This document shows positions 1 to 64,000 of a stretch of 64,000 nt of DNA, in pieces. The DNA lies in the NCBI GenBank assembly GCA_963699755.1, contig CAVOVB010000007.1, positions 192,001 to 256,000 of the forward strand. The letters run 5' to 3'. The notes under the pieces are model-generated. The model saw only the letters and a list, made by a program, of their open reading frames with translations, made no database searches and had not been told where the DNA came from. The translations under genes were made by a program, and so were the position numbers. Source of the DNA: an uncultured delta proteobacterium (GTDB taxonomy: Bacteria; Myxococcota_A; Polyangia; Polyangiales; Houyiibacteriaceae). Every line of letters starts with the position of its first letter. Within the stretch, counting starts at the first letter, position 1.

Positions 1-1
1 C

Positions 2-289
2 CATAGCCTGCGGGAGCTCGCCGATCTCGCTACAAGGATCACTGGCGTGAAAGGCCCCCGGCTCTCAGTGCCGGCGTCACTGGTCAGTGGTGTCGCTCGT
101 CTCGTCCTCAAACTCACCCCGAAGGACCGAGTTCCCCTCGTCACTCCGGACTCCATGCACGCACTCCAGTACTCTCCTAGCGTGTGCCACTACAAGGCGG
201 CAAAGGAGCTCGGTTTCGTCAGCCGTCCCCTCCAAGAGACCATCCGGGATACATACGAATGGTTCGACGAACATAACGGCGCCTTCTAG
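2..289 (+). CDS. C-terminal fragment of an NAD-dependent epimerase/dehydratase-family protein (5' truncated by window edge)
   Basis: Frame is open from base 2; ends ...KAAKELGFVSRPLQETIRDTYEWF, typical of extended-SDR C-termini. Confidence 0.7.
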   Translation, partial: HSLRELADLATRITGVKGPRLSVPASLVSGVARLVLKLTPKDRVPLVTPDSMHALQYSPSVCHYKAAKELGFVSRPLQETIRDTYEWFDEHNGAF

Positions 290-318
290 CCCCGCCCTAA
301 GTGAGCTAAGCTTCGGGG

Positions 319-1560
319 ATGGAAGACTCCGCGATTGTCTCTCGGATTGTGCACGAGTCTTACGAACGAGAGGCCCCTTTGATACCCAGCGGGCACTGGT
401 GGGAGCATCTCGACGACGATTTTGCCCGAACCTCAGAGAAGTTCGATCTCGCCCGCACCGATCGCTTCCAAATCGGTGCTGCGGCCGCGTTCGACCATGT
501 CGTGAGGGCCATCTTCGGCACGATGGTAGGCGCAACGGCCATTCCGTTCGGCTTCAATCCGATGGAGCTTCGCCGATCCATGCGAGACGCGCGCTTGTAT
601 GCCGAGATGGCGGAGTCGGGCGATCGTGGCCGCTTCTTTCGTGATCCCCCGGCGGGCGTACGCGTTCGCGCCGAGAGAGGGCGCTGGTTTCCGCGTTTCG
701 AACCGGATGACGGTGTGTGCGAGGTGCTGCGCTTCGACAGCCCGTTTCAGCCGGTTCATCCGAACCAACACCGGCCCTATCTGCGGCACGACCGAAACCG
801 TGTCGCCTTCGCGCGGATGACTCGGCACCGGAACGGGCCGAGACCGACCATCGTTGCGATTCATGGATTCACAGCAGAAGGCTACTTGATCAACGAGTGG
901 TTCTTCGCGCTCCCTTGGTTCTATCGCATGGGCTGTGACATTGCCTTGTTTACTCTTCCTTTTCACGGTCCTCGCCAGACGCGCTTCTCGCCGTTTTCGG
1001 GACACGGTTTTTTCGCCGGCGGCACCTCTCGATTCAACGAAGCGGTCGCGCAGTCCGTATTCGACTTCAGGATCCTCCTCAACTGGCTTCAGCGTGAACG
1101 AGGCGTCCAACAAGTTGGCGTGACCGGCCTGAGTCTCGGGGGCTTCATTTCCTCGATGCTCGCCAGCGTCGAGCCCAAATTGGCATTCGCGCTGCCCAAC
1201 GTGCCGATCATCAGCGTGGCGGACTTGGTTCTAGAGTGGCAGCCACTTGGTGCGTTGATGCGAACCGCGCTCTCGGTCTCAGGCTTGAGCTCCGCCGACG
1301 CGCGCCGTCTCCTCGCGGTGAGCTGCCCCCTCACCTATCCCGCGGTGCTGCCGCGCGAGCGACTGATGATCGTCGGCGGCGCAGGCGACCGGCTAGCTCC
1401 TCCGAAGCATTCCAGGCTGCTCTGGGATCATTGGCAGCGCTGCCGCATGCATTGGTTTCCCGGGAGCCACAGCATCCACCTCGACCGCGGCGCATATTTG
1501 ACGGAGATGGCTCGTTTCATGATGGGCATCGGGTTCTTGGACCCGGGGAGCAAGCCGTGA
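319..1560 (+). CDS. alpha/beta-hydrolase fold protein
   Basis: IHG oxyanion-like motif, GLSLG nucleophile elbow, GDRL Asp, GSH His; overlaps next gene by GTGA. Confidence 0.85.
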   Translation: MEDSAIVSRIVHESYEREAPLIPSGHWWEHLDDDFARTSEKFDLARTDRFQIGAAAAFDHVVRAIFGTMVGATAIPFGFNPMELRRSMRDARLYAEMAESGDRGRFFRDPPAGVRVRAERGRWFPRFEPDDGVCEVLRFDSPFQPVHPNQHRPYLRHDRNRVAFARMTRHRNGPRPTIVAIHGFTAEGYLINEWFFALPWFYRMGCDIALFTLPFHGPRQTRFSPFSGHGFFAGGTSRFNEAVAQSVFDFRILLNWLQRERGVQQVGVTGLSLGGFISSMLASVEPKLAFALPNVPIISVADLVLEWQPLGALMRTALSVSGLSSADARRLLAVSCPLTYPAVLPRERLMIVGGAGDRLAPPKHSRLLWDHWQRCRMHWFPGSHSIHLDRGAYLTEMARFMMGIGFLDPGSKP

Positions 1561-2990
1561 TCCCGGTCTCGACGCTCGACGCGGCGATGCTCTACGCCGA
1601 AACGCCCGAGATGCCCATGCACACGATGGGGATCTTGATTCTCGAGCCAGAGGATTCGCAGGGCGCGGACGGCCCCGAAGCTTCGGCGTTCAATTTGACT
1701 CGTCAGCGGTTTGCCGAGCGAATCCATCTCATTCCGCCGTTTAGGCGACGAATCGTTCAAGGGCCGTTGCAGATCGGTGACCCTCACTGGATCGAAGACC
1801 CGGCTTTCGATCTCGACAAGCACCTCCTGCACGTTTCCCTCCCCTCTCCGGGGGGGATGCGAGAGCTTTGCGACTTCGTTGGGAGCTTCGCCGGAGCCCG
1901 TCTCGAGCGCGACAGGCCGCTTTGGAAGGCCGTGCTCGTGGATGGCTTGGAGGGGGGGAAGCTGGCGCTGGTGATGAAGATCCACCACGCCGCGATGGAT
2001 GGTGGCCGGAGTGCGGCCATCGCGGGCGAGCTCATGGACACCAGCCCGGAGGGTCGGCTCATCGCTCCCCCTGAGGAGTCCTGGCTACCCGATAGAGAGC
2101 CGACGATCCCCTGGCTAGCGGCCGACACGCTTCGGACCCTGGCGGGCAAACCGCGGCGCGCGGTCGAGGCGGCGACGAAAATAGTAGAGGCAGTCCGAGG
2201 CAAAGGGAGCTCGCAAACTGCCCCATTCGCCGATCGCGAAGCGACAGCGAAGCCGCCCCTCTTCGAAGCACCGCCGACGATGTTCAACGGTGCCCTGACG
2301 CCGAATCGCTCGGTCGCGTTCGCCGATGTCTCGTTCGACGATGTGAAGGCGATCAAGAGCGCCTTCGGAACGACCGTGAACGATGTGGTTCTGGCCGGCT
2401 GTTGCGCAGCGCTCCGACCTTGGCTTGGCGCCCACGGCGGCCTTCCCGATCGCCCCCTCGTCGCGACGGTGCCAGTGTCGGTTCGGCGCGACGGCGAGCA
2501 GGCCGGCAATCGCGTTTCAGTGATCCGAGTGCACCTCCCGATCCAACTCGACGACCCGGTCGAGCGCCTGATCGCCATCAACGAAGAGACATCGCGGCAA
2601 AAGAGGCGCCACAGCAGTGGAGGCGGCGGAGACATCCTCAAGAACTTCACCGACCTGGTGAACAACATCACTGTCCCTTGGATCGCAACCCATTTCATCG
2701 GCTTCTTTTCGTCGCGGCACCTGGCCGACCGGCTTCCGCCCCTATGGAACCTGATCATTTCGAACATCGCGGGCCCGCCGGTTCCCCTCTACACGGCGGG
2801 CACCAGGCTCACCCACCTGTTCCCGCTCGGCCCGGTACAGCAAGGCTCGGGGCTCAACATCACGGTCATGAGCGTTGTGGACCGTCTCTGTTTCGGTGCA
2901 CTGGCCTGCACCGAGCTCGTCCCCGACCTGCAGGATATCGCCACCGGTTTCGTAGGGGAGATCGAGCTCCTCAAGGAGCGAACCAAGTAG
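1557..2990 (+). CDS. wax ester synthase/diacylglycerol acyltransferase (WS/DGAT)
   Basis: HHAAMDG catalytic motif, RPLW, TVNDVVLA, NLIISNIAGP; GTG start overlaps upstream stop. Confidence 0.92.
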   Translation: MIPVSTLDAAMLYAETPEMPMHTMGILILEPEDSQGADGPEASAFNLTRQRFAERIHLIPPFRRRIVQGPLQIGDPHWIEDPAFDLDKHLLHVSLPSPGGMRELCDFVGSFAGARLERDRPLWKAVLVDGLEGGKLALVMKIHHAAMDGGRSAAIAGELMDTSPEGRLIAPPEESWLPDREPTIPWLAADTLRTLAGKPRRAVEAATKIVEAVRGKGSSQTAPFADREATAKPPLFEAPPTMFNGALTPNRSVAFADVSFDDVKAIKSAFGTTVNDVVLAGCCAALRPWLGAHGGLPDRPLVATVPVSVRRDGEQAGNRVSVIRVHLPIQLDDPVERLIAINEETSRQKRRHSSGGGGDILKNFTDLVNNITVPWIATHFIGFFSSRHLADRLPPLWNLIISNIAGPPVPLYTAGTRLTHLFPLGPVQQGSGLNITVMSVVDRLCFGALACTELVPDLQDIATGFVGEIELLKERTK

Positions 2991-3029
2991 CGCTGGGCTG
3001 CGTGGGCGCTGGATCGCGTTCTAACGCGA

Positions 3030-4706
3030 TCACCAGGACGGCCGCCAAGTCAGATTCGAGCCGAGGACCAAGACGCTCACGTCTTCGCCGAAGATTCCGT
3101 CGACGCGAACCCCGAGATCGAGGTCGTGCCCGAGTGCGAAATACAAGAGGCCGCCGGCCGAATGCTGCAGCCAACTCGTGGGGGACGCGACATACTGGTT
3201 GATCGACACCCGGTAGTAGGCGGAAATCTCACCGACACGCCGAATGTCTACCCCTGCTCCAAGACGCGCGGCGTAGTCCGATACGAACGAGCGCGCGTAG
3301 GCCGCGACCGAAAGGTCCGCCCAAGCGATATCTGCGATACGCAAGATGCGGGCCTGCAGGTAGCCAGAGAGTTGCTCGAATTCATCGGCAGTCTGGCTGT
3401 GCACGATGTTTGCGCCAGCATGGAGGGCGAAACGTGAAAACATGAAGCTTGCATCCAAGCCACCGAAATATCGCTGGTCATTGCTGTTGAGGCAGACCAA
3501 CTCGTCTCCGCCGCCAGCGGCCGGGTCCGGAACGGTGTTGCACAAGTAACCCAACGGCAGATACGAAGTGAGCCAGAGCGAACGTTCCGGTAACCGCATG
3601 TCGAAGCGGCCGGCGAGCTGAAAGAGGCCGACACGAATCGATGCGTCGAAGCCTGCTGCGCTCACTTCGAAGCGCGGCGCCCGCCAAGGATTGACCTCGT
3701 CGTGCATCGAGAGCTCGAAGTGCCCTCCGATCTGGCCATTTCCGGGAAACACGTCGAACTCCAGATTGAGGCGTCGCTCGTCGATTTCGCCCATGAACGT
3801 CGAAGCGTGTGCGGACAGGCCCACGAAAGGCTGGGCATCGAGCGATTCGTTTTGGTATGCGAGCTCCACCCCAAATCGCGTCGTATCCAGGGTCGGCAGA
3901 TAGTCGAGCGGGTTTGGCACCGTGCCGCCAAAGGCGCCGATCGTGAAGCCCTTCCAAGAAGGGGAGCGCACACGAAGCCCATCGAGCTGCCCGACACCGA
4001 CCGCAACGAAAGGCAGCCTGCCCAGCCCAAGCTGAGGGCTGGTCGACGTGCCGTAGCCGAATTGCAGCTCCCGGACCGCGAGCACTGGCCGGGAGGAGCT
4101 GCCCGGGCGATTTCCGATGTTGCCTCCGAACCAGGACCGCACGGCAATGTCTACGTCGAAGAACACAGGCTGCTCGAAAGGCTCGGCGTGGAGCCTTGCG
4201 CGTAGCGATGCACGGCCGAAGGACTCCCCGTCGCGCAACGCAAGAGTCCCACCTACGTCTGTCGAAAGGGCGAGATCGATTCGCTCCCCATCGGACCAGG
4301 TACCCAGAGGCACGTACTCCGGCGTCTGCCGCGTCGCGGGACGCACCGGCTCTGGCCATTGGCTCTCGTACGCGGTTAGAGGCTTGGGTTTGGTCAGTGA
4401 TGAGCTAACGGTCCGTTTGACCTTGGCCTCTGCCCGGCCGGTCATCCCGACTCGCAGCTCGCGTCCTTTCATCTCGATGACCGCGTGCTTGCCTGTCACC
4501 CCAACGACTCGGTAGCGACGATCACGAAGAACCACGACGGACCCTACTCCGACCCCCGCTGCTTCGCCTGGCGTCAGATAGGCGCGTCCGCCCGCAATGT
4601 CGACGACTTTGACGCTGACTCGGCTTCCAGATGCGGCGTTGGCCGCAGTCGTCGCGGCGAAGAGGGCCGTGCACGCAAGCAGCGCTGCGAACCAAGTCGG
4701 CCTCAT
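3030..4706 (-). CDS. putative outer-membrane beta-barrel (porin-like) protein of the multiheme cluster
   Basis: Signal peptide MRPTWFAALLACTALFAATTAANA; many amphipathic beta-strands; terminal aromatic residue (LTWRPSW); ATGA-coupled to decaheme gene. Confidence 0.7.
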   Translation of the reverse strand: MRPTWFAALLACTALFAATTAANAASGSRVSVKVVDIAGGRAYLTPGEAAGVGVGSVVVLRDRRYRVVGVTGKHAVIEMKGRELRVGMTGRAEAKVKRTVSSSLTKPKPLTAYESQWPEPVRPATRQTPEYVPLGTWSDGERIDLALSTDVGGTLALRDGESFGRASLRARLHAEPFEQPVFFDVDIAVRSWFGGNIGNRPGSSSRPVLAVRELQFGYGTSTSPQLGLGRLPFVAVGVGQLDGLRVRSPSWKGFTIGAFGGTVPNPLDYLPTLDTTRFGVELAYQNESLDAQPFVGLSAHASTFMGEIDERRLNLEFDVFPGNGQIGGHFELSMHDEVNPWRAPRFEVSAAGFDASIRVGLFQLAGRFDMRLPERSLWLTSYLPLGYLCNTVPDPAAGGGDELVCLNSNDQRYFGGLDASFMFSRFALHAGANIVHSQTADEFEQLSGYLQARILRIADIAWADLSVAAYARSFVSDYAARLGAGVDIRRVGEISAYYRVSINQYVASPTSWLQHSAGGLLYFALGHDLDLGVRVDGIFGEDVSVLVLGSNLTWRPSW

Positions 4707-5632
4707 CGTGCGGTCCCTCCTGGGTGGCACCCCAAGCACGAGGCACCACTGCTCGAAACGCGCCGTCCATGCTGCTGCTGGAGCTTGACGGCGTTGTGCG
4801 CATGGCAACCCGTGCAGCGGACCAGCCGAGGCGTTCGCGCTGAGGTGTGGCAGCTATTGCACGGCGCCCCGCGGTGCGGGCCGTGCGAAACCGGAAAATA
4901 TCGGTCGTGATCGGGAGGGACGACCATGCCTCCGATGCCTGCTCTGACGGAGCTCGTCGACGCGGCGGTGAGTGACGTGGGGTCGATGAACGCAGGGCTC
5001 CAGGCGCTCGCAAGATGGCACTGAGAGCAATCTCGCGAAAACGGGTCGGAGGTGGCGGTTCCGCGGTGACTCGGATGGACGCTTGGATCGAGGTACTCGG
5101 CAGCGTGACAGGAGAAGCAGTCGCTTTGAACCGTCGTCCACTGCCGTTCTCCGTTTCGCAGATGGCATTCGGTGCAGTCGGCCAGCGCGTGCATGCCCGT
5201 CAAGGGGAAGCGTGTTCGGCGATGGATCTCGAACGGCTCCATGTCGTTCCAGCGTCTCGAGGAGTGGCAGCTGTCGCATCGACCGCTCAGGCGTTTCTGG
5301 TGTGGATTTTCGTGGCACGCTCCGCACTCCCTCGTAACTCGCCGCTCGCCGCTGTGACACTGATTGCAGGCAGCCGGCTCATGTCTCCCTGTGAGCGGGA
5401 AACCCGTGCGGGAATGGTCGAAGCCTTCGCCTGATTTGCCCCCCATCATCTTCCAGCTCGCCGGCGTGTGGCAGTTGCCGCAATCAAGCCCCTCGGTGAT
5501 CGAGTTGTGGCTGGCAGCCCTGGCTTGGGCCGCGTTCCGTTCGGGGTCTTTGGCGATCGCGAGCCCGGCAATGCCGGCGAGAGCGACGATGCCCAAAACG
5601 ATGAATAGCCTAATCAACAGGGCGCGGTTCAT
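4703..5632 (-). CDS. decaheme cytochrome c
   Basis: 10 CxxCH motifs counted; N-terminal hydrophobic signal; FPLTGxH repeats. Confidence 0.92.
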   Translation of the reverse strand: MNRALLIRLFIVLGIVALAGIAGLAIAKDPERNAAQARAASHNSITEGLDCGNCHTPASWKMMGGKSGEGFDHSRTGFPLTGRHEPAACNQCHSGERRVTRECGACHENPHQKRLSGRCDSCHSSRRWNDMEPFEIHRRTRFPLTGMHALADCTECHLRNGERQWTTVQSDCFSCHAAEYLDPSVHPSHRGTATSDPFSRDCSQCHLASAWSPAFIDPTSLTAASTSSVRAGIGGMVVPPDHDRYFPVSHGPHRGAPCNSCHTSARTPRLVRCTGCHAHNAVKLQQQHGRRVSSSGASCLGCHPGGTAR

Positions 5633-7266
5633 CGCTGCCCCTTTCTGCGCGCGTGCGGGTTGCCATGACAATCGGCGCACTCGCGATACCCGAGCCTGTA
5701 TCTCACCACTTGCACCCCGCTTCGTAGGCGCTCCTTTTGGTGACACCCGACGCACTTGAGCCCGGCGTGAGCGCCTTCGAGCGGATAGTCGGCGAGCTCC
5801 TCGTGGGCGAACGCCTCGATCTCGAAAGCATCCGTTATGTGGCACACCTCACACTCGCGCTTGGGCTCGCTGAGCCGAAACTGTCCGGCGTGAGTGTCCT
5901 GGTGACAACCGGCACAGTCGCGCGGCGCTCCACGGTAGGTCGCCCCCCGTCCGCTGAGCCGGTCCGCTTTCGAGGGGCTATGGCAGCTGTCACAGGCCGC
6001 TTCGGAGTGCGCGCCGGTCAGCGGCCAGGTGCTGTGGTCGATTTTGGGTGAGTCCCAGCCGCGCTCGGAGTGGCAATGCGCGCAGCCCCCATCGCTCATT
6101 TCGCTGGCGAACTGGTCGCCGTGGGGGTTGTCGTGGCAATCGATACAACGCTGCGATTTCAGCTCGAGCCGGTAGTGAGGTCGTTTCCCTTGGTGACAGC
6201 CCGTGCAAGGGACCGACTGATGCTTGCCATCGAGAGGGAACTTGGTCCGGCTGTGCTGCTCGACACCAAACGAAGTCGGCCAGAACCCGTGTTCGTCGTG
6301 GCAGGACTTGCAGTCGGCGCTTCCAAGGCTCCCGCGGTGCACATCTTTGTGGCAGTCCCCGCATTGATCGAACTCGAGACGGCGATATCGGCGCTCCATC
6401 GGCAGCTTGGGCGAATGGCAGCTAGTGCACGCGACGTCTTGATGCCGGCCTTCGAGGGGAAACGCAGTGAGAGGATGCGCGCGAAGCCCGATCCTGGTGG
6501 GCAGCCGCGTCCAGCGAATGCTGGCATGGCAGTTCTCGCATCGATCTCCGAATTTCGCTTCGTGAACCTGCGCATGGCAGGCTACGCACGCCGCGCCCGC
6601 GCTTGGGGCCGAGGTGTTGCCTTTGTCGTGACAGGCCTCGCACTTCGTTTTCGCATGCCCGCCGGCGAGGCTGAGACCAGGATGGTTGCTCCTGACGTTG
6701 GTGACCTGGCTCCAGTCGGTTTCGTTGTGGCACGACGTGCATTCAGCCCCCGCAAATCTGCCCTCGTGGGGATCCTCGTGGCAGGACACACAGTCGGTCT
6801 TCAGCCCGAGAAACGTCGCTTGACCGCGACGGTTGCGGCGATCGTGACAGTCCTCACATCGAACCGAGGCATGAGCCCCCTTGAGCGGCCAGCCCGATAG
6901 GCGATGATCGAAACGCGTCTGCCCACCGCCTGGCCACCGAACGAGCTTCGCATTCCTTCCGAGATGCTCGACGTGGCACTGGCCGCAGTCTTGTCCGCGA
7001 TACTCTCGTCCGTGGAGACCTGCCTGCTGGCGTATCCGTGCCCCCAAGTCGTCGTGGCAAGCCAGACAGGCATCGGTGTCGAGCCGCTGGCCGGTCGAGT
7101 GGCATTCACTGCAATTCGCATCGCCCTCGAGCTCGGCGTGTGCGCTCGTGAGCTTTCCGGGCGATAGGAACTGAGCGCCGGTCGGCCGAGGCACCAGCAC
7201 GCCAGCAATCGCAGCCGCGATCATCCACGCGCCCAAAAGCACCATAGCGGTCGTCCGCCCGCTCAT
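5629..7266 (-). CDS. 20-heme cytochrome c
   Basis: 20 CxxCH motifs counted; signal peptide; repeated triheme unit (W/F)PLxGxH-CxxCH-CxxCH-DxH-CxxCH. Confidence 0.92.
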   Translation of the reverse strand: MSGRTTAMVLLGAWMIAAAIAGVLVPRPTGAQFLSPGKLTSAHAELEGDANCSECHSTGQRLDTDACLACHDDLGARIRQQAGLHGREYRGQDCGQCHVEHLGRNAKLVRWPGGGQTRFDHRLSGWPLKGAHASVRCEDCHDRRNRRGQATFLGLKTDCVSCHEDPHEGRFAGAECTSCHNETDWSQVTNVRSNHPGLSLAGGHAKTKCEACHDKGNTSAPSAGAACVACHAQVHEAKFGDRCENCHASIRWTRLPTRIGLRAHPLTAFPLEGRHQDVACTSCHSPKLPMERRYRRLEFDQCGDCHKDVHRGSLGSADCKSCHDEHGFWPTSFGVEQHSRTKFPLDGKHQSVPCTGCHQGKRPHYRLELKSQRCIDCHDNPHGDQFASEMSDGGCAHCHSERGWDSPKIDHSTWPLTGAHSEAACDSCHSPSKADRLSGRGATYRGAPRDCAGCHQDTHAGQFRLSEPKRECEVCHITDAFEIEAFAHEELADYPLEGAHAGLKCVGCHQKERLRSGVQVVRYRLGYRECADCHGNPHARRKGQR

Positions 7267-8150
7267 TGGGAAAAGATCCATCGATAGCCGTAGATCCAAG
7301 CCACGGCGATGTGTACGGGAACGAGCAAAACGAGGATCAGCGCGAGCAACCGGTGGAAGCCTCGCCAGGACTGAAGCAGCGAGGAGGCTCCGACCGCGAC
7401 AACCTCGCGGGTTGCGTACTTGCGGACCACGCGCTTCGCCTTTCGAAAGCGTCTTCGTTCTTTGCGTCCGAGGACGTCAGCAACTGGGGCATCCTCGATC
7501 ACGAAGCTCACGATGAAGCCTCTTGAACGCGCATCCATCACCCACCTCGGAATGGCGGCGAGCTTGGCGAGCAGCCACTGATGCGCATCGACTTGGGTGA
7601 CCTTGTGGATCGCGAGCGCATGGTACACCCGGGCGCTGCACCCCGGAGCGAGCTCATCCAACGAGGCGAGCGCCTGCTCGAGCCGGGCTCGATCGGGACG
7701 CGGCGTCAATGCATAGAGATAGCGGCCTGCGATCCCGGTCGCCACCACGACGCCTAGACTGACCGCTGTGACCAGCGCGATCGGTGTCCGAAACTGGAAT
7801 GCGGAATGAAAGAGGATGAGGAGTGACCCGATCAGTCCGGTGAAGACGTGTAGGTTGAGCCAGGTGGCCATCGAGCCGAGCGACCAGCGCGCGAGCCTTC
7901 GCCGCGCGAGGTAGAGGAGGTTGGCGAGGATCAAGATCGTTCCGACGATGCCGTACCCGTGTCCGACCAGGCCGCCGGGCCGAAGCGCGTCGTAGTCGCC
8001 GTGCTCCACCCTCGCCTCGAGGTCGGACAGATAGAAGTCTTGACCGAGATCCCAGAGCACGTAGGCAAGAACGGAAATCGCCAACAACACCAGCAAGACG
8101 GCGCTTCGATCCGCGCGGCGCTTCTGCGCAGCTTTGGTTTTCCTCCCCAC
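7263..8150 (-). CDS. integral membrane protein, ferric-reductase/cytochrome b-like
   Basis: Several TM segments; two helices each with H-X13-H (HVFTGLIGSLLILFH, HRLLALILVLLVPVH), consistent with two b-type hemes. Confidence 0.75.
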   Translation of the reverse strand: MGRKTKAAQKRRADRSAVLLVLLAISVLAYVLWDLGQDFYLSDLEARVEHGDYDALRPGGLVGHGYGIVGTILILANLLYLARRRLARWSLGSMATWLNLHVFTGLIGSLLILFHSAFQFRTPIALVTAVSLGVVVATGIAGRYLYALTPRPDRARLEQALASLDELAPGCSARVYHALAIHKVTQVDAHQWLLAKLAAIPRWVMDARSRGFIVSFVIEDAPVADVLGRKERRRFRKAKRVVRKYATREVVAVGASSLLQSWRGFHRLLALILVLLVPVHIAVAWIYGYRWIFSQ

Positions 8151-8245
8151 AGCCCCCTACAGACGACGGGTCCCCACCCGTCCTGCATGTTAGAATCCCA
8201 GCGTAACAAAGGGGAGCCATTCGCACAAAAGGGCGAGCCGAAAAC

Positions 8246-9565
8246 ATGACCACTTGGATTGCACTTGGCTTCTTCGCTGCAGTTGCCCTCGGCTTGAACC
8301 TTTTTTGGAGACGAAACGAGCAGGTGCGCACCGAGACAGGTCGCCAAAAACTCGAGGAGCTGCGAGCCATGGGGGACCTCGTCCCCGCGAGCATTCATCC
8401 TGAGATCGATCCCATCCGCTGCATCGGTTCAGGGGCATGTGTCTATGCCTGCCCGGAGAAGAGCGTCCTCGCGGTGGTCAATGGCAGGGGCGTGCTGACC
8501 AACCCGCTCGGCTGCATCGGACACGGCGCCTGCGCCTCGGCCTGCCCAGTTCAGGCGATCTCGTTGGTGTTTGGCACTGAGAAGCGCGGGCTCGAGCTGC
8601 CCCAGCTGGATCCCGACTTTCAGACCAACCAGCCCGGCATCTACATCGTCGGCGAGCTCGGCGGAATGGGACTCATTCGTAACGCGGTCTCGCAGGGACG
8701 GCAGGCGGCTGACCACATCGTCGCGGGTCATCGCAGAGGAGCAGGCGAATCGCTCGATGCACTGATCGTCGGCGCCGGCCCGGCCGGGACGAGCGCGACG
8801 CTGCGCTTGATGGAAGCCGGGTTGCGGGTGCTCTTGCTCGAACGGGAAGCCTTTGGCGGCACGATTACACACTACCCGCGGGCGAAGGTCGTCATGACCG
8901 GATCGCTCGACTTCCCGATGTACGGGCGTGTGTCCAAGACAAAGATGAGCAAGGAGCAGCTCATGACGCTCTGGGAGGACATCCAGGAGAAGACCGGGCT
9001 GCAGGTCGCTGTGGGAGAGCTCGTCGAGAAGATCGAGCGCGGACCGGGACCGAACGACAGCTGGTTGGTCTCCTCCACCGGCGGTGTGTTCGGAGCGGCA
9101 AACGTCCTCTTGGCCCTCGGCCGTCGCGGCTCTCCGCGTAAGCTCGGGGTGCCCGGCGAGGAACGTTCGAAGGTCGCCTATCGAGTGATCGAGCCCGAGG
9201 TCTTTCGAGAGCAGCACGTATTGGTGGTCGGCGGCGGCAATGCGGCGGTCGAGTCGGCATTTGCCCTACTCGATGGCGGAAACTGCGCGTCGGTGACGAT
9301 CAGCTATCGCAAGAATGCTTTTGCGCGCTGCCGTGAGCCGAACCGCAAGCGCATCGAAGCGGAGGTCCAGGCCGGCCGGCTTACCGCGTTGATGGGCACC
9401 GAGGTCGAGGAGATCTTCGACGATCGAGTCACCCTCCGCAACGGGTCGGGACTGCCGATCTCGATCCAGAACGACGCGGTCGTGGTCCAGGTCGGTGGAA
9501 CGGCGCCGACCGACTTGCTTCAGGGCGTCGGGATCGAGATCGTCACCAAGTACGGAGAAGCCTAG
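8246..9565 (+). CDS. membrane-anchored ferredoxin-domain / NAD(P)-FAD pyridine nucleotide-disulfide-family oxidoreductase
   Basis: N-terminal TM helix; CIGSGACVYACP and CIGHGACASACP; GAGPAG and GGGNAA Rossmann motifs; GRRGSPRKLGVPGE. Confidence 0.88.
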   Translation: MTTWIALGFFAAVALGLNLFWRRNEQVRTETGRQKLEELRAMGDLVPASIHPEIDPIRCIGSGACVYACPEKSVLAVVNGRGVLTNPLGCIGHGACASACPVQAISLVFGTEKRGLELPQLDPDFQTNQPGIYIVGELGGMGLIRNAVSQGRQAADHIVAGHRRGAGESLDALIVGAGPAGTSATLRLMEAGLRVLLLEREAFGGTITHYPRAKVVMTGSLDFPMYGRVSKTKMSKEQLMTLWEDIQEKTGLQVAVGELVEKIERGPGPNDSWLVSSTGGVFGAANVLLALGRRGSPRKLGVPGEERSKVAYRVIEPEVFREQHVLVVGGGNAAVESAFALLDGGNCASVTISYRKNAFARCREPNRKRIEAEVQAGRLTALMGTEVEEIFDDRVTLRNGSGLPISIQNDAVVVQVGGTAPTDLLQGVGIEIVTKYGEA

Positions 9566-10254
9566 TCGCGATTACGGCCGTCGGCATGGCACTCCAAGCA
9601 GAAATTGGGAGATGCCTCTCCACTCGGGTAGCGGCCGACCTCGTTGTGTTTTGGATCCATCCGGGCGCGCGTGTGCTCTCCGTCGTGGCAACCAACGCAA
9701 TCGCTGTTCTCGCCGCCCACCGGCGATCCGAGCGCAGGGTTGTGGCAGGACACGCAGTCGTTCCGGTACGGCGAATGCGCCCCGTTCTGAATGGGAAACG
9801 CGTTCTCGGGATGCGTACCGCCAACCGCTGGCGCCCACGCTTCGGTCGTATGGCAGTTCTCGCAGGTCGTGGGGAAGTCTGAGTGTCCCGGATACGGGCT
9901 GCTGTCATAGTCGTCTTGATGACATCCGACGCACAGGGTGGGGGTGCCCTGGAAGACCGCTGGATTTCCGACGTGGCATGACGCACAGTCGACGTCGGCC
10001 GCCGCATGCGCGCCATTGAGCGGCCACGGATGCATGAACAACCGTGCCGGCTTCCAAGCGTCGCTGCTGTGGCAGGTGCCGCAGGTATCCGGAAAGCCTT
10101 GATGTGGGGGGTTGAGGGCGTGCTGCACATCCTCGGCGTGACAGACGATGCAATCCGCACCGCGCACCTCGACGCGCGCGTGGTCCTGCGTGCCGCCAGT
10201 GCACGCATGGTTGAGCAAGAGCACGCCCAGCACCCCGATCCTGAGAAATCGCAT
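9562..10254 (-). CDS. octaheme cytochrome c, probable lipoprotein
   Basis: 8 CxxCH motifs; signal MRFLRIGVLGVLLLNHA-C (imperfect lipobox). Confidence 0.9.
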   Translation of the reverse strand: MRFLRIGVLGVLLLNHACTGGTQDHARVEVRGADCIVCHAEDVQHALNPPHQGFPDTCGTCHSSDAWKPARLFMHPWPLNGAHAAADVDCASCHVGNPAVFQGTPTLCVGCHQDDYDSSPYPGHSDFPTTCENCHTTEAWAPAVGGTHPENAFPIQNGAHSPYRNDCVSCHNPALGSPVGGENSDCVGCHDGEHTRARMDPKHNEVGRYPSGEASPNFCLECHADGRNRD

Positions 10255-10482
10255 CACCCGTCGGCCACCAATCCGCTCACCCAAAGTTAGCACCTCTGGC
10301 TTAGACTCGGTAGCTGACCGACGAACAGGGGAAGCCCTGTAACACGCTGAAAAAACAGGCTTTGAGGGGTACGGAGCGGGATCTTGTCGACCGACGCAGC
10401 CGAGTGCTTGAAACTGGGCCTCCGATGTGCCTCTGTTCTCTCACCAATCGAGGGCGAACCTTGATTTGAGGGCCCCTTACAT

Positions 10483-10500
10483 TTAACCTGGCGGGGTTAA
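10483..10500. promoter_or_regulatory. palindromic operator candidate TTAACC-N6-GGTTAA
   Basis: Perfect 6-bp inverted repeat in the AT-richer divergent intergenic region, 16 bp before the 29-heme start. Confidence 0.4.
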
Positions 10501-10516
10501 TCACAATGGCATTAGA

Positions 10517-12724
10517 ATGTCACCCATGAGGCTTAGTTCTCGTGGACCGCTTGGGCGCCTCGCGGCTCTCGGGCTAGTGGCCACCTTGTTGATCGGCGTG
10601 GGATGCAGTGGGGCTGCGAGTCCGTCTCACGAACCGGGGAGGATCGTTCAAGCCGAATGCATCACGTGCCATGAAGCAGACCGCAAGGCGGCGATCAATC
10701 CACCGCACGCTTCCCTCCCGAGCACATGCCAGGACTGCCACACGGAACACCAATGGGACCCGGCTGTGTCCACCACCATCCACACGCCGCTTCCGACATC
10801 TTGCGTAACGTGTCACGAAAACCAGCCCCGGCCGCAAACGCTCTTCCATACGCAGGCCGTCGAGACCGAGTGCGTCAACTGCCACCGAAACTATCCGGAT
10901 TGGACGCAGGCCAACTTCCTCCACATGCCCGCGCCTCGCGCCTGCGCAGATTGCCACGCGGATCAGAGGCCCAACACGCCCACGCACCAAACCTCGCAAG
11001 GCCAGGGCGACTGTGCGTCGTGCCACATCATCAACGACTGGGCGATCACCGACCCGGCGGCGCTTCACACCCCGCTGCCAGCGTCTTGCGTGACATGTCA
11101 TGAAAACGATACGCAACCGCAGACGATCTTTCACACCCAAGCCGTGGAGAGCGAGTGTGCGAGCTGTCACACGAACTATCCGGATTGGACGCAAACCGAC
11201 TTCCTTCATTCGCCCGTGCCGAGCACCTGCAACGACTGCCACAGCGACCTCAGACCCACGACGCCCACGCATCAATCGACCGCGGGCCGGGGAGACTGTG
11301 CCGGCTGCCACGTCGTGGACGACTGGGCCATCACCGACCCGGCAGCCATTCACACGCCGCTGCCGGCATCCTGCAAGACGTGTCACCAAGACACTTTGCA
11401 GCCCCAGACAATCTTCCACACCCAGGCCTTCGACACCGAGTGCCGCAGCTGTCACCGAAGCTATCCGGATTGGAAGCCGGCTGATTTCCTCCACACGCCC
11501 GTGCCCAGCACCTGCGATGCTTGCCACAGCGATCTGAGACCCACGACTCCTACGCATCAATCGGCCGCAGGCCTCGGGGACTGTGCCCGCTGCCACGTCG
11601 TGGAAGACTGGGCCGTCACCGACCCGGCCACACTCCATGCGCCGCTTCCGGCAGCGTGCATATCGTGTCACCAGAACGAACCGCGACAGTCGACGATTTT
11701 CCATACCCAGGTCCTCGAGCCCGAATGCGCCGGCTGTCACCGGAGCTATCCGGATTGGACACCGGTTGACTTTCTCCACGCGCCTGTGCCCGACACCTGC
11801 TTGGACTGTCACTCTGATCGAAGACCCGACACGGCCACGCACCAAACCGCGGCGGGCCAGGGCGACTGCGCCTCCTGCCATCTCGTCAGCGACTGGACGA
11901 CGGCCGATCCGGAGGAGCTCCATACGCCGCTTCCAGCATCTTGCATGACATGTCACCAAAACGAGCCTCGGCAACCGACGATCTTCCACACCCAGATCGC
12001 TCAACCCGAGTGCGCGCGCTGTCACCATCAATATCCAGGTTGGACGCCGGCTGACTTCTTGCACGCGCCCATTCCAAACACCTGCAATGCTTGCCACAGC
12101 AACCTGCGGCCCAATACTCCGACGCATCAATCAGCCGCAGGACTCGGGGACTGCGCCAGCTGCCACGTCGCGAACGACTGGACACTGGTCGATCCGACAG
12201 CGCTCCACACACCGCTTCCGGCCGCTTGCATTGCTTGTCACGCCGACGAACCCAGGGCGAACAATCCGCTACACACGCAAACATACGAACCCGAATGTGC
12301 GAGCTGTCACCGCTCGTATCCGGCCTGGACTCCGGCAACGTTCGCCCACACTCCGCCGCCAACGCGCTGCTATGACTGTCACGAATCGCAGCGCCCCATG
12401 ACCCCAACGCACCCCAGCACTGGCGACTGCCTGGGTTGCCACGCGACGTCAGCCTGGCTTCCGGCAACGGGTGGCGCCCATCCCGAAACTGCGTTCCGGA
12501 TCCAATCGGGAGCGCACTCGAGATATCGAAACGATTGTGCCTCCTGCCACAACGTGGCGCTCGGCTCGCCCGTGGGCGGCGAGAATACCGACTGCGTCGG
12601 TTGCCACGATGGCACCCACACGCGGTCCCGCATGGACAGCAAGCACGGGGACGTGCGCAACTATCCGAGCGGCGCCGCGCCTCCGAACTTCTGCCTAGAT
12701 TGTCATTCAGACGGCCGAAACTAG
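10517..12724 (+). CDS. 29-heme cytochrome c lipoprotein with tandem tetraheme repeats
   Basis: 29 CxxCH motifs counted; lipobox-like LLIGVG-C; six 95-aa repeats. Confidence 0.92.
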   Translation: MSPMRLSSRGPLGRLAALGLVATLLIGVGCSGAASPSHEPGRIVQAECITCHEADRKAAINPPHASLPSTCQDCHTEHQWDPAVSTTIHTPLPTSCVTCHENQPRPQTLFHTQAVETECVNCHRNYPDWTQANFLHMPAPRACADCHADQRPNTPTHQTSQGQGDCASCHIINDWAITDPAALHTPLPASCVTCHENDTQPQTIFHTQAVESECASCHTNYPDWTQTDFLHSPVPSTCNDCHSDLRPTTPTHQSTAGRGDCAGCHVVDDWAITDPAAIHTPLPASCKTCHQDTLQPQTIFHTQAFDTECRSCHRSYPDWKPADFLHTPVPSTCDACHSDLRPTTPTHQSAAGLGDCARCHVVEDWAVTDPATLHAPLPAACISCHQNEPRQSTIFHTQVLEPECAGCHRSYPDWTPVDFLHAPVPDTCLDCHSDRRPDTATHQTAAGQGDCASCHLVSDWTTADPEELHTPLPASCMTCHQNEPRQPTIFHTQIAQPECARCHHQYPGWTPADFLHAPIPNTCNACHSNLRPNTPTHQSAAGLGDCASCHVANDWTLVDPTALHTPLPAACIACHADEPRANNPLHTQTYEPECASCHRSYPAWTPATFAHTPPPTRCYDCHESQRPMTPTHPSTGDCLGCHATSAWLPATGGAHPETAFRIQSGAHSRYRNDCASCHNVALGSPVGGENTDCVGCHDGTHTRSRMDSKHGDVRNYPSGAAPPNFCLDCHSDGRN
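10781..12460 (+). repeat. intragenic tandem repeat, 285-bp period, ~6 diverged copies
   Basis: H(T/A)PLP codons recur at 10781, 11066, 11351, 11636, 11921, 12206. Confidence 0.92.
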
Positions 12725-12745
12725 GGGCCGCACGAAGTCACGCGC

Positions 12746-12946
12746 TCAGAATGCTTTGCCTTCGCTCATCCCGAAACGCTTCGCGATCGTCGCCATGGGG
12801 CAAAAGCCCGTAAAGGAGGCCTGAAACATGTTCAGCCCGACAAAGGCCGGAAGGATGAGCCAGGCGATATTGTGACTGTAGGCGAGGATCACGCCTGCGG
12901 TGACCATGATGCCTGCAACTCGAAAGACCAATTTGTCGATGTTCAT
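12746..12946 (-). CDS. DUF2892 (YgaP-like) small membrane protein
   Basis: 66 aa, two TM helices, VGLNMFQASFTGFCP signature. Confidence 0.85.
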   Translation of the reverse strand: MNIDKLVFRVAGIMVTAGVILAYSHNIAWLILPAFVGLNMFQASFTGFCPMATIAKRFGMSEGKAF

Positions 12947-12972
12947 GATTGCGTTCCTTTCGTTTTGAAATC

Positions 12973-14592
12973 TCAGAAGGAGTAGCGAAGCCTCGCGTAG
13001 ACGTTCGTGTTCTCTTGGAGCTGTCCGAAGAAGCTGTAGTCGTCGCGACCGAACATGAGGTTCGCGCCGATGACGATCGCCAGGGGCTCGACGATCTTGT
13101 AGGTGATGCGCGGCCGGATGTAGGTGTCGAGCTGGTCCGGCGAGAAGAAGACGAAGAGCGAGAGCTCGAGCTTGTCCATGACCAGGAGCTGGTTGAGCCG
13201 TAGCGTGATGAGGTGCCGGAACTCGTGCTGCTCGTATTGAGGCCAGAACGAGCTCGCGATCAGCTCGTCGTACTTGAGCGTGTACTCGAGGTAGTATTGC
13301 AGGCCCATTTGGAACTTCGGAAGGAGCTCACGCTCATAGCCCACCAGTCCCCGGAACTGGGAGTTCGGTATCGCGGGGCTCGTCCCCGCCCGATCCTTGA
13401 ATGAGTCGTAGAACGCACCTTCGACGTTGAAGAGGCCGCCAAAGAGCGGGGTGCGCAGGCTCGCGCCGTAGACGGCCAGGCGCGCGTAGGTGAGCCCCAA
13501 AATGGTGTTCGGATCCGCCGGGTCGGTGAGCGCAAGCGCATTGGGCTGCATCCAGTAACCCACATAGCCATAGGCCGCGAGCTCGACGGCGCCTGCCGTG
13601 CCGTAGAGGCGGCCGTGGATCGTGCCGTTTCGCAGTCGCTGCTCGGGGAAGAACGGATCGATCGGCGTGAGCGGAGACCGATCGCCGACGACCTCTGCGA
13701 CCAGGGGATTGAAGAACGAGAGACGCTGCCCGTTGATGAAGCGATCCGGCTCGAAGATCGGGGTCCAGATCAAGTCCAGTCCGACTTTGTTCATCATGAA
13801 CGTGGTCTGCACCGAATTCGAGGGCGCCTTGAGGTATTCGTCCGCGCGACCGATGAAGAAGGAGTTGAAGTCCTTCGGAAAGAGGTCGTTCAAGAACAAG
13901 AAGTCGCCCGTGCCCCAGGTGAGCACCTGACGGCCGAACCGCATGCTGAACCAGCTTCCACCACGTATGAAGATCGACGCATCTCGAATGTCGAACCAGA
14001 TCCGACGGTCGACGGCGTCCGCGAAGACATCGCCCCGAAAGCGTGCGCTCACGATCTCATGGGTGGCGTCGAGGTTCAGACGAAAGCGCGCCTCGTTTGC
14101 GACGAATTCATTGGCGCTGGCGCTGCTTGGGACGACGCGCGGCGCGATGAGGCCTTCGACGAAGCCGCCGATCTGAAAGTCCCAGGCCTTGGCGCCAGAG
14201 CCTCCTTCTCCTCCACCCTCTTCCTCTTCCCAGTCGTCGAACTCGCCCCAGTCCTCGTCGCCGCCAGAATCGTCGGCCGGCTCGACGTCGCCCGCGAGCT
14301 CCTCGGGCGGATCCGAAGCTTCTGCGGCGTTCAGCGGGCCTTCTGCCTCAGCCTCGAGCGCCTCTTCCGCTCTCGGATCAGGAGACCCCTCGGGCTCAGA
14401 CCGAGTAGATGGACCTGCGTCGGAGCCGCCCGCGCCCTCCTCTTCCTTGGGCGCGGCCATCTCTTGCCCGACTTGACCGAGGGCCCCAGAGGCGAAGACG
14501 AGGGCCGTGAACACGAGCGCAGCGATCGCCAAGCACCTGAGCGAGCCGCCACCCTCGTGGCACCGCTCGGTAGTACAGATCGCCGGTTTCAT
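12973..14592 (-). CDS. outer-membrane beta-barrel protein with acidic N-terminal extension
   Basis: Signal-like hydrophobic stretch; GRQVLTWG motif; C-terminal YARLRYSF beta-signal; start uncertain. Confidence 0.75.
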   Translation of the reverse strand: MKPAICTTERCHEGGGSLRCLAIAALVFTALVFASGALGQVGQEMAAPKEEEGAGGSDAGPSTRSEPEGSPDPRAEEALEAEAEGPLNAAEASDPPEELAGDVEPADDSGGDEDWGEFDDWEEEEGGGEGGSGAKAWDFQIGGFVEGLIAPRVVPSSASANEFVANEARFRLNLDATHEIVSARFRGDVFADAVDRRIWFDIRDASIFIRGGSWFSMRFGRQVLTWGTGDFLFLNDLFPKDFNSFFIGRADEYLKAPSNSVQTTFMMNKVGLDLIWTPIFEPDRFINGQRLSFFNPLVAEVVGDRSPLTPIDPFFPEQRLRNGTIHGRLYGTAGAVELAAYGYVGYWMQPNALALTDPADPNTILGLTYARLAVYGASLRTPLFGGLFNVEGAFYDSFKDRAGTSPAIPNSQFRGLVGYERELLPKFQMGLQYYLEYTLKYDELIASSFWPQYEQHEFRHLITLRLNQLLVMDKLELSLFVFFSPDQLDTYIRPRITYKIVEPLAIVIGANLMFGRDDYSFFGQLQENTNVYARLRYSF

Positions 14593-14626
14593 GGATTTGC
14601 TCCGTGCTCGTCTGCGCGCGCTCCGC

Positions 14627-15436
14627 TCAGCGAAGCCACTTGACGGGCGGATTTCGAAGAGAGCCCTCGACGAAGATGTCATCGGGGATCCCGAGGTCGT
14701 AGCTCACGTTGCTGACGTCGCTCAGCGTGTACCCACCCAACTCGAGATCACTGACCTTGAGCCTGGTGATGGTCGGATGCCCTTGTATGGTGTCCACCTT
14801 GGCGGTTTCGATGCGCCGGTACACCTTGCCCTGCGCGTTTACGTACTCGATCTGGCTGGGCAAGAAAGTCTTCTTGTTGATCCGTAGTGTGTAGTGCACG
14901 AACTCGACGCCCTTGCTGCTCTTGGGCGTGCTCTTCACCACATACTCCGTGTCGGTCGTTTCGATGAGCTCGTGCTTGTCCTCGTCGGGATGTCGCCCGG
15001 AGATATCTTCGTAAAAAAAGTTCGTTCCGACGAAGCTCGTGCGCTCGTCGCTAGCTGCGATTCGCTTCACGAGATCGAGACCTGGAAGGTACAGCCAGCG
15101 ATCGTCGTCCTTGTTAGCATGCTTCTTCACAAGGAACGCCGTGTTGCGAACGTCGGCGGGCTGGTCGAAGACGACTAGGTAGTTCTGGTCGCCTCCGTCC
15201 TTCAAGTCGCGCCTTAGAACCGCGAATTGCCGTCGCTGGGAGCGCCCCTTGCCGTCGACGATCTTCATCCGGATGAGTGCTCGTCCATCTTTTGCCGCGT
15301 AGTACTGGGCGTTGTTCGTGCGATTTACGATTTCACTCGCGTCCTTCAGGTCGCCTGCCTCCGCGGACATCGCGGGGGTCGAGAGAAGAATCGTGGCAGC
15401 GACCGCCGCCAACCAGGTCTTGCTGAGGTCTTTCAT
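14627..15436 (-). CDS. outer membrane lipoprotein-sorting (LolA-like) protein
   Basis: Signal peptide; PADVRNTAFL, DDRWLYLPGL, VKRIA, SFVGTNFFYED motifs. Confidence 0.85.
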   Translation of the reverse strand: MKDLSKTWLAAVAATILLSTPAMSAEAGDLKDASEIVNRTNNAQYYAAKDGRALIRMKIVDGKGRSQRRQFAVLRRDLKDGGDQNYLVVFDQPADVRNTAFLVKKHANKDDDRWLYLPGLDLVKRIAASDERTSFVGTNFFYEDISGRHPDEDKHELIETTDTEYVVKSTPKSSKGVEFVHYTLRINKKTFLPSQIEYVNAQGKVYRRIETAKVDTIQGHPTITRLKVSDLELGGYTLSDVSNVSYDLGIPDDIFVEGSLRNPPVKWLR

Positions 15437-18057
15437 GCTGTTTGCTCCTTGTTGGTCGCAAGGGACGCCGCGGCGTCGTCCTCGCTCGTTGCTACCGTCT
15501 CCGTTTTTGGGGAGAGCCGGTTTTGGATTTGCATCATGATCGAGGGCAGTAGCACCACCGTGACGACGCTCGAGACGGCCATGATGGCTGCCATCAGGAA
15601 GCCCACGGTGTTGTAGGGAACCAGCGGCGCTCCGAGCAACGGAAGGAACCCAATCGCGATGACGATCGCGTTGCGCGTGATCGCCCTACCCGGCTCCTGG
15701 AACATGAGTGACATCGTTTTGCTCCAGTCACCGGTCTCCTTTTGAATTGACCTAGCGCGCTCGAGGAAATGAATCGCGAAGTCGACCGAGAGGCCAAGCG
15801 TCAAGGACGAGAGGACGGCGACCGGCATGTCGTAGTCCTTGCCCACCAAACCGATCAGTCCGTAGGTGAAGACGATCGTAATCGTGAGTGGGACCATCGC
15901 CAGCACGCCGTACAACGCCGACCGGAACAGGATCACCATCATCAGGAACACGATGACGAACGCGCCCATCAAGCTCTCGAGCATTCCGCCGACCATTTCG
16001 TCCTGCCACACCGTGTTGAGGAACGTGAGGCCGGCCCATTGGACGCGAAGGCCCTCAGGCGGAGGGTTGCCGGCCAAGAAGGTGTCGAGGTCGGTCTTGA
16101 CCGACATCATGTCCTGATTGTCACCGCTCTTGAGCTGCACCCAGATGGCGCTTTCACGGTAGTCGGGGCTCACCAAGTGCCAGAGATCATTCGGACGGTG
16201 AGACGACTGGAACTGGAGGAGCGTCTGCGCGACGCCCTCGGTGGAGCCTGGGATCCGGTAGTCCTCGTCATCTCCACTGAGGAGCTCCCGGTAGACAGTC
16301 TTCACGACATCGGCGATCGAGCTCGTCTTGCCAACGAGGGGCAGCGCGTCCGCTTCCTTCTGGAGCCGTTCGATGTAAGCCAGGTGCTCCGGGTTCTGGA
16401 AGGTCTTGCTTGCCGTCTGCGCCTCTTCGAGCGCGGTCTGCACCGCCTGCCACCGCTCCGAGTCTTCGCCGCTGGTGTCAAAGACCAGATCGGAGGTCGC
16501 TTCGATCAAGGAGTCGGAGACGTTCGTCGCCCCTTCCTCGCTCGCTGCTTCCGCATCGGCTTTGAGAGCGTCCCAGCGAGCGCGCATGTGGCCGCTTGCA
16601 CCCTGGAGGGCTTTGTCACCTGCCGCGATGATCTCGGCGCTTGCATCGGTATCCTGCTTCATGACGAGGAAGGCGGTATAGGTGCCGGCGAGCTCTTGGT
16701 TGAGCACCCTGTCGGCCACGCGGATCTTGTGAGAAGGCTTGAACCAACGGACCGGGTTGTCGTTGATATTTATCTGCGTGATGCCGTATCCGCTGATCGC
16801 GATCGCGACGACCGTCACGACGAGAATCGGCTTGGCGAAACGAAGGCTCTTGGCGCCCACGGCTTCCACGGCGCGACCCAGCAATCCACCCTCGCTTGCG
16901 TCGCGCTTGGCCGAGAGCAGCGCCGTCAAGCGTTTCTCGGGAAGCGCAGCGATGTAGGCAGGGACGAACAAGATCGTCAAGACGAAGGCGACGGCGATGC
17001 CGAAGGCGACAAACGCACCGAAGACACGGACAGGCGGAATCGGGGTCAGCATGAGCGATAGGAAACCCGCCGCCGACGTGAGAGATGTGTACAGCATCGG
17101 CGCGAACAGGTGCCCGACGACCTCCTTGATCGCGACCTTGCGATCGCCGGTCTTCGGGTAGATATCCACGAATTCCGATAGCAGATGGACGGAGTCGACG
17201 ACCGCTATGGGCATCAGGAAGATCGGAATCATCGAGCTCATGATATGCACGGTGAAGCCACTCGCGATCAGGGCTCCCATCGTGATGGTCACTGTGGTCA
17301 TGGCGACGATCATCGGCGACAAGACCAAGGCGAAGGAACGGAAGAACCACCACATCAGCAGAAGGATCACCAGAGCAGCAAGGGGCGCGGAAACCGCCAT
17401 CTGCTTGAACATCTCGACGCCAAAGGTGTCCTCGGCTACCGGAAGGCCGGTGATGTAGAACTCATCGCTGTTGTTGCCGAAGCCGGCGATGACCGCTTCG
17501 ATCTCTTGGGAGATGCGGTGGCTCTGATCCTTGCTCTCGATCGGGACGTAGAGCGCGACACTCTTGCCATCTTCGGAGACCACGGTGCCGCGAAGCATGG
17601 GCAGCCGAAGGGCGGCCTCCTTGATCGCAAGAGCCTCCTCCGGAGTCTTGGGTGCTTCCTCCATCAACCATTCGAAGCGAATCGTCCCAGGCCCAGCCTG
17701 CTCGATGTTGTCCATGGTCGAGGGCCCAAGAACGTCCCGTGCAATGACGCCGTCGATCGACTTCAGCCGCTCGTTGAGCTCGTGAATGCGGGCAAGCGAC
17801 TCGGGGTTGAAGACCCCCTCCGGCTCGGCCTCGTTCACGACGCCCACGACGATCAGGTCGTGAAGGGCGAACTCCCCCTTGGTCTCGTTGTGAAAGACGC
17901 GCGCTGCGTCGTGCTCCGCGAGCATGTTCTCCGGATCGGTATCGACTTGGATCGAGGGAATGGCCGCACCGAGGCCGATCGTGAGCACGGCCAGGCCGAC
18001 GAAGATCAGGCGCGTGTGTTGAATTGGGAAATCGAGAATCTTTCGCTTCATGGACAT
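15433..18057 (-). CDS. RND/MMPL family transporter
   Basis: Two halves each with one TM, a large loop and ~5 TMs; IAVVDSVH and GLSVDFAIH motifs; YTSLTSAAGF. Confidence 0.9.
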   Translation of the reverse strand: MSMKRKILDFPIQHTRLIFVGLAVLTIGLGAAIPSIQVDTDPENMLAEHDAARVFHNETKGEFALHDLIVVGVVNEAEPEGVFNPESLARIHELNERLKSIDGVIARDVLGPSTMDNIEQAGPGTIRFEWLMEEAPKTPEEALAIKEAALRLPMLRGTVVSEDGKSVALYVPIESKDQSHRISQEIEAVIAGFGNNSDEFYITGLPVAEDTFGVEMFKQMAVSAPLAALVILLLMWWFFRSFALVLSPMIVAMTTVTITMGALIASGFTVHIMSSMIPIFLMPIAVVDSVHLLSEFVDIYPKTGDRKVAIKEVVGHLFAPMLYTSLTSAAGFLSLMLTPIPPVRVFGAFVAFGIAVAFVLTILFVPAYIAALPEKRLTALLSAKRDASEGGLLGRAVEAVGAKSLRFAKPILVVTVVAIAISGYGITQININDNPVRWFKPSHKIRVADRVLNQELAGTYTAFLVMKQDTDASAEIIAAGDKALQGASGHMRARWDALKADAEAASEEGATNVSDSLIEATSDLVFDTSGEDSERWQAVQTALEEAQTASKTFQNPEHLAYIERLQKEADALPLVGKTSSIADVVKTVYRELLSGDDEDYRIPGSTEGVAQTLLQFQSSHRPNDLWHLVSPDYRESAIWVQLKSGDNQDMMSVKTDLDTFLAGNPPPEGLRVQWAGLTFLNTVWQDEMVGGMLESLMGAFVIVFLMMVILFRSALYGVLAMVPLTITIVFTYGLIGLVGKDYDMPVAVLSSLTLGLSVDFAIHFLERARSIQKETGDWSKTMSLMFQEPGRAITRNAIVIAIGFLPLLGAPLVPYNTVGFLMAAIMAVSSVVTVVLLPSIMMQIQNRLSPKTETVATSEDDAAASLATNKEQTA

Positions 18058-18090
18058 CCGCTCCGTGTGAACTGGACTGAATCTAGGCCT

Positions 18091-18120
18091 CTATATATGC
18101 TCACATAATCATATAGTCAA
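18091..18120. promoter_or_regulatory. AT-rich promoter/operator between RND operon and ArsR gene
   Basis: CTATAT-N14-ATATAG inverted repeat; minus strand TTGACT-N17-TATATA sigma70-like arrangement. Confidence 0.5.
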
Positions 18121-18160
18121 GTGGTGATTTTTTCCAGGAATGGCGCTATAAAGGGAAGAG

Positions 18161-18493
18161 ATGGCAAAAACCGCGCTCACCCCACAGAATCTGGACTCGG
18201 TCGCGACGCGGTTCCGCATCCTCGGGGTCCCGCTCCGGTTGCAGATTCTGAACGAGCTAGCCGATGGGGAGCGGACGGTAACGGCCCTGGTCCAAGCCAC
18301 GGGCAGCACGCAGCCCAACGTCTCCAAGCACCTCACCACCCTGCTCGCACACCGCTTGGTCAAGCGCGAGAAGCGCGGGAACTCGGCGTACTACTCGGTT
18401 TCCGACCCGGCGGTATTCAGGCTCTGCGAAATCGTCTGCGGGAACATCGAGCGGGCGCTCGATGAAGAACGCGCGGCGTTTAGCGGCGGTTAA
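18161..18493 (+). CDS. ArsR/SmtB family transcriptional regulator
   Basis: PLRLQIL...TQPNVSKHL...LVKREKRG...YYS; C-terminal CEIVC. Confidence 0.92.
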   Translation: MAKTALTPQNLDSVATRFRILGVPLRLQILNELADGERTVTALVQATGSTQPNVSKHLTTLLAHRLVKREKRGNSAYYSVSDPAVFRLCEIVCGNIERALDEERAAFSGG

Positions 18494-18496
18494 AGA

Positions 18497-18528
18497 GAAA
18501 GCGCCCCGGCAAAGTCCGAGGCGCTTTC
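18497..18528. terminator. hairpin between convergent genes (possibly bidirectional terminator)
   Basis: GAAAGCGCCCCGG-caaagt-CCGAGGCGCTTTC stem with one mismatch, immediately after ArsR stop. Confidence 0.65.
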
Positions 18529-18548
18529 GACTTCGCCGCTTCGATCGC

Positions 18549-19208
18549 TCAGCGACGGGCGACCGAAAAGCGATATGGGTAGTGAAGGTTGGCTTCAGCC
18601 CGCTGCAGCTGTCGCTCAGACAACTGCACCAGCTCGTTCAGAATGCTCGCCTTCTTCGCGAAATAACCGCCCTGACCGCGACCGTAGTAGCCGCGATGGC
18701 CATGAGCGCGACCGCAGTGGGCGCGCTCGTAGTGGCCACGTCCGTGATGACGGCTTCGTTCGAGCGATGCAAGCTCGCTGCTGAGCAGGCGAAGCCGATC
18801 CGTGTAGCGTTGGTTGACGGGCTCGCGCGCGGATTCGCGGATCTCGCGTTCGAGCCAGGCGTCGAGCGAGCGGTTGGCGTTCCATTCTGCGTCTCGATTC
18901 CGCTCCGCAGTCGCCCGCTCCCAGCGTTCGCTGATCCGGAGGATCTGGTCTAGGTCCTGACGCTGATCGAAGTAGTCGCGACGCGACGCCTGGATCGCCT
19001 TGGGCGTGTGGTTGAACGTCCTCGGCTGGGCGTAGATCGCGCGTGGGGGATCGAAGCTCGCTCGAACCGGATGAACTGTGCGCGGACCGCCCCCTCCAGC
19101 GATCACGACCGTCGTCTGACGATCTCCGCGACGACTTTGCTGCGCGTCGGCCTGGGTTACCGCCCCGAGCGCCAATGCAAAAAGCCCAATGTGAAGTAGA
19201 TATCGCAT
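18549..19208 (-). CDS. hypothetical secreted helical protein
   Basis: Signal peptide ending ADA; GAGGA RBS; His/Gly/Arg-rich insert. Confidence 0.65.
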   Translation of the reverse strand: MRYLLHIGLFALALGAVTQADAQQSRRGDRQTTVVIAGGGGPRTVHPVRASFDPPRAIYAQPRTFNHTPKAIQASRRDYFDQRQDLDQILRISERWERATAERNRDAEWNANRSLDAWLEREIRESAREPVNQRYTDRLRLLSSELASLERSRHHGRGHYERAHCGRAHGHRGYYGRGQGGYFAKKASILNELVQLSERQLQRAEANLHYPYRFSVARR

Positions 19209-19277
19209 GTTGATTCCTCGTCTCTTTCGGAGTTGTTGCGGGCTTTCCCGCGTTTCACCAACTCGGACGAGGGCAGA

Positions 19278-19294
19278 CCTTACGAAGGTCTTAA
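19278..19294 (-). promoter_or_regulatory. OmpR-family-type direct repeat box TTAAGA-N4-CGTAAGG
   Basis: Same motif as at 20105; 11-bp half-site period; upstream of 18549-19208 gene. Confidence 0.55.
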
Positions 19295-19337
19295 CAGGCG
19301 AAAGAAGGACAAAGAATCCAGATTTCGCCGTGTTCTT

Positions 19338-20066
19338 TCAGCCACTTAGGAGGGCCAGCGACTTGTTCGCACACTCGAGGACAGCGACGACCCGGGGGTC
19401 TTTTTCGAGTGCGTCCCAGAGCGCCCGGGCGCGCTCGCGGTAATCCGCCTGACTCAAGCGGCCTCGCAGCAGCTCGGAGCGAAGAAACACGAAGGTCGTT
19501 TGCACCACATCGTGCAGACAGTAGTCGCGGATCTCTGCATATCGGCGGTGCTCGAACATGCTCTGTACCTTCGAGCCATCGACGTCCATTTTGCCGGGCA
19601 TCCCAACGAGTCGCGCCAGCGCGTCGAGGCTAGGCATTCGGCTCGCGCCATAGTCCGTCAGCAGCTCCGCCAAGTCCATGTGCCCCTCGTCGCTATAGCG
19701 ATAGCGATAGTCGGCGCCGCCGCTGCGCCCTGCATAATAAGCGGGAAAAGGCACACCGTGCTTGAGCATTCGGTTGGCCAAGACTGGCAAGTCGAAGCGA
19801 CGACCGTTGAAGCTCACCATGGTCGGTAGTCGCTTTCCTATGAACTCGGCAAACTCCTGTAGAACCTTGGACTCATCCGGGGGTGCGTTTTCTTCGCCAC
19901 CAAAGGCGCCGAGCTTCTGGAGCTCGTAGTTGCCGTCGAGCCACAGGACCCCGAGTGCCACCACTTGGTGAAACGGTGCAGGAGGAAAACCGTCGACAGC
20001 CGCATCCCAGACCAGGTCGGGGTCGGGAACCGTTTCGATGTCGAGGACGAGAAAAGAGCGGGCCAC
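19338..20066 (-). CDS. 3'-5' exonuclease, PolB-like DEDD family
   Basis: LDIET, SFNGRRFDLP, HMDL, DYCLHDV motifs. Confidence 0.88.
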   Translation of the reverse strand: MARSFLVLDIETVPDPDLVWDAAVDGFPPAPFHQVVALGVLWLDGNYELQKLGAFGGEENAPPDESKVLQEFAEFIGKRLPTMVSFNGRRFDLPVLANRMLKHGVPFPAYYAGRSGGADYRYRYSDEGHMDLAELLTDYGASRMPSLDALARLVGMPGKMDVDGSKVQSMFEHRRYAEIRDYCLHDVVQTTFVFLRSELLRGRLSQADYRERARALWDALEKDPRVVAVLECANKSLALLSG

Positions 20067-20104
20067 CGACCAAAACTAGCGGAAAAGAACAAAATCCGCC
20101 CGTC

Positions 20105-20121
20105 TTAAGAATCCCGTAAGG
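20105..20121 (+). promoter_or_regulatory. OmpR-family-type direct repeat box TTAAGA-N4-CGTAAGG
   Basis: Upstream of Spy-like/RR/HK operon; duplicated at 19278-19294. Confidence 0.55.
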
Positions 20122-20172
20122 TTCGAGCCGTTTACTTCATGAAGAGGCGGAATCTCCGCGAAAGGAATAGCC

Positions 20173-20613
20173 ATGAAGTTCATCGAGAAGGAAACCATCG
20201 TCGCTGCCCTGCTGGGCGGCGTCACGGCAATCGTGCTCACCGCAGGAAGCGTCGCGCTCGCGCACGGCGGCCCTCACGGAGGCCCCCACGGCGAAAGAGG
20301 ACCTTGGTCGCCTGAGAAGATGGAGGAGCATCTGACCGAAATGACCCAGCGGCTCGATCTGAGCCCCGCACAGGAGCTCGCGATCCGGTCGATCATGGAG
20401 CAGGCGCAGGCGAAGCGTCAGGAGATCCAAGAGATGCCCGGAGGCAAAGAGAAGCTCGTGGCGATGAAGGACCTCCATTTCGCGACCGAAGATCAAATCT
20501 ATGCGAACCTCAGTTGTGAGCAGCGCGAGGATCTTCGATTGCTGAAGCGAGAGCACAAGGTCGAGCGAATGGAAGAGCGCTTCGAGCGCCATCGTTCCGC
20601 AGATCAGAAGTAA
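20173..20613 (+). CDS. Spy/CpxP-like periplasmic protein
   Basis: Signal peptide; LTxxQ-like motifs (LDLSPAQ, LSCEQ); precedes two-component pair. Confidence 0.7.
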   Translation: MKFIEKETIVAALLGGVTAIVLTAGSVALAHGGPHGGPHGERGPWSPEKMEEHLTEMTQRLDLSPAQELAIRSIMEQAQAKRQEIQEMPGGKEKLVAMKDLHFATEDQIYANLSCEQREDLRLLKREHKVERMEERFERHRSADQK

Positions 20614-20625
20614 CTGGAGAACCCG

Positions 20626-21294
20626 GTGTCCAATCGAATCCTGCTGGTGGAAGATGACGTCGCACTTGGCGAACAAGTGGTACAGACTCTTTCGCAAGCA
20701 GGGTTCGAGCCGCACTGGGTCCAGGACGGCGACGCGGCGCGTGATCTCGACCCCAACGAATACCGCGTCATCGTCTTGGACCTGATGCTCCCTGGAACCT
20801 ATGGCATGGACCTCCTAAAGCGCTACCGCGTGAAGTCCGAAGTCCCGGTCCTGATCCTGAGCGCGCGCGACGACACCGCGGACAAGATTCGCGGGCTCAA
20901 GCTCGGGGCGGACGACTATGTCACCAAACCGTTTTTCCCCGAAGAGCTCATCGCACGCATCCGAGCGTGCTTGCGCCGCCCTCATCTCGTGGGGACCGAA
21001 CGCCTCGTCGTCGGAGCCATTCAGGTCGACCTCGAGAGCCGCGAAGTCAGCAACGCCTCAGGAACGCTCTCGCTGACGCCGGTTGAATTCGAGATACTGG
21101 CCCTTCTCGCGCGACGCAAAGGCTCGGCGGTCACCCGGGAGGCTCTGGTCGACGCTGCGCTCGACCCGGCGCAAGACAGCAGCAGACGCACCCTCGACGT
21201 CCACATCTCTCGACTGCGGAGCAAGCTCGGTGACGATGCCGGACAGCTCGAAACCGTCTGGGGCATCGGCTACCGCCTCTCAGGGGGCGCGTGA
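20626..21294 (+). CDS. OmpR/PhoB family response regulator
   Basis: LLVEDD, LDLMLPG, GADDYVTKPF, DVHISRLRSKL, TVWGIGY. Confidence 0.95.
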   Translation: MSNRILLVEDDVALGEQVVQTLSQAGFEPHWVQDGDAARDLDPNEYRVIVLDLMLPGTYGMDLLKRYRVKSEVPVLILSARDDTADKIRGLKLGADDYVTKPFFPEELIARIRACLRRPHLVGTERLVVGAIQVDLESREVSNASGTLSLTPVEFEILALLARRKGSAVTREALVDAALDPAQDSSRRTLDVHISRLRSKLGDDAGQLETVWGIGYRLSGGA

Positions 21295-22679
21295 AGCTTC
21301 GCGCAAGATTGGCCTTGACCCTCGGCCTGGCCGCGATTTCCTTGCTGGTGCTCCTGGGCTGGGCTCAGTCCCGGTGGCATTCGCAGATGCGAGTGGAAGC
21401 GCTCGCCGAGGCCGCCGTGAACCGAATGGAATCCGGAGGACGAGAGCGATGCGAAGCCGACCCCGAACGGTGGCCCGGCGTGCAGGGCGAACGACGGCCC
21501 CGACGGCATCCCAGCCCTCCGCACCAAACGCTTCCACGCCATCGGATTTCTGCCTACGACACGAATTTCGAGAGCGCCAATCCAGACAACCCCGTCTTCC
21601 CAAAGGCACTCAAAGAGCAACTGAAGGCCGGGAACGAAGTCGCGACCGTTCGCTCCCGGGACCAGCGCCGTACGGAAGTAGCGGTTCGAATGCCTTGGAA
21701 CGAGGGCCCCTGTGCGGTGTTGCTCATGCAATCCAAAGGACCGCCATCTTGGTTTTCTGGCGCGGTGCTGATGCCAGCATTTCTGGTTGGGCTGGTCGTG
21801 GTGCTCGTCGCGCTCTTTGCGGCGGGCCCCATCGTTTTCCGAGTGCGGCAGCTGACGGAATCGGTCCGCACGCTTGGCAGCGGCTCGGAGGAGCCTATTC
21901 ACGTCGAGGGGAGCGACGAGATTGCCGAGCTCGGCGCGGCCTTCGAGCAAAGCCGCCAAACGATCCAAGCGCAACTCGCATCGCTGCGCGAACGCGAAGC
22001 TGCGCTCCGCAACTACATCGCCAACACGACACACGACGTGATGCTTCCATTGAGCGTCCTACAGGGCCACTTGGTTTCGCTACAGCAGCGAATCGAAGCT
22101 GGCGAAATGCTCGATGCGAGAGCGATCGTGCCGAGCCTCGAGGAGTCCCAGTACCTCGGTTCGCTTCTACACAACCTCAATGCCGCGGCGAGACTCGAAG
22201 CCAACGATGGGCTGACCCATCGCGACCCGATCGACTTGAACCGCCTGGTCGAGCGCGTAGTCGAAAGGCATCGACCAATCGCGAAGCGGAAGCATATCAG
22301 CCTGGATCTAGCAGTGCCGGAAGCCGCGATCGAGTTCCTCAGTGACCTCACGCTGCTCGAGCAGGCGCTCGGCAACATCGTGCAGAACGCCATTCGCTAC
22401 AACCGCGCGGACGGCCATGTGGCCGTCATCCTCGAAGGAGCTCCGAAGAGCTGGTCGCTTCGGGTGGTCGACGACGGCCCTGGGATCCCCGAGATCGAAC
22501 GTGACCGAGTGGTTGAACCCTCGTTCCGCGGAAGCGAAGCACGGACTCGGCATCCGCACGGAATGGGTTTGGGGCTTCATATTGCGAGCGATGTCGCCAA
22601 GCGGCACGGACTACGCCTCGAGCTGCGCGACACCGATGGCGGCGGCCTGACGGTCGAGCTGATCTACGCGAGCCAATAG
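21291..22679 (+). CDS. HAMP-domain sensor histidine kinase
   Basis: Two TMs, HAMP (DEIAEL), H-box THDVMLPL, N-box NIVQNAIRY, DDGPG, GMGLGL. Confidence 0.93.
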   Translation: MKLRARLALTLGLAAISLLVLLGWAQSRWHSQMRVEALAEAAVNRMESGGRERCEADPERWPGVQGERRPRRHPSPPHQTLPRHRISAYDTNFESANPDNPVFPKALKEQLKAGNEVATVRSRDQRRTEVAVRMPWNEGPCAVLLMQSKGPPSWFSGAVLMPAFLVGLVVVLVALFAAGPIVFRVRQLTESVRTLGSGSEEPIHVEGSDEIAELGAAFEQSRQTIQAQLASLREREAALRNYIANTTHDVMLPLSVLQGHLVSLQQRIEAGEMLDARAIVPSLEESQYLGSLLHNLNAAARLEANDGLTHRDPIDLNRLVERVVERHRPIAKRKHISLDLAVPEAAIEFLSDLTLLEQALGNIVQNAIRYNRADGHVAVILEGAPKSWSLRVVDDGPGIPEIERDRVVEPSFRGSEARTRHPHGMGLGLHIASDVAKRHGLRLELRDTDGGGLTVELIYASQ

Positions 22680-22749
22680 GGGTGCAATCGGTCGACGCGA
22701 TACTTGACCGAAACCCTGGACCGTGCGGAAATTGCGAAGCGGAGGACCG

Positions 22750-23106
22750 ATGTTCAAAGAGATACTTCAAGACTTGGTCGATCGAACCGATGGTGGGGTA
22801 GCCGGGCTGCTGATGGCGTCCGATGGAATCGCGATCGATCAATATTCGAAGGGCGACGGCCCCTTCGATATCGAGTCGGTGGGCATGGAGTACAGCGTCG
22901 TGCTCAAGGGGGTTCAGCGCGCTGGCGAAATGCTAGACACCGGGAGCACGAGCGAGATCTCGGTCCAGACCGAGCGGCTCACGACCGTCGTTCGCCTTTT
23001 GACCGACGAATACTTCGTCGCGCTCGCGGTTGCGCCCGGCGGAAATGTCGGGAAGGCACGATACCTGCTACGAACGAGCGCACCCAAGCTGATCGAAAAC
23101 CTCTGA
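22750..23106 (+). CDS. mglC: roadblock/LC7 domain protein, MglC-like
   Basis: LMASDGIAI roadblock motif; GNVGKARYLL; GGAGG RBS; position upstream of accBC and a TPR gene as in myxobacterial mglC loci. Confidence 0.65.
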   Translation: MFKEILQDLVDRTDGGVAGLLMASDGIAIDQYSKGDGPFDIESVGMEYSVVLKGVQRAGEMLDTGSTSEISVQTERLTTVVRLLTDEYFVALAVAPGGNVGKARYLLRTSAPKLIENL

Positions 23107-23110
23107 TCCC

Positions 23111-23566
23111 ATGGCGGCTTCGGTGAAACGCATCCTCGTGCTAAACGGACCCAACCTCAATTTGCTGGGTACCCGCGAACCTGATGTCTACGGTGCGACC
23201 ACCTTGGACGACGTCGAACGGGCACTGCAGGACCTGAGCAAGGACCTTGGTGCTACGATCGACTGCCGGCAGTCCAATCAGGAAGGCCAGCTCATCGATT
23301 GGCTTCACGAGGCGCGCGAGTCATTCGACGGCGTGGTCCTCAACCCGGGCGGCCTCACGCACACATCGGTCTCCTTGCGTGATGGAATCGCGGCAACCGG
23401 ACTTCCCGTCGTCGAGGTACACATTTCGAATACCGCGGCGCGCGAGTCGTTTCGCCACCAGTCAGTCACGGCTGCGGTATGTATCGGATCTGTGATTGGG
23501 TTCGGAAAGAATAGCTACATGCTTGGCCTTCGCGCCCTAATCGACTATTTGAACGCTGCTGGCTGA
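23111..23566 (+). CDS. aroQ: type II 3-dehydroquinate dehydratase
   Basis: [39 protein letters not shown]. Confidence 0.97.
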
Positions 23567-23589
23567 TCAAACCGCCGCCGGGGAACACC

Positions 23590-24039
23590 ATGAAGTTGGA
23601 CTTGGATCAACTGCGCGCGCTCATTCGACTCCTTGACGAAGCGAACCTCACCGAGATCGAAGTCTCACACGATGACGACCGCATTCGGGTGTGCCGTCAA
23701 CCCTCGCCCCTGCCTGGCGCCACGGCCACCGAATTGGCAGCGCCGGCGACTCCGGGCTCGGTGCCGGCAAGCACGGCATCCGGGACCGAGGATGACGATA
23801 GAGCCTACGTGACCTCTCCCTTCGTCGGCACCTTCTATCGCTCGCCCTCGCCGAACGGCGACCCCTTCGTCGATGTCGGCGACCCAATCGTCCCTGGCCA
23901 AGTCCTTTGCATCGTAGAGGCCATGAAGCTCATGAATGAAATCGAAGCAGAGGTTGACGGAACAATCGTCGAAATACTGGTCGAGAACGGCAAACCCGTG
24001 GAGTACGGCGATCGGCTCTTTCGAGTCGAAATCAGCTGA
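23590..24039 (+). CDS. accB: acetyl-CoA carboxylase biotin carboxyl carrier protein
   Basis: [17 protein letters not shown] biotinylation motif. Confidence 0.97.
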
Positions 24040-24042
24040 GCC

Positions 24043-25410
24043 GTGTTCGGGAAAGTCCTCATTGCCAATCGGGGAGAGATCGCGGTTCGCGTGATTCGCT
24101 CATGTCGTGAGCTCGGTCTGCGAACGGTTGCCGTGCACAGCGAAATCGACGCGGACGCCTTGCACACCCGGCTGGCCGATGAAGCCATTTGCATCGGGCC
24201 TGCCGATCCGAGCCGCAGCTACTTGCACATCCCCGCGATCATTGCGGCGGCTGAGATTACGGGCGCCGACGCGGTTCACCCCGGCTACGGCTTCCTATCG
24301 GAAAACCCGGAATTCGCCGAAACCTGCGCACAATGCGGGCTTCTATTCATCGGACCGCTTCCCGAACAGATGCGCCTCTGGGGTGACAAGGTGAGCGCTC
24401 GAGCGCTGGCGAAGTCTCTGGGCCTTCCAATTATCGAGGGAACCGAGCTCATCGAGGACATCGAGGATGCGGTTAGAAAAGCGGAGTCACTAGGTTTTCC
24501 GGTGCTCCTGAAAGCATCGGGCGGTGGCGGCGGCCGCGGCATGCACGTCTTGCAATCGAAAGAAGCACTGCGAGCAGTATTCGAAACTGCTCGCGCCGAA
24601 TCCCGAGCCGCTTTCGGGAACGACTCACTCTACTTCGAGAAGTTCCTCGAGCGCCCGAGGCACATCGAATTTCAGATCCTCGGAGACATGCAGGGAAACA
24701 TTCGCGTGCTGGGCGAGCGCGAGTGCTCCATCCAGCGACGCCATCAGAAGATCCTCGAAGAGGCGCCGAGCGTGGCTCTAACGGACGAGATGCGGGACGA
24801 CGTCTCCGCCACCATCGAGCGCGCGATGCGCGAGGTTGGGTATCTATCCGCCGGGACGCTCGAGTTTCTGCTCGATGAGCGCGGCCAGCTGACTTTCCTC
24901 GAGATGAATCCGCGCATCCAAGTCGAGCATCCGGTGACCGAGCTCGTCATGGGCATCGACTTGATCGCTGAGCAAATTCGCATCGCGGACGGGCAGCCCC
25001 TGGAGCTGCCGCCGCAGCCACTCGCTCCACGAGGCCATGCGATCGAGTGCCGGATCAACGCCGAAGATCCAGACACCTTCGCGCCGTCGCCGGGCATGAT
25101 TACCGAGCTTCATATGGCAGGTGGAACGGGCGTCCGAGTCGATAGTGGGATCTTCGGAGGCGGGCGCGTACCCCCATATTATGACCCATTGGTCGCAAAG
25201 CTCATCGTACATGCGCGGACACGTGCCCAAGCCATCGCAAAGATGCGCCGAGCGCTCCGAGAGACGATCATCGGGGGCATTCGCACCAACATTCCGCTTC
25301 ACCAGAGGATTCTGGAGCACCCCGCGTTCGAAGAAGGCCGGATTTCCACGGGATTCCTCGATGACCTTCAGGCCCGGCGCATGTTGACCGCCCCCGTGCG
25401 GCATGAGTAG
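24043..25410 (+). CDS. accC: acetyl-CoA carboxylase biotin carboxylase
   Basis: ANRGEIA, HPGYGFLSEN, GGGGRGM, RECSIQRRHQK, EMNPRIQVEH. Confidence 0.97.
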   Translation: MFGKVLIANRGEIAVRVIRSCRELGLRTVAVHSEIDADALHTRLADEAICIGPADPSRSYLHIPAIIAAAEITGADAVHPGYGFLSENPEFAETCAQCGLLFIGPLPEQMRLWGDKVSARALAKSLGLPIIEGTELIEDIEDAVRKAESLGFPVLLKASGGGGGRGMHVLQSKEALRAVFETARAESRAAFGNDSLYFEKFLERPRHIEFQILGDMQGNIRVLGERECSIQRRHQKILEEAPSVALTDEMRDDVSATIERAMREVGYLSAGTLEFLLDERGQLTFLEMNPRIQVEHPVTELVMGIDLIAEQIRIADGQPLELPPQPLAPRGHAIECRINAEDPDTFAPSPGMITELHMAGGTGVRVDSGIFGGGRVPPYYDPLVAKLIVHARTRAQAIAKMRRALRETIIGGIRTNIPLHQRILEHPAFEEGRISTGFLDDLQARRMLTAPVRHE

Positions 25411-25453
25411 ACTTGTGTGGGTGTACTGAACGTACGGGGGCTTAGCAGGGGCT

Positions 25454-27652
25454 TTGGCGATCAACAGGAATAAGGTCTTGGACGCGGCGCGGACCTACCA
25501 GTCACGCGGTCAATACGACAAAGCGATCGCGCAGTACCAAAAACTGGTCGCTGCGGACAAGCGTGACGTTCGTTCCCTGCTGAAGATCGGTGATCTGCAT
25601 GTGCGCGCCGGCAACCGCCGTGCAGCCATCCAGACCTACGAGACCGTCGCGAACCACTACGCCGCACAGGGCTTCTTCTTGAAAGCGATCGCGGTGTACA
25701 AGCAGATCCTGAAGCTGGACCCGTCGAGACTCGATGCGCAGGTACGACTCGGCGAGATGTACGAGCACCTCCAACTGGTGAGCGACGCAATGAGCGTGTT
25801 CGAGGACGCGTCCAACGCCTTCATGCGCGCCGGCGATGCCGAGCAGGCACTGGTGATGCTCGGCAAGATCGTCGACATCGACCCGGAGCACATTCCCGTT
25901 CGCATCAAGTACGCCGAGGCGCTTTCACGGGCTGGGCGAACCCAGGAGGCGGCAAGCGAGTTCGAACAGGGTGCGGCCCTCTTGAAAGAACAGGGCCGAC
26001 TCGAAGACTACATCAAAGTCGCAGAGCGACTCTTGTACCACCGCGGCAACGATGTCCAGGTGGCCAAAGAGCTTGCCGAAACATACATCTCGCGTCGCGA
26101 TCCGAAGCGCGCACTCGCGAAGCTGCAAATCTGTTTCAAGGCAGACCCTCGCGATGTTTCGACCTTGTCGCTGCTCGCAGAAGCTTTCCTGATGCTGTCG
26201 CAGACCGATAAGGCAATCAGCGTGTATCGCGAAATCGCACGAATACACCGCGAGGCCCATCGGCCGCAGGAAAGAATGGGTGCTTTGCACCGCATCCTGC
26301 AGCTCAATCCGAACGACACAGAGGCACAGACGGCGTTGCAGAAGACCGCCTCGGCTTCGGGGCAGCATTTCATGCCGCCGAGCACGGCCCGTGAGCCTTC
26401 AGGGCTCGTCGGCTCGGCTTCAACGCAGAAGCCGAGCATCGCATCGCAGCTGAGCACCCAATCGGCCAGCCTGAGCTCGGCGTCCAATCTGAGCTACCAG
26501 CCCAGCGTCAGCGATGCTTCCAGCCTCACGGGTACGTCAGGCATCATGTTCGTCGAGGAAGACATCGAAGAGGGAAGCACCCTCAGCGGCTCGCTGCCCG
26601 CGCTCTCGGAGGAGCCTAGTGGGTTCGAAGGCTCTTACCCCTCGATCCCATCGGCTCCCCGCACGCCCGTCGGCGCACGCGTGATCCCCATGCGCACGAC
26701 CTCTCCGATGACGTATTCGGAGTTCCTCGCACTGCCACTGGTGGGCACCCGAGTCGCACCGGCTAGCGCTGCGACCGCGCCCAGCCTGATGGAACAGACG
26801 TTGGAGCTCGCCGACTCGTACTTGGTGGACGGCCTGTTCAGTCAAGCGCGTGCGATCGTCAGCGAGCTGCAGCTGACCCTTCCCAACCATCCCCTGGTGC
26901 TCGACAAAGCGCGCGAAATAGAAGCGCTGGCCGCCGCTTCTTCAGGCATCTCCGCAGTTGCGCAGCCACTGATTCAACCGGCCGCGCCCTCGGCCCCTTC
27001 ACATTCGATCTCCGACGCACCGGAGGTGGAGCTTGAATACGAAGAGCTCGAACCGGGCGACGAGGGTTTCGACTTCGCTGAGAGGCTCGCCGAGGAGCTT
27101 GCCGAGGTCGCGGACATCTCGCCGGTGGACGAAGGCGCCGAGATGATCGACGTCGATACCGTCTTCGAGCAGTTCAAGGCCGGCGTCGCGGAGCAGGTGG
27201 CCGACGACGACAGCGACACGCACTTCGATCTCGGCATTGCCTACAAAGAAATGGGACTGCATTCCGATGCGCGCAGAGAGTTCCAGGTCGCGATGAGCGA
27301 TCCCCGCCGGCGCTGCCTCTGCTGGACGATGATCGGCCTCATCTACATGGAAGAGGGCCAGACGCGCGACGCGATCGAAGCGTTCCAATCTGGTCTCGAA
27401 AGCCCGGAGAAGACCGCAACGGAATCGGTTGGATTGCACTACGAGCTCGGGGTCGCCTGCGAAGCCAGCGGCCTCACGGACCAGGCACGCCTGCACTATC
27501 AGTACGTTTTTCAGCGCGAACCGCGCTATCGCGAGGTCAATCATCGTCTGCTTCGTCTCGGCGGCCCGACCGAGAGCTCGGACGACGATTTGCTCCTCGA
27601 ATCGATGGACGATGTGAATCGAGCCTTCGACGAGTTGATCCATCAGGACTGA
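25454..27652 (+). CDS. sgmX: tetratricopeptide repeat protein, SgmX-like
   Basis: N-terminal TPR array, Ser/Pro-rich linker, C-terminal TPRs with DSDTHFDLGIAYKEMGL; directly downstream of accC; TTG start. Confidence 0.6.
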   Translation: MAINRNKVLDAARTYQSRGQYDKAIAQYQKLVAADKRDVRSLLKIGDLHVRAGNRRAAIQTYETVANHYAAQGFFLKAIAVYKQILKLDPSRLDAQVRLGEMYEHLQLVSDAMSVFEDASNAFMRAGDAEQALVMLGKIVDIDPEHIPVRIKYAEALSRAGRTQEAASEFEQGAALLKEQGRLEDYIKVAERLLYHRGNDVQVAKELAETYISRRDPKRALAKLQICFKADPRDVSTLSLLAEAFLMLSQTDKAISVYREIARIHREAHRPQERMGALHRILQLNPNDTEAQTALQKTASASGQHFMPPSTAREPSGLVGSASTQKPSIASQLSTQSASLSSASNLSYQPSVSDASSLTGTSGIMFVEEDIEEGSTLSGSLPALSEEPSGFEGSYPSIPSAPRTPVGARVIPMRTTSPMTYSEFLALPLVGTRVAPASAATAPSLMEQTLELADSYLVDGLFSQARAIVSELQLTLPNHPLVLDKAREIEALAAASSGISAVAQPLIQPAAPSAPSHSISDAPEVELEYEELEPGDEGFDFAERLAEELAEVADISPVDEGAEMIDVDTVFEQFKAGVAEQVADDDSDTHFDLGIAYKEMGLHSDARREFQVAMSDPRRRCLCWTMIGLIYMEEGQTRDAIEAFQSGLESPEKTATESVGLHYELGVACEASGLTDQARLHYQYVFQREPRYREVNHRLLRLGGPTESSDDDLLLESMDDVNRAFDELIHQD

Positions 27653-27673
27653 GCCCTATACACTCGGCGGAGA

Positions 27674-29902
27674 ATGACCGAGACAGTGCAGACGTTTTGC
27701 CGGATTTGCGAGGCCCTTTGTGGGCTCGAGGTCACGGTAGATGGCGACCAGGTCGTCGACATCAGGCCCGACGACCAGCACGTGGCCACGCACGGGTACG
27801 GATGCCTCAAGGGACTCAAGCAGCATCGGTTATACGACACGCCCGATCGTCTGCTCTATCCGATGCAGCGCGTAGACGGGGAGCTTCGGCGCGTGAGCTG
27901 GGACGACGCGCTCAGTAGCATCGGCGGCAAGGTGCGGGAGCTAATCGACAATCACGGCCCCGACAGCATCGCGATGTACGTGGGCACTGCGGCTGGGTTC
28001 GGGGTGCTGCACCCGGTCTTCGCGCAGGGCTTCATGCAAGGCGTGGGCTCGGCGAGCATGTTCTCGTCGGCCACGCAGGATTGCGCGAACAAATTCTCAG
28101 TTGCACGCGAGGTGTATGGCTTCCCGTTCACGCAGCCGTTCCCCGACCTCGAACACCTGAACTGCCTGATCATCGTCGGCGCCAACCCAGCGATCTCGAA
28201 GTGGAGCTTTCTGCAAGTCTCGAACCCGATTCGTCGCCTCAAGGAAATCGAGGCCCGCGGCGCAAAGATTTTCATCGTCGATCCTCGCCGAACGGAAACC
28301 GCGAAAGTCGCTGGCGAGCACGTGTTCATAAGGCCGAACACCGACGTCTTCTTCTACCTTTCATTCTTGAACGAGATGCTCGCCACCGCCGAAATCGATC
28401 GGGCCCGAATCGACGAGTACATGACCGGCTTCGACGAGCTCTGTCGCGTGGCCGAGGCTTGGTCGCCCGAGCGCACCGCGGAAGTCACTCGCATTCCAGC
28501 CGAAACCCTGCGGGAGATGGTTCGCGTCTACCGTGAAGCCGACGGCGCCGCGCTGTATTGCTCGACCGGCGTGAACATGGGTACCAATGGCTCCCTCGCG
28601 TTTTGGTTGCAGGAGTGCATCAACGCGATCTCGGGCAACCTGGACCGCAAAGGCGGAACCCTGGTCAGCACTGGCGTCATCGACTTCGCTGCATTCGGCA
28701 AAAAGACCGGGGTGCTCTTGAGCGAAAACCAGAGTCGCATTGGCAAGTTCCGGTCGGTCAATGATTCGATGCCCGGCGGGATCCTGGCCGATGAGATCCT
28801 CACGCCCGGGGATCGGCAGATCAAAGCCCTCTTCGTGACAGGCGGCAATCCCTTGATCACCATGGCGAACTCGGAGCGCCTCCGCGATGCCTTCAAAGAG
28901 CTAGAGCTGCTCGTCGTCCTCGACATTCAGCCCAGCGAAACGGCATCCGTCGCGACTCACGTGCTTCCCTGCACCTCACCGTTTCAGCGGCCGGACCTTC
29001 CCTTCGTCTTCCCCTTGATGCTCGGGCTACAATTGAAGCCATATCTGCAGGCCACGCGCGCCATCGTTCCGCCCCAGGGTGAACAGCGTGACGAGGCAAG
29101 CATCTACGTAGACATCGCGAAGGCCAGTGGAGTGAAGCTCTGGGGCTCTGCGGCGGCACAGCGGATCTTCGAGGGTGCCAAGACCCTCAATTCGATCGGG
29201 CGCCGGCGGAAGCAACCCTCGATTCCGCAAGAGCTTCTGCTTTCGGGCCTTCTCCGCGCGACCAAGCAGGGAAGCTTCAAGAAGCTGCTGAAGGAAAAGC
29301 ACGGACGCCTCCGGCCCCAGCACGACCCAGGCAGCTTCCTAGGCAACCGCGTCGTGCACGACGATGGGAAGGTACATCTCGCACCCGAGGTGTTTCTGAA
29401 GCAGTCGCAGAAGCTCGAAGCGGACTTCCAACTCGAGCTCGACACGAAAGACAAGCTCAAGCTCATCACCAAGCGCGCCATCACCACACACAACTCCTGG
29501 ACCCACAACATCGAAGAGTTCGTTTCGCGAGAACGCGGGACCAATCACTTGTATATGCATCCCGAGGACGCGGCTCGCGCAGGGCTTGCGGAGGGTGACC
29601 TCGCCGACGTCTCGACGGACACCGGCGCGGTTCGCGTGCCGGTGAGGCTTCTTTCGGAGCTGATGCCTGGGTCGGTGGCTCTTCCGCATGGATGGGGCCA
29701 TCAGGACAGCAAGATGGGCGTCGCTAGCAAGACCAGCGGCGTCAACGTCAACCTGCTCGCGGCCGACGGCCCGGACAAGCTCGAGCGCGTTTCGGGAATG
29801 GCCAATCTCACCGGCTTCCTCGTTGAGGTGAAGCCCGCTGCGGGCGCTCTCAACCCCATGCATTGGTCGGGCATCGGCGCCGCTGAGGGCCGAGCACTCT
29901 AA
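27674..29902 (+). CDS. molybdopterin-dependent oxidoreductase (DMSO reductase superfamily)
   Basis: CRICEALC...CLKG Fe-S motif, GANP, DPRRTETA, GGNP, C-terminal MHPEDA...LPHGWG; no Tat signal seen. Confidence 0.92.
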   Translation: MTETVQTFCRICEALCGLEVTVDGDQVVDIRPDDQHVATHGYGCLKGLKQHRLYDTPDRLLYPMQRVDGELRRVSWDDALSSIGGKVRELIDNHGPDSIAMYVGTAAGFGVLHPVFAQGFMQGVGSASMFSSATQDCANKFSVAREVYGFPFTQPFPDLEHLNCLIIVGANPAISKWSFLQVSNPIRRLKEIEARGAKIFIVDPRRTETAKVAGEHVFIRPNTDVFFYLSFLNEMLATAEIDRARIDEYMTGFDELCRVAEAWSPERTAEVTRIPAETLREMVRVYREADGAALYCSTGVNMGTNGSLAFWLQECINAISGNLDRKGGTLVSTGVIDFAAFGKKTGVLLSENQSRIGKFRSVNDSMPGGILADEILTPGDRQIKALFVTGGNPLITMANSERLRDAFKELELLVVLDIQPSETASVATHVLPCTSPFQRPDLPFVFPLMLGLQLKPYLQATRAIVPPQGEQRDEASIYVDIAKASGVKLWGSAAAQRIFEGAKTLNSIGRRRKQPSIPQELLLSGLLRATKQGSFKKLLKEKHGRLRPQHDPGSFLGNRVVHDDGKVHLAPEVFLKQSQKLEADFQLELDTKDKLKLITKRAITTHNSWTHNIEEFVSRERGTNHLYMHPEDAARAGLAEGDLADVSTDTGAVRVPVRLLSELMPGSVALPHGWGHQDSKMGVASKTSGVNVNLLAADGPDKLERVSGMANLTGFLVEVKPAAGALNPMHWSGIGAAEGRAL

Positions 29903-32250
29903 AAGACGGCGCGAAACGAGAGGTTCGGAAACCAGATCGCGGTGGTGTACCGGATCGGACAAGGCACCGGTGGAACGCCCACCCGAAACTGACACTGCGC
30001 GGGCGCCATCGCATCTGTCGAGTTGATCTCCTGCGCGTCTCGTGCCTGGGTGATGTTGATCCACTCGAGACCCACACGCATGCGCCGACCTGGCTTCGCC
30101 CACTCGTACGCGACTTGTGCATCGAGCCGAACGAACCAGGGAGTGCGCTGGAGATACTGCTGAACCTGACCCGTTGTGTCGTCGAGCCAGATCCAGCCTT
30201 CTGCACGACCGGACCAGGCGAATACGCGCCCGCTGATGATGAGACCGAACTTGGCTTGCCATGCTAGGACGGCATTTAGGACGTGGCGAACGTCGTAGGA
30301 CGGAGTGTAGTCGAAGGTCTGAGGGGGAGCTTCATCCAGCAACGCCGTCGCGGAAAGGTCACTGAAGCCGAGCGTATATCCGAGCAAGGTCGAGACCCCA
30401 ATATCGAAGGGACGCTGAAGCAAGAGCTCCAATCCGTAGCTTCTGCCGTCCGAGGAGTCGTCGATTCGGCCAGCAGGGTCGGGGAGGGCGGGGCCGTCGG
30501 GATTCCCGGCGACGATCTGCGGATCGGTGAAGATGTCGAGGAAGCGAAGATCCCGAAACACGTTGAGATAGCCGCGGGCCTCGAAGCTGAGATTGCGGGG
30601 AAGGAAGAAGCGAATTCCCCCCTCGGTCTGGCTGGCGCGCTGGAGGCCGGCCTCGAGTGGAACATCGCCGAGCCCGGGAAGCGGAATGGCAAAGGTCGCC
30701 GGCCGGAACCCAAGTCCCCATCCGAAAAAGAGGTCGGCAATCTCCTTCGCATGGAACGTTGCCCGCGCCCGCGGACTGACGCCGACGTTTCGATTGCTGC
30801 CCGTACTCCAGAGGTCTGCGCGGACACCAAGGGATAGATCCAGCCACGAAAGGGGTGAAAGGGTCGCATCGACGAACCCGCCTACAGTGGCTCGCCGATC
30901 TTGACCCAGGAAATTTGGATCGTCGCTCGCACAGGGGGCGGAAACGTTCGTGAGGCCATCCTGGGAACAGTTGACCGGACCAAAGAGGCCCACGGCGTCG
31001 GCGCCGAGACGGAGTTGGACTTTCGGTGCTCCATAGATGGCCCAGAACCTCGGTCCGAAGCGGTGAAGGCTCGCGTTTGCATCGGGGAGCGCGTTCCCCG
31101 AAGCGTCGTCGATATTCGAAAAGTCGTAGCCATATAGGATCGCGCCCCCGAGATCCCAGCGATTCACCTTGCCGATGAAACGCGCTTCCAGCCGATGGAA
31201 CTCGAGGTCCAAGCCCAGCGATTCGGTCGAATTCGAGGCGTCGAAAAGCGAATCGTCTCGCGCACCCACGGCCACCATTTCGAAGCGCGACCGGGCGCTC
31301 ATCGCCATGCCCGTCCGATATTGGTAGTCCCAGTAGCTGACGTTGGCGTCGACGTTGATCGCGCCGAGCAAGAGGTTGGGGAACCCATAGCGTCCCGCGA
31401 ACGTCATCGACCCTTCTTTGGGCATGGGCACATTGAGAAGAGCGGAGACGTCGATGGCGCGCAGCTCTGCTTCGCCGTGCACTCGGTCGGTCGAAATTCG
31501 GCGAGCCCTTCCGTCCACCACCCCCCCTGTGAAGCCGCCATAGCGTGCGGGCGCGGCCCCCGAATAGAGGTCGATGCCGCCGATTAGACCCGAATGCAGT
31601 GTCGCCGGACCGAGCGCAGAGTGGAAGAGCAAGGGAATCGGGATGTCATCGTAGAGATAGACCGTGCCCGATGGCGGCGCGCCACGCAGGTAGACATAGG
31701 GTTGACCGTTGGCGAGCGGAACGGTGCCGGGCAAGACTTCGAGAATTCGAAACGGCTCGCCGAACGTCCCAGGGATGTTCCGAATACCATCGAGCTCGAG
31801 CCTGAGCGGCACCTGCACCCGCGCGTCGACTTCGGCCGTTTCGGAGAATAGCAGCTCCTTTTCGAGATGAGTGCTTTCGGGCTCGAGCAGGGCTTCTCGC
31901 GCCTCGGAATCGGAGGCCTCATCCGCTGCTGTTTGCCTCACACGAAGGTCCACCCTGATCTGCGATGGTACGGGCATTCCGTCGCGCGTTGCCGGGACGA
32001 AGGCCGCGTTCTCAATCGCTTCCATGATGAGATCGCAAAGCGCTCGCTCCTGATCACAATTCTGGACGCTCCCTGTCCCGTCCGGATCGATTCGAACCAA
32101 GACCCGAACGAGACCCGACTCCGGGATCTCGACCTCGGCCGGCACCTCGATTCCAGGAAGCGACTTCACCTTAGGCGCGACCAGATCCTGAGCGAGCGCT
32201 ACCCCGCCAAAGGCCCAGACCCCCAAGATCAAGGAAAGCAAAACTCTCAT
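29899..32250 (-). CDS. TonB-dependent receptor with N-terminal TonB-C-like domain
   Basis: Signal peptide; FVPATRDGMPV; plug IPGTFGEPFR...LPG, YSGAAPARYG; terminal Phe. Confidence 0.85.
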   Translation of the reverse strand: MRVLLSLILGVWAFGGVALAQDLVAPKVKSLPGIEVPAEVEIPESGLVRVLVRIDPDGTGSVQNCDQERALCDLIMEAIENAAFVPATRDGMPVPSQIRVDLRVRQTAADEASDSEAREALLEPESTHLEKELLFSETAEVDARVQVPLRLELDGIRNIPGTFGEPFRILEVLPGTVPLANGQPYVYLRGAPPSGTVYLYDDIPIPLLFHSALGPATLHSGLIGGIDLYSGAAPARYGGFTGGVVDGRARRISTDRVHGEAELRAIDVSALLNVPMPKEGSMTFAGRYGFPNLLLGAINVDANVSYWDYQYRTGMAMSARSRFEMVAVGARDDSLFDASNSTESLGLDLEFHRLEARFIGKVNRWDLGGAILYGYDFSNIDDASGNALPDANASLHRFGPRFWAIYGAPKVQLRLGADAVGLFGPVNCSQDGLTNVSAPCASDDPNFLGQDRRATVGGFVDATLSPLSWLDLSLGVRADLWSTGSNRNVGVSPRARATFHAKEIADLFFGWGLGFRPATFAIPLPGLGDVPLEAGLQRASQTEGGIRFFLPRNLSFEARGYLNVFRDLRFLDIFTDPQIVAGNPDGPALPDPAGRIDDSSDGRSYGLELLLQRPFDIGVSTLLGYTLGFSDLSATALLDEAPPQTFDYTPSYDVRHVLNAVLAWQAKFGLIISGRVFAWSGRAEGWIWLDDTTGQVQQYLQRTPWFVRLDAQVAYEWAKPGRRMRVGLEWINITQARDAQEINSTDAMAPAQCQFRVGVPPVPCPIRYTTAIWFPNLSFRAVF

Positions 32251-32432
32251 CGGGACACGCTAGGCCTCAAAATCCATTTCACTCAGGCCGCAAGACCGCC
32301 AACGCCCAATCGGGAGCGAACTTTCGCGGCCTGGAGCCCAAGTTACCGGAAAAAGACGTCGGTGGGGGCTGCATCCCGAGCGAGCCATGGCTTGACGCTT
32401 CGAGCCAGCAGGGCTACCTCTCCCATCTCTTT

Positions 32433-32504
32433 GCGGGAGTAACTCAGGGGTAGAGTTCCTGCTTCCCAAGCAGGTTGTCGCGGGTTCGAATCCCGTCTCC
32501 CGCT
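32433..32504 (+). tRNA. tRNA-Gly (anticodon CCC)
   Basis: Acceptor GCGGGAG/CTCCCGC, anticodon arm CCTGC-TTCCCAA-GCAGG, T-loop GGTTCGAATCC; followed by CCG so CCA not fully encoded. Confidence 0.96.
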
Positions 32505-32646
32505 CCGCAAGTCTCAGCGCTTCAGGGCAGGTCATGGCGCGTTCCCGCGTGCGAAACCACCCGTCTTTTGCAAGAAACTGCGATGTTTCATACAGGCGTT
32601 CCGCGCCCGAATCGCTACCCTGGGGGAAGATAGGAGGCCTGTTGCT

Positions 32647-32829
32647 GTGAAGGGGCTCGCGCTGTTTTTCTGGCTCTCGCTCGTGGGCAGCGACCCGCTC
32701 GTCGACCCCTGGACAATCGCGTTTCCCGGCCTCGACGAGATCGAGCTCACGACCTTCCATGAACCTTTGGCCTCCGAGTCCTGGAGCCTCGACGACAACC
32801 AGCTCCTCGATCCTTTCGAGCAGGAGTAG
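32647..32829 (+). CDS. small hypothetical protein
   Basis: AGGAGG RBS, GTG start, hydrophobic N-terminus and acidic tail with two LxDP(W/F) motifs. Confidence 0.45.
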   Translation: MKGLALFFWLSLVGSDPLVDPWTIAFPGLDEIELTTFHEPLASESWSLDDNQLLDPFEQE

Positions 32830-32947
32830 TGCTGCAGCGGCCCGGCAGGTCGTTCTGACAGAGGAGTTGCTCCCGAGTGCGCTCTCGCCTTACCTTCTTC
32901 GGACTGGAGGGCTCATTCGCCATCTGCCCGCATTCGCGCTCGCCTCG

Positions 32948-34366
32948 ATGCTCGCTCTGATCTGCGGCTGCTATGAAGTTTCGTACCCGGCGAAGGGATA
33001 TCAGTTCATCGACAGCGTTCTCGATCCTCCGGTCCTAGCGGGGTCTGGGGCAAGCCAAAACTTCCTCCTGGCAGGCTTTCCCTGGGAGGTCGTTGACGAA
33101 TTCGACCGGGAGCAGTTCTTCTTCTTCCAACGTCTTCCGGTTTCGGTCTGGGAGTGCAATGCGTCCGGTTGCGCGACCCGCCTCCGCGTGGAGACGGGAA
33201 CGGGTCTCGTCATTCATCACCCCGAGCGCTTCGGCCAAGACATGCACGTCTGCACGGCCGGCTACATCCAAACCGTCGGTCGGGTGCATTGCCGTGATCG
33301 TCGGGTGGACGATACGATCCTCGACCGGGAGAAGACGACGTTCATCGGAGATCTGCCGGAAGCCTCCTGGGAAGGAGATTGGTTTTCGCGCCTGACGACG
33401 GGCTCGCACTCCTGGGCCCAGAGCACCGACCCATGGCATCCAGCCGAGGATGGTACGGGCGCAGAGTGGAGTGAGGCGGCCTGGACCGGAGAGCCGGTCG
33501 TCGAGAGCTTGGAACGCGCACACAACGTCGACCTCGGTGCCTGCTCGCTCTTCGTCCCCTGGAAGTGGGAAGATCGCGACCCACGGCTCGACGCGATGGT
33601 TGGGCCCATGCTGGGTGATCGAGGCCTCGCGGAGCTCACCTTGGACCGGCTCGATGCGGCCCGCACTCGATCCGCCAACTCGAACGAGATCGAAGAGGTG
33701 GCCTGGTTCTTCGATGCGTTCACCAAGCTCTGGCCGCGGGTCAACCCGAGCGAGTTTCACTACCACGTCAAGGAAACCGGGGAGCGCCAGGCCTGCCTTC
33801 GAAGCTACTTCGCCGCCAACACGGATCTTCGTGGGCGGCCGAGCGGCTGGAACATCATCGGCGAAGGCATCGTCGCCGGGCTGGCCGAGCTGTTCGGCGT
33901 CGGCGACTGTAAGACGCACCCGATCAGCGTCCGATTTTGCGGAGAGCTTGGCGCGTCGCGCGGCGCTCCGACGTTCACACTCGACGAGTCTTCGATCGTC
34001 GTCGAGATGGAACCCTATTCGCGCTTCAAACCCTCTTGCAACAACAACTTCGTCCCGCTGGTGAAGCAAGGGCTGACAGCGAGTGTCGAGAAGCTCACCA
34101 ACGCAGTCATCACCGAGCAGCTCACCGCTCTCACGGCGAGCTTGCCCTTTTGGATCCGGCGCATCGAGCTCACCCCGAGCGGCGCGCACTTCGTCTTGGC
34201 GCAGGACTACGAGGACATGCAGTACGCCAGCATGAAACTGGCCGGCCAAGCGCTCGCCGGAGACTCTGGGCTCTTTTGTCGGCCCGAGCTCGGAGACAGC
34301 GACTTTGGTCATCTCGCCATGGAGTCGACCCGCTTTTCGCTGCCGAAACGAGGAATCTCCCGCTAG
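32948..34366 (+). CDS. hypothetical Cys-containing exported/lipoprotein
   Basis: Long ORF with GC-rich third positions; LALICGC near N-terminus; true start uncertain (may be further upstream). Confidence 0.6.
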   Translation: MLALICGCYEVSYPAKGYQFIDSVLDPPVLAGSGASQNFLLAGFPWEVVDEFDREQFFFFQRLPVSVWECNASGCATRLRVETGTGLVIHHPERFGQDMHVCTAGYIQTVGRVHCRDRRVDDTILDREKTTFIGDLPEASWEGDWFSRLTTGSHSWAQSTDPWHPAEDGTGAEWSEAAWTGEPVVESLERAHNVDLGACSLFVPWKWEDRDPRLDAMVGPMLGDRGLAELTLDRLDAARTRSANSNEIEEVAWFFDAFTKLWPRVNPSEFHYHVKETGERQACLRSYFAANTDLRGRPSGWNIIGEGIVAGLAELFGVGDCKTHPISVRFCGELGASRGAPTFTLDESSIVVEMEPYSRFKPSCNNNFVPLVKQGLTASVEKLTNAVITEQLTALTASLPFWIRRIELTPSGAHFVLAQDYEDMQYASMKLAGQALAGDSGLFCRPELGDSDFGHLAMESTRFSLPKRGISR

Positions 34367-34536
34367 TCGCGCTGGATCCCCGCACCGCCACGAACGCAAT
34401 TTTGCATCTACGAAGGCAGGGAGCTTGTGAACAATTACGTATAGACCGCTGTGCCGAACTCTCCGATCCTGCTGAGCATGCCTGTGAGTCGATGTAGGCG
34501 CGCCTGCGAACAGGCTGGGCATCAAGGAGCTGCGCC

Positions 34537-35568
34537 ATGGGCCGAATAGGCTCGGCGGTCATCGACCTCACCGAAGCCGCGTATGACCTCGAGCTCAGCA
34601 AGGAGCAATGGCTCCCATCGATGTTGAAGCGCGGCCTGCCGGTGCTCGAACAGGGCTTGGGGGTCGCCGGCTACGCGTATGGCCGCCCTCCCGACGCCGA
34701 GGCGGTTGAGCTCCTCGACGTCCATGTCGCGTCAGGACCCAAGGATTTCGCTGAGCGACACCTGCGTGCCCTCTCGACTACGGATCCGGAGCTGCTGCGG
34801 AGACAACTACGCCCGGGGTCGGCAACGACGGGGTCCGAATACGCCAAGGACGATCCCGAACAGCTTGCGCACTACGTCTCACACGTCGATTACTGCAAAG
34901 ACGTGCTGTTTCTGACCGCCGTCGATCCGAAAGGCGTCGGCGTCGCGATCGTCGCACCCTTGCCCGAAGTCACGACCTTGTCTCCGCAGGACGCGCAGCG
35001 CTGGCAGATGCTCGCGGCGCACGTGGAAGCCGGGCACCGTTTGCGACAGGGGATCACGGGCGAAGACGTCGGTCAAGAAAACAAGAGCCCCTTGCCGAAC
35101 GAAGCGGATGCGATCTTCGATGCAAAAAACTTCCGGGTCACTGAGGCAGTGGGCGAAGCAAGAGGGCGAACCACAGCGAGGAAGCTTCGCGAGGCGGCGA
35201 TCGCCATCGATCGCGCACGCGGGAAGATGCGAAATACCGATCCCGACGAGGCGCTGGAGATCTGGAAAGCCCTGGTGCGCGGGCGCTGGTCGATTGTCGA
35301 TTGGTTCGATACCGACGGAAGGCGCTTCGTGTTGGCGATTCCGAACCCGCCAGAGGTGACCGATCCACGTGGGCTCAGCAAGCGCGAAAGCCAGGTCGTG
35401 ACCGCTGCCGCGATGGGCCACAGCAACAAGATGATCGCTTATCGCTTGGGCCTGTCGACCTCGCGTGTTTCGACCGTCCTGAGGAGCGCGATGCGAAAGA
35501 TGGGGGTTCGCACTCGCGCCCAGCTGGTGAAGCGAATGCGCGGCTTCCAGGCACTCGAGCAGCCCTGA
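34537..35568 (+). CDS. LuxR-type HTH transcriptional regulator
   Basis: C-terminal LSKRE...GHSNKMIAYRLGLS...V...AMRKMGV; AAGGAG RBS. Confidence 0.88.
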   Translation: MGRIGSAVIDLTEAAYDLELSKEQWLPSMLKRGLPVLEQGLGVAGYAYGRPPDAEAVELLDVHVASGPKDFAERHLRALSTTDPELLRRQLRPGSATTGSEYAKDDPEQLAHYVSHVDYCKDVLFLTAVDPKGVGVAIVAPLPEVTTLSPQDAQRWQMLAAHVEAGHRLRQGITGEDVGQENKSPLPNEADAIFDAKNFRVTEAVGEARGRTTARKLREAAIAIDRARGKMRNTDPDEALEIWKALVRGRWSIVDWFDTDGRRFVLAIPNPPEVTDPRGLSKRESQVVTAAAMGHSNKMIAYRLGLSTSRVSTVLRSAMRKMGVRTRAQLVKRMRGFQALEQP

Positions 35569-35570
35569 AG

Positions 35571-36824
35571 TCAGACCACGAGTGGGATGTCGTACGCGCT
35601 GCAGTAGCCCTCGAATCGCTTGCGAATCTGGCCGAGGCTCATCCCGAAGTCTTCGATCTCGTAGCGATGCGAACCGTGCTTTGCTCGGGGATTGTGGGCC
35701 AGAAACGAGCGCATTCGGCTTTCGACCTCGCCAGACCAAGGGATCTCGAAACGCTCATAGGCGCGGCCCAGAGCGGCAACCGGATCGTCCACTAGTTCCT
35801 CGAACTGGATGTCGATGAACTGCTCGTCCTTGTCGCCATGCTTGTGCCGCACCGCCATTGCTTCGTCCAGCGAATCAGCCCACCAATGCATTTGCTGCTG
35901 CCCGAGCGCAATCGGATCGACCGAGTCGCTAGCCAAACCGCGGATCACATAGTAGAGGCTCGCAAGCGAAGGAACGGTCTTTGCCGGGTCGCGGTGCGTA
36001 AAAATGATCCGGGCATCGGGATACTCGACGAGGAGCGCGTCGAGTGTGCGCAGGTGCACGGGGCTCTTGAGCACCCAGCGGTCTCTCATGTGCTCGCTCT
36101 GTAGGTGCTCGAGGAAATGCCGGTGATAGCGGTAGGCCGGTGCGTGGCTCTGTGCATCGACCCATGCCTGGTAGCTCGGCACGTCGAATTGCAAGCTCAG
36201 CTGGGGGCCGAGCATGGTTTGCGCGAGGATCGGCATGCACTCCTGTGGGAGCTCCGCGCCGACTTCATGGATGGAAGCAAGGGAGGGCGCCATACGATCC
36301 ATGTGTCCAAACTGCTTTCGAGCCTTGTCGATGCGCCGGTCCGAATCGAAGGTAGCGCTTTGGGGCGGTGGGTCCGGAAACTGTACTTCCCAGGCCAGAG
36401 GGGCACGGTTGGCCGGGTCCTGTGCGAGGAGGTTGTAAAGAATAGTCGTTCCGGTGCGCGGAAACCCCACGATGAAAATGGGTCGCTCGATCGGAACTCC
36501 GGCAAGCTCGGGATGCGCGGCGCGATGCCGGTAGACGCTGAAACGATTCTGGAGGTAGCCCTCAAGGGACTGGCGACACATCACGCGACCGAGCCAGCTC
36601 AGGTCCGCCTCTTGCGCGACGGCGTCGAGAAACAGCGGGAGCGCCTCGAGAAAACCCTCATCGCCGAGCTGGTTGGATTTTGCCGCTCGCGCCGCACTGT
36701 GAACGATCTTGTCCGGGTCGAGCGAAGGCCAGCGCGACGCCAATAGCGGTCCCAGTTGGTTGAGCGCGCGCATCATGCGGGTTCGATGGGGAGGCTCTGT
36801 GGGCATCGTTGCGTCGATCGGCAT
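35571..36824 (-). CDS. sulfotransferase family protein
   Basis: PIFIVGFPRTGTT PAPS-binding loop, WVLKSPVH, THRDP...S; start uncertain. Confidence 0.92.
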   Translation of the reverse strand: MPIDATMPTEPPHRTRMMRALNQLGPLLASRWPSLDPDKIVHSAARAAKSNQLGDEGFLEALPLFLDAVAQEADLSWLGRVMCRQSLEGYLQNRFSVYRHRAAHPELAGVPIERPIFIVGFPRTGTTILYNLLAQDPANRAPLAWEVQFPDPPPQSATFDSDRRIDKARKQFGHMDRMAPSLASIHEVGAELPQECMPILAQTMLGPQLSLQFDVPSYQAWVDAQSHAPAYRYHRHFLEHLQSEHMRDRWVLKSPVHLRTLDALLVEYPDARIIFTHRDPAKTVPSLASLYYVIRGLASDSVDPIALGQQQMHWWADSLDEAMAVRHKHGDKDEQFIDIQFEELVDDPVAALGRAYERFEIPWSGEVESRMRSFLAHNPRAKHGSHRYEIEDFGMSLGQIRKRFEGYCSAYDIPLVV

Positions 36825-36890
36825 GGCTTTGCCTGACCGGGCTGCGTCGAGTAGCACGGCCCTTCAGGAGCCGCAAAACCTGGAGACTGC

Positions 36891-37760
36891 ATGAGCGAGA
36901 GCCAGAAACGAGAACCAGTCGCGATCGTCACCGGCGCGTCGTCCGGCATTGGCGAGGCCAGCGCGCGGTGCCTCGCCAGGGCTGGCTTCTCCGTGGTCGT
37001 TGCGGCGCGTCGTTCGGATCTTCTCGATCGCCTCGTCGCCGAGATCGCGGCACAGGGCGGCAAGGCCATCAGCGTTCCAACCGACCTCAGCAGTGCCGAA
37101 CAAACCTCGGCGCTCGTCAGGACGACGCTCGATGCGTTTCGCCGCGTCGACGTGCTGGTCAACAACGCTGGATATAGCCCACCCTATGCGCTCGAGCAGA
37201 TGGACCGCGAGACGATGCAGCGTGTGTTTGATGTGAACCTGCTCTCGGGAATGCAACTGATCGCGGAGCTGACGCCGACGATGCGGGAACAAGGCGGCGG
37301 ACGGGTCATCAACATCAGCTCGCTTTCGCGATACGTAGGGGCACCGATGGTCGCCACCTACGCCGCAACCAAGGGTGGCATGGAGGCGCTCACGGCATGT
37401 CTGCGTCTCGAGCTCTCGCCCTGGAACATCCGGCTGAGCATCATCATCCCGGGGTTCGTCGACACGCCGATTCTAGAGACGTCCCGAGCCGCGGGAGAAC
37501 ACCTTCGAAACGACCCCAGCAACCCATACCTGAAGCTGGCGGAGGGCTTGGACGCGTTCGCCACCGAGCAGCTCAAGAGCGCCGTTTCTTCCGAGGAGGT
37601 GGGCAAAGCCGTGGTCAAAGCAGCTACGGATCAATCCCCGAAGACACGTTACTTCGTCCCGAAGGGCGCGCGGACGGCGGCCAGGATGTTCAATGCCCTA
37701 CCCGACCGGATGGCCGACCGGCTCCTGCTGAAGATGTACAAATGGGACGCGATCTCATGA
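36891..37760 (+). CDS. short-chain dehydrogenase/reductase
   Basis: TGASSGIG, NNAG, YAATK. Confidence 0.95.
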   Translation: MSESQKREPVAIVTGASSGIGEASARCLARAGFSVVVAARRSDLLDRLVAEIAAQGGKAISVPTDLSSAEQTSALVRTTLDAFRRVDVLVNNAGYSPPYALEQMDRETMQRVFDVNLLSGMQLIAELTPTMREQGGGRVINISSLSRYVGAPMVATYAATKGGMEALTACLRLELSPWNIRLSIIIPGFVDTPILETSRAAGEHLRNDPSNPYLKLAEGLDAFATEQLKSAVSSEEVGKAVVKAATDQSPKTRYFVPKGARTAARMFNALPDRMADRLLLKMYKWDAIS

Positions 37761-38563
37761 GCAAGCGAAGCGCGACCAGGGGTCGGAAGCGCGTGCTGGT
37801 CACGGGCGCGGCCAATGGTATCGGCGCGGCCATTGCACGGCTCTGCGTCGAAGCAGGCCATCGCGTCATCGCGGTCGACATCGACCGAGAAGCACTGACA
37901 CGGCTGCGCCAGGGGCTTCCAGGTATCGAAACCGCTCTCCTCGATGTTCGCGACCTAGCGGCCTGGGCGAAGGTGGTCGAAGATGCCGAGAGTCAGGGAG
38001 GCCCGATCGACGTCCTGATCAACAACGCCGGGGTGTGCCTGCCCGGCCCCTGCGAGCAGGTCTCCGCCGAAGATGATCGTCTGACCGTCGAAGTGAATCT
38101 CGTCGGTGTGATGAACGGAGTGCGAACCCTCTTGCCGCGATTTCTCGCGCAAGAGCGCGGTCACGTGATCAACGTGGCGAGCATGGCAGCCTTCGCCCCG
38201 GCTCCGGATCTCGCGACCTACTGCGCGACCAAGCACGCGGTGCGGGCGTACACCCATAGTTGCGCGCTCGATCATCGGCATACGCCAATCCATTGGACCC
38301 TGGCCTGCCCGAGCGCCGTCGAAACGCCGATGCTGCAGAGCATGCGCAAACGCCGCGCCGGTCTGGTAGTGTTCACCGAAAAGCCAATGCCTCCAGAGAA
38401 GATCGCTCGCGCGATCGTCGATACCATTCGAGAGCCACGAAGCGAGCTCTTGATGCCGAACGTGCGCGGCAAGCTGATTCGCTTCGTCGGCTTGTTCCCA
38501 GGCCTGCTCTCCCGCGGCATGGACGATGCCGAGCGACGCGGGCGGGAAGCGCTCGGCGACTAG
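37757..38563 (+). CDS. short-chain dehydrogenase/reductase
   Basis: TGAANGIG, NNAG, YCATK; ATGA overlap with upstream SDR. Confidence 0.94.
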   Translation: MSKRSATRGRKRVLVTGAANGIGAAIARLCVEAGHRVIAVDIDREALTRLRQGLPGIETALLDVRDLAAWAKVVEDAESQGGPIDVLINNAGVCLPGPCEQVSAEDDRLTVEVNLVGVMNGVRTLLPRFLAQERGHVINVASMAAFAPAPDLATYCATKHAVRAYTHSCALDHRHTPIHWTLACPSAVETPMLQSMRKRRAGLVVFTEKPMPPEKIARAIVDTIREPRSELLMPNVRGKLIRFVGLFPGLLSRGMDDAERRGREALGD

Positions 38564-39615
38564 GCTGCGGTTTCGCCGTTTTCGAAACTTGGAACCCCTA
38601 AGGGTCCGAGCTTCCGAACGAGCTGCGCCTTGTTCTTCACGCCGAGCTTGTGCATTGCCGACTTCAGCAAGACCGAGACGCGCCCCTGCGACAGGCCGAG
38701 TCGGTACGCGATGAGCTTGTTGGTGTCGCCGAGCAGAACGTAGTGGAGGACCTGGCATTCCTGCTCGGTCAGTCCTCGCGGGTCGAGCACCCGGGGCGGG
38801 TTCGGTCTTGCGAGCACGAAGCGCCGCCCATCGGTATCGAACCAATCGACAATGCTCCATCGTCCGGAGACGAGCGCCTTCCAGGTTTCGAGAGCCTTTT
38901 CGGGATCGTCCTTGCGCAACTTGCCCCGGGCTCTGTCGACGCGCCGCGCAGCCCTGCGCAAGATCTGGCCAGCATTGCCGTCCTTGGCGCGCCCGACGGC
39001 GTCGACTATCCGGAGCCCGTTTGCGTCGAGCACGGCCTCGGCTCCATGGGGAAGCCCGTTTTGATCCTGATCCATGCCTTCTTCGTGTACGGCCAGCGCA
39101 CGACGGAGACGGTACGCGGAAGCGATATGGGCACCGAGCATCTGCCAGCGGAGCCTTGCTTTGGGGCTGAGCTTCAATGGCTCTCGGAGCGGAGCGCTGA
39201 TGTCGACGCCGACGCCGTCAGGGTCTATCGCAATCATGCCAAACAGGTCGACATAGCCCAGGGCCTCGCGGAGACGCTCGAACTCCTCGGGATGATCCTT
39301 GGAGATCTCGCTCCAGGTGCCAGCGTACCCTGGAGGAGTAACCGCCCGAACGAAGTCGGGGGACAAGGCGCGGCTGGCAGCGGTGAATCGCTCGAGAAAA
39401 GCCGGCGGGAGTGACCTGAGATGCATGTCGTGAATCACGGCATCCTTGCCGCCTCCACCCTCCGGCCGAACGAAGCCAAAGCCGAACATGCCGAGCCCGT
39501 CATCCATGATCGGGGCTGCAGTATCCATCAGAGCAGGCAACCAGAGCGCGTCGGGCTTCTCGAGGTCGTACGCGACCTCAATCAGGTCGATCGCATCTGA
39601 AGTCACGGGTTCCAC
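38560..39615 (-). CDS. LuxR-type HTH transcriptional regulator (paralog of 34537-35568)
   Basis: LTEQE...GDTNKLIAYRLGLS; shares WKALVxGRWSIVDWFDTDGRRFVLA with the paralog. Confidence 0.88.
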   Translation of the reverse strand: MEPVTSDAIDLIEVAYDLEKPDALWLPALMDTAAPIMDDGLGMFGFGFVRPEGGGGKDAVIHDMHLRSLPPAFLERFTAASRALSPDFVRAVTPPGYAGTWSEISKDHPEEFERLREALGYVDLFGMIAIDPDGVGVDISAPLREPLKLSPKARLRWQMLGAHIASAYRLRRALAVHEEGMDQDQNGLPHGAEAVLDANGLRIVDAVGRAKDGNAGQILRRAARRVDRARGKLRKDDPEKALETWKALVSGRWSIVDWFDTDGRRFVLARPNPPRVLDPRGLTEQECQVLHYVLLGDTNKLIAYRLGLSQGRVSVLLKSAMHKLGVKNKAQLVRKLGPLGVPSFENGETAA

Positions 39616-39690
39616 AGTCGCCGCGGACTCTGCCAGAGCCTTGGGCTCCCTTCCATACGTATTTGTTCACGCCGGTCGGCAATCCGCCAC

Positions 39691-40104
39691 TCAGCCTGGA
39701 AGCTTGAGCGTTTCGATCACGGCGCGGAGCACGTCTCTCCTGACGACCACGCCCACGACGCGGTTGTCTTCGATGACGGGAAATAGCCGCCGTTTCGTTT
39801 CGATGAAGCGCGTCGCCACGTCGAGCAGACCGTCGTCCGCGTTGACGGCCTGTACGTCGCGGCTCATGTAGTCTCCAACGCATCCTCCACGTTCTCCGTG
39901 ATATCCCGCGACCAGCGCAGCTTTCAAGAAGTCCCGCTCCGTCAGCAGGCCGATGAGATTTCCGCGCTCGTCTACGACGGGTGCCCCTGAGATGCGCCGA
40001 TTGACCAATACGGAAACCGCGTCCAGCAAGTCTGTGTCGCTCGTGAACGTCACTGGCTTGGTGAGCATGATGTCGCGAGCTCGGAGCTTCTTGATGGGCT
40101 TCAT
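39691..40104 (-). CDS. CBS domain pair protein
   Basis: ARDIM, ISGAPVVD...GLLTERD, VGDYM...FPV...VGVVVRRD; overlaps nqrM stop. Confidence 0.9.
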   Translation of the reverse strand: MKPIKKLRARDIMLTKPVTFTSDTDLLDAVSVLVNRRISGAPVVDERGNLIGLLTERDFLKAALVAGYHGERGGCVGDYMSRDVQAVNADDGLLDVATRFIETKRRLFPVIEDNRVVGVVVRRDVLRAVIETLKLPG

Positions 40105-40286
40105 GCGGCGCGCTTCCTCGGGCATTCACCGCTGGCCGCACGGCCGCAGGTGCCACATCCCGAGCCGTCGGGGTTGTTGAGCCCGCCACAGCTGCCGCGA
40201 ATTCCTCCGCGGCCCGCAAGCGCGCCCACACTCAGGCCGGTCAGGGCAAGCGCGAAAACCATGAAGCTGAGCAAGTAGACCATCAC
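40101..40286 (-). CDS. nqrM: Na+-NQR maturation factor NqrM
   Basis: Single TM then IRGSCGGL...CGTC...C; directly after nqrF. Confidence 0.8.
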   Translation of the reverse strand: MMVYLLSFMVFALALTGLSVGALAGRGGIRGSCGGLNNPDGSGCGTCGRAASGECPRKRAA

Positions 40287-40287
40287 C

Positions 40288-41514
40288 TCAACTGCCGAAA
40301 TCGTCGAACATGACGTTCTCCTCAGAGACGCCGAGGTCCCTGAGCATCCCTTGAACCGCGGAAATCATCAAGGGTGGACCGCACATGTAGTATTCGCAGT
40401 CTTCCGGCGCTTTGTGCGCTCCGAGATACATGTCGTACGCGACCTGATGAATGAAACCGGTAGGGCCGTCCCAGTTGTCATCTTCTCTGGGCTCCGAAAG
40501 AGCGACCACGTACGTGAAGTTCGGGTGCTCCTCGGCCAGGCGTTGGAACTCTTCATGGTAGAAGAGATCGCGCCTGCTTCGAACGCCGAACCAGAATGAG
40601 ATTTTGCGTTTTGTCTTGAGGCGTTTGAGCTGATCGAAGATGTGGGAGCGAAGCGGGGCCATGCCGGTGCCACCACCGATAAACACCATCTCGTTGTCGG
40701 TTTCCCTCGCGAAGAACTCGCCATAGGGCCCTGCGATGGTCACCTCGTCCCCGGGCTTCAGGCTGAAAAGATAGGAAGAAACGATGCCCGGAGGCACGTC
40801 CGGGCCGGAGCCCGGCGGCGGCATGGCGATGCCGATGTTGAGCAGGATGATGCCTGTTTCCTCGGGGTAGTTGGCCATCGAGTAGGCCCGCGTCGTGTCG
40901 CTATTGCTGACTGCCTCGAACCTCCAAAGATTGTACTCGTCCCAGGTGTCGCGATACTCCGGCTCGATGTCGAAATCCGAGAACTTTGCTTGAAAGGGCG
41001 GACACTCGACCTGAATGTAGCCCCCGGCCCGGAACGGCACCTCTTCGCCGACTGGAAGGTCGAGGCAGATCTCCTTGATGAAGGTGCTGAGCCCGTGCGT
41101 GGACCGCACCTCGCAGTCCCATTTGCGAACCCCAAACACTTCTTCTGGGATCTCGACGCGGATGTCTTCGCGAACCGCGACTTGGCAGGCTAGCCGGACG
41201 TGTTGCGAGGCCTCATTGCGCGAGATCATCGACTCCTCGGTGGGAAGCAGCGGGCCTCCGCCTGCGAGCACCTTCACCCGACATTGACCGCAGGTGCCCT
41301 TGCCGCCACAGCCGGCCGGCAGGTATAGGCCGGTCTTCGCGAGGGCAATCAAGAGCTTGGACCCGGCGGAGACTTCGAAGTCTTTGTCGCCGTTCACGAG
41401 CATGTGCACGCTGCCGGTTTCGACGAGCTTGGTGCGGGCAACTAGAATCAGGGCGGACAGCGAGACGACGATCCCCGTGAAGACTGCCACAGCCAAGATG
41501 ATTTGAATCGCCAC
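40288..41514 (-). CDS. nqrF: Na+-translocating NADH:quinone reductase subunit F
   Basis: TM anchor, [42 protein letters not shown]. Confidence 0.97.
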
Positions 41515-41526
41515 CCTCGTGCCCTC

Positions 41527-42138
41527 CTATAGTTGGATCCCTGCGAAGGCCATGAAGCCGAGGGACATCAGGCCGACGATGATGAAGGTGATCCCAAGCC
41601 CCTGAAGCCCGTTCGGGACGTCGCTGTACTTGAGCTTCTCCCGGATGCCGGCGAGCGCGACCAGAGCCAACGCCCAGCCGAAGCCGCTCCCAATGCCGTA
41701 GACGATGCTCTCGCCCATGGTGTAGTCGCGACGCACCGAGAACAGGGTGCCGCCGAGGATCGCGCAGTTGACCGTAATCAGGGGTAGATAGATGCCGAGC
41801 GCATGGAAGAGCGGCGGGAAATACTTGTCGAGCACCATTTCGAGGATCTGCACCATCGCCGCAATGACCCCAATGTAGGTGACCAGGCCAAGGAAGCTCA
41901 GATCGATGTCCGGCACCCCGGCCCAGGCGAGCGCTCCCTCTTTGAGCACGTAGTTGTAGAGGAAGGTGTTTGCCGGAACGGTGATGAGCTGGACCACGAC
42001 CACTGCCGTCCCCAGGCCGAGGGCGGTTTCGATGCGCTTGGAGACGGCGAGAAAGGTGCACATCCCGAGGAAGAACGAGAGGGCCAGGTTCTCTACGAAC
42101 ACCGCCTTGATGAAAAGCTCGACGTAGCTGCCCATCAC
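41527..42138 (-). CDS. nqrE: Na+-NQR subunit E
   Basis: [29 protein letters not shown]. Confidence 0.97.
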
Positions 42139-42797
42139 ACGACCTCCGTTCGATGGACTTCGTGAATTCGGAACTCGGGCTTTTCGACCTGCTTGGGCTT
42201 CCAGGTCCTGGCCGCCCAGATGATCAGGCCAATCACGAAGAACGCGCTGGGCGGCAAGAGCATCATCCCGTTCGGCTTGTACCAGCCACCGTCTGCCGCG
42301 TTCGGAAAGATCGTATAGCCGAGGAGCGTGCCCGCGCCGAGTAGCTCACGGCTGGTGGCCACGAGGATCAGAATCGTGCTGTAACCGAGGCCGTTCCCTA
42401 TGCCATCGAGGAAGCTCAGGCCGACCGGGTTTTTCGAAGCGAAGCTCTCAGTACGGCCAAGCACGATGCAGTTGGTGATGATCAGGCCTACGAAGACCGA
42501 AAGCTCGCGGCTCGTCTCGAAGGCAAAGGCCTTTAGGGACTCGTCGACGATGATGACCAGAGACGCGATGATCGTCATTTGTACTATGATCCGGATGCCG
42601 CTCGGGAGAATGTGACGAATCGCGCTGACTGCCGCGTTCGAAAGCGCAGCAACCGCGGTGAGCGCAACGCACATGTAGAGCGAAGGCAGCAGCGACGTCG
42701 TGACCGCCAGGGCCGAGCAAATTCCGAGTACCTGCAAGGTGACTGGATTGTCATCGACGATGGGTTCGAGCAGAGCGCGCTTGGCAGGGGAGCTCAT
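42135..42797 (-). CDS. nqrD: Na+-NQR subunit D
   Basis: [25 protein letters not shown]. Confidence 0.97.
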
Positions 42798-43591
42798 GAC
42801 CCTCCTCCTTGAATGTTTTTCAGATAGGGTCCGTACCCGTCGTCGCCGAGCCAGTATTGGACCAGGTTGGACACGCCATTTCCGGTGAGCGTCGCGCCGG
42901 AGACGCCGTCGACGTGGTTGTCAGCGCGGGGGTCTTCGGCAGATACTCGACCCTTGACGACTCGGAGCTCGAGTGCGCCGGAATCATCGAACGCACGCTT
43001 GCCATGCCAAAGCGCGCGCCAAGCGGGCTTGACGATGAAGTCGCCGAGGCCTGGGGTTTCGCCGTGCGCATAGAACGTGATGTCCGAGACCGTGTTTCCG
43101 TCGGCTTCGAGGGCGAGGAAACCGTGGAGGATGGACCAAAGCCCATAGCCGGACACCGGCAGAATGATCTTGCTCAGCTCGTCGTCGCGTCGGACGAGGT
43201 AAACCAGACCGTGCTTGGCGCGTCGCCCGACCTTGGCAATGTCGATCTCCGAAGGGATCCTGACGCTCTGAGCGGGATCCTTGGCGGCTTCGATGGGATC
43301 GTAGGACTCGGGATTGATGTCTTCGGCATAGGCGCCCGTTTCGAGGTCGACGACGCGCACCTCGATGCTTTCGAAAAGCTCGTCGACATCAGCCCCGGGC
43401 GCCCAGAGCCCAGCGACCTCGAGGATGTTTCGGCGCATGTCGACAACGGCGTTCTCGACCTGCCGCGGCTTGAGCAACACGGCCGCAGAGGCGACCAAGG
43501 ACGAGCAGACCAGGCTGACGAAGAGCGCCACCAGCAGGGTACGAGCGACCGTGTCGGCTTTGGCACCTGAATCTTTGGAGGGATCAGACAC
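42794..43591 (-). CDS. nqrC: Na+-NQR subunit C
   Basis: [22 protein letters not shown] flavinylation motif. Confidence 0.96.
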
Positions 43592-44798
43592 TTCGACGCA
43601 ACCTCCTGTTGATGTTCACCCGCATGACGAAGTGGTCGATGGTGGGTGCGAAGATGTTGGCGAAGAGGATCGCGAGCATGATCCCCTCGGGAAAAGCGAT
43701 GTTGACCACGCGGATCACGACCGTGATGACCCCCACGAGAATTCCGAAGACCCAACGCCCGGTATTGGTGACACAGGCGCTCACCGGGTCGGTCGCCATG
43801 TACACCATCCCGAAGGCAAAGCCGCCCAAAACGAGATGCCAGTACCAAGGCATGGCATACATCGGGTTGGTATCGGAGCCGACGACGTTGAACAGCAGCG
43901 CAGTCCCAATCATCCCAACCATGACGCCAGCTATGATCCGCCAGGATGCGACGCCGGTCACGGCGATGAAGACGCCGCCGAGAAGGCAGGCCAAGGTGGA
44001 GGTCTCGCCAAGCGAACCCTGAATGGTTCCGAGGAAAGCGTCCATCCAAGTCACGCCCTGCGCGACGATGCCGGCGACGCCGCTTTCCGCACCGATTGCA
44101 AGCGGCGTTGCACCGGTGATCACGTCGATAGGGGGTGTCCAGACGGACTGGCCCGACATCTCCACCGGATAGGCAAAGTAGAGAAAGGCCCGGCCGGCGA
44201 GCGCTGGGTTCATGAAGTTCTTCCCGGTCCCGCCAAAGACTTCTTTCCCGATGACGACACCGAACGAAATGCCCAGCGCAACCTGCCAGAGCGGCGTAGT
44301 GGCGGGCAGGGTCAGGGCATAGAGGATCGAGGTGACGAAGAAGCCCTCGTTGACCTCGTGGTTGCGGACGCCTGCGAAGAGAACTTCCCAAAAGCCCCCC
44401 GCCGCCAAGGTCACTGCGTAGATCGGCAGAAAGTACAGCAGGCCATAGAAGGCCGCGGCACCGACGCTGTTCGGGTCGTGGCCGATTCCGAGCGCCGAGA
44501 TCACGCCCCCTCGCCAGTCGGTAGGCGAGGCCAAGCCGAGCTGCTCGATCGCTAGGTTGGCCTGGTAGCCAGCGTTCCACATCCCGAAGAGCGCGCAGGG
44601 CAAAACGCCAACGACTACGAGGCCCATGACCCGCTTCAAATCGATCGCGTCACGTATGTGCGGCGCGTGACGCGACACGTCGGGAGGCGAGTAGAAAAGC
44701 GTATCGAGCATCTCGTAGATCGCCTGGTAGCTCTCCAGACGCCCGCCCTTTTCGAAGTGGGGCTCGACCTTATCCAGGAGTTTTCGGAGGGGCCGCAT
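43584..44798 (-). CDS. nqrB: Na+-NQR subunit B
   Basis: HIRDAIDLKRVM, KEVFGGTG, TGATPL flavinylation motif, MATDPVS. Confidence 0.97.
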   Translation of the reverse strand: MRPLRKLLDKVEPHFEKGGRLESYQAIYEMLDTLFYSPPDVSRHAPHIRDAIDLKRVMGLVVVGVLPCALFGMWNAGYQANLAIEQLGLASPTDWRGGVISALGIGHDPNSVGAAAFYGLLYFLPIYAVTLAAGGFWEVLFAGVRNHEVNEGFFVTSILYALTLPATTPLWQVALGISFGVVIGKEVFGGTGKNFMNPALAGRAFLYFAYPVEMSGQSVWTPPIDVITGATPLAIGAESGVAGIVAQGVTWMDAFLGTIQGSLGETSTLACLLGGVFIAVTGVASWRIIAGVMVGMIGTALLFNVVGSDTNPMYAMPWYWHLVLGGFAFGMVYMATDPVSACVTNTGRWVFGILVGVITVVIRVVNIAFPEGIMLAILFANIFAPTIDHFVMRVNINRRLRRSV

Positions 44799-46147
44799 CA
44801 GCCGTTCTTCTCGATGAGGTCTAGGTTCGCTCTGAGAAACTCGCCGTATTCGTACTTGCTACAGCAGACGAAGGAGCAAAGCGCGAGGTCTTCTTCTTCG
44901 AGCTCCAGGCAGCCGAGCGCTTTTGCGGTTTCGGTGTCTTCGACGATGAGGGCCTTGAGTAGAGGCGCAGGTAGAATGTCGAGCGGCATCACCTTTTCGA
45001 AGTTGCCGATTGGGATCATCGCACGCGGGCTGCCGTTTTGCGTGGTGCTGAGCCGGAAGCGATAGCTCTGCGGGCGAAAAGAGGCGAGGAAGGCGCGAAT
45101 CGCGGAGTACCTGTCTGCTCCGGGCGCAATCCAACGCAAGAAGTGACGGCTGCGATCCTCGGCGAGCACGCTGATCTGAAGCGCGTAGGGACCGAGGTAC
45201 TGCGCATGCCCGGCCGAGCGCCGACCGCCCAGAACCGAACCGGAAACCACGCGGCAGTCGCCCGGCTCGAGCTCTTCGTTGAGAAGGTCCTCCGTGCTCG
45301 CACCCATCCGCGTACGGAGGAGTCGGGGCTTCTTCACCATCGGGCCGCCGAGGGCGATCACCCGCTCGATGTGAATCCGGCCGCTGGTGAACAAGGCGCC
45401 GATGGCGATCACGTCCTGGTAGTTGAGGTACCACACGAGCTTGTTCTCGCTCACCGGATCGAGAAAATGAATGTGGGTCCCGGGAAGTCCGGCTGGGTGC
45501 GGACCTTCAAAGGTAGCGGAGCGGACCGATTCGAGCTTGGGGAGCTCGAACGATGGCCCCGGTGCCTGGCACACGTGAACCTCGCCATCGGTGAGTCTAC
45601 TGAGGACCGCGACTCCATCGCGAAACGCGTCCATGCGCTCCGCGATGACCACTCGGGGGTCGCCTGCGAGCGGATTCGTATCGATTGCAGTGACGAAGAT
45701 CGAATGCGGCGACGTGCTTGCCGCGGGGATCTTTCCAAAGGGCCGAGTGCGCAACGCAGTCCACAGACCGGAAGCCTGCAGGACCGCCCGAACCTCTTCA
45801 CGATCGAGCGTCGTGAGCTCGGACCGCTCATGCGACGCAAAGACCTCCTCCTCGTCGCCGTCCAAGCGCACGACCACGGATTGAAGTGACCTTCGAGCGC
45901 CACGATGAATCGCAACAATTTCACCGCAGCCCGGCGCGGTGAACATCACGTCCGGATTGTTCTTGTCGATGAGCACTGGCTGCCCAAGGCTCACTCGGTC
46001 ACCCAAGTCGACCTTCAACCTGGGCTGCAATTCAGGGAAATCTCTCGCAACCAGAGCAACCCAGCCGACCGCTTTCGCATTTTCGATGCGCTGCTCGGGG
46101 GCGCCTGCGATGGGGATGTTCAGGCCTCTGCGTATGCGAACGTGCAT
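44798..46147 (-). CDS. nqrA: Na+-NQR subunit A
   Basis: GLNIPIAGAP, GPHPAG, SGSVLGG, LGCLELEEEDLALC. Confidence 0.97.
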   Translation of the reverse strand: MHVRIRRGLNIPIAGAPEQRIENAKAVGWVALVARDFPELQPRLKVDLGDRVSLGQPVLIDKNNPDVMFTAPGCGEIVAIHRGARRSLQSVVVRLDGDEEEVFASHERSELTTLDREEVRAVLQASGLWTALRTRPFGKIPAASTSPHSIFVTAIDTNPLAGDPRVVIAERMDAFRDGVAVLSRLTDGEVHVCQAPGPSFELPKLESVRSATFEGPHPAGLPGTHIHFLDPVSENKLVWYLNYQDVIAIGALFTSGRIHIERVIALGGPMVKKPRLLRTRMGASTEDLLNEELEPGDCRVVSGSVLGGRRSAGHAQYLGPYALQISVLAEDRSRHFLRWIAPGADRYSAIRAFLASFRPQSYRFRLSTTQNGSPRAMIPIGNFEKVMPLDILPAPLLKALIVEDTETAKALGCLELEEEDLALCSFVCCSKYEYGEFLRANLDLIEKNG

Positions 46148-46199
46148 TCGAGTGGGCGGAGTCTAGCCCAAACTCTCGATTCGAAAAGAACGAAACGAG

Positions 46200-46214
46200 G
46201 CGCAAAACTTGCGC
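46200..46214. promoter_or_regulatory. palindromic regulator site GCGCA-N5-TGCGC
   Basis: Perfect GCGCA-aaact-TGCGC upstream of nqrA. Confidence 0.6.
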
Positions 46215-46260
46215 TTCCTTCGCTGCTGATCCTGCAACACAAACGTGGTACAAACCAGTC

Positions 46261-46803
46261 ATGCGATGGATCGTCTGCGTAAGTATCCTTTTCGCACTAG
46301 GCAGTTGCGGGAAGGATGAAATCTACTTCATTCCTGGGACGGGGACCTTGCCAGACTGCAACGAAACCCCCGACATGAACCTCGACGGATCCTGCTGGTT
46401 CGACCGTGGAGTCGTCACCATACGCTCAGATGGCTGCAGAGAGGCGATGCCCGATGAGATGTTTACGGTGTGCGGGCTCGCCTGGTCGTTCACCCAGACT
46501 GACAACGACGTCACGATCATCGTCGACGGGGAGTACCGAATCGACGGCAGACTGTGCGGTGACCAGCTTCATTTGCGTGGTGGCTGGTGGCTGCTGGTCG
46601 AGGACGCGGGGATGTGCGACTACCAGGACGAGGAGTCGGCCGACGAAGTAGGCATCCAAGATGGAGGCAACACCCTGACGCTCGTCCCCGCTAGCCCGGA
46701 GACGGGCGGCCAAGCACAGATGAGCGGCGTCTTGGCCGTCCAAGGCAGCTGTAGCGCCGAGTACGACGTCGACCTCCAACCGGGCGCCGGCTGCTACTTC
46801 TAG
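46261..46803 (+). CDS. hypothetical lipoprotein
   Basis: LFALGS-C lipobox; acidic, Cys-rich beta-type sequence. Confidence 0.7.
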   Translation: MRWIVCVSILFALGSCGKDEIYFIPGTGTLPDCNETPDMNLDGSCWFDRGVVTIRSDGCREAMPDEMFTVCGLAWSFTQTDNDVTIIVDGEYRIDGRLCGDQLHLRGGWWLLVEDAGMCDYQDEESADEVGIQDGGNTLTLVPASPETGGQAQMSGVLAVQGSCSAEYDVDLQPGAGCYF

Positions 46804-46804
46804 G

Positions 46805-48118
46805 TCAGCACGGCGATTCTTCGTAGAGATACCCGAGGACGTCTTCGCGCGAGAGAATCCCAACGATCCGTGCGCCGTCGAGCACTGGCAAACGGCCGAT
46901 GTTGTGGGCGGTCATCTGGTCGAGCGCCTCTTGGAGGGATGCGTCCGGACTGATGCTTCGAACTTTGTGCGCCATGCAGCTCTTGACCGCGAGCGAGCCG
47001 CGCCCTTCACGCTGCGCCCTCTCGACATCGCGACGCGAGATGACGCCGACCAGCGCATGGTTCTCGACGACCGGTGCGCCGGTGTGGCCCCACTCGTGAA
47101 GTGACTGGGCAAGCTCGGTCAACGGCATGTCCGGCGCCACGGTCCGGACCGGGCTCGACATGAGGTCGCGCACGATTTTCGGCTCGACGCAGTAGCGCTC
47201 GATGCCTGCACGCAGCCGGCTGACGACTTCGCTCAACGAGGCGTCACGCACGACTCCGGAACCCGCTCCGGCATGCCCGCCCCCGCCGAGCTCTTGGAGA
47301 ATCGCACCGACGGGAATGCTGCTCGACCGTGCCCGACCGATGATGTGGGTCTTACCGTTCGGAAGGCGATAAAGGCAGAAGAGCGCGTCGTATGGAAGAA
47401 TGCGAAACGCCTCGGTCGATACCGAGGCAAGTCCCGCCGGCACCTCTGCGGTCTCCAACGAGGCAATCCCGATCGAGGTGCTGAATCGGGGAAGCTCCTC
47501 CACCGCCTCGATGATCCGCACCAACAAATCGCGCTCGATGGCATCCAAGGCCGGCTTCAAGAATCGTTGAAGCAGCACTGCCTGCGCCCCGTGACCGAGC
47601 AGCCAGCCGAGCGCCATCGCGTCGCGAGAGCTCGAACGCGCATAGGCGAGCGAGCCCGTATCCTCGTGAATCCCCAAAGAAAACAAAGTGGCTTCCTCCC
47701 GATCGATCTCCACGCCGCGCGCCCGCAGCTCTTCGACCAGAAGCGTGGTGACGGCGCCGACGGGCTGCACGTGCTCCTCGTCCGCGTTCAAGTCGTCGGG
47801 CGCGCTAGGGTGATGATCCCAAACGGCGATGCGAACGCTTCGTGGTGCTTGCGCCGAGCGCAAAATCACTTCTTCGACATGCGCCAAGCGGCTGCGGCGG
47901 CGAACGTCTGCCACTATTAGGAAATCCACGTCACCGAGATCGAGGTCCTGGCAGCGTTGCGTTGGAAATCGATCTCCGTGAATCGTCAGATAGTGATGAA
48001 CGTTCGGGGCGAACCCACCGCTCAGACCGATCTGCGAACCTGGAAACAGTTTCTGAAGCGCCACACACGACGCCAAGCCATCGAAGTCGGTGGTCTCGTG
48101 CGAGGTGATGAGCTTCAC
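46805..48118 (-). CDS. DHH-family phosphoesterase with C-terminal CBS pair
   Basis: HETTDFDG, WDHH, GIHEDTG, GGGGH (DHHA1), two CBS repeats. Confidence 0.88.
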   Translation of the reverse strand: MKLITSHETTDFDGLASCVALQKLFPGSQIGLSGGFAPNVHHYLTIHGDRFPTQRCQDLDLGDVDFLIVADVRRRSRLAHVEEVILRSAQAPRSVRIAVWDHHPSAPDDLNADEEHVQPVGAVTTLLVEELRARGVEIDREEATLFSLGIHEDTGSLAYARSSSRDAMALGWLLGHGAQAVLLQRFLKPALDAIERDLLVRIIEAVEELPRFSTSIGIASLETAEVPAGLASVSTEAFRILPYDALFCLYRLPNGKTHIIGRARSSSIPVGAILQELGGGGHAGAGSGVVRDASLSEVVSRLRAGIERYCVEPKIVRDLMSSPVRTVAPDMPLTELAQSLHEWGHTGAPVVENHALVGVISRRDVERAQREGRGSLAVKSCMAHKVRSISPDASLQEALDQMTAHNIGRLPVLDGARIVGILSREDVLGYLYEESPC

Positions 48119-48126
48119 GTCAGATG

Positions 48127-48531
48127 CTACAGAGTGTCCTGGAGCACGCGCAAGAGGTCGACGTAGCTGACGATTCCGAGCAAGTCGCCGGTGTCGAGAT
48201 CAGCGACGGGAATCGCACCCACGCGATGCAGAAGCATCAGCTCCAGGACTTCACGCACGTCGGTCTCGGGATCGACCTTGACCGTGCTGGTGTTCATGAA
48301 ATCGCCGACGGTCGCCGAGCGTGCGCTCTCGATCGCATCGATGGCGTCGTCTTCGCGGGCCGCAGAGAAGCCACGGAGGTCGCGGTCGCTGACGATGCCA
48401 ACGAGCTCACGGCCGCGGACCACCGGAAGGTGCCGGACATCGAGCTCAAAGAGCACTCCCAAAGCTTCGGCGACCGACATCATCTCGGTCGCCGTCACGG
48501 GGTTTTCAGTCATGATGTCTTTTGCGAGCAC
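48127..48531 (-). CDS. CBS domain pair protein
   Basis: AKDIMT, VRHLPVV...VGIVSDRDL, VGDFM...GAIPV. Confidence 0.92.
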   Translation of the reverse strand: MLAKDIMTENPVTATEMMSVAEALGVLFELDVRHLPVVRGRELVGIVSDRDLRGFSAAREDDAIDAIESARSATVGDFMNTSTVKVDPETDVREVLELMLLHRVGAIPVADLDTGDLLGIVSYVDLLRVLQDTL

Positions 48532-48565
48532 AAGGTTCTCCTCTCACAGGTCGCCCTCCATGAAG

Positions 48566-49417
48566 CTAGAACATGGGAAACGGCAGGGTTGGCTCCACTG
48601 CATTGAAATCCTGAATGATCTTTAGCGTCGTGACCACCGCTATCAACGAACAAAGATTCGCAGCGACCAGGCTCCAGCCCATGAGGCGGAGCCGACGCGC
48701 CGTCGGCTGAAGGGCAGCCATCAGGAGCACCACGACGGCCACCGGCACCGCCGCCGCGAGAACCCAGAGGCCGAGCCGGGACCCGTAGGGTGCGGCGACC
48801 CCGACGGCGATGACCAGCAAGCAGGCGAGAACCAGCAAGGCTCGCTTGAAACGGACGCGCCTCGAGTCCTCGTCGGTCTTGCCCTTGGTGCGGGCTATGG
48901 TCAGCCGCACCACGGCAGTCCCCAAAAGGGAGGTCGTCAGCCAAATCAACGCGACGGCGAGCGAGGCGGTGAGACCCAGGCCCGTGGAAAGGCCGATCGG
49001 AACTGCGATCGACGAGAGGGCCGCGGCCGCGAGGACTTCTCCAAACATGCTGCGTTCGAGCCCTTGAACGGCCAGCATCACGAGCAAGACGCCTAGCAGG
49101 AGGGGCGCGGCGACGGCGTATTGCACCGGCCTAGACGCAAGCACAAGCCCCGCGATGCCGGCACCCAAGGCAACGAGGCCGAAGACGAGCAGCGCGCGTT
49201 TGGCGCGATCGCTTTCTTCGCGCTGCATGCGGCTCCCCCGCTGCCCGGCTAAGACCAGAAGAGGCTCGTTCGCGAGGAACGCGCCGATCGCGCCGGTAGC
49301 CAGAAGCCAGGTCGAGGTCGTCGGCGCACCACCCAGAACCACGGAGACGATCGGGAAGAGCAGCTCCGCATAGGCGCCGTGCTCGCGCGGGACCATCCTG
49401 CGTTGTCCGGTGCTCAT
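48566..49417 (-). CDS. YwiC-like membrane protein
   Basis: N-terminal PREHGAY motif; multiple TM helices. Confidence 0.65.
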   Translation of the reverse strand: MSTGQRRMVPREHGAYAELLFPIVSVVLGGAPTTSTWLLATGAIGAFLANEPLLVLAGQRGSRMQREESDRAKRALLVFGLVALGAGIAGLVLASRPVQYAVAAPLLLGVLLVMLAVQGLERSMFGEVLAAAALSSIAVPIGLSTGLGLTASLAVALIWLTTSLLGTAVVRLTIARTKGKTDEDSRRVRFKRALLVLACLLVIAVGVAAPYGSRLGLWVLAAAVPVAVVVLLMAALQPTARRLRLMGWSLVAANLCSLIAVVTTLKIIQDFNAVEPTLPFPMF

Positions 49418-49483
49418 CGGTGTTGGAGATAGCACCCGCTGACCCACGATCCATCGTATTTTCTCGAGGCCTGACCGAGCGAT

Positions 49484-49498
49484 GCGCAATATCTGCGT
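49484..49498. promoter_or_regulatory. palindromic regulator site GCGCA-N5-TGCGT
   Basis: In divergent intergenic region upstream of cbb3 operon. Confidence 0.55.
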
Positions 49499-49580
49499 AT
49501 TCGGCTATAACTGAGCTTGCGCCGCGTCCCCAGGCTCTTCGCGGCGTGACCCTTTCGATGATCGACCCTACGGAAACGCC

Positions 49581-50309
49581 ATGTGGACAGCGGTAATCGC
49601 GGGGGCTGCCGCCGGCCTTGCATCGGTTCCCCATTGCACTGCGATGTGTGGGCCCCTGGCTGCATACGCGTGCAGTGGACAGCCTGGCGCGTCCGGACAA
49701 ACGCGCTATCAGCTCGGCCGCTTCGTAAGCTACTCGCTGCTCGGCGCCGTGGCCGGCGCAATTGGCGGTGTGACTGCGGTGAGCCTTCCTCAGGCATGGG
49801 GCAGCGCGCTCCTGAGCTGGTCGCTGGCTCTCGGTCTGGGCTTGGCGGCACTTCGCCTTTGGCGCCAACCCAGCCAACCGCTGGTCACCCTCCGGCGCAA
49901 GCGAGATGAGCCCACGCCTTCAGTCGTTTCCCGCGCCATCGGCGGCCTCGGACGCCATCCGTTTTTCGTTGGCCTCGGCACGGCCCTGCTTCCCTGCGGG
50001 GCCTTGGCGGCGGCGGTCTTGATCGCTGCATCGACCGGCTCCTTGGTCCTCGGCTCTCTGAGCATGTTCGCGTTCGCCCTGGTGAGCGGGGTCGGCCTGA
50101 TCGGTGCCACCTGGCTCTTCGAACGCTTTGCACGTCGGCCGCGACCGGCGACCTCGCGCATCCTCGCGCTCGTCCTCGGGCTCGGCGCGATTCTGTTCGT
50201 GATCCGGCCCGTGCATGCCTTGCGCACCGGAGATCCTTCCTCGTGCCATGCACCTGCAGGCGACGAGGCCGGCCACGAGGCGCATCATCAGCATTCCCAC
50301 TCACCGTGA
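49581..50309 (+). CDS. cbb3 oxidase biogenesis membrane protein (DsbD_2/TauE-like)
   Basis: HCTAMCGP, YQLGR..SY, LLPCG; His-rich tail. Confidence 0.85.
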   Translation: MWTAVIAGAAAGLASVPHCTAMCGPLAAYACSGQPGASGQTRYQLGRFVSYSLLGAVAGAIGGVTAVSLPQAWGSALLSWSLALGLGLAALRLWRQPSQPLVTLRRKRDEPTPSVVSRAIGGLGRHPFFVGLGTALLPCGALAAAVLIAASTGSLVLGSLSMFAFALVSGVGLIGATWLFERFARRPRPATSRILALVLGLGAILFVIRPVHALRTGDPSSCHAPAGDEAGHEAHHQHSHSP

Positions 50310-52702
50310 CCGCGCCGGAGCCAGTCGTCTGCGAAGTTCCTGCGGCGCACTCGATGCCGGCGGTGCCGCGCTGCGTTCACTGCGCGCAGCCGATGGTGAA
50401 CGAGAGCTTTGCACCATACTGCTGTCGCGGTTGCCGCGCCGTCCACGGGATCCTCACCAACGCCGGGCTGACGCGCTACTACGACCTGCGCCGCGGACCG
50501 GGCCTTCCTCCGGCAGATCTCGAGTCCCGCCGAATCGACCACAAATGGCTTGAGCTCATCGAAGAAGAGCGGGCCGGAGAGTCTGGGGTCAGCCGCGTCG
50601 CGCTCGACATTCAAGGAATCCACTGTGCTGCCTGCGTCTGGCTGATCGAGGAGCTCTTCAGACGCCATGGAGGCACACGAACCGGCCTCATGTCGATCAA
50701 CCCCGCGCTCGGCCGCGTCGAGCTCCGCGTCTCGCCGGAGTTTCCGCTTTCCGATTGGGTCGATTCGGTGGAGGACCTCGGATACCTTCTCGGCCCCGCC
50801 CGATCGACCGGCGCCAGGGCTTCGGACGACCTGCTCATGCGCGTCGGCATCTGTGCCGCGCTCGCGGCAAACGTGATGCTCTTTGGCGCTGCGATGTACC
50901 TGGGCCTTCGCGAAGGCCCGATCTACGAGCTGCTCAACCAGCTCAGCTACGCGGCCGGTGTCCTGGCGGTTCTCGTCGGAGGCTCGGTTTTCATCGGGTC
51001 TGCCTTCCGCGCGGTTCGGAGCCGCGTCCTGCACCTGGACGTGCCGATTGCGCTCGGCATCGTCCTCGCCTTCGCAGGCTCTACCTATTCATTCTTCTTT
51101 GCCTCCGGACAGGCCGCCTACATCGACACGCTGACCGTATTCGTGGCACTCATGCTGGTCGGCCGCTGGCTTCAGCAACGCATGCTCGAACGTAATCGCG
51201 CCCAACTTCTCGCCGACGACGGCACCGAGAGCTTGCTGACACGGGAGATCAAAGATGGGGTCGTGCGCATCGTGCATTGTATCGGTATCCAAAAGGGAGA
51301 CCGCTTGCTGATCGCGCCCGGCGATTTGGTTCCGGTGGATCTCCGTGTACTCGACCAGGCAGCGAGTTGCTCCCTCGACTGGATCGACGGGGAAAGTCGC
51401 CCGCGCCGCTTTGGCAATGGAGCTGTCGTCCCGGCCGGTGCCTTCAACGTCGGGGAGCGGGCGTTTTCTGGGATCGCAACGACCGACTTCGCCTCATCGT
51501 CGCTCGTGGGATTGCTCGGTCGGGACCCGGCTTCCAAGGGCGATGGTCCATTGGCCACACCTTGGTGGTCGCAGCTTTCGCGCTTCTACGTGCTTGGCGT
51601 CGTGACCCTTGCCGCGGCGGGAATCGGCTATTGGTGGTGGCGAACCGGGGAGCCGCTCTTCGCGATCGAGGTGGGCACGGCGGTCTTGGTCGTGACCTGC
51701 CCCTGCGCGTTCGGAATTGCCGCGCCCTTGGCCTACGAGCTCGTGCTCACCCAGCTGCGCCGCGCCGGCATCTTCGTGCGCGTCGGGGACTTCCTCGATC
51801 GGGTGCGCGGGGTGAAACACATCGTGTTCGACAAGACCGGAACGCTCACCACGGGCTCTCTGGAGGTCGCCAATCCTGTCGCCCTCGAAACACTATCGGA
51901 TGAGCAAATCACCCTCCTCTACAACATGGCAGCACGAAGCGCGCATCCAAAGAGCGTCGCCGTCCGGCGCGCCCTCGAAGGGCACCAGGCGGCACATTTC
52001 ATCGAGCTCGAGGTCGACGAGCAAACCGGGTATGGCACGAGCGCTAGGACCGACGGTCGAGAGCTGAGGCTGGGTTCACCCGACTGGGCCGCCAAGGTGG
52101 CTGCGGAAGACGGCGACGTGGTCTTCTCGATCGATGGCAAAGCCCTCGCCCTCCTCCGGAGCGACGAGCAACTGCGCCCCGGCGCCCGGGCGGAAATCGA
52201 CAAGCTCGTGGGCGACGGCTACGAGCTCGCGATCTTGAGCGGGGATTCGCCTTCGCGGGTCGTGAGCCTCGGCGCGAGCCTGGGCATGGCGGAGGAAATC
52301 TGCGTCGGCGGTCACAACCCCGAGCAAAAGGCGGCGTACGTCCGGGCGCACGACCCGGCACGGACTTTGCTCGTGGGCGACGGCTTGAACGACCAGGTTG
52401 CCATGCGAGAGGCCGCCTGCTCGGGCACACCTGCAGTGAATCGGCCGTTCATGGCTTCACGATGTGATTTTTACTTCGTGTCCCCGGGCTTGCACCCGGT
52501 GGCGCAAGTTTTGCGCGCGTCCGGCATGCTCGCGCATGTCGTGCGCCGGATCCTTGCCTTCGCAATTGCTTACAATCTGGTCGCCGTATCTCTCGCGTTG
52601 GCCGGTTTGATGCGGCCGTGGGTCGCAGCTGTGCTAATGCCGCTCAGCTCGCTGATCACGCTCGCGTACACGGTGATGATGTTGTCGCGAAAGAGGCTCT
52701 GA
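50306..52702 (+). CDS. ccoI: heavy-metal P1B-type ATPase, CcoI/FixI
   Basis: CVHC..CCRGC, IHCAAC, CPC, DKTGT, HP, GDGLND; start uncertain. Confidence 0.9.
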   Translation: MTAPEPVVCEVPAAHSMPAVPRCVHCAQPMVNESFAPYCCRGCRAVHGILTNAGLTRYYDLRRGPGLPPADLESRRIDHKWLELIEEERAGESGVSRVALDIQGIHCAACVWLIEELFRRHGGTRTGLMSINPALGRVELRVSPEFPLSDWVDSVEDLGYLLGPARSTGARASDDLLMRVGICAALAANVMLFGAAMYLGLREGPIYELLNQLSYAAGVLAVLVGGSVFIGSAFRAVRSRVLHLDVPIALGIVLAFAGSTYSFFFASGQAAYIDTLTVFVALMLVGRWLQQRMLERNRAQLLADDGTESLLTREIKDGVVRIVHCIGIQKGDRLLIAPGDLVPVDLRVLDQAASCSLDWIDGESRPRRFGNGAVVPAGAFNVGERAFSGIATTDFASSSLVGLLGRDPASKGDGPLATPWWSQLSRFYVLGVVTLAAAGIGYWWWRTGEPLFAIEVGTAVLVVTCPCAFGIAAPLAYELVLTQLRRAGIFVRVGDFLDRVRGVKHIVFDKTGTLTTGSLEVANPVALETLSDEQITLLYNMAARSAHPKSVAVRRALEGHQAAHFIELEVDEQTGYGTSARTDGRELRLGSPDWAAKVAAEDGDVVFSIDGKALALLRSDEQLRPGARAEIDKLVGDGYELAILSGDSPSRVVSLGASLGMAEEICVGGHNPEQKAAYVRAHDPARTLLVGDGLNDQVAMREAACSGTPAVNRPFMASRCDFYFVSPGLHPVAQVLRASGMLAHVVRRILAFAIAYNLVAVSLALAGLMRPWVAAVLMPLSSLITLAYTVMMLSRKRL

Positions 52703-52902
52703 TGGAGATCTTGATCTTACTGATTTTCATTTGCGTAATACTGGTTGGCGTCGCGGTAGCGTTCTTCGCGTGGACCGTGCGGCAAGGGACTTTCGATCAG
52801 GCCGATCGCCTTGCCCTGCTCCCGCTTGACGATGAAAAGCCCATGACCCCAACGACGGAGAGGGAAGAGGACGAGTATGGAAACCCAGCGGATCGTTTAT
52901 AA
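52702..52902 (+). CDS. ccoS: cbb3 oxidase maturation protein CcoS
   Basis: Single TM then [11 protein letters not shown]. Confidence 0.85.
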
Positions 52903-55222
52903 CGACAAGGTCGTCCGCCAGTTCTTGTGGGCGTCGGTGCTGTTCGGCATCGTCGGCATGCTGGTGGGGATCGTCATCGCGCTGCAGTTGGCCTGGTGGC
53001 CGGCGAACCTGCCACCGTATTTGTCCTTCGGCCGTCTGCGGCCTTTGCACACCAACGCCGTCATCTTCGCGTTCGTAGGCAACATGCTCTTCGCGGGCAT
53101 CTACTATTCGACGCAGCGATTGGTCAAAGCGCGCCTCGCGTCGAACATCTTGTCGTCGATCCACTTCTGGGGCTGGCAGCTCATCATCGTCGCGGCGGCG
53201 ATCACCCTCCCACTCGGCATCACCGCGGCCAAGGAGTACGCAGAGCTCGAATGGCCGATCGACATTGCGATCGCCGTCATCTGGGTCGTCTTCGCGGTGA
53301 ACTTCTTTTGGACGCTCGCCAAGCGACGCGAGAAGCATTTGTACGTCGCGATCTGGTTCTACATCGCAACGATCATCACCGTTGCGGTGCTGCACATCGT
53401 AAACAGCTTCGAGATCCCGGTCAGCATCTTCAAGAGCTACTCGGTGTTCGCGGGCGTTCAAGATGCGCTCGTGCAGTGGTGGTACGGCCACAACGCGGTC
53501 GCCTTCTTCCTGACGACGCCGATTCTCGGCATCATGTATTACTTTCTTCCGAAGGCTGCCGAACGGCCGGTCTTCTCTTACCGGCTCTCGATCGTTCACT
53601 TCTGGGGCCTCGTCTTCATCTACATCTGGGCGGGCCCTCATCACTTGCTCTACACGGCCTTACCCGACTGGGCGCAGAGCCTCGGCATGGTCTTCAGCTT
53701 GATGCTCTGGGCGCCGAGCTGGGGCGGCATGTTGAATGGCCTCCTCACACTTCGGGGCGCATGGGATAAGCTCCGCACCGACCCCGTCCTGAAGTTCCTC
53801 GCCGCCGGCGTGACCTTCTACGGCATGAGCACCTTCGAAGGGCCGCTCCTCAGCATCAAGAGCGTCAGCGGCCTCGCCCACTACACCGACTGGATCATCG
53901 GTCACGTGCACAGCGGCGCCCTCGGCTGGAACGGCCTCATGGCAGCCGGCATGTTCTACTGGCTGGTTCCGAGGCTCTACGGCACGAAGCTTCGCTCCGT
54001 TTCGGCTGCGAATTTTCATTTCTGGATCGCGACCGTTGGCATCCTCATCTACGCCATTTCGATGTGGGTCGCCGGCATTACACAGGGCCTGATGTGGCGC
54101 GCGGTCAGTGAGACCGGCGGGCTTCTGTACCCGAATTTCGTGGAGACCTACCTCGCGATTCGGCCGATGTACTGGGCGCGCCTCATCGCGGGCCTCCTCT
54201 ACTTCGCAGGCATTGTCTTGATGGCCTGGAACCTCATCGCAACCGCTAGGAGCGGAGCCCCCGTGGACGGCGAGGTCGAAGTTGCAGTGGTCACCGAGCC
54301 TCGGGCCCGCGAGATCCCCTGGCCGAAGCTTCTCTTCGGTCAGCCGGTCATGGCGTCGATCATCGTCATGGCATTGCTCTTCGGGACAGCCCTCTTCGAC
54401 GGCTTGATCAGCACGATCCTCGCCGTCGCTGCGATCATGTGGGCAGTCGCGGCGATTGCCGTGTCGATCCGCAATCGCGCGGACGAGGAGGTTTCCTGGC
54501 ACCACGCAATCGAGGGCCGCGCCGGAATCTTCACCGTCCTGGTCGTCATCGGCATCTTGGTCGGCGGCGTTGCCGAGATCATTCCGATGATCATCTCCGT
54601 CCCCGAGACGATCCGCACCACGAAGAACGTTCCCTACACGCCGCTCGAGCTCGAAGGCCGCGATGTCTTCATTCGGGAAGGTTGCTACACCTGCCACTCG
54701 CAGATGATTCGCCCTTTCACCTGGGAAACCGCTCGCTATGGCGCGGTCTCTACGATGGACGACTCGATTTTCGACCACCCGTTTCAGTGGGGCTCCCGGC
54801 GCATCGGTCCGGACCTGTCGAGGGTCGGGGGCAAATATTCCGACAACTGGCACTACAAGCACATGATCAACCCGCGTGAGCTTTCGCAAGGCTCGAACAT
54901 GCCGCCCTACGCGCATCTCGCGACGGAAACGATCGACTTCGCTGGCACGCAGGTGAAGCTGCGCGCCATGCGGAACATCGGTGTTCCCTACCGGGCAGAT
55001 CAAATTCAGACGGCGGAACAGAGCGCGCAATCCGCGGCATCTGCGATTGCAGCAGGCCTGGCCAAGGACGAAGGCGTTGCCGTCTGCGACGAGCCAACCG
55101 AGGGCTGCGAGCTCGTAGTCAATAGCCGATTGGTCGCGCTCATCTCCTACCTGCAACGTTTGGGTCGTGTGCCCGAAAGCGAAGCCCTCGCCGCGGTCGA
55201 AGCGAAAGAGGTGGCGAAATGA
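52877..55222 (+). CDS. ccoNO: cbb3-type cytochrome c oxidase fused subunits I/II
   Basis: [21 protein letters not shown] in Cco[29 protein letters not shown] in CcoO; one ORF. Confidence 0.96.
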
Positions 55223-55404
55223 GTCGACTTGCCGCCGAATTCTTCGAACGAAGCCCCGTGCTGCTCTATCCGCTGCTCGCACTGGCTTTGTTCTTCATCG
55301 TGTTTCTTGTCGTCATCGTTAGCGTCATGCGGATGAAGAAATCCAAGGCGGACGAATACGCACGCATTCCGCTCCAAAAGGAGTCGGAGGTACCACATGA
55401 GTGA
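55219..55404 (+). CDS. ccoQ: cbb3 oxidase subunit CcoQ-like
   Basis: 61 aa, single TM, ARIPL; between ccoO and ccoP. Confidence 0.75.
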
Positions 55405-55969
55405 TGAAAAACGAACCGACGAGATCCAAGGCGAGATCCTGCACGTCTATGACGGCATCGAGGAAGCCGACAACAACCTGCCGATCTGGTGGCTGCTCAC
55501 ATTCTACGGGGCGGTCGCCTTCGGGCTGGTCTACTGGTTCAACTACCACGTGTACGACATTGGGAAGCTGCAACCCGAGATCTATGCCGATGCAGTGGCT
55601 GCCGCAGAAGCGGAGCGCAGCATCGTCACCGACGAGTCCCTCGACGCACTCTCGATGGACGCAACCGCGGTGGCCGCCGGTCAGGCAACCTTCATGGCGC
55701 AATGCGTCGCCTGCCACGATACGCAGGCTCAGGGACGCGTCGGCCTCGGCTCCAACCTCACCGACGAGTATTGGGTGCACGGAGGCGCGCCCACCGACAT
55801 CCACGCGATCGTCACCAACGGCATCGCGGAGAAAGGAATGCCTCCTTGGGCGCCTATCCTAGGCGAGCAAGGCGTGAACCAAGTCGTCGCCTATGTGCTG
55901 ACCCTGCGGAACACGAAGGTCGAGGGCGGCAAGCCTGTCGAAGAGAACGCAAAGCTCTGGGAACCCTGA
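55397..55969 (+). CDS. ccoP: cbb3 oxidase subunit III, short monoheme form
   Basis: HVYDGIEEADNNLPIWW, single CVACH, NLTD.YW.HGG, GMPPW. Confidence 0.92.
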   Translation: MSDEKRTDEIQGEILHVYDGIEEADNNLPIWWLLTFYGAVAFGLVYWFNYHVYDIGKLQPEIYADAVAAAEAERSIVTDESLDALSMDATAVAAGQATFMAQCVACHDTQAQGRVGLGSNLTDEYWVHGGAPTDIHAIVTNGIAEKGMPPWAPILGEQGVNQVVAYVLTLRNTKVEGGKPVEENAKLWEP

Positions 55970-56013
55970 GGCCAGCTTGCCGGATGGACTTCCGACCCTA
56001 AAGACAGCCGAGG

Positions 56014-57402
56014 ATGACCATAAAGCTGCCCGTCGTTGAAGAACCTGCAAGCTCATTGCGTTCCGACGGCAGTCGCAACTACGTGCATCCAGCCGATGTG
56101 AAAGGCCGGTTCACGCGCCTCCGATACACGATCTTCACAGTCCTGATCGCGATCTACGTTCTGTTGCCCTTCATCAAGATCGGAGGACACCCGGCGGTCT
56201 TTCTCGATATCGTAAACCGGCGTTTCTACTTGTTCGGTGCCGTGTTCAACGCGCAGGACTTCTGGCTCGTGTTCTTCCTGCTGAGCGGCGTGGGCCTGGC
56301 CCTTCTGATCGTCACTGCGGTCAAGGGGCGCTTATGGTGCGGCTACGCCTGCCCGCACACGGTCTTTCTCGAAGGGGTGTTTCGACGTATCGAGCGTCTG
56401 ATAGAAGGGCCGAGAGCCCAGCGGATGCGGCGCAACGCCGCCGGTCTCAGCTTCGACAAAGTCTGGCGCAAGCTGCTCAAGCACGCCGTGTACATCGTGC
56501 TAGCGCTTCTGCTCTCGCACGTGTTCGTCAGCTACTTCGTCTCACTTCCGTCGCTCCTCGAGATGGTGCAGAGCAGCCCCGCCGAGCATCCGACCGCCTT
56601 TACCTGGGTGGTCGTGATGTCGGCCATCCTCTATTTCAACTTCAGTTGGTTCCGCGAGCAGCTCTGTCTGATCATTTGTCCCTACGGCCGTCTCCAGTCG
56701 GCCATGACGGATCGAGACACGATGGTCATCGGCTACGACTTCAACCGAGGCGAACCGCGGGGCAAGGCCAGCGATCCGAGCAACGGCGACTGCGTGGACT
56801 GCAAACGCTGCGTCGTCGTCTGCCCGACCGGCATCGACATCCGCAATGGGCTGCAGATGGAATGCATCGGTTGTGCGGCTTGCGTCGACGCCTGCGATGA
56901 AATCATGACCAAAGTCGGCCGACCGGAGGGTCTGGTTCGCTACGACTCGCTCAATGGACTCGAAGGCAAGCCCAAACACTTCGGAAGGCCTCGCCTGTTC
57001 TTCTACGGGGGGATCGTCGCGCTTTGGCTGCTCGGCGCTACGCTTGCATTTTCGCAAAGCTCCGCGTTCGAAGCCAACGTGCTTCGCCTCGAGGGGGCCC
57101 CGTTCATGGTCGTCGATGGCAAGGTGCGGAACTCTCTGCGGGTGCATCTCGTCAACAAGACCGGCGACGAGCAGACCTTCATCATCGAGCCAGAGTCCGA
57201 AAGCGGCATCGAGTACATCATTCCTCAGAAGCGCATCGAGCTCGAATCGCTCGCCAGCACCTACCTGCCGATTCTCGCCATCCTTCCAGAAGACCAGATG
57301 AGCCCTGGCCTCGAATTGAAGCTCAGCATCTCCATGGAGGGCCGGGACGACCGGAAGGCCAGCCGTGTCGTCGGAGCGCCCTTCGTCGGGCCGAGCCGCT
57401 GA
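56014..57402 (+). CDS. ccoG: cbb3 accessory Fe-S protein CcoG/FixG
   Basis: GRLWCGYACP, CPYGRLQ, CVDCKRCVVVCP, CIGCAACVDAC. Confidence 0.95.
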   Translation: MTIKLPVVEEPASSLRSDGSRNYVHPADVKGRFTRLRYTIFTVLIAIYVLLPFIKIGGHPAVFLDIVNRRFYLFGAVFNAQDFWLVFFLLSGVGLALLIVTAVKGRLWCGYACPHTVFLEGVFRRIERLIEGPRAQRMRRNAAGLSFDKVWRKLLKHAVYIVLALLLSHVFVSYFVSLPSLLEMVQSSPAEHPTAFTWVVVMSAILYFNFSWFREQLCLIICPYGRLQSAMTDRDTMVIGYDFNRGEPRGKASDPSNGDCVDCKRCVVVCPTGIDIRNGLQMECIGCAACVDACDEIMTKVGRPEGLVRYDSLNGLEGKPKHFGRPRLFFYGGIVALWLLGATLAFSQSSAFEANVLRLEGAPFMVVDGKVRNSLRVHLVNKTGDEQTFIIEPESESGIEYIIPQKRIELESLASTYLPILAILPEDQMSPGLELKLSISMEGRDDRKASRVVGAPFVGPSR

Positions 57403-57412
57403 AGCCTCGGCG

Positions 57413-57823
57413 TCAGGGTACCGACATCACGATCGCGCCGCTCTTGTGGACGAGCTCGTGCGACACGCTTCCAAGCAAGGTTCGGGCGACTGCGCCCTTC
57501 CCAGTGGTACCGCAGATGATGAGCGGCGCGTCGATCTCACGAGCCAAGGCCACGACCGCGTCGGCTGGATGCCCGGCCACGGCATGACACTGGATTTGAA
57601 GGTCGTCCGCCCTGACGGTCCCACAGGTCCGCATCTCTAGCAGCTGGCGGAGGTCTTCGAGCTCGTTGCTCGCATTCGGGGCTTTGGTTTCGCTCGAGTC
57701 GAGCACCGTCACGATGTGGACCTCCGCATTGAGCTGACGGCCCATGAACACGCCGAGCTCGAAGGCTCGTCGCGCTGGGTCTGAAAAGTCGTACGCCACA
57801 ACCAAACGTGGAATCAATGACAC
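57413..57823 (-). CDS. universal stress protein
   Basis: VAYDFS, GTTGKG, LGSVS. Confidence 0.9.
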   Translation of the reverse strand: MSLIPRLVVAYDFSDPARRAFELGVFMGRQLNAEVHIVTVLDSSETKAPNASNELEDLRQLLEMRTCGTVRADDLQIQCHAVAGHPADAVVALAREIDAPLIICGTTGKGAVARTLLGSVSHELVHKSGAIVMSVP

Positions 57824-57826
57824 GGG

Positions 57827-58306
57827 CTACTCTCCATCCTTCGGCTTGTTGTCACATCGGCCGCGCACCACCAAGACGGGACAGGGTGCATGGCGGACGA
57901 CCCGTTCTGCGACACTTCCGAGGAACGCGCGGGACAGGCCGCTTCGACCATGAGAGCCGAGAATGAGGAGGTCGACCCCCTCGTCCTCGGCCATTTCGAC
58001 CAGGGCTCGACCCGGCGAAGGATGCTGAATCACGCTCAGCTCCACCTCCGGAACCCCTTGGAGCAGCTCGGCTGTCTTGCCCGTGAGAGTGTCGCGAATT
58101 GCATCCTCGATTTCGATTCGAATGCTCCGCTCGAGTAGGTCCGGGCGTGACCAGACCACGGGAGGAACGTTGGGCGTGGGGTCGAACACATGGGTGACGA
58201 GCACGCGGGATTTGAAGGTCTTGGCATAGAGGGCGGCAGCCCGAAGTGCCTCGTCCGAGATGTCGGAGAAATCGGTACCGACGAGAATGGTTTTTGGCTG
58301 GTCCAT
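57827..58306 (-). CDS. universal stress protein
   Basis: ILVGTDFS, GSHGRSG...LGSVAERVVRHAPCPVLVV. Confidence 0.93.
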   Translation of the reverse strand: MDQPKTILVGTDFSDISDEALRAAALYAKTFKSRVLVTHVFDPTPNVPPVVWSRPDLLERSIRIEIEDAIRDTLTGKTAELLQGVPEVELSVIQHPSPGRALVEMAEDEGVDLLILGSHGRSGLSRAFLGSVAERVVRHAPCPVLVVRGRCDNKPKDGE

Positions 58307-58333
58307 GATCGTACCCCTCGCTCTCAAGTCACT

Positions 58334-58350
58334 ATCAAGCTTCGTGCCAG
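58334..58350 (-). promoter_or_regulatory. sigma-54-like promoter (variant -12)
   Basis: CTGGCACG-AAGC-TTGAT upstream of USP genes. Confidence 0.5.
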
Positions 58351-58391
58351 ACGAGAGACACGGCTTTCGCGCAGTGAGCATAGCCAAAATG

Positions 58392-58435
58392 ACGCAGGTT
58401 CTGCGAATGTTTCCGATCGGGCGCAGAACTTGCGT
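58392..58435. promoter_or_regulatory. tandem CGCA-N5-TGCG sites
   Basis: ACGCA-ggttc-TGCGA (58392) and GCGCA-gaact-TGCGT (58421), 29 bp apart. Confidence 0.6.
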
Positions 58436-58464
58436 GCCGGCAGAGGAGAAATGCTGCTAAACCA

Positions 58465-58481
58465 TTGGCGCGGTCCTTGCA
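58465..58481 (+). promoter_or_regulatory. sigma-54 promoter
   Basis: TTGGCGCG-GTCC-TTGCA, correct -24/-12 spacing, upstream of hemerythrin gene. Confidence 0.75.
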
Positions 58482-58517
58482 CCGCCTCGAGCTAGCAATG
58501 CCGTACAGGAGGACGAG

Positions 58518-58979
58518 ATGAGCGACGAAGCCTTAATGCCTTCCGAAGTTCGTCGAAAGGTGCTGAGCCAGCACCGGGAAATCGAGCAGATGCTTTCCGA
58601 GCTCGAAGCAGGAGTTGCCAAGCTCGGTGAGGGGGGTGTCGATGCAGCTCAGGTCAAGCGCGCTGCATATGCCCTCCGCGGTATTCTCGAGCTCCATATG
58701 AACTTCGAGGAGGCTCACATGGTGCCTGCCATCGAAGAAGCCGACGGGTTCGGCCCGGAACGGGCCCGCCACCTACACGCCGAGCATGCTGAACAACGCC
58801 GAGAGCTCGACCTTCTGGTAGACGCAATCCGAGAAGCCAGCTCGACCGATGGCCTCGTTTTGAGCGTAACGAGGCTCAGCGAGATGTTGCGGGTCGACAT
58901 CGAGCAGGAAGAGCGCGAGTACGTGAACGAGAAGCTCCTTAGGGACCACCTCATCCCCAGCGACCCGTTCGGAGGCTAG
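58518..58979 (+). CDS. hemerythrin (HHE) domain protein
   Basis: QHREI, HMNFEE, HAEHAEQ; helical; AGGAGG RBS. Confidence 0.8.
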   Translation: MSDEALMPSEVRRKVLSQHREIEQMLSELEAGVAKLGEGGVDAAQVKRAAYALRGILELHMNFEEAHMVPAIEEADGFGPERARHLHAEHAEQRRELDLLVDAIREASSTDGLVLSVTRLSEMLRVDIEQEEREYVNEKLLRDHLIPSDPFGG

Positions 58980-59012
58980 CCAGCCCCCGATCGAGAGGAC
59001 GGAACACGCCAA

Positions 59013-59906
59013 ATGCAAATCAAACAGATCCTTGTCCCCACTGATTTCTCAAAGAACGCGCAGCACGCGGTCACCTACGCCACCGAGCTCGCCAGGCGCT
59101 GCTCGGCCAGGCTCCACCTTTTGCACACCCCCGTCATTCCGACCTATCTGCTGATGGACCTATCGTACAGTCCCGGCCCGGAGGCGGTCACGCGCATCCT
59201 CAACGACTCACAGGATGCCCTCGATGAGCAGGCCAAAGGCCTCGCGGCCGCCGGCGTGGAGTACTTCACCGTGATCCGCGAAGGAACGGTGCACGAAGTG
59301 ATCCGCGACTATGCCAAGGAACACGACGTAGACCTAGTCGTCGTCGGGACGCATGGTCGAACCGGCGTGTCCAAGCTCATGTATGGCAGCGTGACCGAGC
59401 GAGTCATCAAAACAGTCCATACGCCGATCATCGTCATCCCGCCCGATGGCGACAAGATGCCGCGCTCGACCGTCATTGCATACGATTTCTCGGCTCCATC
59501 CAAGCGCGCCGCCGAGGTTGCCGGCGCGATTCACCAGATCTTCGGCGGACCGCTGCACATGGTGCACAGCTATCTCGACGTCTGGGGGGAATACACCGAC
59601 CGTGGCGCGGTGGTCGGAGAGGCGGCCGAAAAGCGTCGCGAGGCGCTCCACCTGGGGCTCGAGGAGATGCTCGAGGCGGAATCCAGGGAGCTGTTTCCGG
59701 GCGACGCGAAAGACATCGAAACCCACCTAGTGACAGGGGACCCCGCCGAGGGTCTTCTCAGGGTTGCCGAAGACGTGGACGCGACACTGATCTGCGCGGG
59801 CACGACGGGCAAGAGTGGCATCGAGCGTCTCCTGATCGGCAGTGTGGCGAGGCGGCTTCTTCACGACAGCAAAGTTCCCTTGCTTCTCACCCACGACGAC
59901 GCTTAA
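59013..59906 (+). CDS. tandem-domain universal stress protein
   Basis: ILVPTDFS...GTHGRTG...GSVTE and AYDFS...GTTGKSG...GSVA. Confidence 0.93.
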   Translation: MQIKQILVPTDFSKNAQHAVTYATELARRCSARLHLLHTPVIPTYLLMDLSYSPGPEAVTRILNDSQDALDEQAKGLAAAGVEYFTVIREGTVHEVIRDYAKEHDVDLVVVGTHGRTGVSKLMYGSVTERVIKTVHTPIIVIPPDGDKMPRSTVIAYDFSAPSKRAAEVAGAIHQIFGGPLHMVHSYLDVWGEYTDRGAVVGEAAEKRREALHLGLEEMLEAESRELFPGDAKDIETHLVTGDPAEGLLRVAEDVDATLICAGTTGKSGIERLLIGSVARRLLHDSKVPLLLTHDDA

Positions 59907-59955
59907 GGGCGCAGCACCTTGAATGAGCGCGCGGACGGCGCATGATAGGGGCGTG

Positions 59956-60759
59956 ATGATGGGGCGGCTCATTGCGATGGGGTTGGCGGTTGGGCTCGGA
60001 AGTGGTTGCGACTGCGAGCCGAAGCGCGCGTCCGACGACGGGGAGATGCCAGCCGGCTTCGAGAAAGTTATGCAGGATCATGGCGCGCTGTCGTTCGTCG
60101 CGCGAAACGCTCTAATCCGCGGCGACCTCCCCGTCGCTCGTCAGTCGATGCGTAAGCTCGCGTTTTTCATGGAGCACGTCCCCTTTCCGAAGGAAGGCAA
60201 GGAGTACGCCCGGATCACCCGCGAGCTCGCCACCGAGGTGCGAGAGGCCGGGGACCTCGAGGAGGCGAGCATGGCGTTTGCCAGGCTATCGAACGCGTGC
60301 GGTCAATGCCACCATGCACTCGACCGGGGGCCCCCGATCAAGCTCGATCCGATGCCTGGCGGCGAAGACCTGAAGATGCACATGCGGCGCCACTACTGGG
60401 CGGTCGAGCGGATGTGGGAGGCTTTGCTCAGCGACTCCACGTCGGCGTTCCAAGCGGCGGCCGGCATGCTCGCCGAGTCGCCGCTGCACGGGCCGAAAGA
60501 CCCCAACAGCGAGAACCCTCCTGGCACGACCCGCCTCGCATACGAAGTTCACGACCTCGCATTCGCCGCGGCTGTCGAAGGCAAAGCACGAGAAGACGAA
60601 TACGTGCGAAAGCCAGGCGAGCCCATAGAGGGAAGGCCAACCACACTTGGGCAAGCCGAGATCTTCGGGCGCCTCTTGTTCACCTGCAGCCAGTGCCACG
60701 GCTTGCTGAATGTGACACCAGGCTTGACGCCCGACGAACGCAGCCCGGAGGTGCCATGA
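59956..60759 (+). CDS. diheme cytochrome c (tandem cytochrome c'-like), probable lipoprotein
   Basis: LGSG-C signal; CGQCH and CSQCH each at the end of a helical unit. Confidence 0.7.
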   Translation: MMGRLIAMGLAVGLGSGCDCEPKRASDDGEMPAGFEKVMQDHGALSFVARNALIRGDLPVARQSMRKLAFFMEHVPFPKEGKEYARITRELATEVREAGDLEEASMAFARLSNACGQCHHALDRGPPIKLDPMPGGEDLKMHMRRHYWAVERMWEALLSDSTSAFQAAAGMLAESPLHGPKDPNSENPPGTTRLAYEVHDLAFAAAVEGKAREDEYVRKPGEPIEGRPTTLGQAEIFGRLLFTCSQCHGLLNVTPGLTPDERSPEVP

Positions 60760-61061
60760 GCTCACCACCTCGCATCGTGTTCCTCGTCGGGTTCCTCATG
60801 GCCCTGCCCTCTGCCTGCGCAAGCGGTCGTGTGCGCGGTGGCCAAGGCACCGAAGTGGCCCAAGAGGAAGCCTACGAACCAGCGCAGAAAGTGGAGCCGC
60901 CAACGGGCAACGTCGACAAGACCTCGGGGCCGCTCACACCCATCGATACGTACCCGTTCCTCGAAGTCGATCTCGAACGGCGTCGCCCAGCAGCCGGCCC
61001 GGAGCCGGAGCCAGAACCCGAGCCCCAAACCGAACCCGAACTCCCACACGACCCGGAATAG
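60756..61061 (+). CDS. small putative lipoprotein with Pro/Glu tail
   Basis: GGAGG RBS, ATGA overlap, LPSA-C, PEPEPEPEP. Confidence 0.55.
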   Translation: MSSPPRIVFLVGFLMALPSACASGRVRGGQGTEVAQEEAYEPAQKVEPPTGNVDKTSGPLTPIDTYPFLEVDLERRRPAAGPEPEPEPEPQTEPELPHDPE

Positions 61062-61071
61062 ACAAGGTAAG

Positions 61072-62340
61072 ATGTCGAAGCTCTGCACCGCTGATCAAGC
61101 GGTCAACCACATCAATTCCAATCAGCGCGTGTTCGTTCACGGCGGCGCGGCAACCCCTACGGCCCTGGTGGACGCGCTCGTCCGAGATGCGAGCCGCCTG
61201 CACGACGTCGAGCTGATCCACCTTCACACCTCCGGCGAGGCCGCCTATGCCAGGCCGGAATACGCCCGTTCGTTTCGCGTGGCGAACCTGTTCGTCGGGC
61301 CAAACATGCGTGGCCAACTCGATGGCGACCGGGTCGACTACTTGCCCTGTTTCCTCTCGGAGATCCCACAGTTGTTCCGATCGGGGCGCCGGGCGATCGA
61401 CGTGGCCCTGGTTCAGGTCTCGCCCCCCGATAAGCGCGGGTACTGCAGCCTCGGTGTTTCGGTGGACGTGGCCAGAGCTGCGGTCGACTCTGCCAAGATT
61501 GTGATCGCCCAGGTCAATCGTCACATGCCACGTGTCCATGGTGACGGCTTCGTCCACATCGACCAACTCGATTGGCTGGTCGAGCACGACGAGCCCCTCC
61601 CCGAGGTCCCGGCCGCGACGCCAAGCGACGAAGAACAGGCGATCGGTCATCATGCGGCGGCGCTCGTCGAAGATGGTGCCACTCTGCAGATGGGGATCGG
61701 AGCGGTGCCGGACGCTGTCCTCGCCTCACTCAAAGGTCATCGCCATCTGGGAGTACACACCGAAATGTGGTCCGACGGTTTGCTTCCCCTGCTCGAATGC
61801 GGTGCGGTTGACAACAGCCGGAAAGTCATCCACCCAGGGCGCACTGTGTCGGGTTTCATCGTCGGAACGCAGCGTGTATATGATTACATCGACGACAATC
61901 CTAGCATCACTCAGTACGACATCGGCTACGTCAACCGGGTCTCGGTCATCAACCAGAACCCCAAGGTGACCGCGATCAACTCCGCGGTCGAAGTCGACCT
62001 GACGGGGCAGGTCTGTGCCGACTCGATCGGCCATCGCGTCATCTCGGGAGTCGGCGGCCAGATGGACTTCATTCGCGGCGCGATGACCTCGGAACGGGGC
62101 AAGCCCATCATCGCCCTGACGAGCCGCACTCGAAACGGTGCCCCTCGGATCGTGCCGACCCTGCGGCCGGGCGCCGGAGTGGTCACCACACGGGCACACG
62201 TTCGGTTCGTCATTACGGAGAACGGCTCCGTCGACCTGTACGGTAAGACGCTCAACGAGCGGGCCCAGTTGCTCGTTTCGATCGCCCACCCAGGCGACCA
62301 AGAGGCCCTAGAGCGCGCCTGGCGCGAGACCCGGGCATGA
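61072..62340 (+). CDS. acetyl-CoA hydrolase/transferase family (4-hydroxybutyrate CoA-transferase-like)
   Basis: TLQMGIG, HTEM, AINSAVEVDLTGQV, SGVGGQMDF, ITENG. Confidence 0.93.
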   Translation: MSKLCTADQAVNHINSNQRVFVHGGAATPTALVDALVRDASRLHDVELIHLHTSGEAAYARPEYARSFRVANLFVGPNMRGQLDGDRVDYLPCFLSEIPQLFRSGRRAIDVALVQVSPPDKRGYCSLGVSVDVARAAVDSAKIVIAQVNRHMPRVHGDGFVHIDQLDWLVEHDEPLPEVPAATPSDEEQAIGHHAAALVEDGATLQMGIGAVPDAVLASLKGHRHLGVHTEMWSDGLLPLLECGAVDNSRKVIHPGRTVSGFIVGTQRVYDYIDDNPSITQYDIGYVNRVSVINQNPKVTAINSAVEVDLTGQVCADSIGHRVISGVGGQMDFIRGAMTSERGKPIIALTSRTRNGAPRIVPTLRPGAGVVTTRAHVRFVITENGSVDLYGKTLNERAQLLVSIAHPGDQEALERAWRETRA

Positions 62341-62346
62341 GGCCCC

Positions 62347-62391
62347 GCGCAGCGGTTGCGCTTGCCGACGGCGCACATGCAGATGTTGCGC
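62347..62391. promoter_or_regulatory. tandem GCGCA-N5-TGCGC-type sites
   Basis: GCGCA-gcggt-TGCGC (62347) and ATGCA-gatgt-TGCGC (62377), 30 bp apart. Confidence 0.6.
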
Positions 62392-62450
62392 CGACCTAGT
62401 GAAGATGTTGATCAATTGTGATGGAAAAGCAGGCCTTGGCACGCAAGGCT

Positions 62451-62467
62451 TTGGCACGGCTCCTGCT
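62451..62467 (+). promoter_or_regulatory. sigma-54 promoter
   Basis: TTGGCACG-GCTC-CTGCT upstream of debranching gene. Confidence 0.65.
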
Positions 62468-62517
62468 TGGGACGTGCTTTCGACCCGGTGCGGATTTGGG
62501 TCTAAGGGGAGATTACG

Positions 62518-64000
62518 GTGATTCTGCCAAGTTGGTTCCCATCTCGCTCCGACAGCGCGTCGGGGTTGCGCCTTCTGAGCAAGGCGCCTGAAAGTGTAGA
62601 CGAGAGCAGTGCTGCGGCCACTGCGATCAGTCCGGCTGCCGAGTGGCTGAGCGTCAACACCGTCGGTTCGTTTGCGATCGGCACGATCGATCGCTGCCCA
62701 CGCCGCAAGTACCACGGGCTTCTCACGGTTCGGGAGCCTGGGGTTGGCGGGCCGCTGAACATGGTCGCCGAGGTGGAGGAGTGGCTCACGATCGGTGAGC
62801 AGAGATTCGCACTGCACAGCTACAATTGGGGCAATTCGGTCGAGCCGAACGGGGTCGACTATCTGAGCCGCTTCGAGCCGCTGCCGCGCTGGACCTACCA
62901 GCTCGGCGATCTCACGATGACGCGTGAGCTCTGGCTCGAGGACGACGCCGACGCGGTCTGGATCCGATACACGATCGAGGGGCTGACCGGTCCCGCAGAC
63001 CTCAGGCTTCGTCCTCTGATCCGCTGCCGTCCACTACACCAGCTGACCTTTGCCAACCCGTTCCTGAACGGGGAGCTCGAGATCGAGGAGGGCAGGTCGC
63101 TTCGCGTGGTCATGCAACCCTACAAGAACGTGCCGGCTCTCATCATGAGTCTGCATGGTGCCCCTGGTACATTTCGCCCCGACGGCCACTGGTACGAAGG
63201 CGTGCACTACGAGTGGGAACGCGAGCGTGGCTACCCCGATGCGGAAGACCTCTTCACGCCGGGTGAATTTTGCCTGAATATCGAGGAAGATGGGGCATTT
63301 TGCATTCGGCTCGGAACCACCGCCGCCGCCAGCCACGAGCCGCAGGTGCTCAGCTCGGTGCTCGGTTCACGGCGCTCTTTCGTGCAGGAGCTCGATGACG
63401 CGGCCGACGCGTACCTGGTCGAGCTCAGGGGCAATCGCAAAGGCATCATCGCCGGCTATCCCTGGTTCGGCGAATGGAGTCGAGATTCCTTGATCGCCCT
63501 GCCCGGCCTCTGCCTGGCCCGGAACAAGGTCGACGAGGCGCTGGCGATACTCGAATCGCTCGCTGATCGCCTCGAAAACGGTCTGGTGCCCAACATTCCC
63601 CAAAGCGGTGATGTCCCTTCGAACTCGGAATCGATCGATGCTTCGCTTCTCTTCATCCGAGCCACGGCCCTCACCGCAAAGCGAACGCGCAGCCGCCGAA
63701 TCAGAGCACTCCAGGAGGCCTGCCTCGACCTGATCGACCGAATCGGGGAACGTGCAGACCCGCGGGTCCACGTCGACCCACAGGGCTTTCTCTTCGTCGA
63801 TCACGGGCCCTGGGCGCTCACCTGGATGGATGCGCTCGTGGATGGTTGGCCGGTGACCCCGCGTCAAGGCTACGCGGTCGACCTCAATGCCCTCTGGTTG
63901 TCGGGCCTGACCACCGCGCTTCGATGGGCCAAGAAACTGCGCCCGGACTTCGTGGCAAAGTGGAACGAAACCGCGAAGAAACTATCCGATCATTTCGAGG
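62518..64000 (+). CDS. amylo-alpha-1,6-glucosidase / glycogen debranching enzyme (3' truncated by window edge)
   Basis: Not in ORF track (no stop); EWLSVN..GSF, RKYHGLL, IIAGYPWFGEWSRDSLIALPGL, LTWMDA, TPRQG; GTG after AAGGGGAG. Confidence 0.9.
   Translation, partial: MILPSWFPSRSDSASGLRLLSKAPESVDESSAAATAISPAAEWLSVNTVGSFAIGTIDRCPRRKYHGLLTVREPGVGGPLNMVAEVEEWLTIGEQRFALHSYNWGNSVEPNGVDYLSRFEPLPRWTYQLGDLTMTRELWLEDDADAVWIRYTIEGLTGPADLRLRPLIRCRPLHQLTFANPFLNGELEIEEGRSLRVVMQPYKNVPALIMSLHGAPGTFRPDGHWYEGVHYEWERERGYPDAEDLFTPGEFCLNIEEDGAFCIRLGTTAAASHEPQVLSSVLGSRRSFVQELDDAADAYLVELRGNRKGIIAGYPWFGEWSRDSLIALPGLCLARNKVDEALAILESLADRLENGLVPNIPQSGDVPSNSESIDASLLFIRATALTAKRTRSRRIRALQEACLDLIDRIGERADPRVHVDPQGFLFVDHGPWALTWMDALVDGWPVTPRQGYAVDLNALWLSGLTTALRWAKKLRPDFVAKWNETAKKLSDHFE

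Follow-up and report, generated by a model that had tools for sequence, protein, structure and literature searches.

The window, the whole 64,000-nucleotide stretch of DNA that was analysed, contains seven adjacent ORFs between 3030 and 12724 (Table 1). Together they carry 67 CxxCH motifs, all in the four cytochrome genes and none in the barrel, membrane-protein and oxidoreductase genes. The six-frame count of 67 compares with a mean of 0.6 and a maximum of 4 in 100 triplet shuffles, and shuffling the residues of the four cytochromes (n = 500) gave a mean of 0.8 and a maximum of 4. These counts and shuffles bear out an earlier note on this DNA, which had described seven genes with 67 heme motifs here. 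The three ATGA overlaps that it listed were also present on the minus strand, at 7263-66, 5629-32 and 4703-06, the chaining being limited to four minus-strand genes (membrane protein, 20-heme, 10-heme and barrel).

Table 1. Features of the cluster, with positions in the window.
Feature	Position	Strand	Basis
Outer-membrane beta-barrel, PCC3-type porin, 558 aa	3030..4706	-	AF2 and iterated profile
10-heme cytochrome c, 309 aa, porin-adjacent PCC3 cytochrome, distal wire part	4703..5632	-	10 CxxCH
20-heme periplasmic cytochrome c, 545 aa, proximal wire part	5629..7266	-	20 CxxCH
Inner-membrane protein, PCC3 IMP, 295 aa, 5 TM	7263..8150	-	motifs, AF2, homologues
Intergenic region, membrane-protein/oxidoreductase genes	8151..8245	.	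95 bp, divergent; sequence
Membrane-anchored Fe-S/FAD oxidoreductase, 439 aa	8246..9565	+	Pfam Fer4 and Pyr_redox_3
8-heme lipoprotein-like cytochrome, accessory	9562..10293	-	8 CxxCH and one free Cys
29-heme lipoprotein-like cytochrome, 735 aa, accessory	10517..12724	+	29 CxxCH; repeat split, BLAST

The oxidoreductase gene diverges from the membrane-protein gene over an intergenic region that is presumably the shared promoter region of the pair; promoter and terminator scans of the cluster stayed at chance level, with no promoter consensus in these 95 bp. The 8-heme gene is convergent with the oxidoreductase gene, their stops overlapping by 4 bp, and the 29-heme gene returns to the plus strand. 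A single seven-gene operon was ruled out because of the three strand switches, and the genes form three or four transcription units. Three estuary metatranscriptomes contained 6-9% of the sampled words; as their contigs were equally thin on the cluster and its flanks, they cannot show transcription. A search of the ESM Atlas returned only clusters without names.

The two H-X13-H helices noticed earlier in the membrane protein were confirmed. W97-x3-H101-x13-H115 lies in TM3 and W262-x3-H266-x13-H280 in TM5, the four histidines are invariant in 137/137 aligned homologues, and both WX3HX13H motifs occur in 64 of 70 homologous ORFs. TM4 carries T/S-G-x-x-G, as TGxxG in the window protein and SGxxG in most non-myxobacterial homologues. 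The AlphaFold2 (AF2) model reached a pLDDT of 93.1, the topology follows the positive-inside rule, and the protein is predicted to carry two b hemes spanning the membrane. Pfam matches of the 137 members at E<=0.01 were to DUF4405 (61/137), Ni_hydr_CYTB (20/137) and Ferric_reduct (PF01794; 10/137, best E 9e-05), the window protein itself having no match to the last. Fold matches of the model included CybB (Z 8.3), cytochrome b561 (7.8), Dcytb (7.5) and STEAP1 (6.8), all weak scores to di-heme proteins that unrelated helical bundles exceed. NOX and MsrQ structures were absent among the 50 fold matches listed, Foldseek against the PDB gave nothing at E<=0.001, and a PDB sequence search with the membrane-protein profile found no significant match.

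The 20-heme protein is 29-34% identical (over ~480-580 aligned positions) to 18-24-heme proteins encoded beside proteobacterial membrane proteins and 31-38% identical to counterparts in Bacteroidota, Ignavibacteria and KSB1. The 10-heme protein has a signal peptide, judged by eye, and no lipobox cysteine. At five loci in relatives the two are fused into 33-heme proteins, with the 10-heme counterpart as the C-terminal part (48-50% identity). These fusions support the order from membrane protein to 20-heme to 10-heme cytochrome that had been proposed, and since they join the 10-heme protein to a periplasmic cytochrome they suggest a wire rooted in the periplasm.

Both lipoprotein-like cytochromes, with 8 and 29 hemes, are accessories at the level of the genus, and the earlier note's reading of them as surface cytochromes of the conduit stays a hypothesis. 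The 8-heme gene, with a likely start at ATG 10254, has a lipobox-like cysteine (Cys31 of the long ORF); the signal-region cysteine is kept in 6/6 relatives shown, and the gene occupies the same position in close relatives (a genus-level clade) and was not seen in L173. The 29-heme protein consists of six 95-aa four-heme repeats followed by a C-terminal module that shares 50% identity with the 8-heme protein. Position equivalents of its gene encode 9, 11, 14, 17, 19 or more, or 29 hemes, and in some cases none was seen.

AlphaFold2 also confirmed the fold of the barrel (pLDDT 91.9, pTM 0.74), which the earlier note had claimed. The protein has a signal peptide, a small N-terminal beta domain (~aa 29-93) and 22 long strands (aa 143-554), with conserved Cys389 and Cys405 within one loop. 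Its fold matches were porins, ushers and TonB-dependent barrels, the latter confined to aa 142-556 and excluding the plugs of TonB-dependent barrels. No Pfam or NCBIfam family was found for the barrel; an iterated profile reached 580-860 aa porins of proteobacterial clusters, those of 13 clusters at E<=1e-4 in the second round, with later E-values inflated by self-inclusion. Across phyla, the barrel gene comes after the distal cytochrome gene. Modelled as a complex without hemes, barrel aa 27-558 and the 10-heme protein scored 0.01, a value uninformative about the pairing. With 22 strands the barrel is narrower than the 26-strand MtrB, and it may be plugged, as its N-terminal domain has no assigned position.

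The oxidoreductase consists of an N-terminal TM helix, a two-cluster ferredoxin domain with the ligand sets C59-S62-C65/C100 and C90-H93-C96/C69, and a TrxR-like FAD/NADPH domain. In a motif census, His was found in the second Fe-S motif in 97/98 sequences and Ser, Thr or Ala in the first in 80/98; by sequence, these non-Cys ligands suggest clusters of higher potential than those of ordinary ferredoxins. The nearest solved structures are Bdr/YpdA and TrxR-type ferredoxin-NADP+ reductases (7a76, 7a7b, 2zbw, 3ab1), which likewise have the FAD/NADPH fold without a CxxC, whereas the window protein adds the membrane anchor and the ferredoxin domain; its score with the YpdA model was 133.7 bits, far under the cut-off of 339.9 bits. 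A thioredoxin reductase was ruled out by the absence of the redox-active CxxC, which occurred in the 30 residues ahead of the NADPH-binding motif in none of 100 motif-bearing sequences. The family motifs, GGG(N/D)(S/A)A and (S/V)(Y/H)R, are of the NADPH type, and the protein probably prefers NADPH and binds the cofactors named above.

As far as sequence can tell, the four-gene core is a Polyangiales homologue of PCC3, a predicted porin-cytochrome cluster, and not a new conduit. PCC3 (He 2017, PMC5566968), represented in Sideroxydans ES-1 by Slit_0867-0870 and Slit_1446-1449, was described with an IMP of ~300 aa, 5 TM, WX3HX13H on TM3 and TM5 and SGXXG on TM4. It also has a periplasmic cytochrome of ~21 hemes (21-27) next to the membrane protein, and a porin-adjacent second cytochrome, described as extracellular, with a variable number of hemes (10-85; 10-35 in Gallionellaceae). 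Its cytochromes have 22-39 residues per heme and internal repeats, and the porin of the Leptothrix example has 22 TM regions. The window cluster matches in these features: an IMP of 295 aa with 5 TM and both motifs; a 20-heme protein homologous to proteobacterial counterparts; 10 hemes in the second cytochrome, at the low end of the Gallionellaceae range; a 22-strand porin model with profile homology to proteobacterial porins; and 30.9, 27.2, 30.4 and 25.3 residues per heme in the 10-, 20-, 8- and 29-heme proteins, the last with its 95-aa repeats. Published PCC3 is a four-gene, proteobacterial, quinone-linked and possibly Fe(II)-oxidising system, whereas the window cluster has a Myxococcota host, a shorter porin, a conserved fifth gene, two accessory lipoprotein cytochromes and an 'extracellular' cytochrome that, on the fusion evidence, continues the periplasmic wire. 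The core is present in ~1/3 of sampled Myxococcota genomes and also in Bacteroidota, Ignavibacteria, KSB1 and Proteobacteria. The 'distinct conduit' of the earlier note was partly right: a trans-envelope conduit with NAD(P)H/Fe-S entry is supported by co-occurrence and fusions, whereas its distinctness is not supported, since the core carries the published PCC3 signature, has a homologue of each gene in the PCC3-type clusters of Proteobacteria and occurs in many phyla.

Further known systems were compared with the cluster. PCC4 (He 2017) has the same membrane-protein motifs and, in subgroup II, an Fe-S gene that precedes the membrane-protein gene or is fused with it, but it has three cytochromes (4, 5 and 10 hemes), a membrane protein reported as another family and no 20-heme wire; the 20- and 10-heme core of the window does not fit it. 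MtrCAB/MtoAB/PioAB and Geobacter OmbB-OmaB-OmcB/ExtABCD likewise pair multihemes with an outer-membrane barrel, with a decaheme beside the porin. In these systems, CymA/ImcH/CbcL-type proteins supply the electrons from quinol. A comparison with MtrAB and PioAB had been suggested, and orthology to these or to MtoAB was ruled out, as the 10-heme protein had no match to the MtrA/DmsE model TIGR03508 at E<=0.1 and the barrel matched no Pfam or NCBIfam family, that of MtrB/PioB included. Geobacter Pcc/ExtABCD combine an OmbB/ExtB-type porin with octaheme and dodecaheme partners, and the Pfam and NCBIfam searches gave the barrel no family by which to judge this relationship. With NOX/ferric reductases (FRD) and MsrQ with Fre, the membrane protein has in common four histidines on TM3 and TM5, two hemes (predicted here) placed across the membrane, and an NAD(P)H-FAD donor on the cytoplasmic side that may be a separate protein or part of the same chain; the PF01794 and STEAP1 similarities are weak. 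The donor in the window is, in contrast, a flavoprotein of TrxR-like (pyridine nucleotide-disulfide) fold that carries a two-cluster ferredoxin and lacks the FNR-type FAD_binding/NAD_binding dehydrogenase domain, and the acceptor is a multiheme wire.

The evidence points to the Fe-S/FAD oxidoreductase as an overlooked fifth PCC3 component, the part that is new relative to the published four-gene descriptions. A gene-neighbourhood survey, as the earlier note had proposed, found it with the membrane protein on the same contig at 27/27 strong betaproteobacterial loci (from 26/401 genomes of one order), 25/27 being divergent and <1 kb apart. Among 251 Myxococcota genomes it lay <=10 kb from 49 of 54 membrane-protein matches (a hand count, matches taken at E<=1e-50) and elsewhere in the genome for the other five. 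In the reverse view, the membrane protein was present at 69/80 oxidoreductase loci and a cytochrome of 17 or more hemes at 32/32 oxidoreductase loci of at least 19 kb. The counts are not independent because the genomes are kin. At 19/19 candidate Myxococcota loci (18 genomes) the two proteins are fused in a single ORF, 15 in the order membrane-then-oxidoreductase and 4 in reverse, both compatible with the positive-inside topology. These form three well-supported lineages (FastTree) that meet at an unstarred node, and two independent fusion events are forced only by the two opposite orders. Barrel and cytochromes accompany the fusion at 16/19 loci, the remaining three stopping at a contig edge. 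At 5/5 examined loci where the oxidoreductase is not adjacent (L238-L242), a multi-4Fe-4S domain is fused ahead of the membrane domain.

In Sideroxydans, the family member Slit_0866 adjoins the type PCC3 cluster. Five published Slit_0866 peptides were collinear with the window oxidoreductase (29/49 residues identical, and up to 42/49 in betaproteobacterial homologues), and none of the assembly's 22 other flavoprotein-like ORFs was collinear or scored as high. Four Slit_1446 peptides matched best a betaproteobacterial homologue (score 98, background maximum 65), 3/4 in plausible order. The better expressed cluster Slit_1446-1449 has no adjacent oxidoreductase, its neighbours being an HD phosphohydrolase and an aldolase, so membrane-protein genes also occur without this partner.

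From the observed gene content, motifs, folds, homology, co-occurrence and fusions, we consider it somewhat better than an even bet that the cluster is a trans-envelope electron conduit of PCC3 type that has five components, cytoplasmic NADPH entry, no need of quinone and likely outward flow; we infer its physical contacts, quinone independence, direction and acceptor. The anchored flavoprotein would oxidise NADPH at FAD, and single electrons would travel by way of both its Fe-S clusters to the b heme on the cytoplasmic side (H101/H266), from there to the one on the periplasmic side (H115/H280), and on to the 20-heme and 10-heme proteins, which head to tail could form a 30-heme wire; the 22-strand barrel would let electrons from this wire reach an acceptor outside. 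The whole would act like an NADPH oxidase or ferric reductase with a cytochrome wire as output, and He 2017 had already remarked that the membrane protein resembles the ferric-reductase/NOX domain. Outward, NOX-like flow is most likely; at low oxygen it could discharge reducing power onto partner cells, humics or minerals of Fe(III)/Mn(IV), or alternatively serve iron reduction at the surface, and it would draw on the proton-motive force instead of conserving energy. More tentatively, and with the chances somewhat against it, PCC3 in general could be a widespread quinone-independent NADPH-to-exterior wire, NOX-like, with a 30- to 90-heme chain through a porin, and not a quinone-linked iron oxidase, flow being outward even in Fe(II) oxidisers.

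The strongest competitor, unlikely but carrying real weight, is that the membrane protein works as a quinol/quinone oxidoreductase. In that case the flavoprotein would be a co-regulated partner trading electrons with the quinone pool through those hemes, or would provide a second, optional input; the conduit would still be quinone-coupled and could work in both directions, Fe(II) oxidation among them. MsrQ, a related protein, takes electrons from quinol or from a flavin reductase. He 2017 (PMC5566968) proposed the membrane protein as a quinone-active cytochrome b, with which the Ni_hydr_CYTB matches and the fold likeness to quinone-reactive CybB and hydrogenase cytochrome b agree, as do the lack of an oxidoreductase gene beside Slit_1446-1449 and the frequency of PCC3 among Fe(II) oxidisers. 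The fusions also leave room for a quinone site in the membrane protein. However, the linkage is near-obligate, with fusion in both orders, other cytoplasmic Fe-S modules are fused to the same membrane domain as a replacement, many host lineages are not known as Fe(II) oxidisers, and in ES-1 both PCC3 clusters are down on Fe(II) compared with thiosulfate (PMC8788666).

An inward conduit, in which very low-potential external donors (Fe0, reduced minerals, cathodes or partner cells) reduce NAD(P)+ and the flavoprotein is a ferredoxin-NADP+ reductase, is improbable. It would suit the TrxR-type relatives of the flavoprotein and the proteome of the late time point, in which Slit_0866 was more abundant with magnetite than with Fe(II)-citrate (fresh magnetite, log2 +2.35, q 0.018; aged, log2 +2.55, q 0.003), values that rest on 4 unique peptides with a low score; the cytochromes Slit_0868/0869 are absent from the same proteome file. 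NADP(H) lies near -320 mV and inward electron movement opposes the membrane potential, therefore the inward reaction is out of reach for most natural Fe(II) donors, and the suggested higher potential of the Fe-S clusters also argues against it. Slightly less probable again is a wire that stores electrons in the periplasm or feeds periplasmic reductases beside a plugged transporter or cytochrome export channel, for which the 22 strands with the unplaced N-terminal domain, the TonB-dependent barrels as widest fold matches and the missing lipobox of the 10-heme protein could speak, whereas the barrel gene tracks the distal cytochrome across phyla, stays with the fused forms and has TonB-dependent matches without plugs.

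The Gram-negative systems for extracellular electron transfer that have been characterised are, to our knowledge, supplied from the quinone pool. PCC3, still a prediction, has been put forward as a candidate Fe(II) oxidase, and its published text gives no component with demonstrated activity. A conserved, sometimes fused NADPH flavoprotein alters the electron source and direction to be expected of PCC3, would change how its genes are read in metagenomes, and widens its range to heterotrophs of sediment and soil, among which it had not been listed. The question is testable in a cultured organism (Slit_0866 of Sideroxydans ES-1) and with the single-chain fusion proteins, which are expressible.

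The host lineage appeared myxobacterial to the earlier reader, and this was supported. The contig of the window (C7) appears to belong to a co-binned sister species: it is collinear with contig C1 over ~346 of 436 kb, which rules out a duplication of the genes inside a single genome. On C1 the orthologous cluster is broken, therefore it is dispensable in a close relative.

The seven open reading frames proposed for the cluster lie where the earlier note had placed them, and a direct count agreed with its 67 CxxCH motifs (10 + 20 + 8 + 29), compared with a mean below 1 and a maximum of 4 in shuffled sequences. The genes for the membrane protein, the 20-heme and 10-heme cytochromes and the barrel are joined on the minus strand by three ATGA overlaps, also as claimed. 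The oxidoreductase gene points away from this chain, the 8-heme gene runs towards the oxidoreductase gene, and the 29-heme gene is divergent once more; with a strand switch at each of these genes, the cluster comprises several transcription units. The myxobacterial lineage suggested for it was upheld, the nearest named homologues being Polyangiales and 'Myxococcales SG8_38' proteins (81-91% identity). Beside the cluster are genes for a protein of no assigned family that has a signal-like segment, a sorting protein resembling LolA, an MMPL/RND transporter and a divergent ArsR regulator, and their synteny is retained on C1, another contig of the assembly.

The conduit had been put forward as a distinct system, which was not borne out: the cluster appears to belong to the predicted porin-cytochrome cluster family PCC3, judging from its motifs, its synteny and homology at the profile level rather than from direct alignment to the type proteins. 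Passages of He et al. 2017 (PMC5566968) give PCC3 as a porin, an extracellular cytochrome, a periplasmic cytochrome and a membrane protein of ~300 aa; the latter has the same motifs as the membrane protein in the window, and was likened there to a ferric reductase/NOX domain, with a quinone link proposed. Both type clusters of Sideroxydans ES-1 (Slit_0867-0870 and Slit_1446-1449) were down on Fe(II) in excerpts of Zhou 2022 (PMC8788666). The four-gene definition was kept, and the function called untested, in passages of Hoover 2023 (PMC9900912, PMC10734462), and likewise in those of Hoover 2025 (10.1101/2025.02.27.639646) and PMC13386937. Slit_0866, which adjoins the first type cluster, is a 430-aa FAD-dependent oxidoreductase in proteome tables of Keffer 2025 (PMC12016527), where its peptides place it in the family of the window's oxidoreductase, and it goes unmentioned in the main-text passages. 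The second cluster (Slit_1446-1449) is without an oxidoreductase neighbour of this kind. Passages of a peat preprint (10.64898/2026.05.27.727921) describe four other clusters, which may overlap the window cluster's family, and name no oxidoreductase. A description of the window-type system was found neither in passages of PMC7399161, PMC6137239, 10.1101/2022.03.26.485925 and 10.64898/2026.07.10.737566 nor by a term search in PMC11475568. Library searches turned up no paper in which the oxidoreductase is counted into PCC3; subscription papers, figures and further supplements might do so. By the features tested, the genes are not MtrAB, PCC4 or TrxR, and they appear not to be NOX.

A survey of gene neighbourhoods, as proposed in the earlier note, found the oxidoreductase and the membrane protein co-conserved in a betaproteobacterial order, in the phylum of the window and in metagenomes. 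In the order, the membrane protein was found in 29 of 401 genomes, and all 27 loci with matches at E<1e-59 (26 genomes) had the oxidoreductase on the same contig, divergent and <1 kb away at 25 and at the porin end at two. Three weak matches lay beside 10-heme proteins without an oxidoreductase, and one genome had the oxidoreductase without the membrane protein, near a contig end. Among 251 genomes of the window's own phylum, the membrane protein was matched in 78 and the oxidoreductase in 80; by hand count, the oxidoreductase was <=10 kb from 49 of the 54 membrane-protein matches at E<=1e-50. It was also present at 25/27 metagenome loci of >=6 kb, one being a fragment at an edge. Within the genus, 11 of 24 genomes have the cluster, a patchy distribution.

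A GTDB scan with the oxidoreductase alignment returned at least 589 relatives, the best 80 of which fell in Myxococcota, Bacteroidota, Ignavibacteria, KSB1, Gemmatimonadota, Zixibacteria, Poribacteria and Alpha-, Beta- and Gammaproteobacteria. Among these 80 loci, a myxobacterial profile detected the membrane protein at 69, and a contig edge cuts most of the other 11. Where such loci reached >=19 kb, a cytochrome of 17 or more hemes was found at 32/32, the membrane protein at 30/32 and the barrel, by the first-round profile, at 24/32; iteration of that profile brings in proteobacterial porins it had missed. Porin-adjacent cytochromes of 61-67 hemes were seen in Ca. Thiodiazotropha, Bacteroidota, Ignavibacteria and one betaproteobacterium (loci L082, L085, L069, L042, L228). 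In a close relative (L013), the 8- and 14-heme genes sit between two copies of the oxidoreductase, with a 29-heme gene next in line. Several proteobacterial-type loci carry an exported protein of 640-700 aa that was not seen in the window's cluster.

Coordinates of features in the window, on contig C1 and at homologous loci (L-numbers)
Feature	Sequence	Coordinates	Strand
Seven-gene cluster	window	3030..12724	
Membrane protein	window	7263..8150	-
Oxidoreductase	window	8246..9565	+
Genes beside cluster	window	12973-18493	
No-family protein	window	12973-14682	
nqrA-F	window	40288-46147	
cbb3-like neighbourhood	window	49581-57402	
Heme-copper oxidase subunit	window	~52877-55222	
Segments deleted in C1 orthologue	window	~4000-4150, 5990-7490, 8000-8500	
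Broken orthologous cluster (L224)	C1	~1796300-1803600	
Region collinear with C7	C1	1550000-1950000	
Second multiheme cluster (L223)	C1	612995-626197	
Two oxidoreductase copies and cytochromes	L013	10001-14644	
Exported protein, downstream of and overlapping oxidoreductase	L038	11305-13407	
Same	L057	11247-13283	
Same	L062	11283-13196	
Same	L075	11247-13361	

The two proteins are also found fused. At all 19 loci fetched for having both matches in one open frame (among them L123, 7891-10095, and L136, 8356-10653), the fusion is one ORF of 665-919 aa that carries the Fe-S motif as well as both WX3HX13H motifs, and a barrel and cytochromes lay alongside at 16, the other three reaching a contig edge and showing one of the two. 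The order was membrane-oxidoreductase in 15 and the reverse in four; the opposite orders imply at least two fusion events. In a FastTree of 100 oxidoreductase domains, the fusions formed three starred groups (13, 2 and 4) joined at an unstarred node, and the non-fusion sequences sorted largely by phylum. In five further loci (L238-L242), where no oxidoreductase lies adjacent, a fused multi-4Fe-4S domain precedes the membrane domain, and cytochromes of 27-31 hemes are encoded alongside. Together with L243 and L245, these are related Myxococcota proteins that join the membrane domain to a multi-4Fe-4S domain next to multiheme cytochromes; in L243 and L245 two cyclic-nucleotide-binding domains are fused as well, possibly a cNMP-regulated version. 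The 20/23-heme and 10-heme proteins form, in that order, one 33-heme chain at five metagenome loci (four distinct proteins).

The oxidoreductase begins with an N-terminal anchor and a stretch of basic residues, after which come a two-cluster ferredoxin domain and a TrxR-like FAD/NAD(P) domain; its nearest structures are Bdr/YpdA and TrxR-type ferredoxin-NADP+ reductases. A double Fe-S pattern was matched in 98 of 101 homologues, with Ser/Thr/Ala (80) or Cys (18) as the second ligand position of the first motif and His (97/98) as that of the second, positions occupied by Ser62 and His93 in the window protein; in the 100 homologues with the NADPH-binding motif, no CxxC lay within the 30 residues ahead of it. 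We take the nucleotide motifs to be of NADPH type and the Fe-S motifs to specify 3Fe-4S or His-ligated clusters. The membrane protein was modelled (pLDDT 93.1) with five TM helices and a large helical insertion, and its K/R counts place the N-terminus, loop 2 and the insertion inside. W97, H101, H115, G139, G142, W262, H266 and H280 are invariant across 137 homologues, which would put one heme near each membrane face. Family members weakly match cytochrome b-type Pfam models, and structural matches include di-heme bundles at unremarkable Z. In the barrel model (pLDDT 91.9), 22 long strands span aa 143-554, besides a small N-terminal beta domain; fold matches were generic porins, ushers and TonB-dependent barrels. 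The 29-heme protein consists of six 95-aa repeats and a tail shared with the 8-heme protein; these two lipoprotein-like cytochromes, of varying length, were seen in close relatives only.

On balance, we lean towards an unbroken electron path linking NADPH with the cell exterior, in which electrons would pass from NADPH through a NOX/ferric reductase-like module into a cytochrome wire that extends it to the outside. A quinone-linked version of the conduit, along the lines of the link proposed for PCC3, is possible and seems rather unlikely. An inward version, reducing NADP+, is improbable, and a role away from the surface slightly more so.

Marker counts give assembly G000 9% contamination. The window lies on contig C7, ~346 of whose 436 kb align collinearly with C1; DNA identity is roughly 80%, and ~79-87% in the long blocks around the window. 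C7 probably comes from a sister species that was co-binned, which would account for the 9%, and reports of gene duplication in this assembly are suspect. The orthologous cluster on C1 is broken, with three blocks deleted and frameshifts; of 16 flanking genes tested there, 14 returned a single long match or showed minor breaks. Assembly-wide there are cytochrome c assembly genes, five heme-copper oxidase-family genes and a second multiheme cluster, traits that are not safely assigned to the window's organism. That second cluster is unrelated, with seven cytochromes (3, 13, 23, 9, 7, 8 and 10 CxxCH), one with a NapC/NirT-like region and one with Fn3-associated domains. The window itself holds a complete nqrA-F set and a cbb3-like neighbourhood of FixG, a FixI-type ATPase, DsbD_2 and an unusually long (781 aa) heme-copper oxidase subunit; the nqrA-F, FixG/FixI-type and oxidase genes would fit a low-oxygen lifestyle.

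What the first reader, a model, noticed from the sequence alone, without database searches (positions are those of the whole stretch)
10517..12724. 29-heme lipoprotein built from six exact-period 95-aa tetraheme repeats
Seen: 285-bp periodicity. Each unit has four CxxCH and four additional conserved His (HTPLP, FHTQ, FLH, PTHQ), giving one distal ligand per heme and about one heme per 24 residues. The backbone is Pro/Thr-rich with little room for secondary structure. Inference: a single-chain, length-tunable bis-His heme wire tethered by a lipid anchor. I do not recognise this repeat from characterised cytochromes.
Basis: partly seen in the sequence, partly recalled or inferred. Interest (0 to 1): 0.85.

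Follow-up and report, generated by a model that had tools for sequence, protein, structure and literature searches.

The report
Modular 29-heme lipoprotein wire, PCC3-like
This real gene of an uncultured sediment myxobacterium encodes a protein with 29 heme-binding motifs in six repeated blocks, predicted to be lipid-anchored and likely an optional extension wire for a neighbouring porin-cytochrome electron conduit of an already predicted but untested kind.

Summary
Observation confirmed: 735-aa ORF, 29 CxxCH, 285-bp period; five full 95-aa units plus a sixth that drifts near its end. Not an artefact: nine relatives carry the identical heme spacing and short-read contigs match. All eight His per unit are invariant in 67 of 67 units. 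The true module is a 47/48-aa diheme, shared with a wide family of up to 131 hemes. The gene sits beside a PCC3-like cluster (diheme-b-type membrane protein, 20-heme, 10-heme, putative barrel, FeS-flavoprotein) and is optional: 11 of 55 genus genomes versus 26 for the barrel. New here: the same promoter palindrome and terminal caps frame either this insert (17, 21, 25, 29 hemes) or a different triheme insert (11, 14), but six units dominate. Folds were uninformative (pLDDT 37, 62; no structural match), so 'wire' stays inferred. Repeat-built giant cytochromes were described for PCC3 (He 2017) and GSU1996 is solved. The scan noted this family before on other DNA (e1-3104756, e1-4879128). New variant of a known kind; interest 0.42.

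The parts
10483..10500 (.). 18-bp palindrome TTAACC-N6-GGTTAA, likely regulator site, 25 bp upstream of the conserved ATG
   Evidence: present with 0-2 mismatches before 11 of 11 orthologs aligned and before triheme-insert paralogs; only exact copy in G000
10517..10606 (+). Signal peptide and lipobox Cys30 (probable start ATG at 10526; -10-like TAGAAT just upstream, no obvious Shine-Dalgarno)
   Evidence: lipidation predicted, not tested
10607..10780 (+). N-cap, hemes 1-2; shared with 8-, 11- and 14-heme paralogs
10781..12205 (+). Five exact 95-aa tetraheme units (each two dihemes of 47 and 48 aa), hemes 3-22
12206..12466 (+). Sixth, diverged unit (42-48% to the others), hemes 23-26
12467..12724 (+). 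C-cap, hemes 27-29, strongly conserved; shared with 8-, 11- and 14-heme paralogs
   Evidence: 66-87% identical (last four hemes region) to 6 paralogs, 78-91% to orthologs
9562..10293 (-). 8-heme lipoprotein paralog (same caps, one triheme module), divergently transcribed
8246..9565 (+). Membrane-anchored 2x[4Fe-4S] + FAD/NAD(P) oxidoreductase
   Evidence: Pfam Pyr_redox_3 1.5e-32, Fer4; TM 2-20
7263..8150 (-). PCC3/PCC4-type inner membrane protein, predicted diheme cytochrome b
   Evidence: 5 hydrophobic segments, two WX3HX13H, TGIAG; both motifs in 116 of 120 homologs
5629..7299 (-). 20-heme cytochrome of triheme modules, predicted periplasmic
   Evidence: 30-34% identity over about 540 aa to six 21-heme proteins
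4703..5632 (-). 10-heme cytochrome
3030..4706 (-). Putative outer-membrane beta-barrel (no Pfam/NCBIfam family)
   Evidence: 16 amphipathic strands vs 6.9+/-2.4 shuffled, C-terminal Trp

Best explanation
The gene encodes a single chain with 29 c-type heme motifs and a spare His for each, predicted to be a lipid-anchored, all-bis-His heme chain that likely serves as an optional outer extension wire of the neighbouring PCC3-like porin-cytochrome conduit. Shown: the ORF, the 29 motifs, 30 conserved non-motif His, the lipobox, the conserved neighbourhood, the shared caps and promoter palindrome, and whole-unit length variation (17, 21, 25, 29 hemes). Inferred: each His 7-9 residues before a CxxCH ligates a heme iron; dihemes stack in file to about 25-30 nm (scaling the ~100 A quoted for decaheme MtrA); electrons run NAD(P)H <-> FAD/[4Fe-4S] protein <-> diheme-b membrane protein <-> 20-heme <-> 10-heme in the barrel <-> lipoprotein cytochromes, the N-cap lying next to the membrane anchor and the conserved C-cap forming the far tip that meets an external acceptor or partner. 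Direction and acceptor are untested; export of reducing power to insoluble acceptors in sediment is the most likely use.
For: One His 7-10 residues before 27 of 29 CxxCH and Trp after every second heme; His invariant in 67 of 67 units; Met not conserved. 25 aa per heme, inside the 22-39 range that He 2017 gives for PCC3 cytochromes. Synteny with IMP, 20-heme, 10-heme and FeS-flavoprotein in L001, L002, L003, L006, L007, L009, L061. 10 of 11 genomes with the gene also hold the barrel gene. In 6 of 7 fetched loci from other Myxococcota families, cytochromes of the same diheme grammar (15-31 hemes, spacing mostly 23) lie directly behind an IMP homolog and a 21-heme cytochrome. Cytochrome c assembly and secretin genes are in G000. 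The pLDDT-62 model of the 17-heme ortholog shows only short helices repeating with the unit and no globular scaffold.
Against: No confident model and no fold match, so elongation is not shown. The gene has its own promoter and is absent from 16 of 26 barrel-carrying genomes; G005 keeps it intact though the barrel was not found there, and in G010 it lies 13 kb from the cluster. The barrel shows no BLAST similarity to the four barrels of the canonical-order loci (E 0.015 or worse). Linker-shuffle scores to PCC3-order cytochromes (z 2.9-6.0) overlap those to triheme-type cytochromes (z 1.2-4.5); the closest kin (z 10-14) are lipoproteins whose gene context I could not see. Surface exposure and expression are untested; PCC3 function itself is untested.
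Confidence: 0.6

Rival explanations
1. Periplasm-facing wire or electron capacitor: anchored in the inner leaflet of the outer membrane (or the inner membrane), it spans or fills the periplasm and stores about 29 electrons, as proposed for GSU1996/GSU2210.
For: A lipobox does not fix the face of the membrane. An estimated 25-30 nm length and the dominance of exactly six units (9 of 9 complete GTDB orthologs, unit position conserved in 68 of 72) would fit a ruler-like constraint. Capacitor role argued for monomeric heme chains in PMC10138318 (passages).
Against: The cluster already has a 20-heme periplasmic-type cytochrome; 3- and 4-unit forms occur in the same slot of intact clusters (L061); diheme-type cytochromes are the variable member in PCC3-order loci.
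Confidence: 0.22
2. Stand-alone surface cytochrome under its own regulator, working with another partner (or as a redox/heme sink) and only historically linked to the conduit.
For: Own palindrome and divergent transcription; intact in G005 without a barrel match and separated by insertions in G010 and L063; G000 has a second multiheme cluster at C1:612995-626197.
Against: 10 of 11 carriers have the barrel (related genomes, not independent); caps are shared with the 8-heme gene, which sits in the cluster in the loci examined.
Confidence: 0.12
3. Not a linear wire: the repeats coil into a compact solenoid, or chains polymerise through their caps into filaments as OmcS/E/Z do.
For: No model excludes it (pTM 0.18 and 0.31); caps are strongly conserved.
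Against: N-terminal lipid anchor and free gain/loss of whole units fit an open-ended chain; no sequence or fold match to filament cytochromes beyond motif level.
Confidence: 0.05
4. Assembly artefact or pseudo-repeat.
For: G000 shows 9% contamination and holds a frameshifted second copy.
Against: Longest exact match between units is 20 nt; same architecture in 9 other genomes at 70-83% identity; short-read contigs of two studies match the array with no joint.
Confidence: 0.01

Closest known systems
PCC3 'extracellular' multiheme cytochrome (He et al. 2017, PMC5566968; Gallionellaceae survey PMC10734462)
   Same: Very many hemes (PCC3 median 34, up to 85), 22-39 aa per heme, internal repeats, variable heme number (10-35 in Gallionellaceae), proposed linear wire; neighbour IMP of about 300 aa with two WX3HX13H motifs and a roughly 21-heme periplasmic cytochrome.
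   Different: Here the gene is a separately transcribed, optional lipoprotein; caps come from a triheme-module lipoprotein family; backbone is Pro/Thr-rich; the cluster has an extra 10-heme and 8-heme gene and a barrel with no detected similarity to those of canonical-order loci; IMP motif is TGxxG. No named PCC3 sequence could be compared directly.
Geobacter monomeric heme chains GSU1996/GSU0592 (12 hemes; PDB 3OV0) and GSU2210 (27 hemes)
   Same: Single polypeptide of tandem heme modules in a line (PMC10138318 passages); second-best profile hit among solved structures.
   Different: Those are soluble periplasmic triheme c7-type domains with one His-Met heme each; this is a diheme-based lipoprotein with no conserved Met; Foldseek E 2.4, TM about 0.12; NCBIfam nanowire_3heme not hit.
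MtrA/DmsE decaheme (PDB 6R2Q chain A)
   Same: Dense bis-His heme chain with little secondary structure; best sequence and Foldseek hit.
   Different: Match is motif-level: TIGR03508 119.7 bits, cut-off 192.2; Foldseek E 0.62; 29 versus 10 hemes; lipoprotein.
Uncharacterised HxPxP-diheme lipoprotein cytochromes (P0003, P0004, P0127, P0133; P0008 named Bacteriovoracaceae)
   Same: Closest relatives of the repeat: H-x-P-x-P..CxxCH..RP..H..DCxxCH..W; linker-shuffle z 10-14.
   Different: Periods of 43-56 aa, different caps, 30-45% identity; no function known.

Membership tests
PCC3 cluster (He 2017) | Inner membrane protein of about 300 aa, 5 TM, two WX3HX13H, SGXXG on TM4 | tested here: met
   295 aa, 5 hydrophobic segments, both His motifs; motif reads TGIAG (T in 102, S in 7 of 120 homologs)
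PCC3 cluster (He 2017) | Periplasmic multiheme cytochrome, median 21 hemes | tested here: met
   20 hemes, signal peptide, 30-34% identity to six 21-heme proteins of PCC3-order loci; location predicted only
PCC3 cluster (He 2017) | Outer-membrane beta-barrel porin | tested here: inconclusive
   Crude strand count 16 vs 6.9 shuffled and C-terminal Trp, but one negative control also scored high; no family hit; Atlas neighbours with barrel families only at 0.85-0.86; not folded
PCC3 cluster (He 2017) | Repeat-built cytochrome with very many hemes at 22-39 aa per heme | tested here: met
   29 hemes, 25 aa per heme, tandem repeats
PCC3 cluster (He 2017) | Four-gene organisation porin / extracellular MHC / periplasmic MHC / IMP | tested here: not met
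   The 29-heme gene is outside the operon, divergent and optional; a 10-heme gene takes the slot next to the barrel. Hence 'PCC3-like', not filed as a member
PCC3 cluster (He 2017) | Homology to named PCC3 proteins (e.g. Slit_0868, Slit_1447/8) | not testable with these tools
   No named reference sequence was returned; supplementary tables are not held as text
PCC3 cluster (He 2017) | Extracellular location of the variable cytochrome | not testable with these tools
   Lipobox only
GSU1996/GSU2210 c7-type polymers | Triheme c7-type domains, one His-Met heme per domain | tested here: not met
   Diheme/tetraheme period, no conserved Met, TIGR04257 not hit
GSU1996/GSU2210 c7-type polymers | Linear heme array in one chain | tested here: inconclusive
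MtrA/DmsE decaheme family | 10 hemes, TIGR03508 above cut-off, MtrB partner | tested here: not met
   29 hemes; 119.7 vs 192.2 bits; barrel gene hits no NCBIfam or Pfam family
Polymerising cytochrome nanowires (OmcS/OmcE/OmcZ) | Small subunit that polymerises through inter-subunit heme contacts | not tested
   No complex prediction was run; no significant sequence or fold hit; one spare conserved His (30 for 29 hemes) is unexplained

The most novel reading that the evidence does not exclude
The locus is a natural cassette system of interchangeable electron 'extension cords': one promoter palindrome, one lipid-anchored N-cap and one conserved C-terminal tip frame exchangeable inserts, either triheme modules (8, 11, 14 hemes) or a grafted foreign diheme module (17, 21, 25, 29 hemes), giving a graded set of wire lengths on one conduit. 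That would be a module swap between two cytochrome families caught within one genus, and a ready-made series for measuring conduction against length in a single chain.
Probability: 0.3. Interest if true: 0.7.

Novelty: new variant of a known kind. Interest (0 to 1): 0.42.

Why it matters
PCC3-type giant cytochromes are widespread but have no structure and no demonstrated function (passages). This protein is an unusually regular member: fixed caps, an exact 95-aa unit and natural 17/21/29-heme lengths make it easy to dissect (one-, two-, three-unit constructs), to test whether repeats form a conducting chain and how rate scales with length. It also points to extracellular electron transfer in a marine-sediment Polyangiales family (SG8-38 lineage by the name on P0275); the passages I read of a recent Myxococcota survey contain no 'extracellular electron' or 'iron' mention. 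The concept itself (repeat-built single-chain heme wire) is not new.

Full report
Observation. The ORF at 10517-12724(+) encodes 735 aa with 29 CxxCH motifs; 2000 shuffles give at most 4. The period is 95 aa / 285 nt. Five units are exact in length; the sixth stays in register for about 70 residues and ends with a 20-residue spacing. Two hemes precede the repeats (N-cap) and three follow (C-cap). The single free Cys (C30) ends a hydrophobic signal stretch and is kept in the 11 orthologs whose starts I printed. The ATG conserved among relatives is at 10526.

Not an artefact. Units are 51-78% identical in DNA and share at most 20 exact bases in register. Of 11 GTDB loci, 9 hold a complete 29-heme ORF with the identical spacing list at 70-83% identity; the other 2 are cut by contig ends. 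Short-read contigs from two studies lie on the array without joints; one covers 11452-12900 with no difference (one of these runs may be the window's source).

Heme ligation. All 8 His of the unit (4 in motifs, 4 outside) are invariant in 67 of 67 complete units from 15 proteins. Counting the caps there are 30 conserved non-motif His for 29 hemes, and no conserved Met. All-bis-His ligation is therefore the likely state; which His binds which iron is inferred.

The real module is a diheme. The two halves of the unit align (hhalign 94.7%, 45 columns). The shared grammar is a His 6-9 residues before each CxxCH and a Trp after every second heme. A two-unit query found 1239 representatives at E<=0.001; among the 145 newly listed ones the median is 30 hemes and the maximum 131; 121 of 375 stored proteins passed a filter for this grammar (orthologs included). 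With Cys and His fixed and linkers shuffled, the closest relatives are HxPxP-type proteins (P0003, P0004, P0127, P0133; z 10-14); diheme cytochromes of PCC3-order loci score z 2.9-6.0, other diheme proteins 4.3-6.1 except P0124 (0.6), and triheme-type proteins 1.2-4.5. The link to the PCC3-order proteins thus rests on grammar and spacing more than on this test, which does not separate them cleanly. The 95-aa doubling is confined to this genus in what I searched: 11 of 55 genus genomes at E<=1e-20, and only weak 23-34% matches in 16 genomes outside the genus among 301 sampled.

Host and neighbourhood. Relatives are titled Polyangiales/Myxococcales, one of them SG8_38_1; runs holding the stretch are marine, estuarine or sediment. 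Upstream lie an 8-heme lipoprotein gene, a membrane-anchored [4Fe-4S]/FAD oxidoreductase and an operon of IMP, 20-heme, 10-heme and putative barrel. The IMP has five hydrophobic segments and both WX3HX13H motifs that He et al. 2017 define for PCC3/PCC4 (passages; section 15 read whole), with T for S in SGXXG; 116 of 120 homologs keep both motifs. I fetched 7 of the 16 distant Myxococcota hits: in 6 of 7 a diheme-type cytochrome of 15-31 hemes follows an IMP homolog and a 21-heme cytochrome, 6 of 7 have the FeS-flavoprotein and 4 of 7 a barrel candidate in the stretch. This is the organisation He et al. describe. The window's 20-heme protein is 30-34% identical to those 21-heme proteins, but its barrel shows no similarity to theirs. 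The window cluster is therefore PCC3-like, not shown to be PCC3; named PCC3 sequences were not obtainable, and the paper's supplementary tables, which may bear on this, are not held as text.

An optional, exchangeable part. The barrel gene is in 26 of 55 genus genomes, the repeat gene in 11; 10 of the 11 have both (kin are not independent). G005 (91% complete) keeps the gene but the operon is missing at the locus and the barrel was not found. The slot between the 8-heme gene and the downstream operon holds either this gene or an 11/14-heme paralog built of triheme modules (L079, L087, L156), sometimes both (L001, L002). Both kinds share the N-cap (52-62%), the C-cap (66-87%) and an 18-bp palindrome 23-25 bp before the start. 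In a C-cap tree the 17 tetraheme-type rows form one clade (95/89) apart from 6 triheme paralogs.

Length variation. Complete forms: six units in the window, 9 GTDB loci and L063, L065, L066; three units in L061/L062 and 6 of 8 members of the P0002 cluster (two fragments not examined), including P0273 at 79% identity; four units in P0001/P0267; five units in the frameshifted second copy of G000. Unit position is conserved across genomes (68 of 72 units match their own position best), so the six-unit array is old and not being homogenised; short forms nest among six-unit forms with moderate support (84/92) and are likely losses of whole units. 'Tunable' is true in that units can be dropped; six is the norm.

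Structure. Both AlphaFold2 runs were weak (pLDDT 37.1; 62.1 with pTM 0.31). The better model repeats short helices and bridges with the unit and has no long scaffold, but no fold search found a match. The wire is inferred from heme density and analogy; 25-30 nm is my estimate from about 1 nm per heme.

Mechanism. Most likely (0.6) an outer-membrane lipoprotein chain extending a conduit from cytoplasmic NAD(P)H through a diheme-b IMP and 20- and 10-heme cytochromes; rivals are a periplasm-facing wire/capacitor (0.22), a stand-alone surface cytochrome (0.12) and a compact or polymerising form (0.05). No residue known to cause inner-membrane retention follows the lipobox Cys (the E. coli +2 Asp rule is recalled, not from a call, and may not hold here).

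What is known. He 2017 already reports repeat-built cytochromes with up to 85 hemes as presumed wires; Hoover 2023 reports 10-35 hemes and long linear models (passages); PCC3 function is untested and not Fe(II)-induced in ES-1 (passages). GSU1996 is a solved single-chain 12-heme wire and GSU2210 has 27 hemes (passages). Grafting and pruning of heme modules is a known mode of evolution (passages of PMC11492766). Passages of two further papers added nothing specific. Earlier notes of this scan cover the second G000 copy and an ortholog and several PCC3-type wires; they are not independent support.

Verdict. Real, well conserved, a new variant of a predicted kind. What is new is the cap-and-insert architecture, the graded length series and the shared palindrome. 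Interest 0.42.

Noticed in passing
window 10483-10500; G000 C3:702514: Conserved palindrome TTAACC-N6-GGTTAA before these cytochrome genes; a one-mismatch copy precedes an ORF that looks like a sigma factor (my reading of its first 50 residues). Regulator unknown.
   Followed up: partly
window 10514-10528: A TAnnAT-like hexamer lies 6-8 bases before the conserved ATG with no Shine-Dalgarno-like run: possibly a leaderless transcript.
   Followed up: no
P0122 (3592 aa), P0124 (3274 aa): Relatives with 131 and 129 CxxCH motifs, more than the 113 given as the record in PMC11492766 (passage). Assembly not checked.
   Followed up: no
G000 C1:1796337-1798283: Second, frameshifted five-unit copy within a duplicate of the whole cluster, closest to L003/L011; probably a contaminating relative.
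   Followed up: partly
G000 C1:612995-626197: Another multiheme cluster (3, 13, 23, 9, 7, 8, 10 hemes) with different repeats.
   Followed up: no
L067:2842-3714: Identical to the window gene for 799 nt, then diverges and stops at 10 hemes: truncation or mis-assembly.
   Followed up: partly
L065:3518-7117 (-): 24-heme, about 1200-aa ORF with a different long repeat next to the 29-heme gene.
   Followed up: no
L089:3458-11085: IMP, FeS-flavoprotein, 20-heme and an 80-heme ORF in one distant locus.
   Followed up: no
window 12973-18057 (-): MMPL/RND transporter, LolA-like protein and putative barrel always downstream of the cytochrome slot in long loci; a link to the cytochromes was not tested.
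   Followed up: partly
P0032: 39-heme lipoprotein whose first half uses HxP/RP-type dihemes and second half GK/HIPT-type dihemes: both module styles in one chain.
   Followed up: partly
L011:6651-9128: The IMP-to-barrel operon and half of the FeS-flavoprotein gene are missing while the 8- and 29-heme genes are intact.
   Followed up: partly
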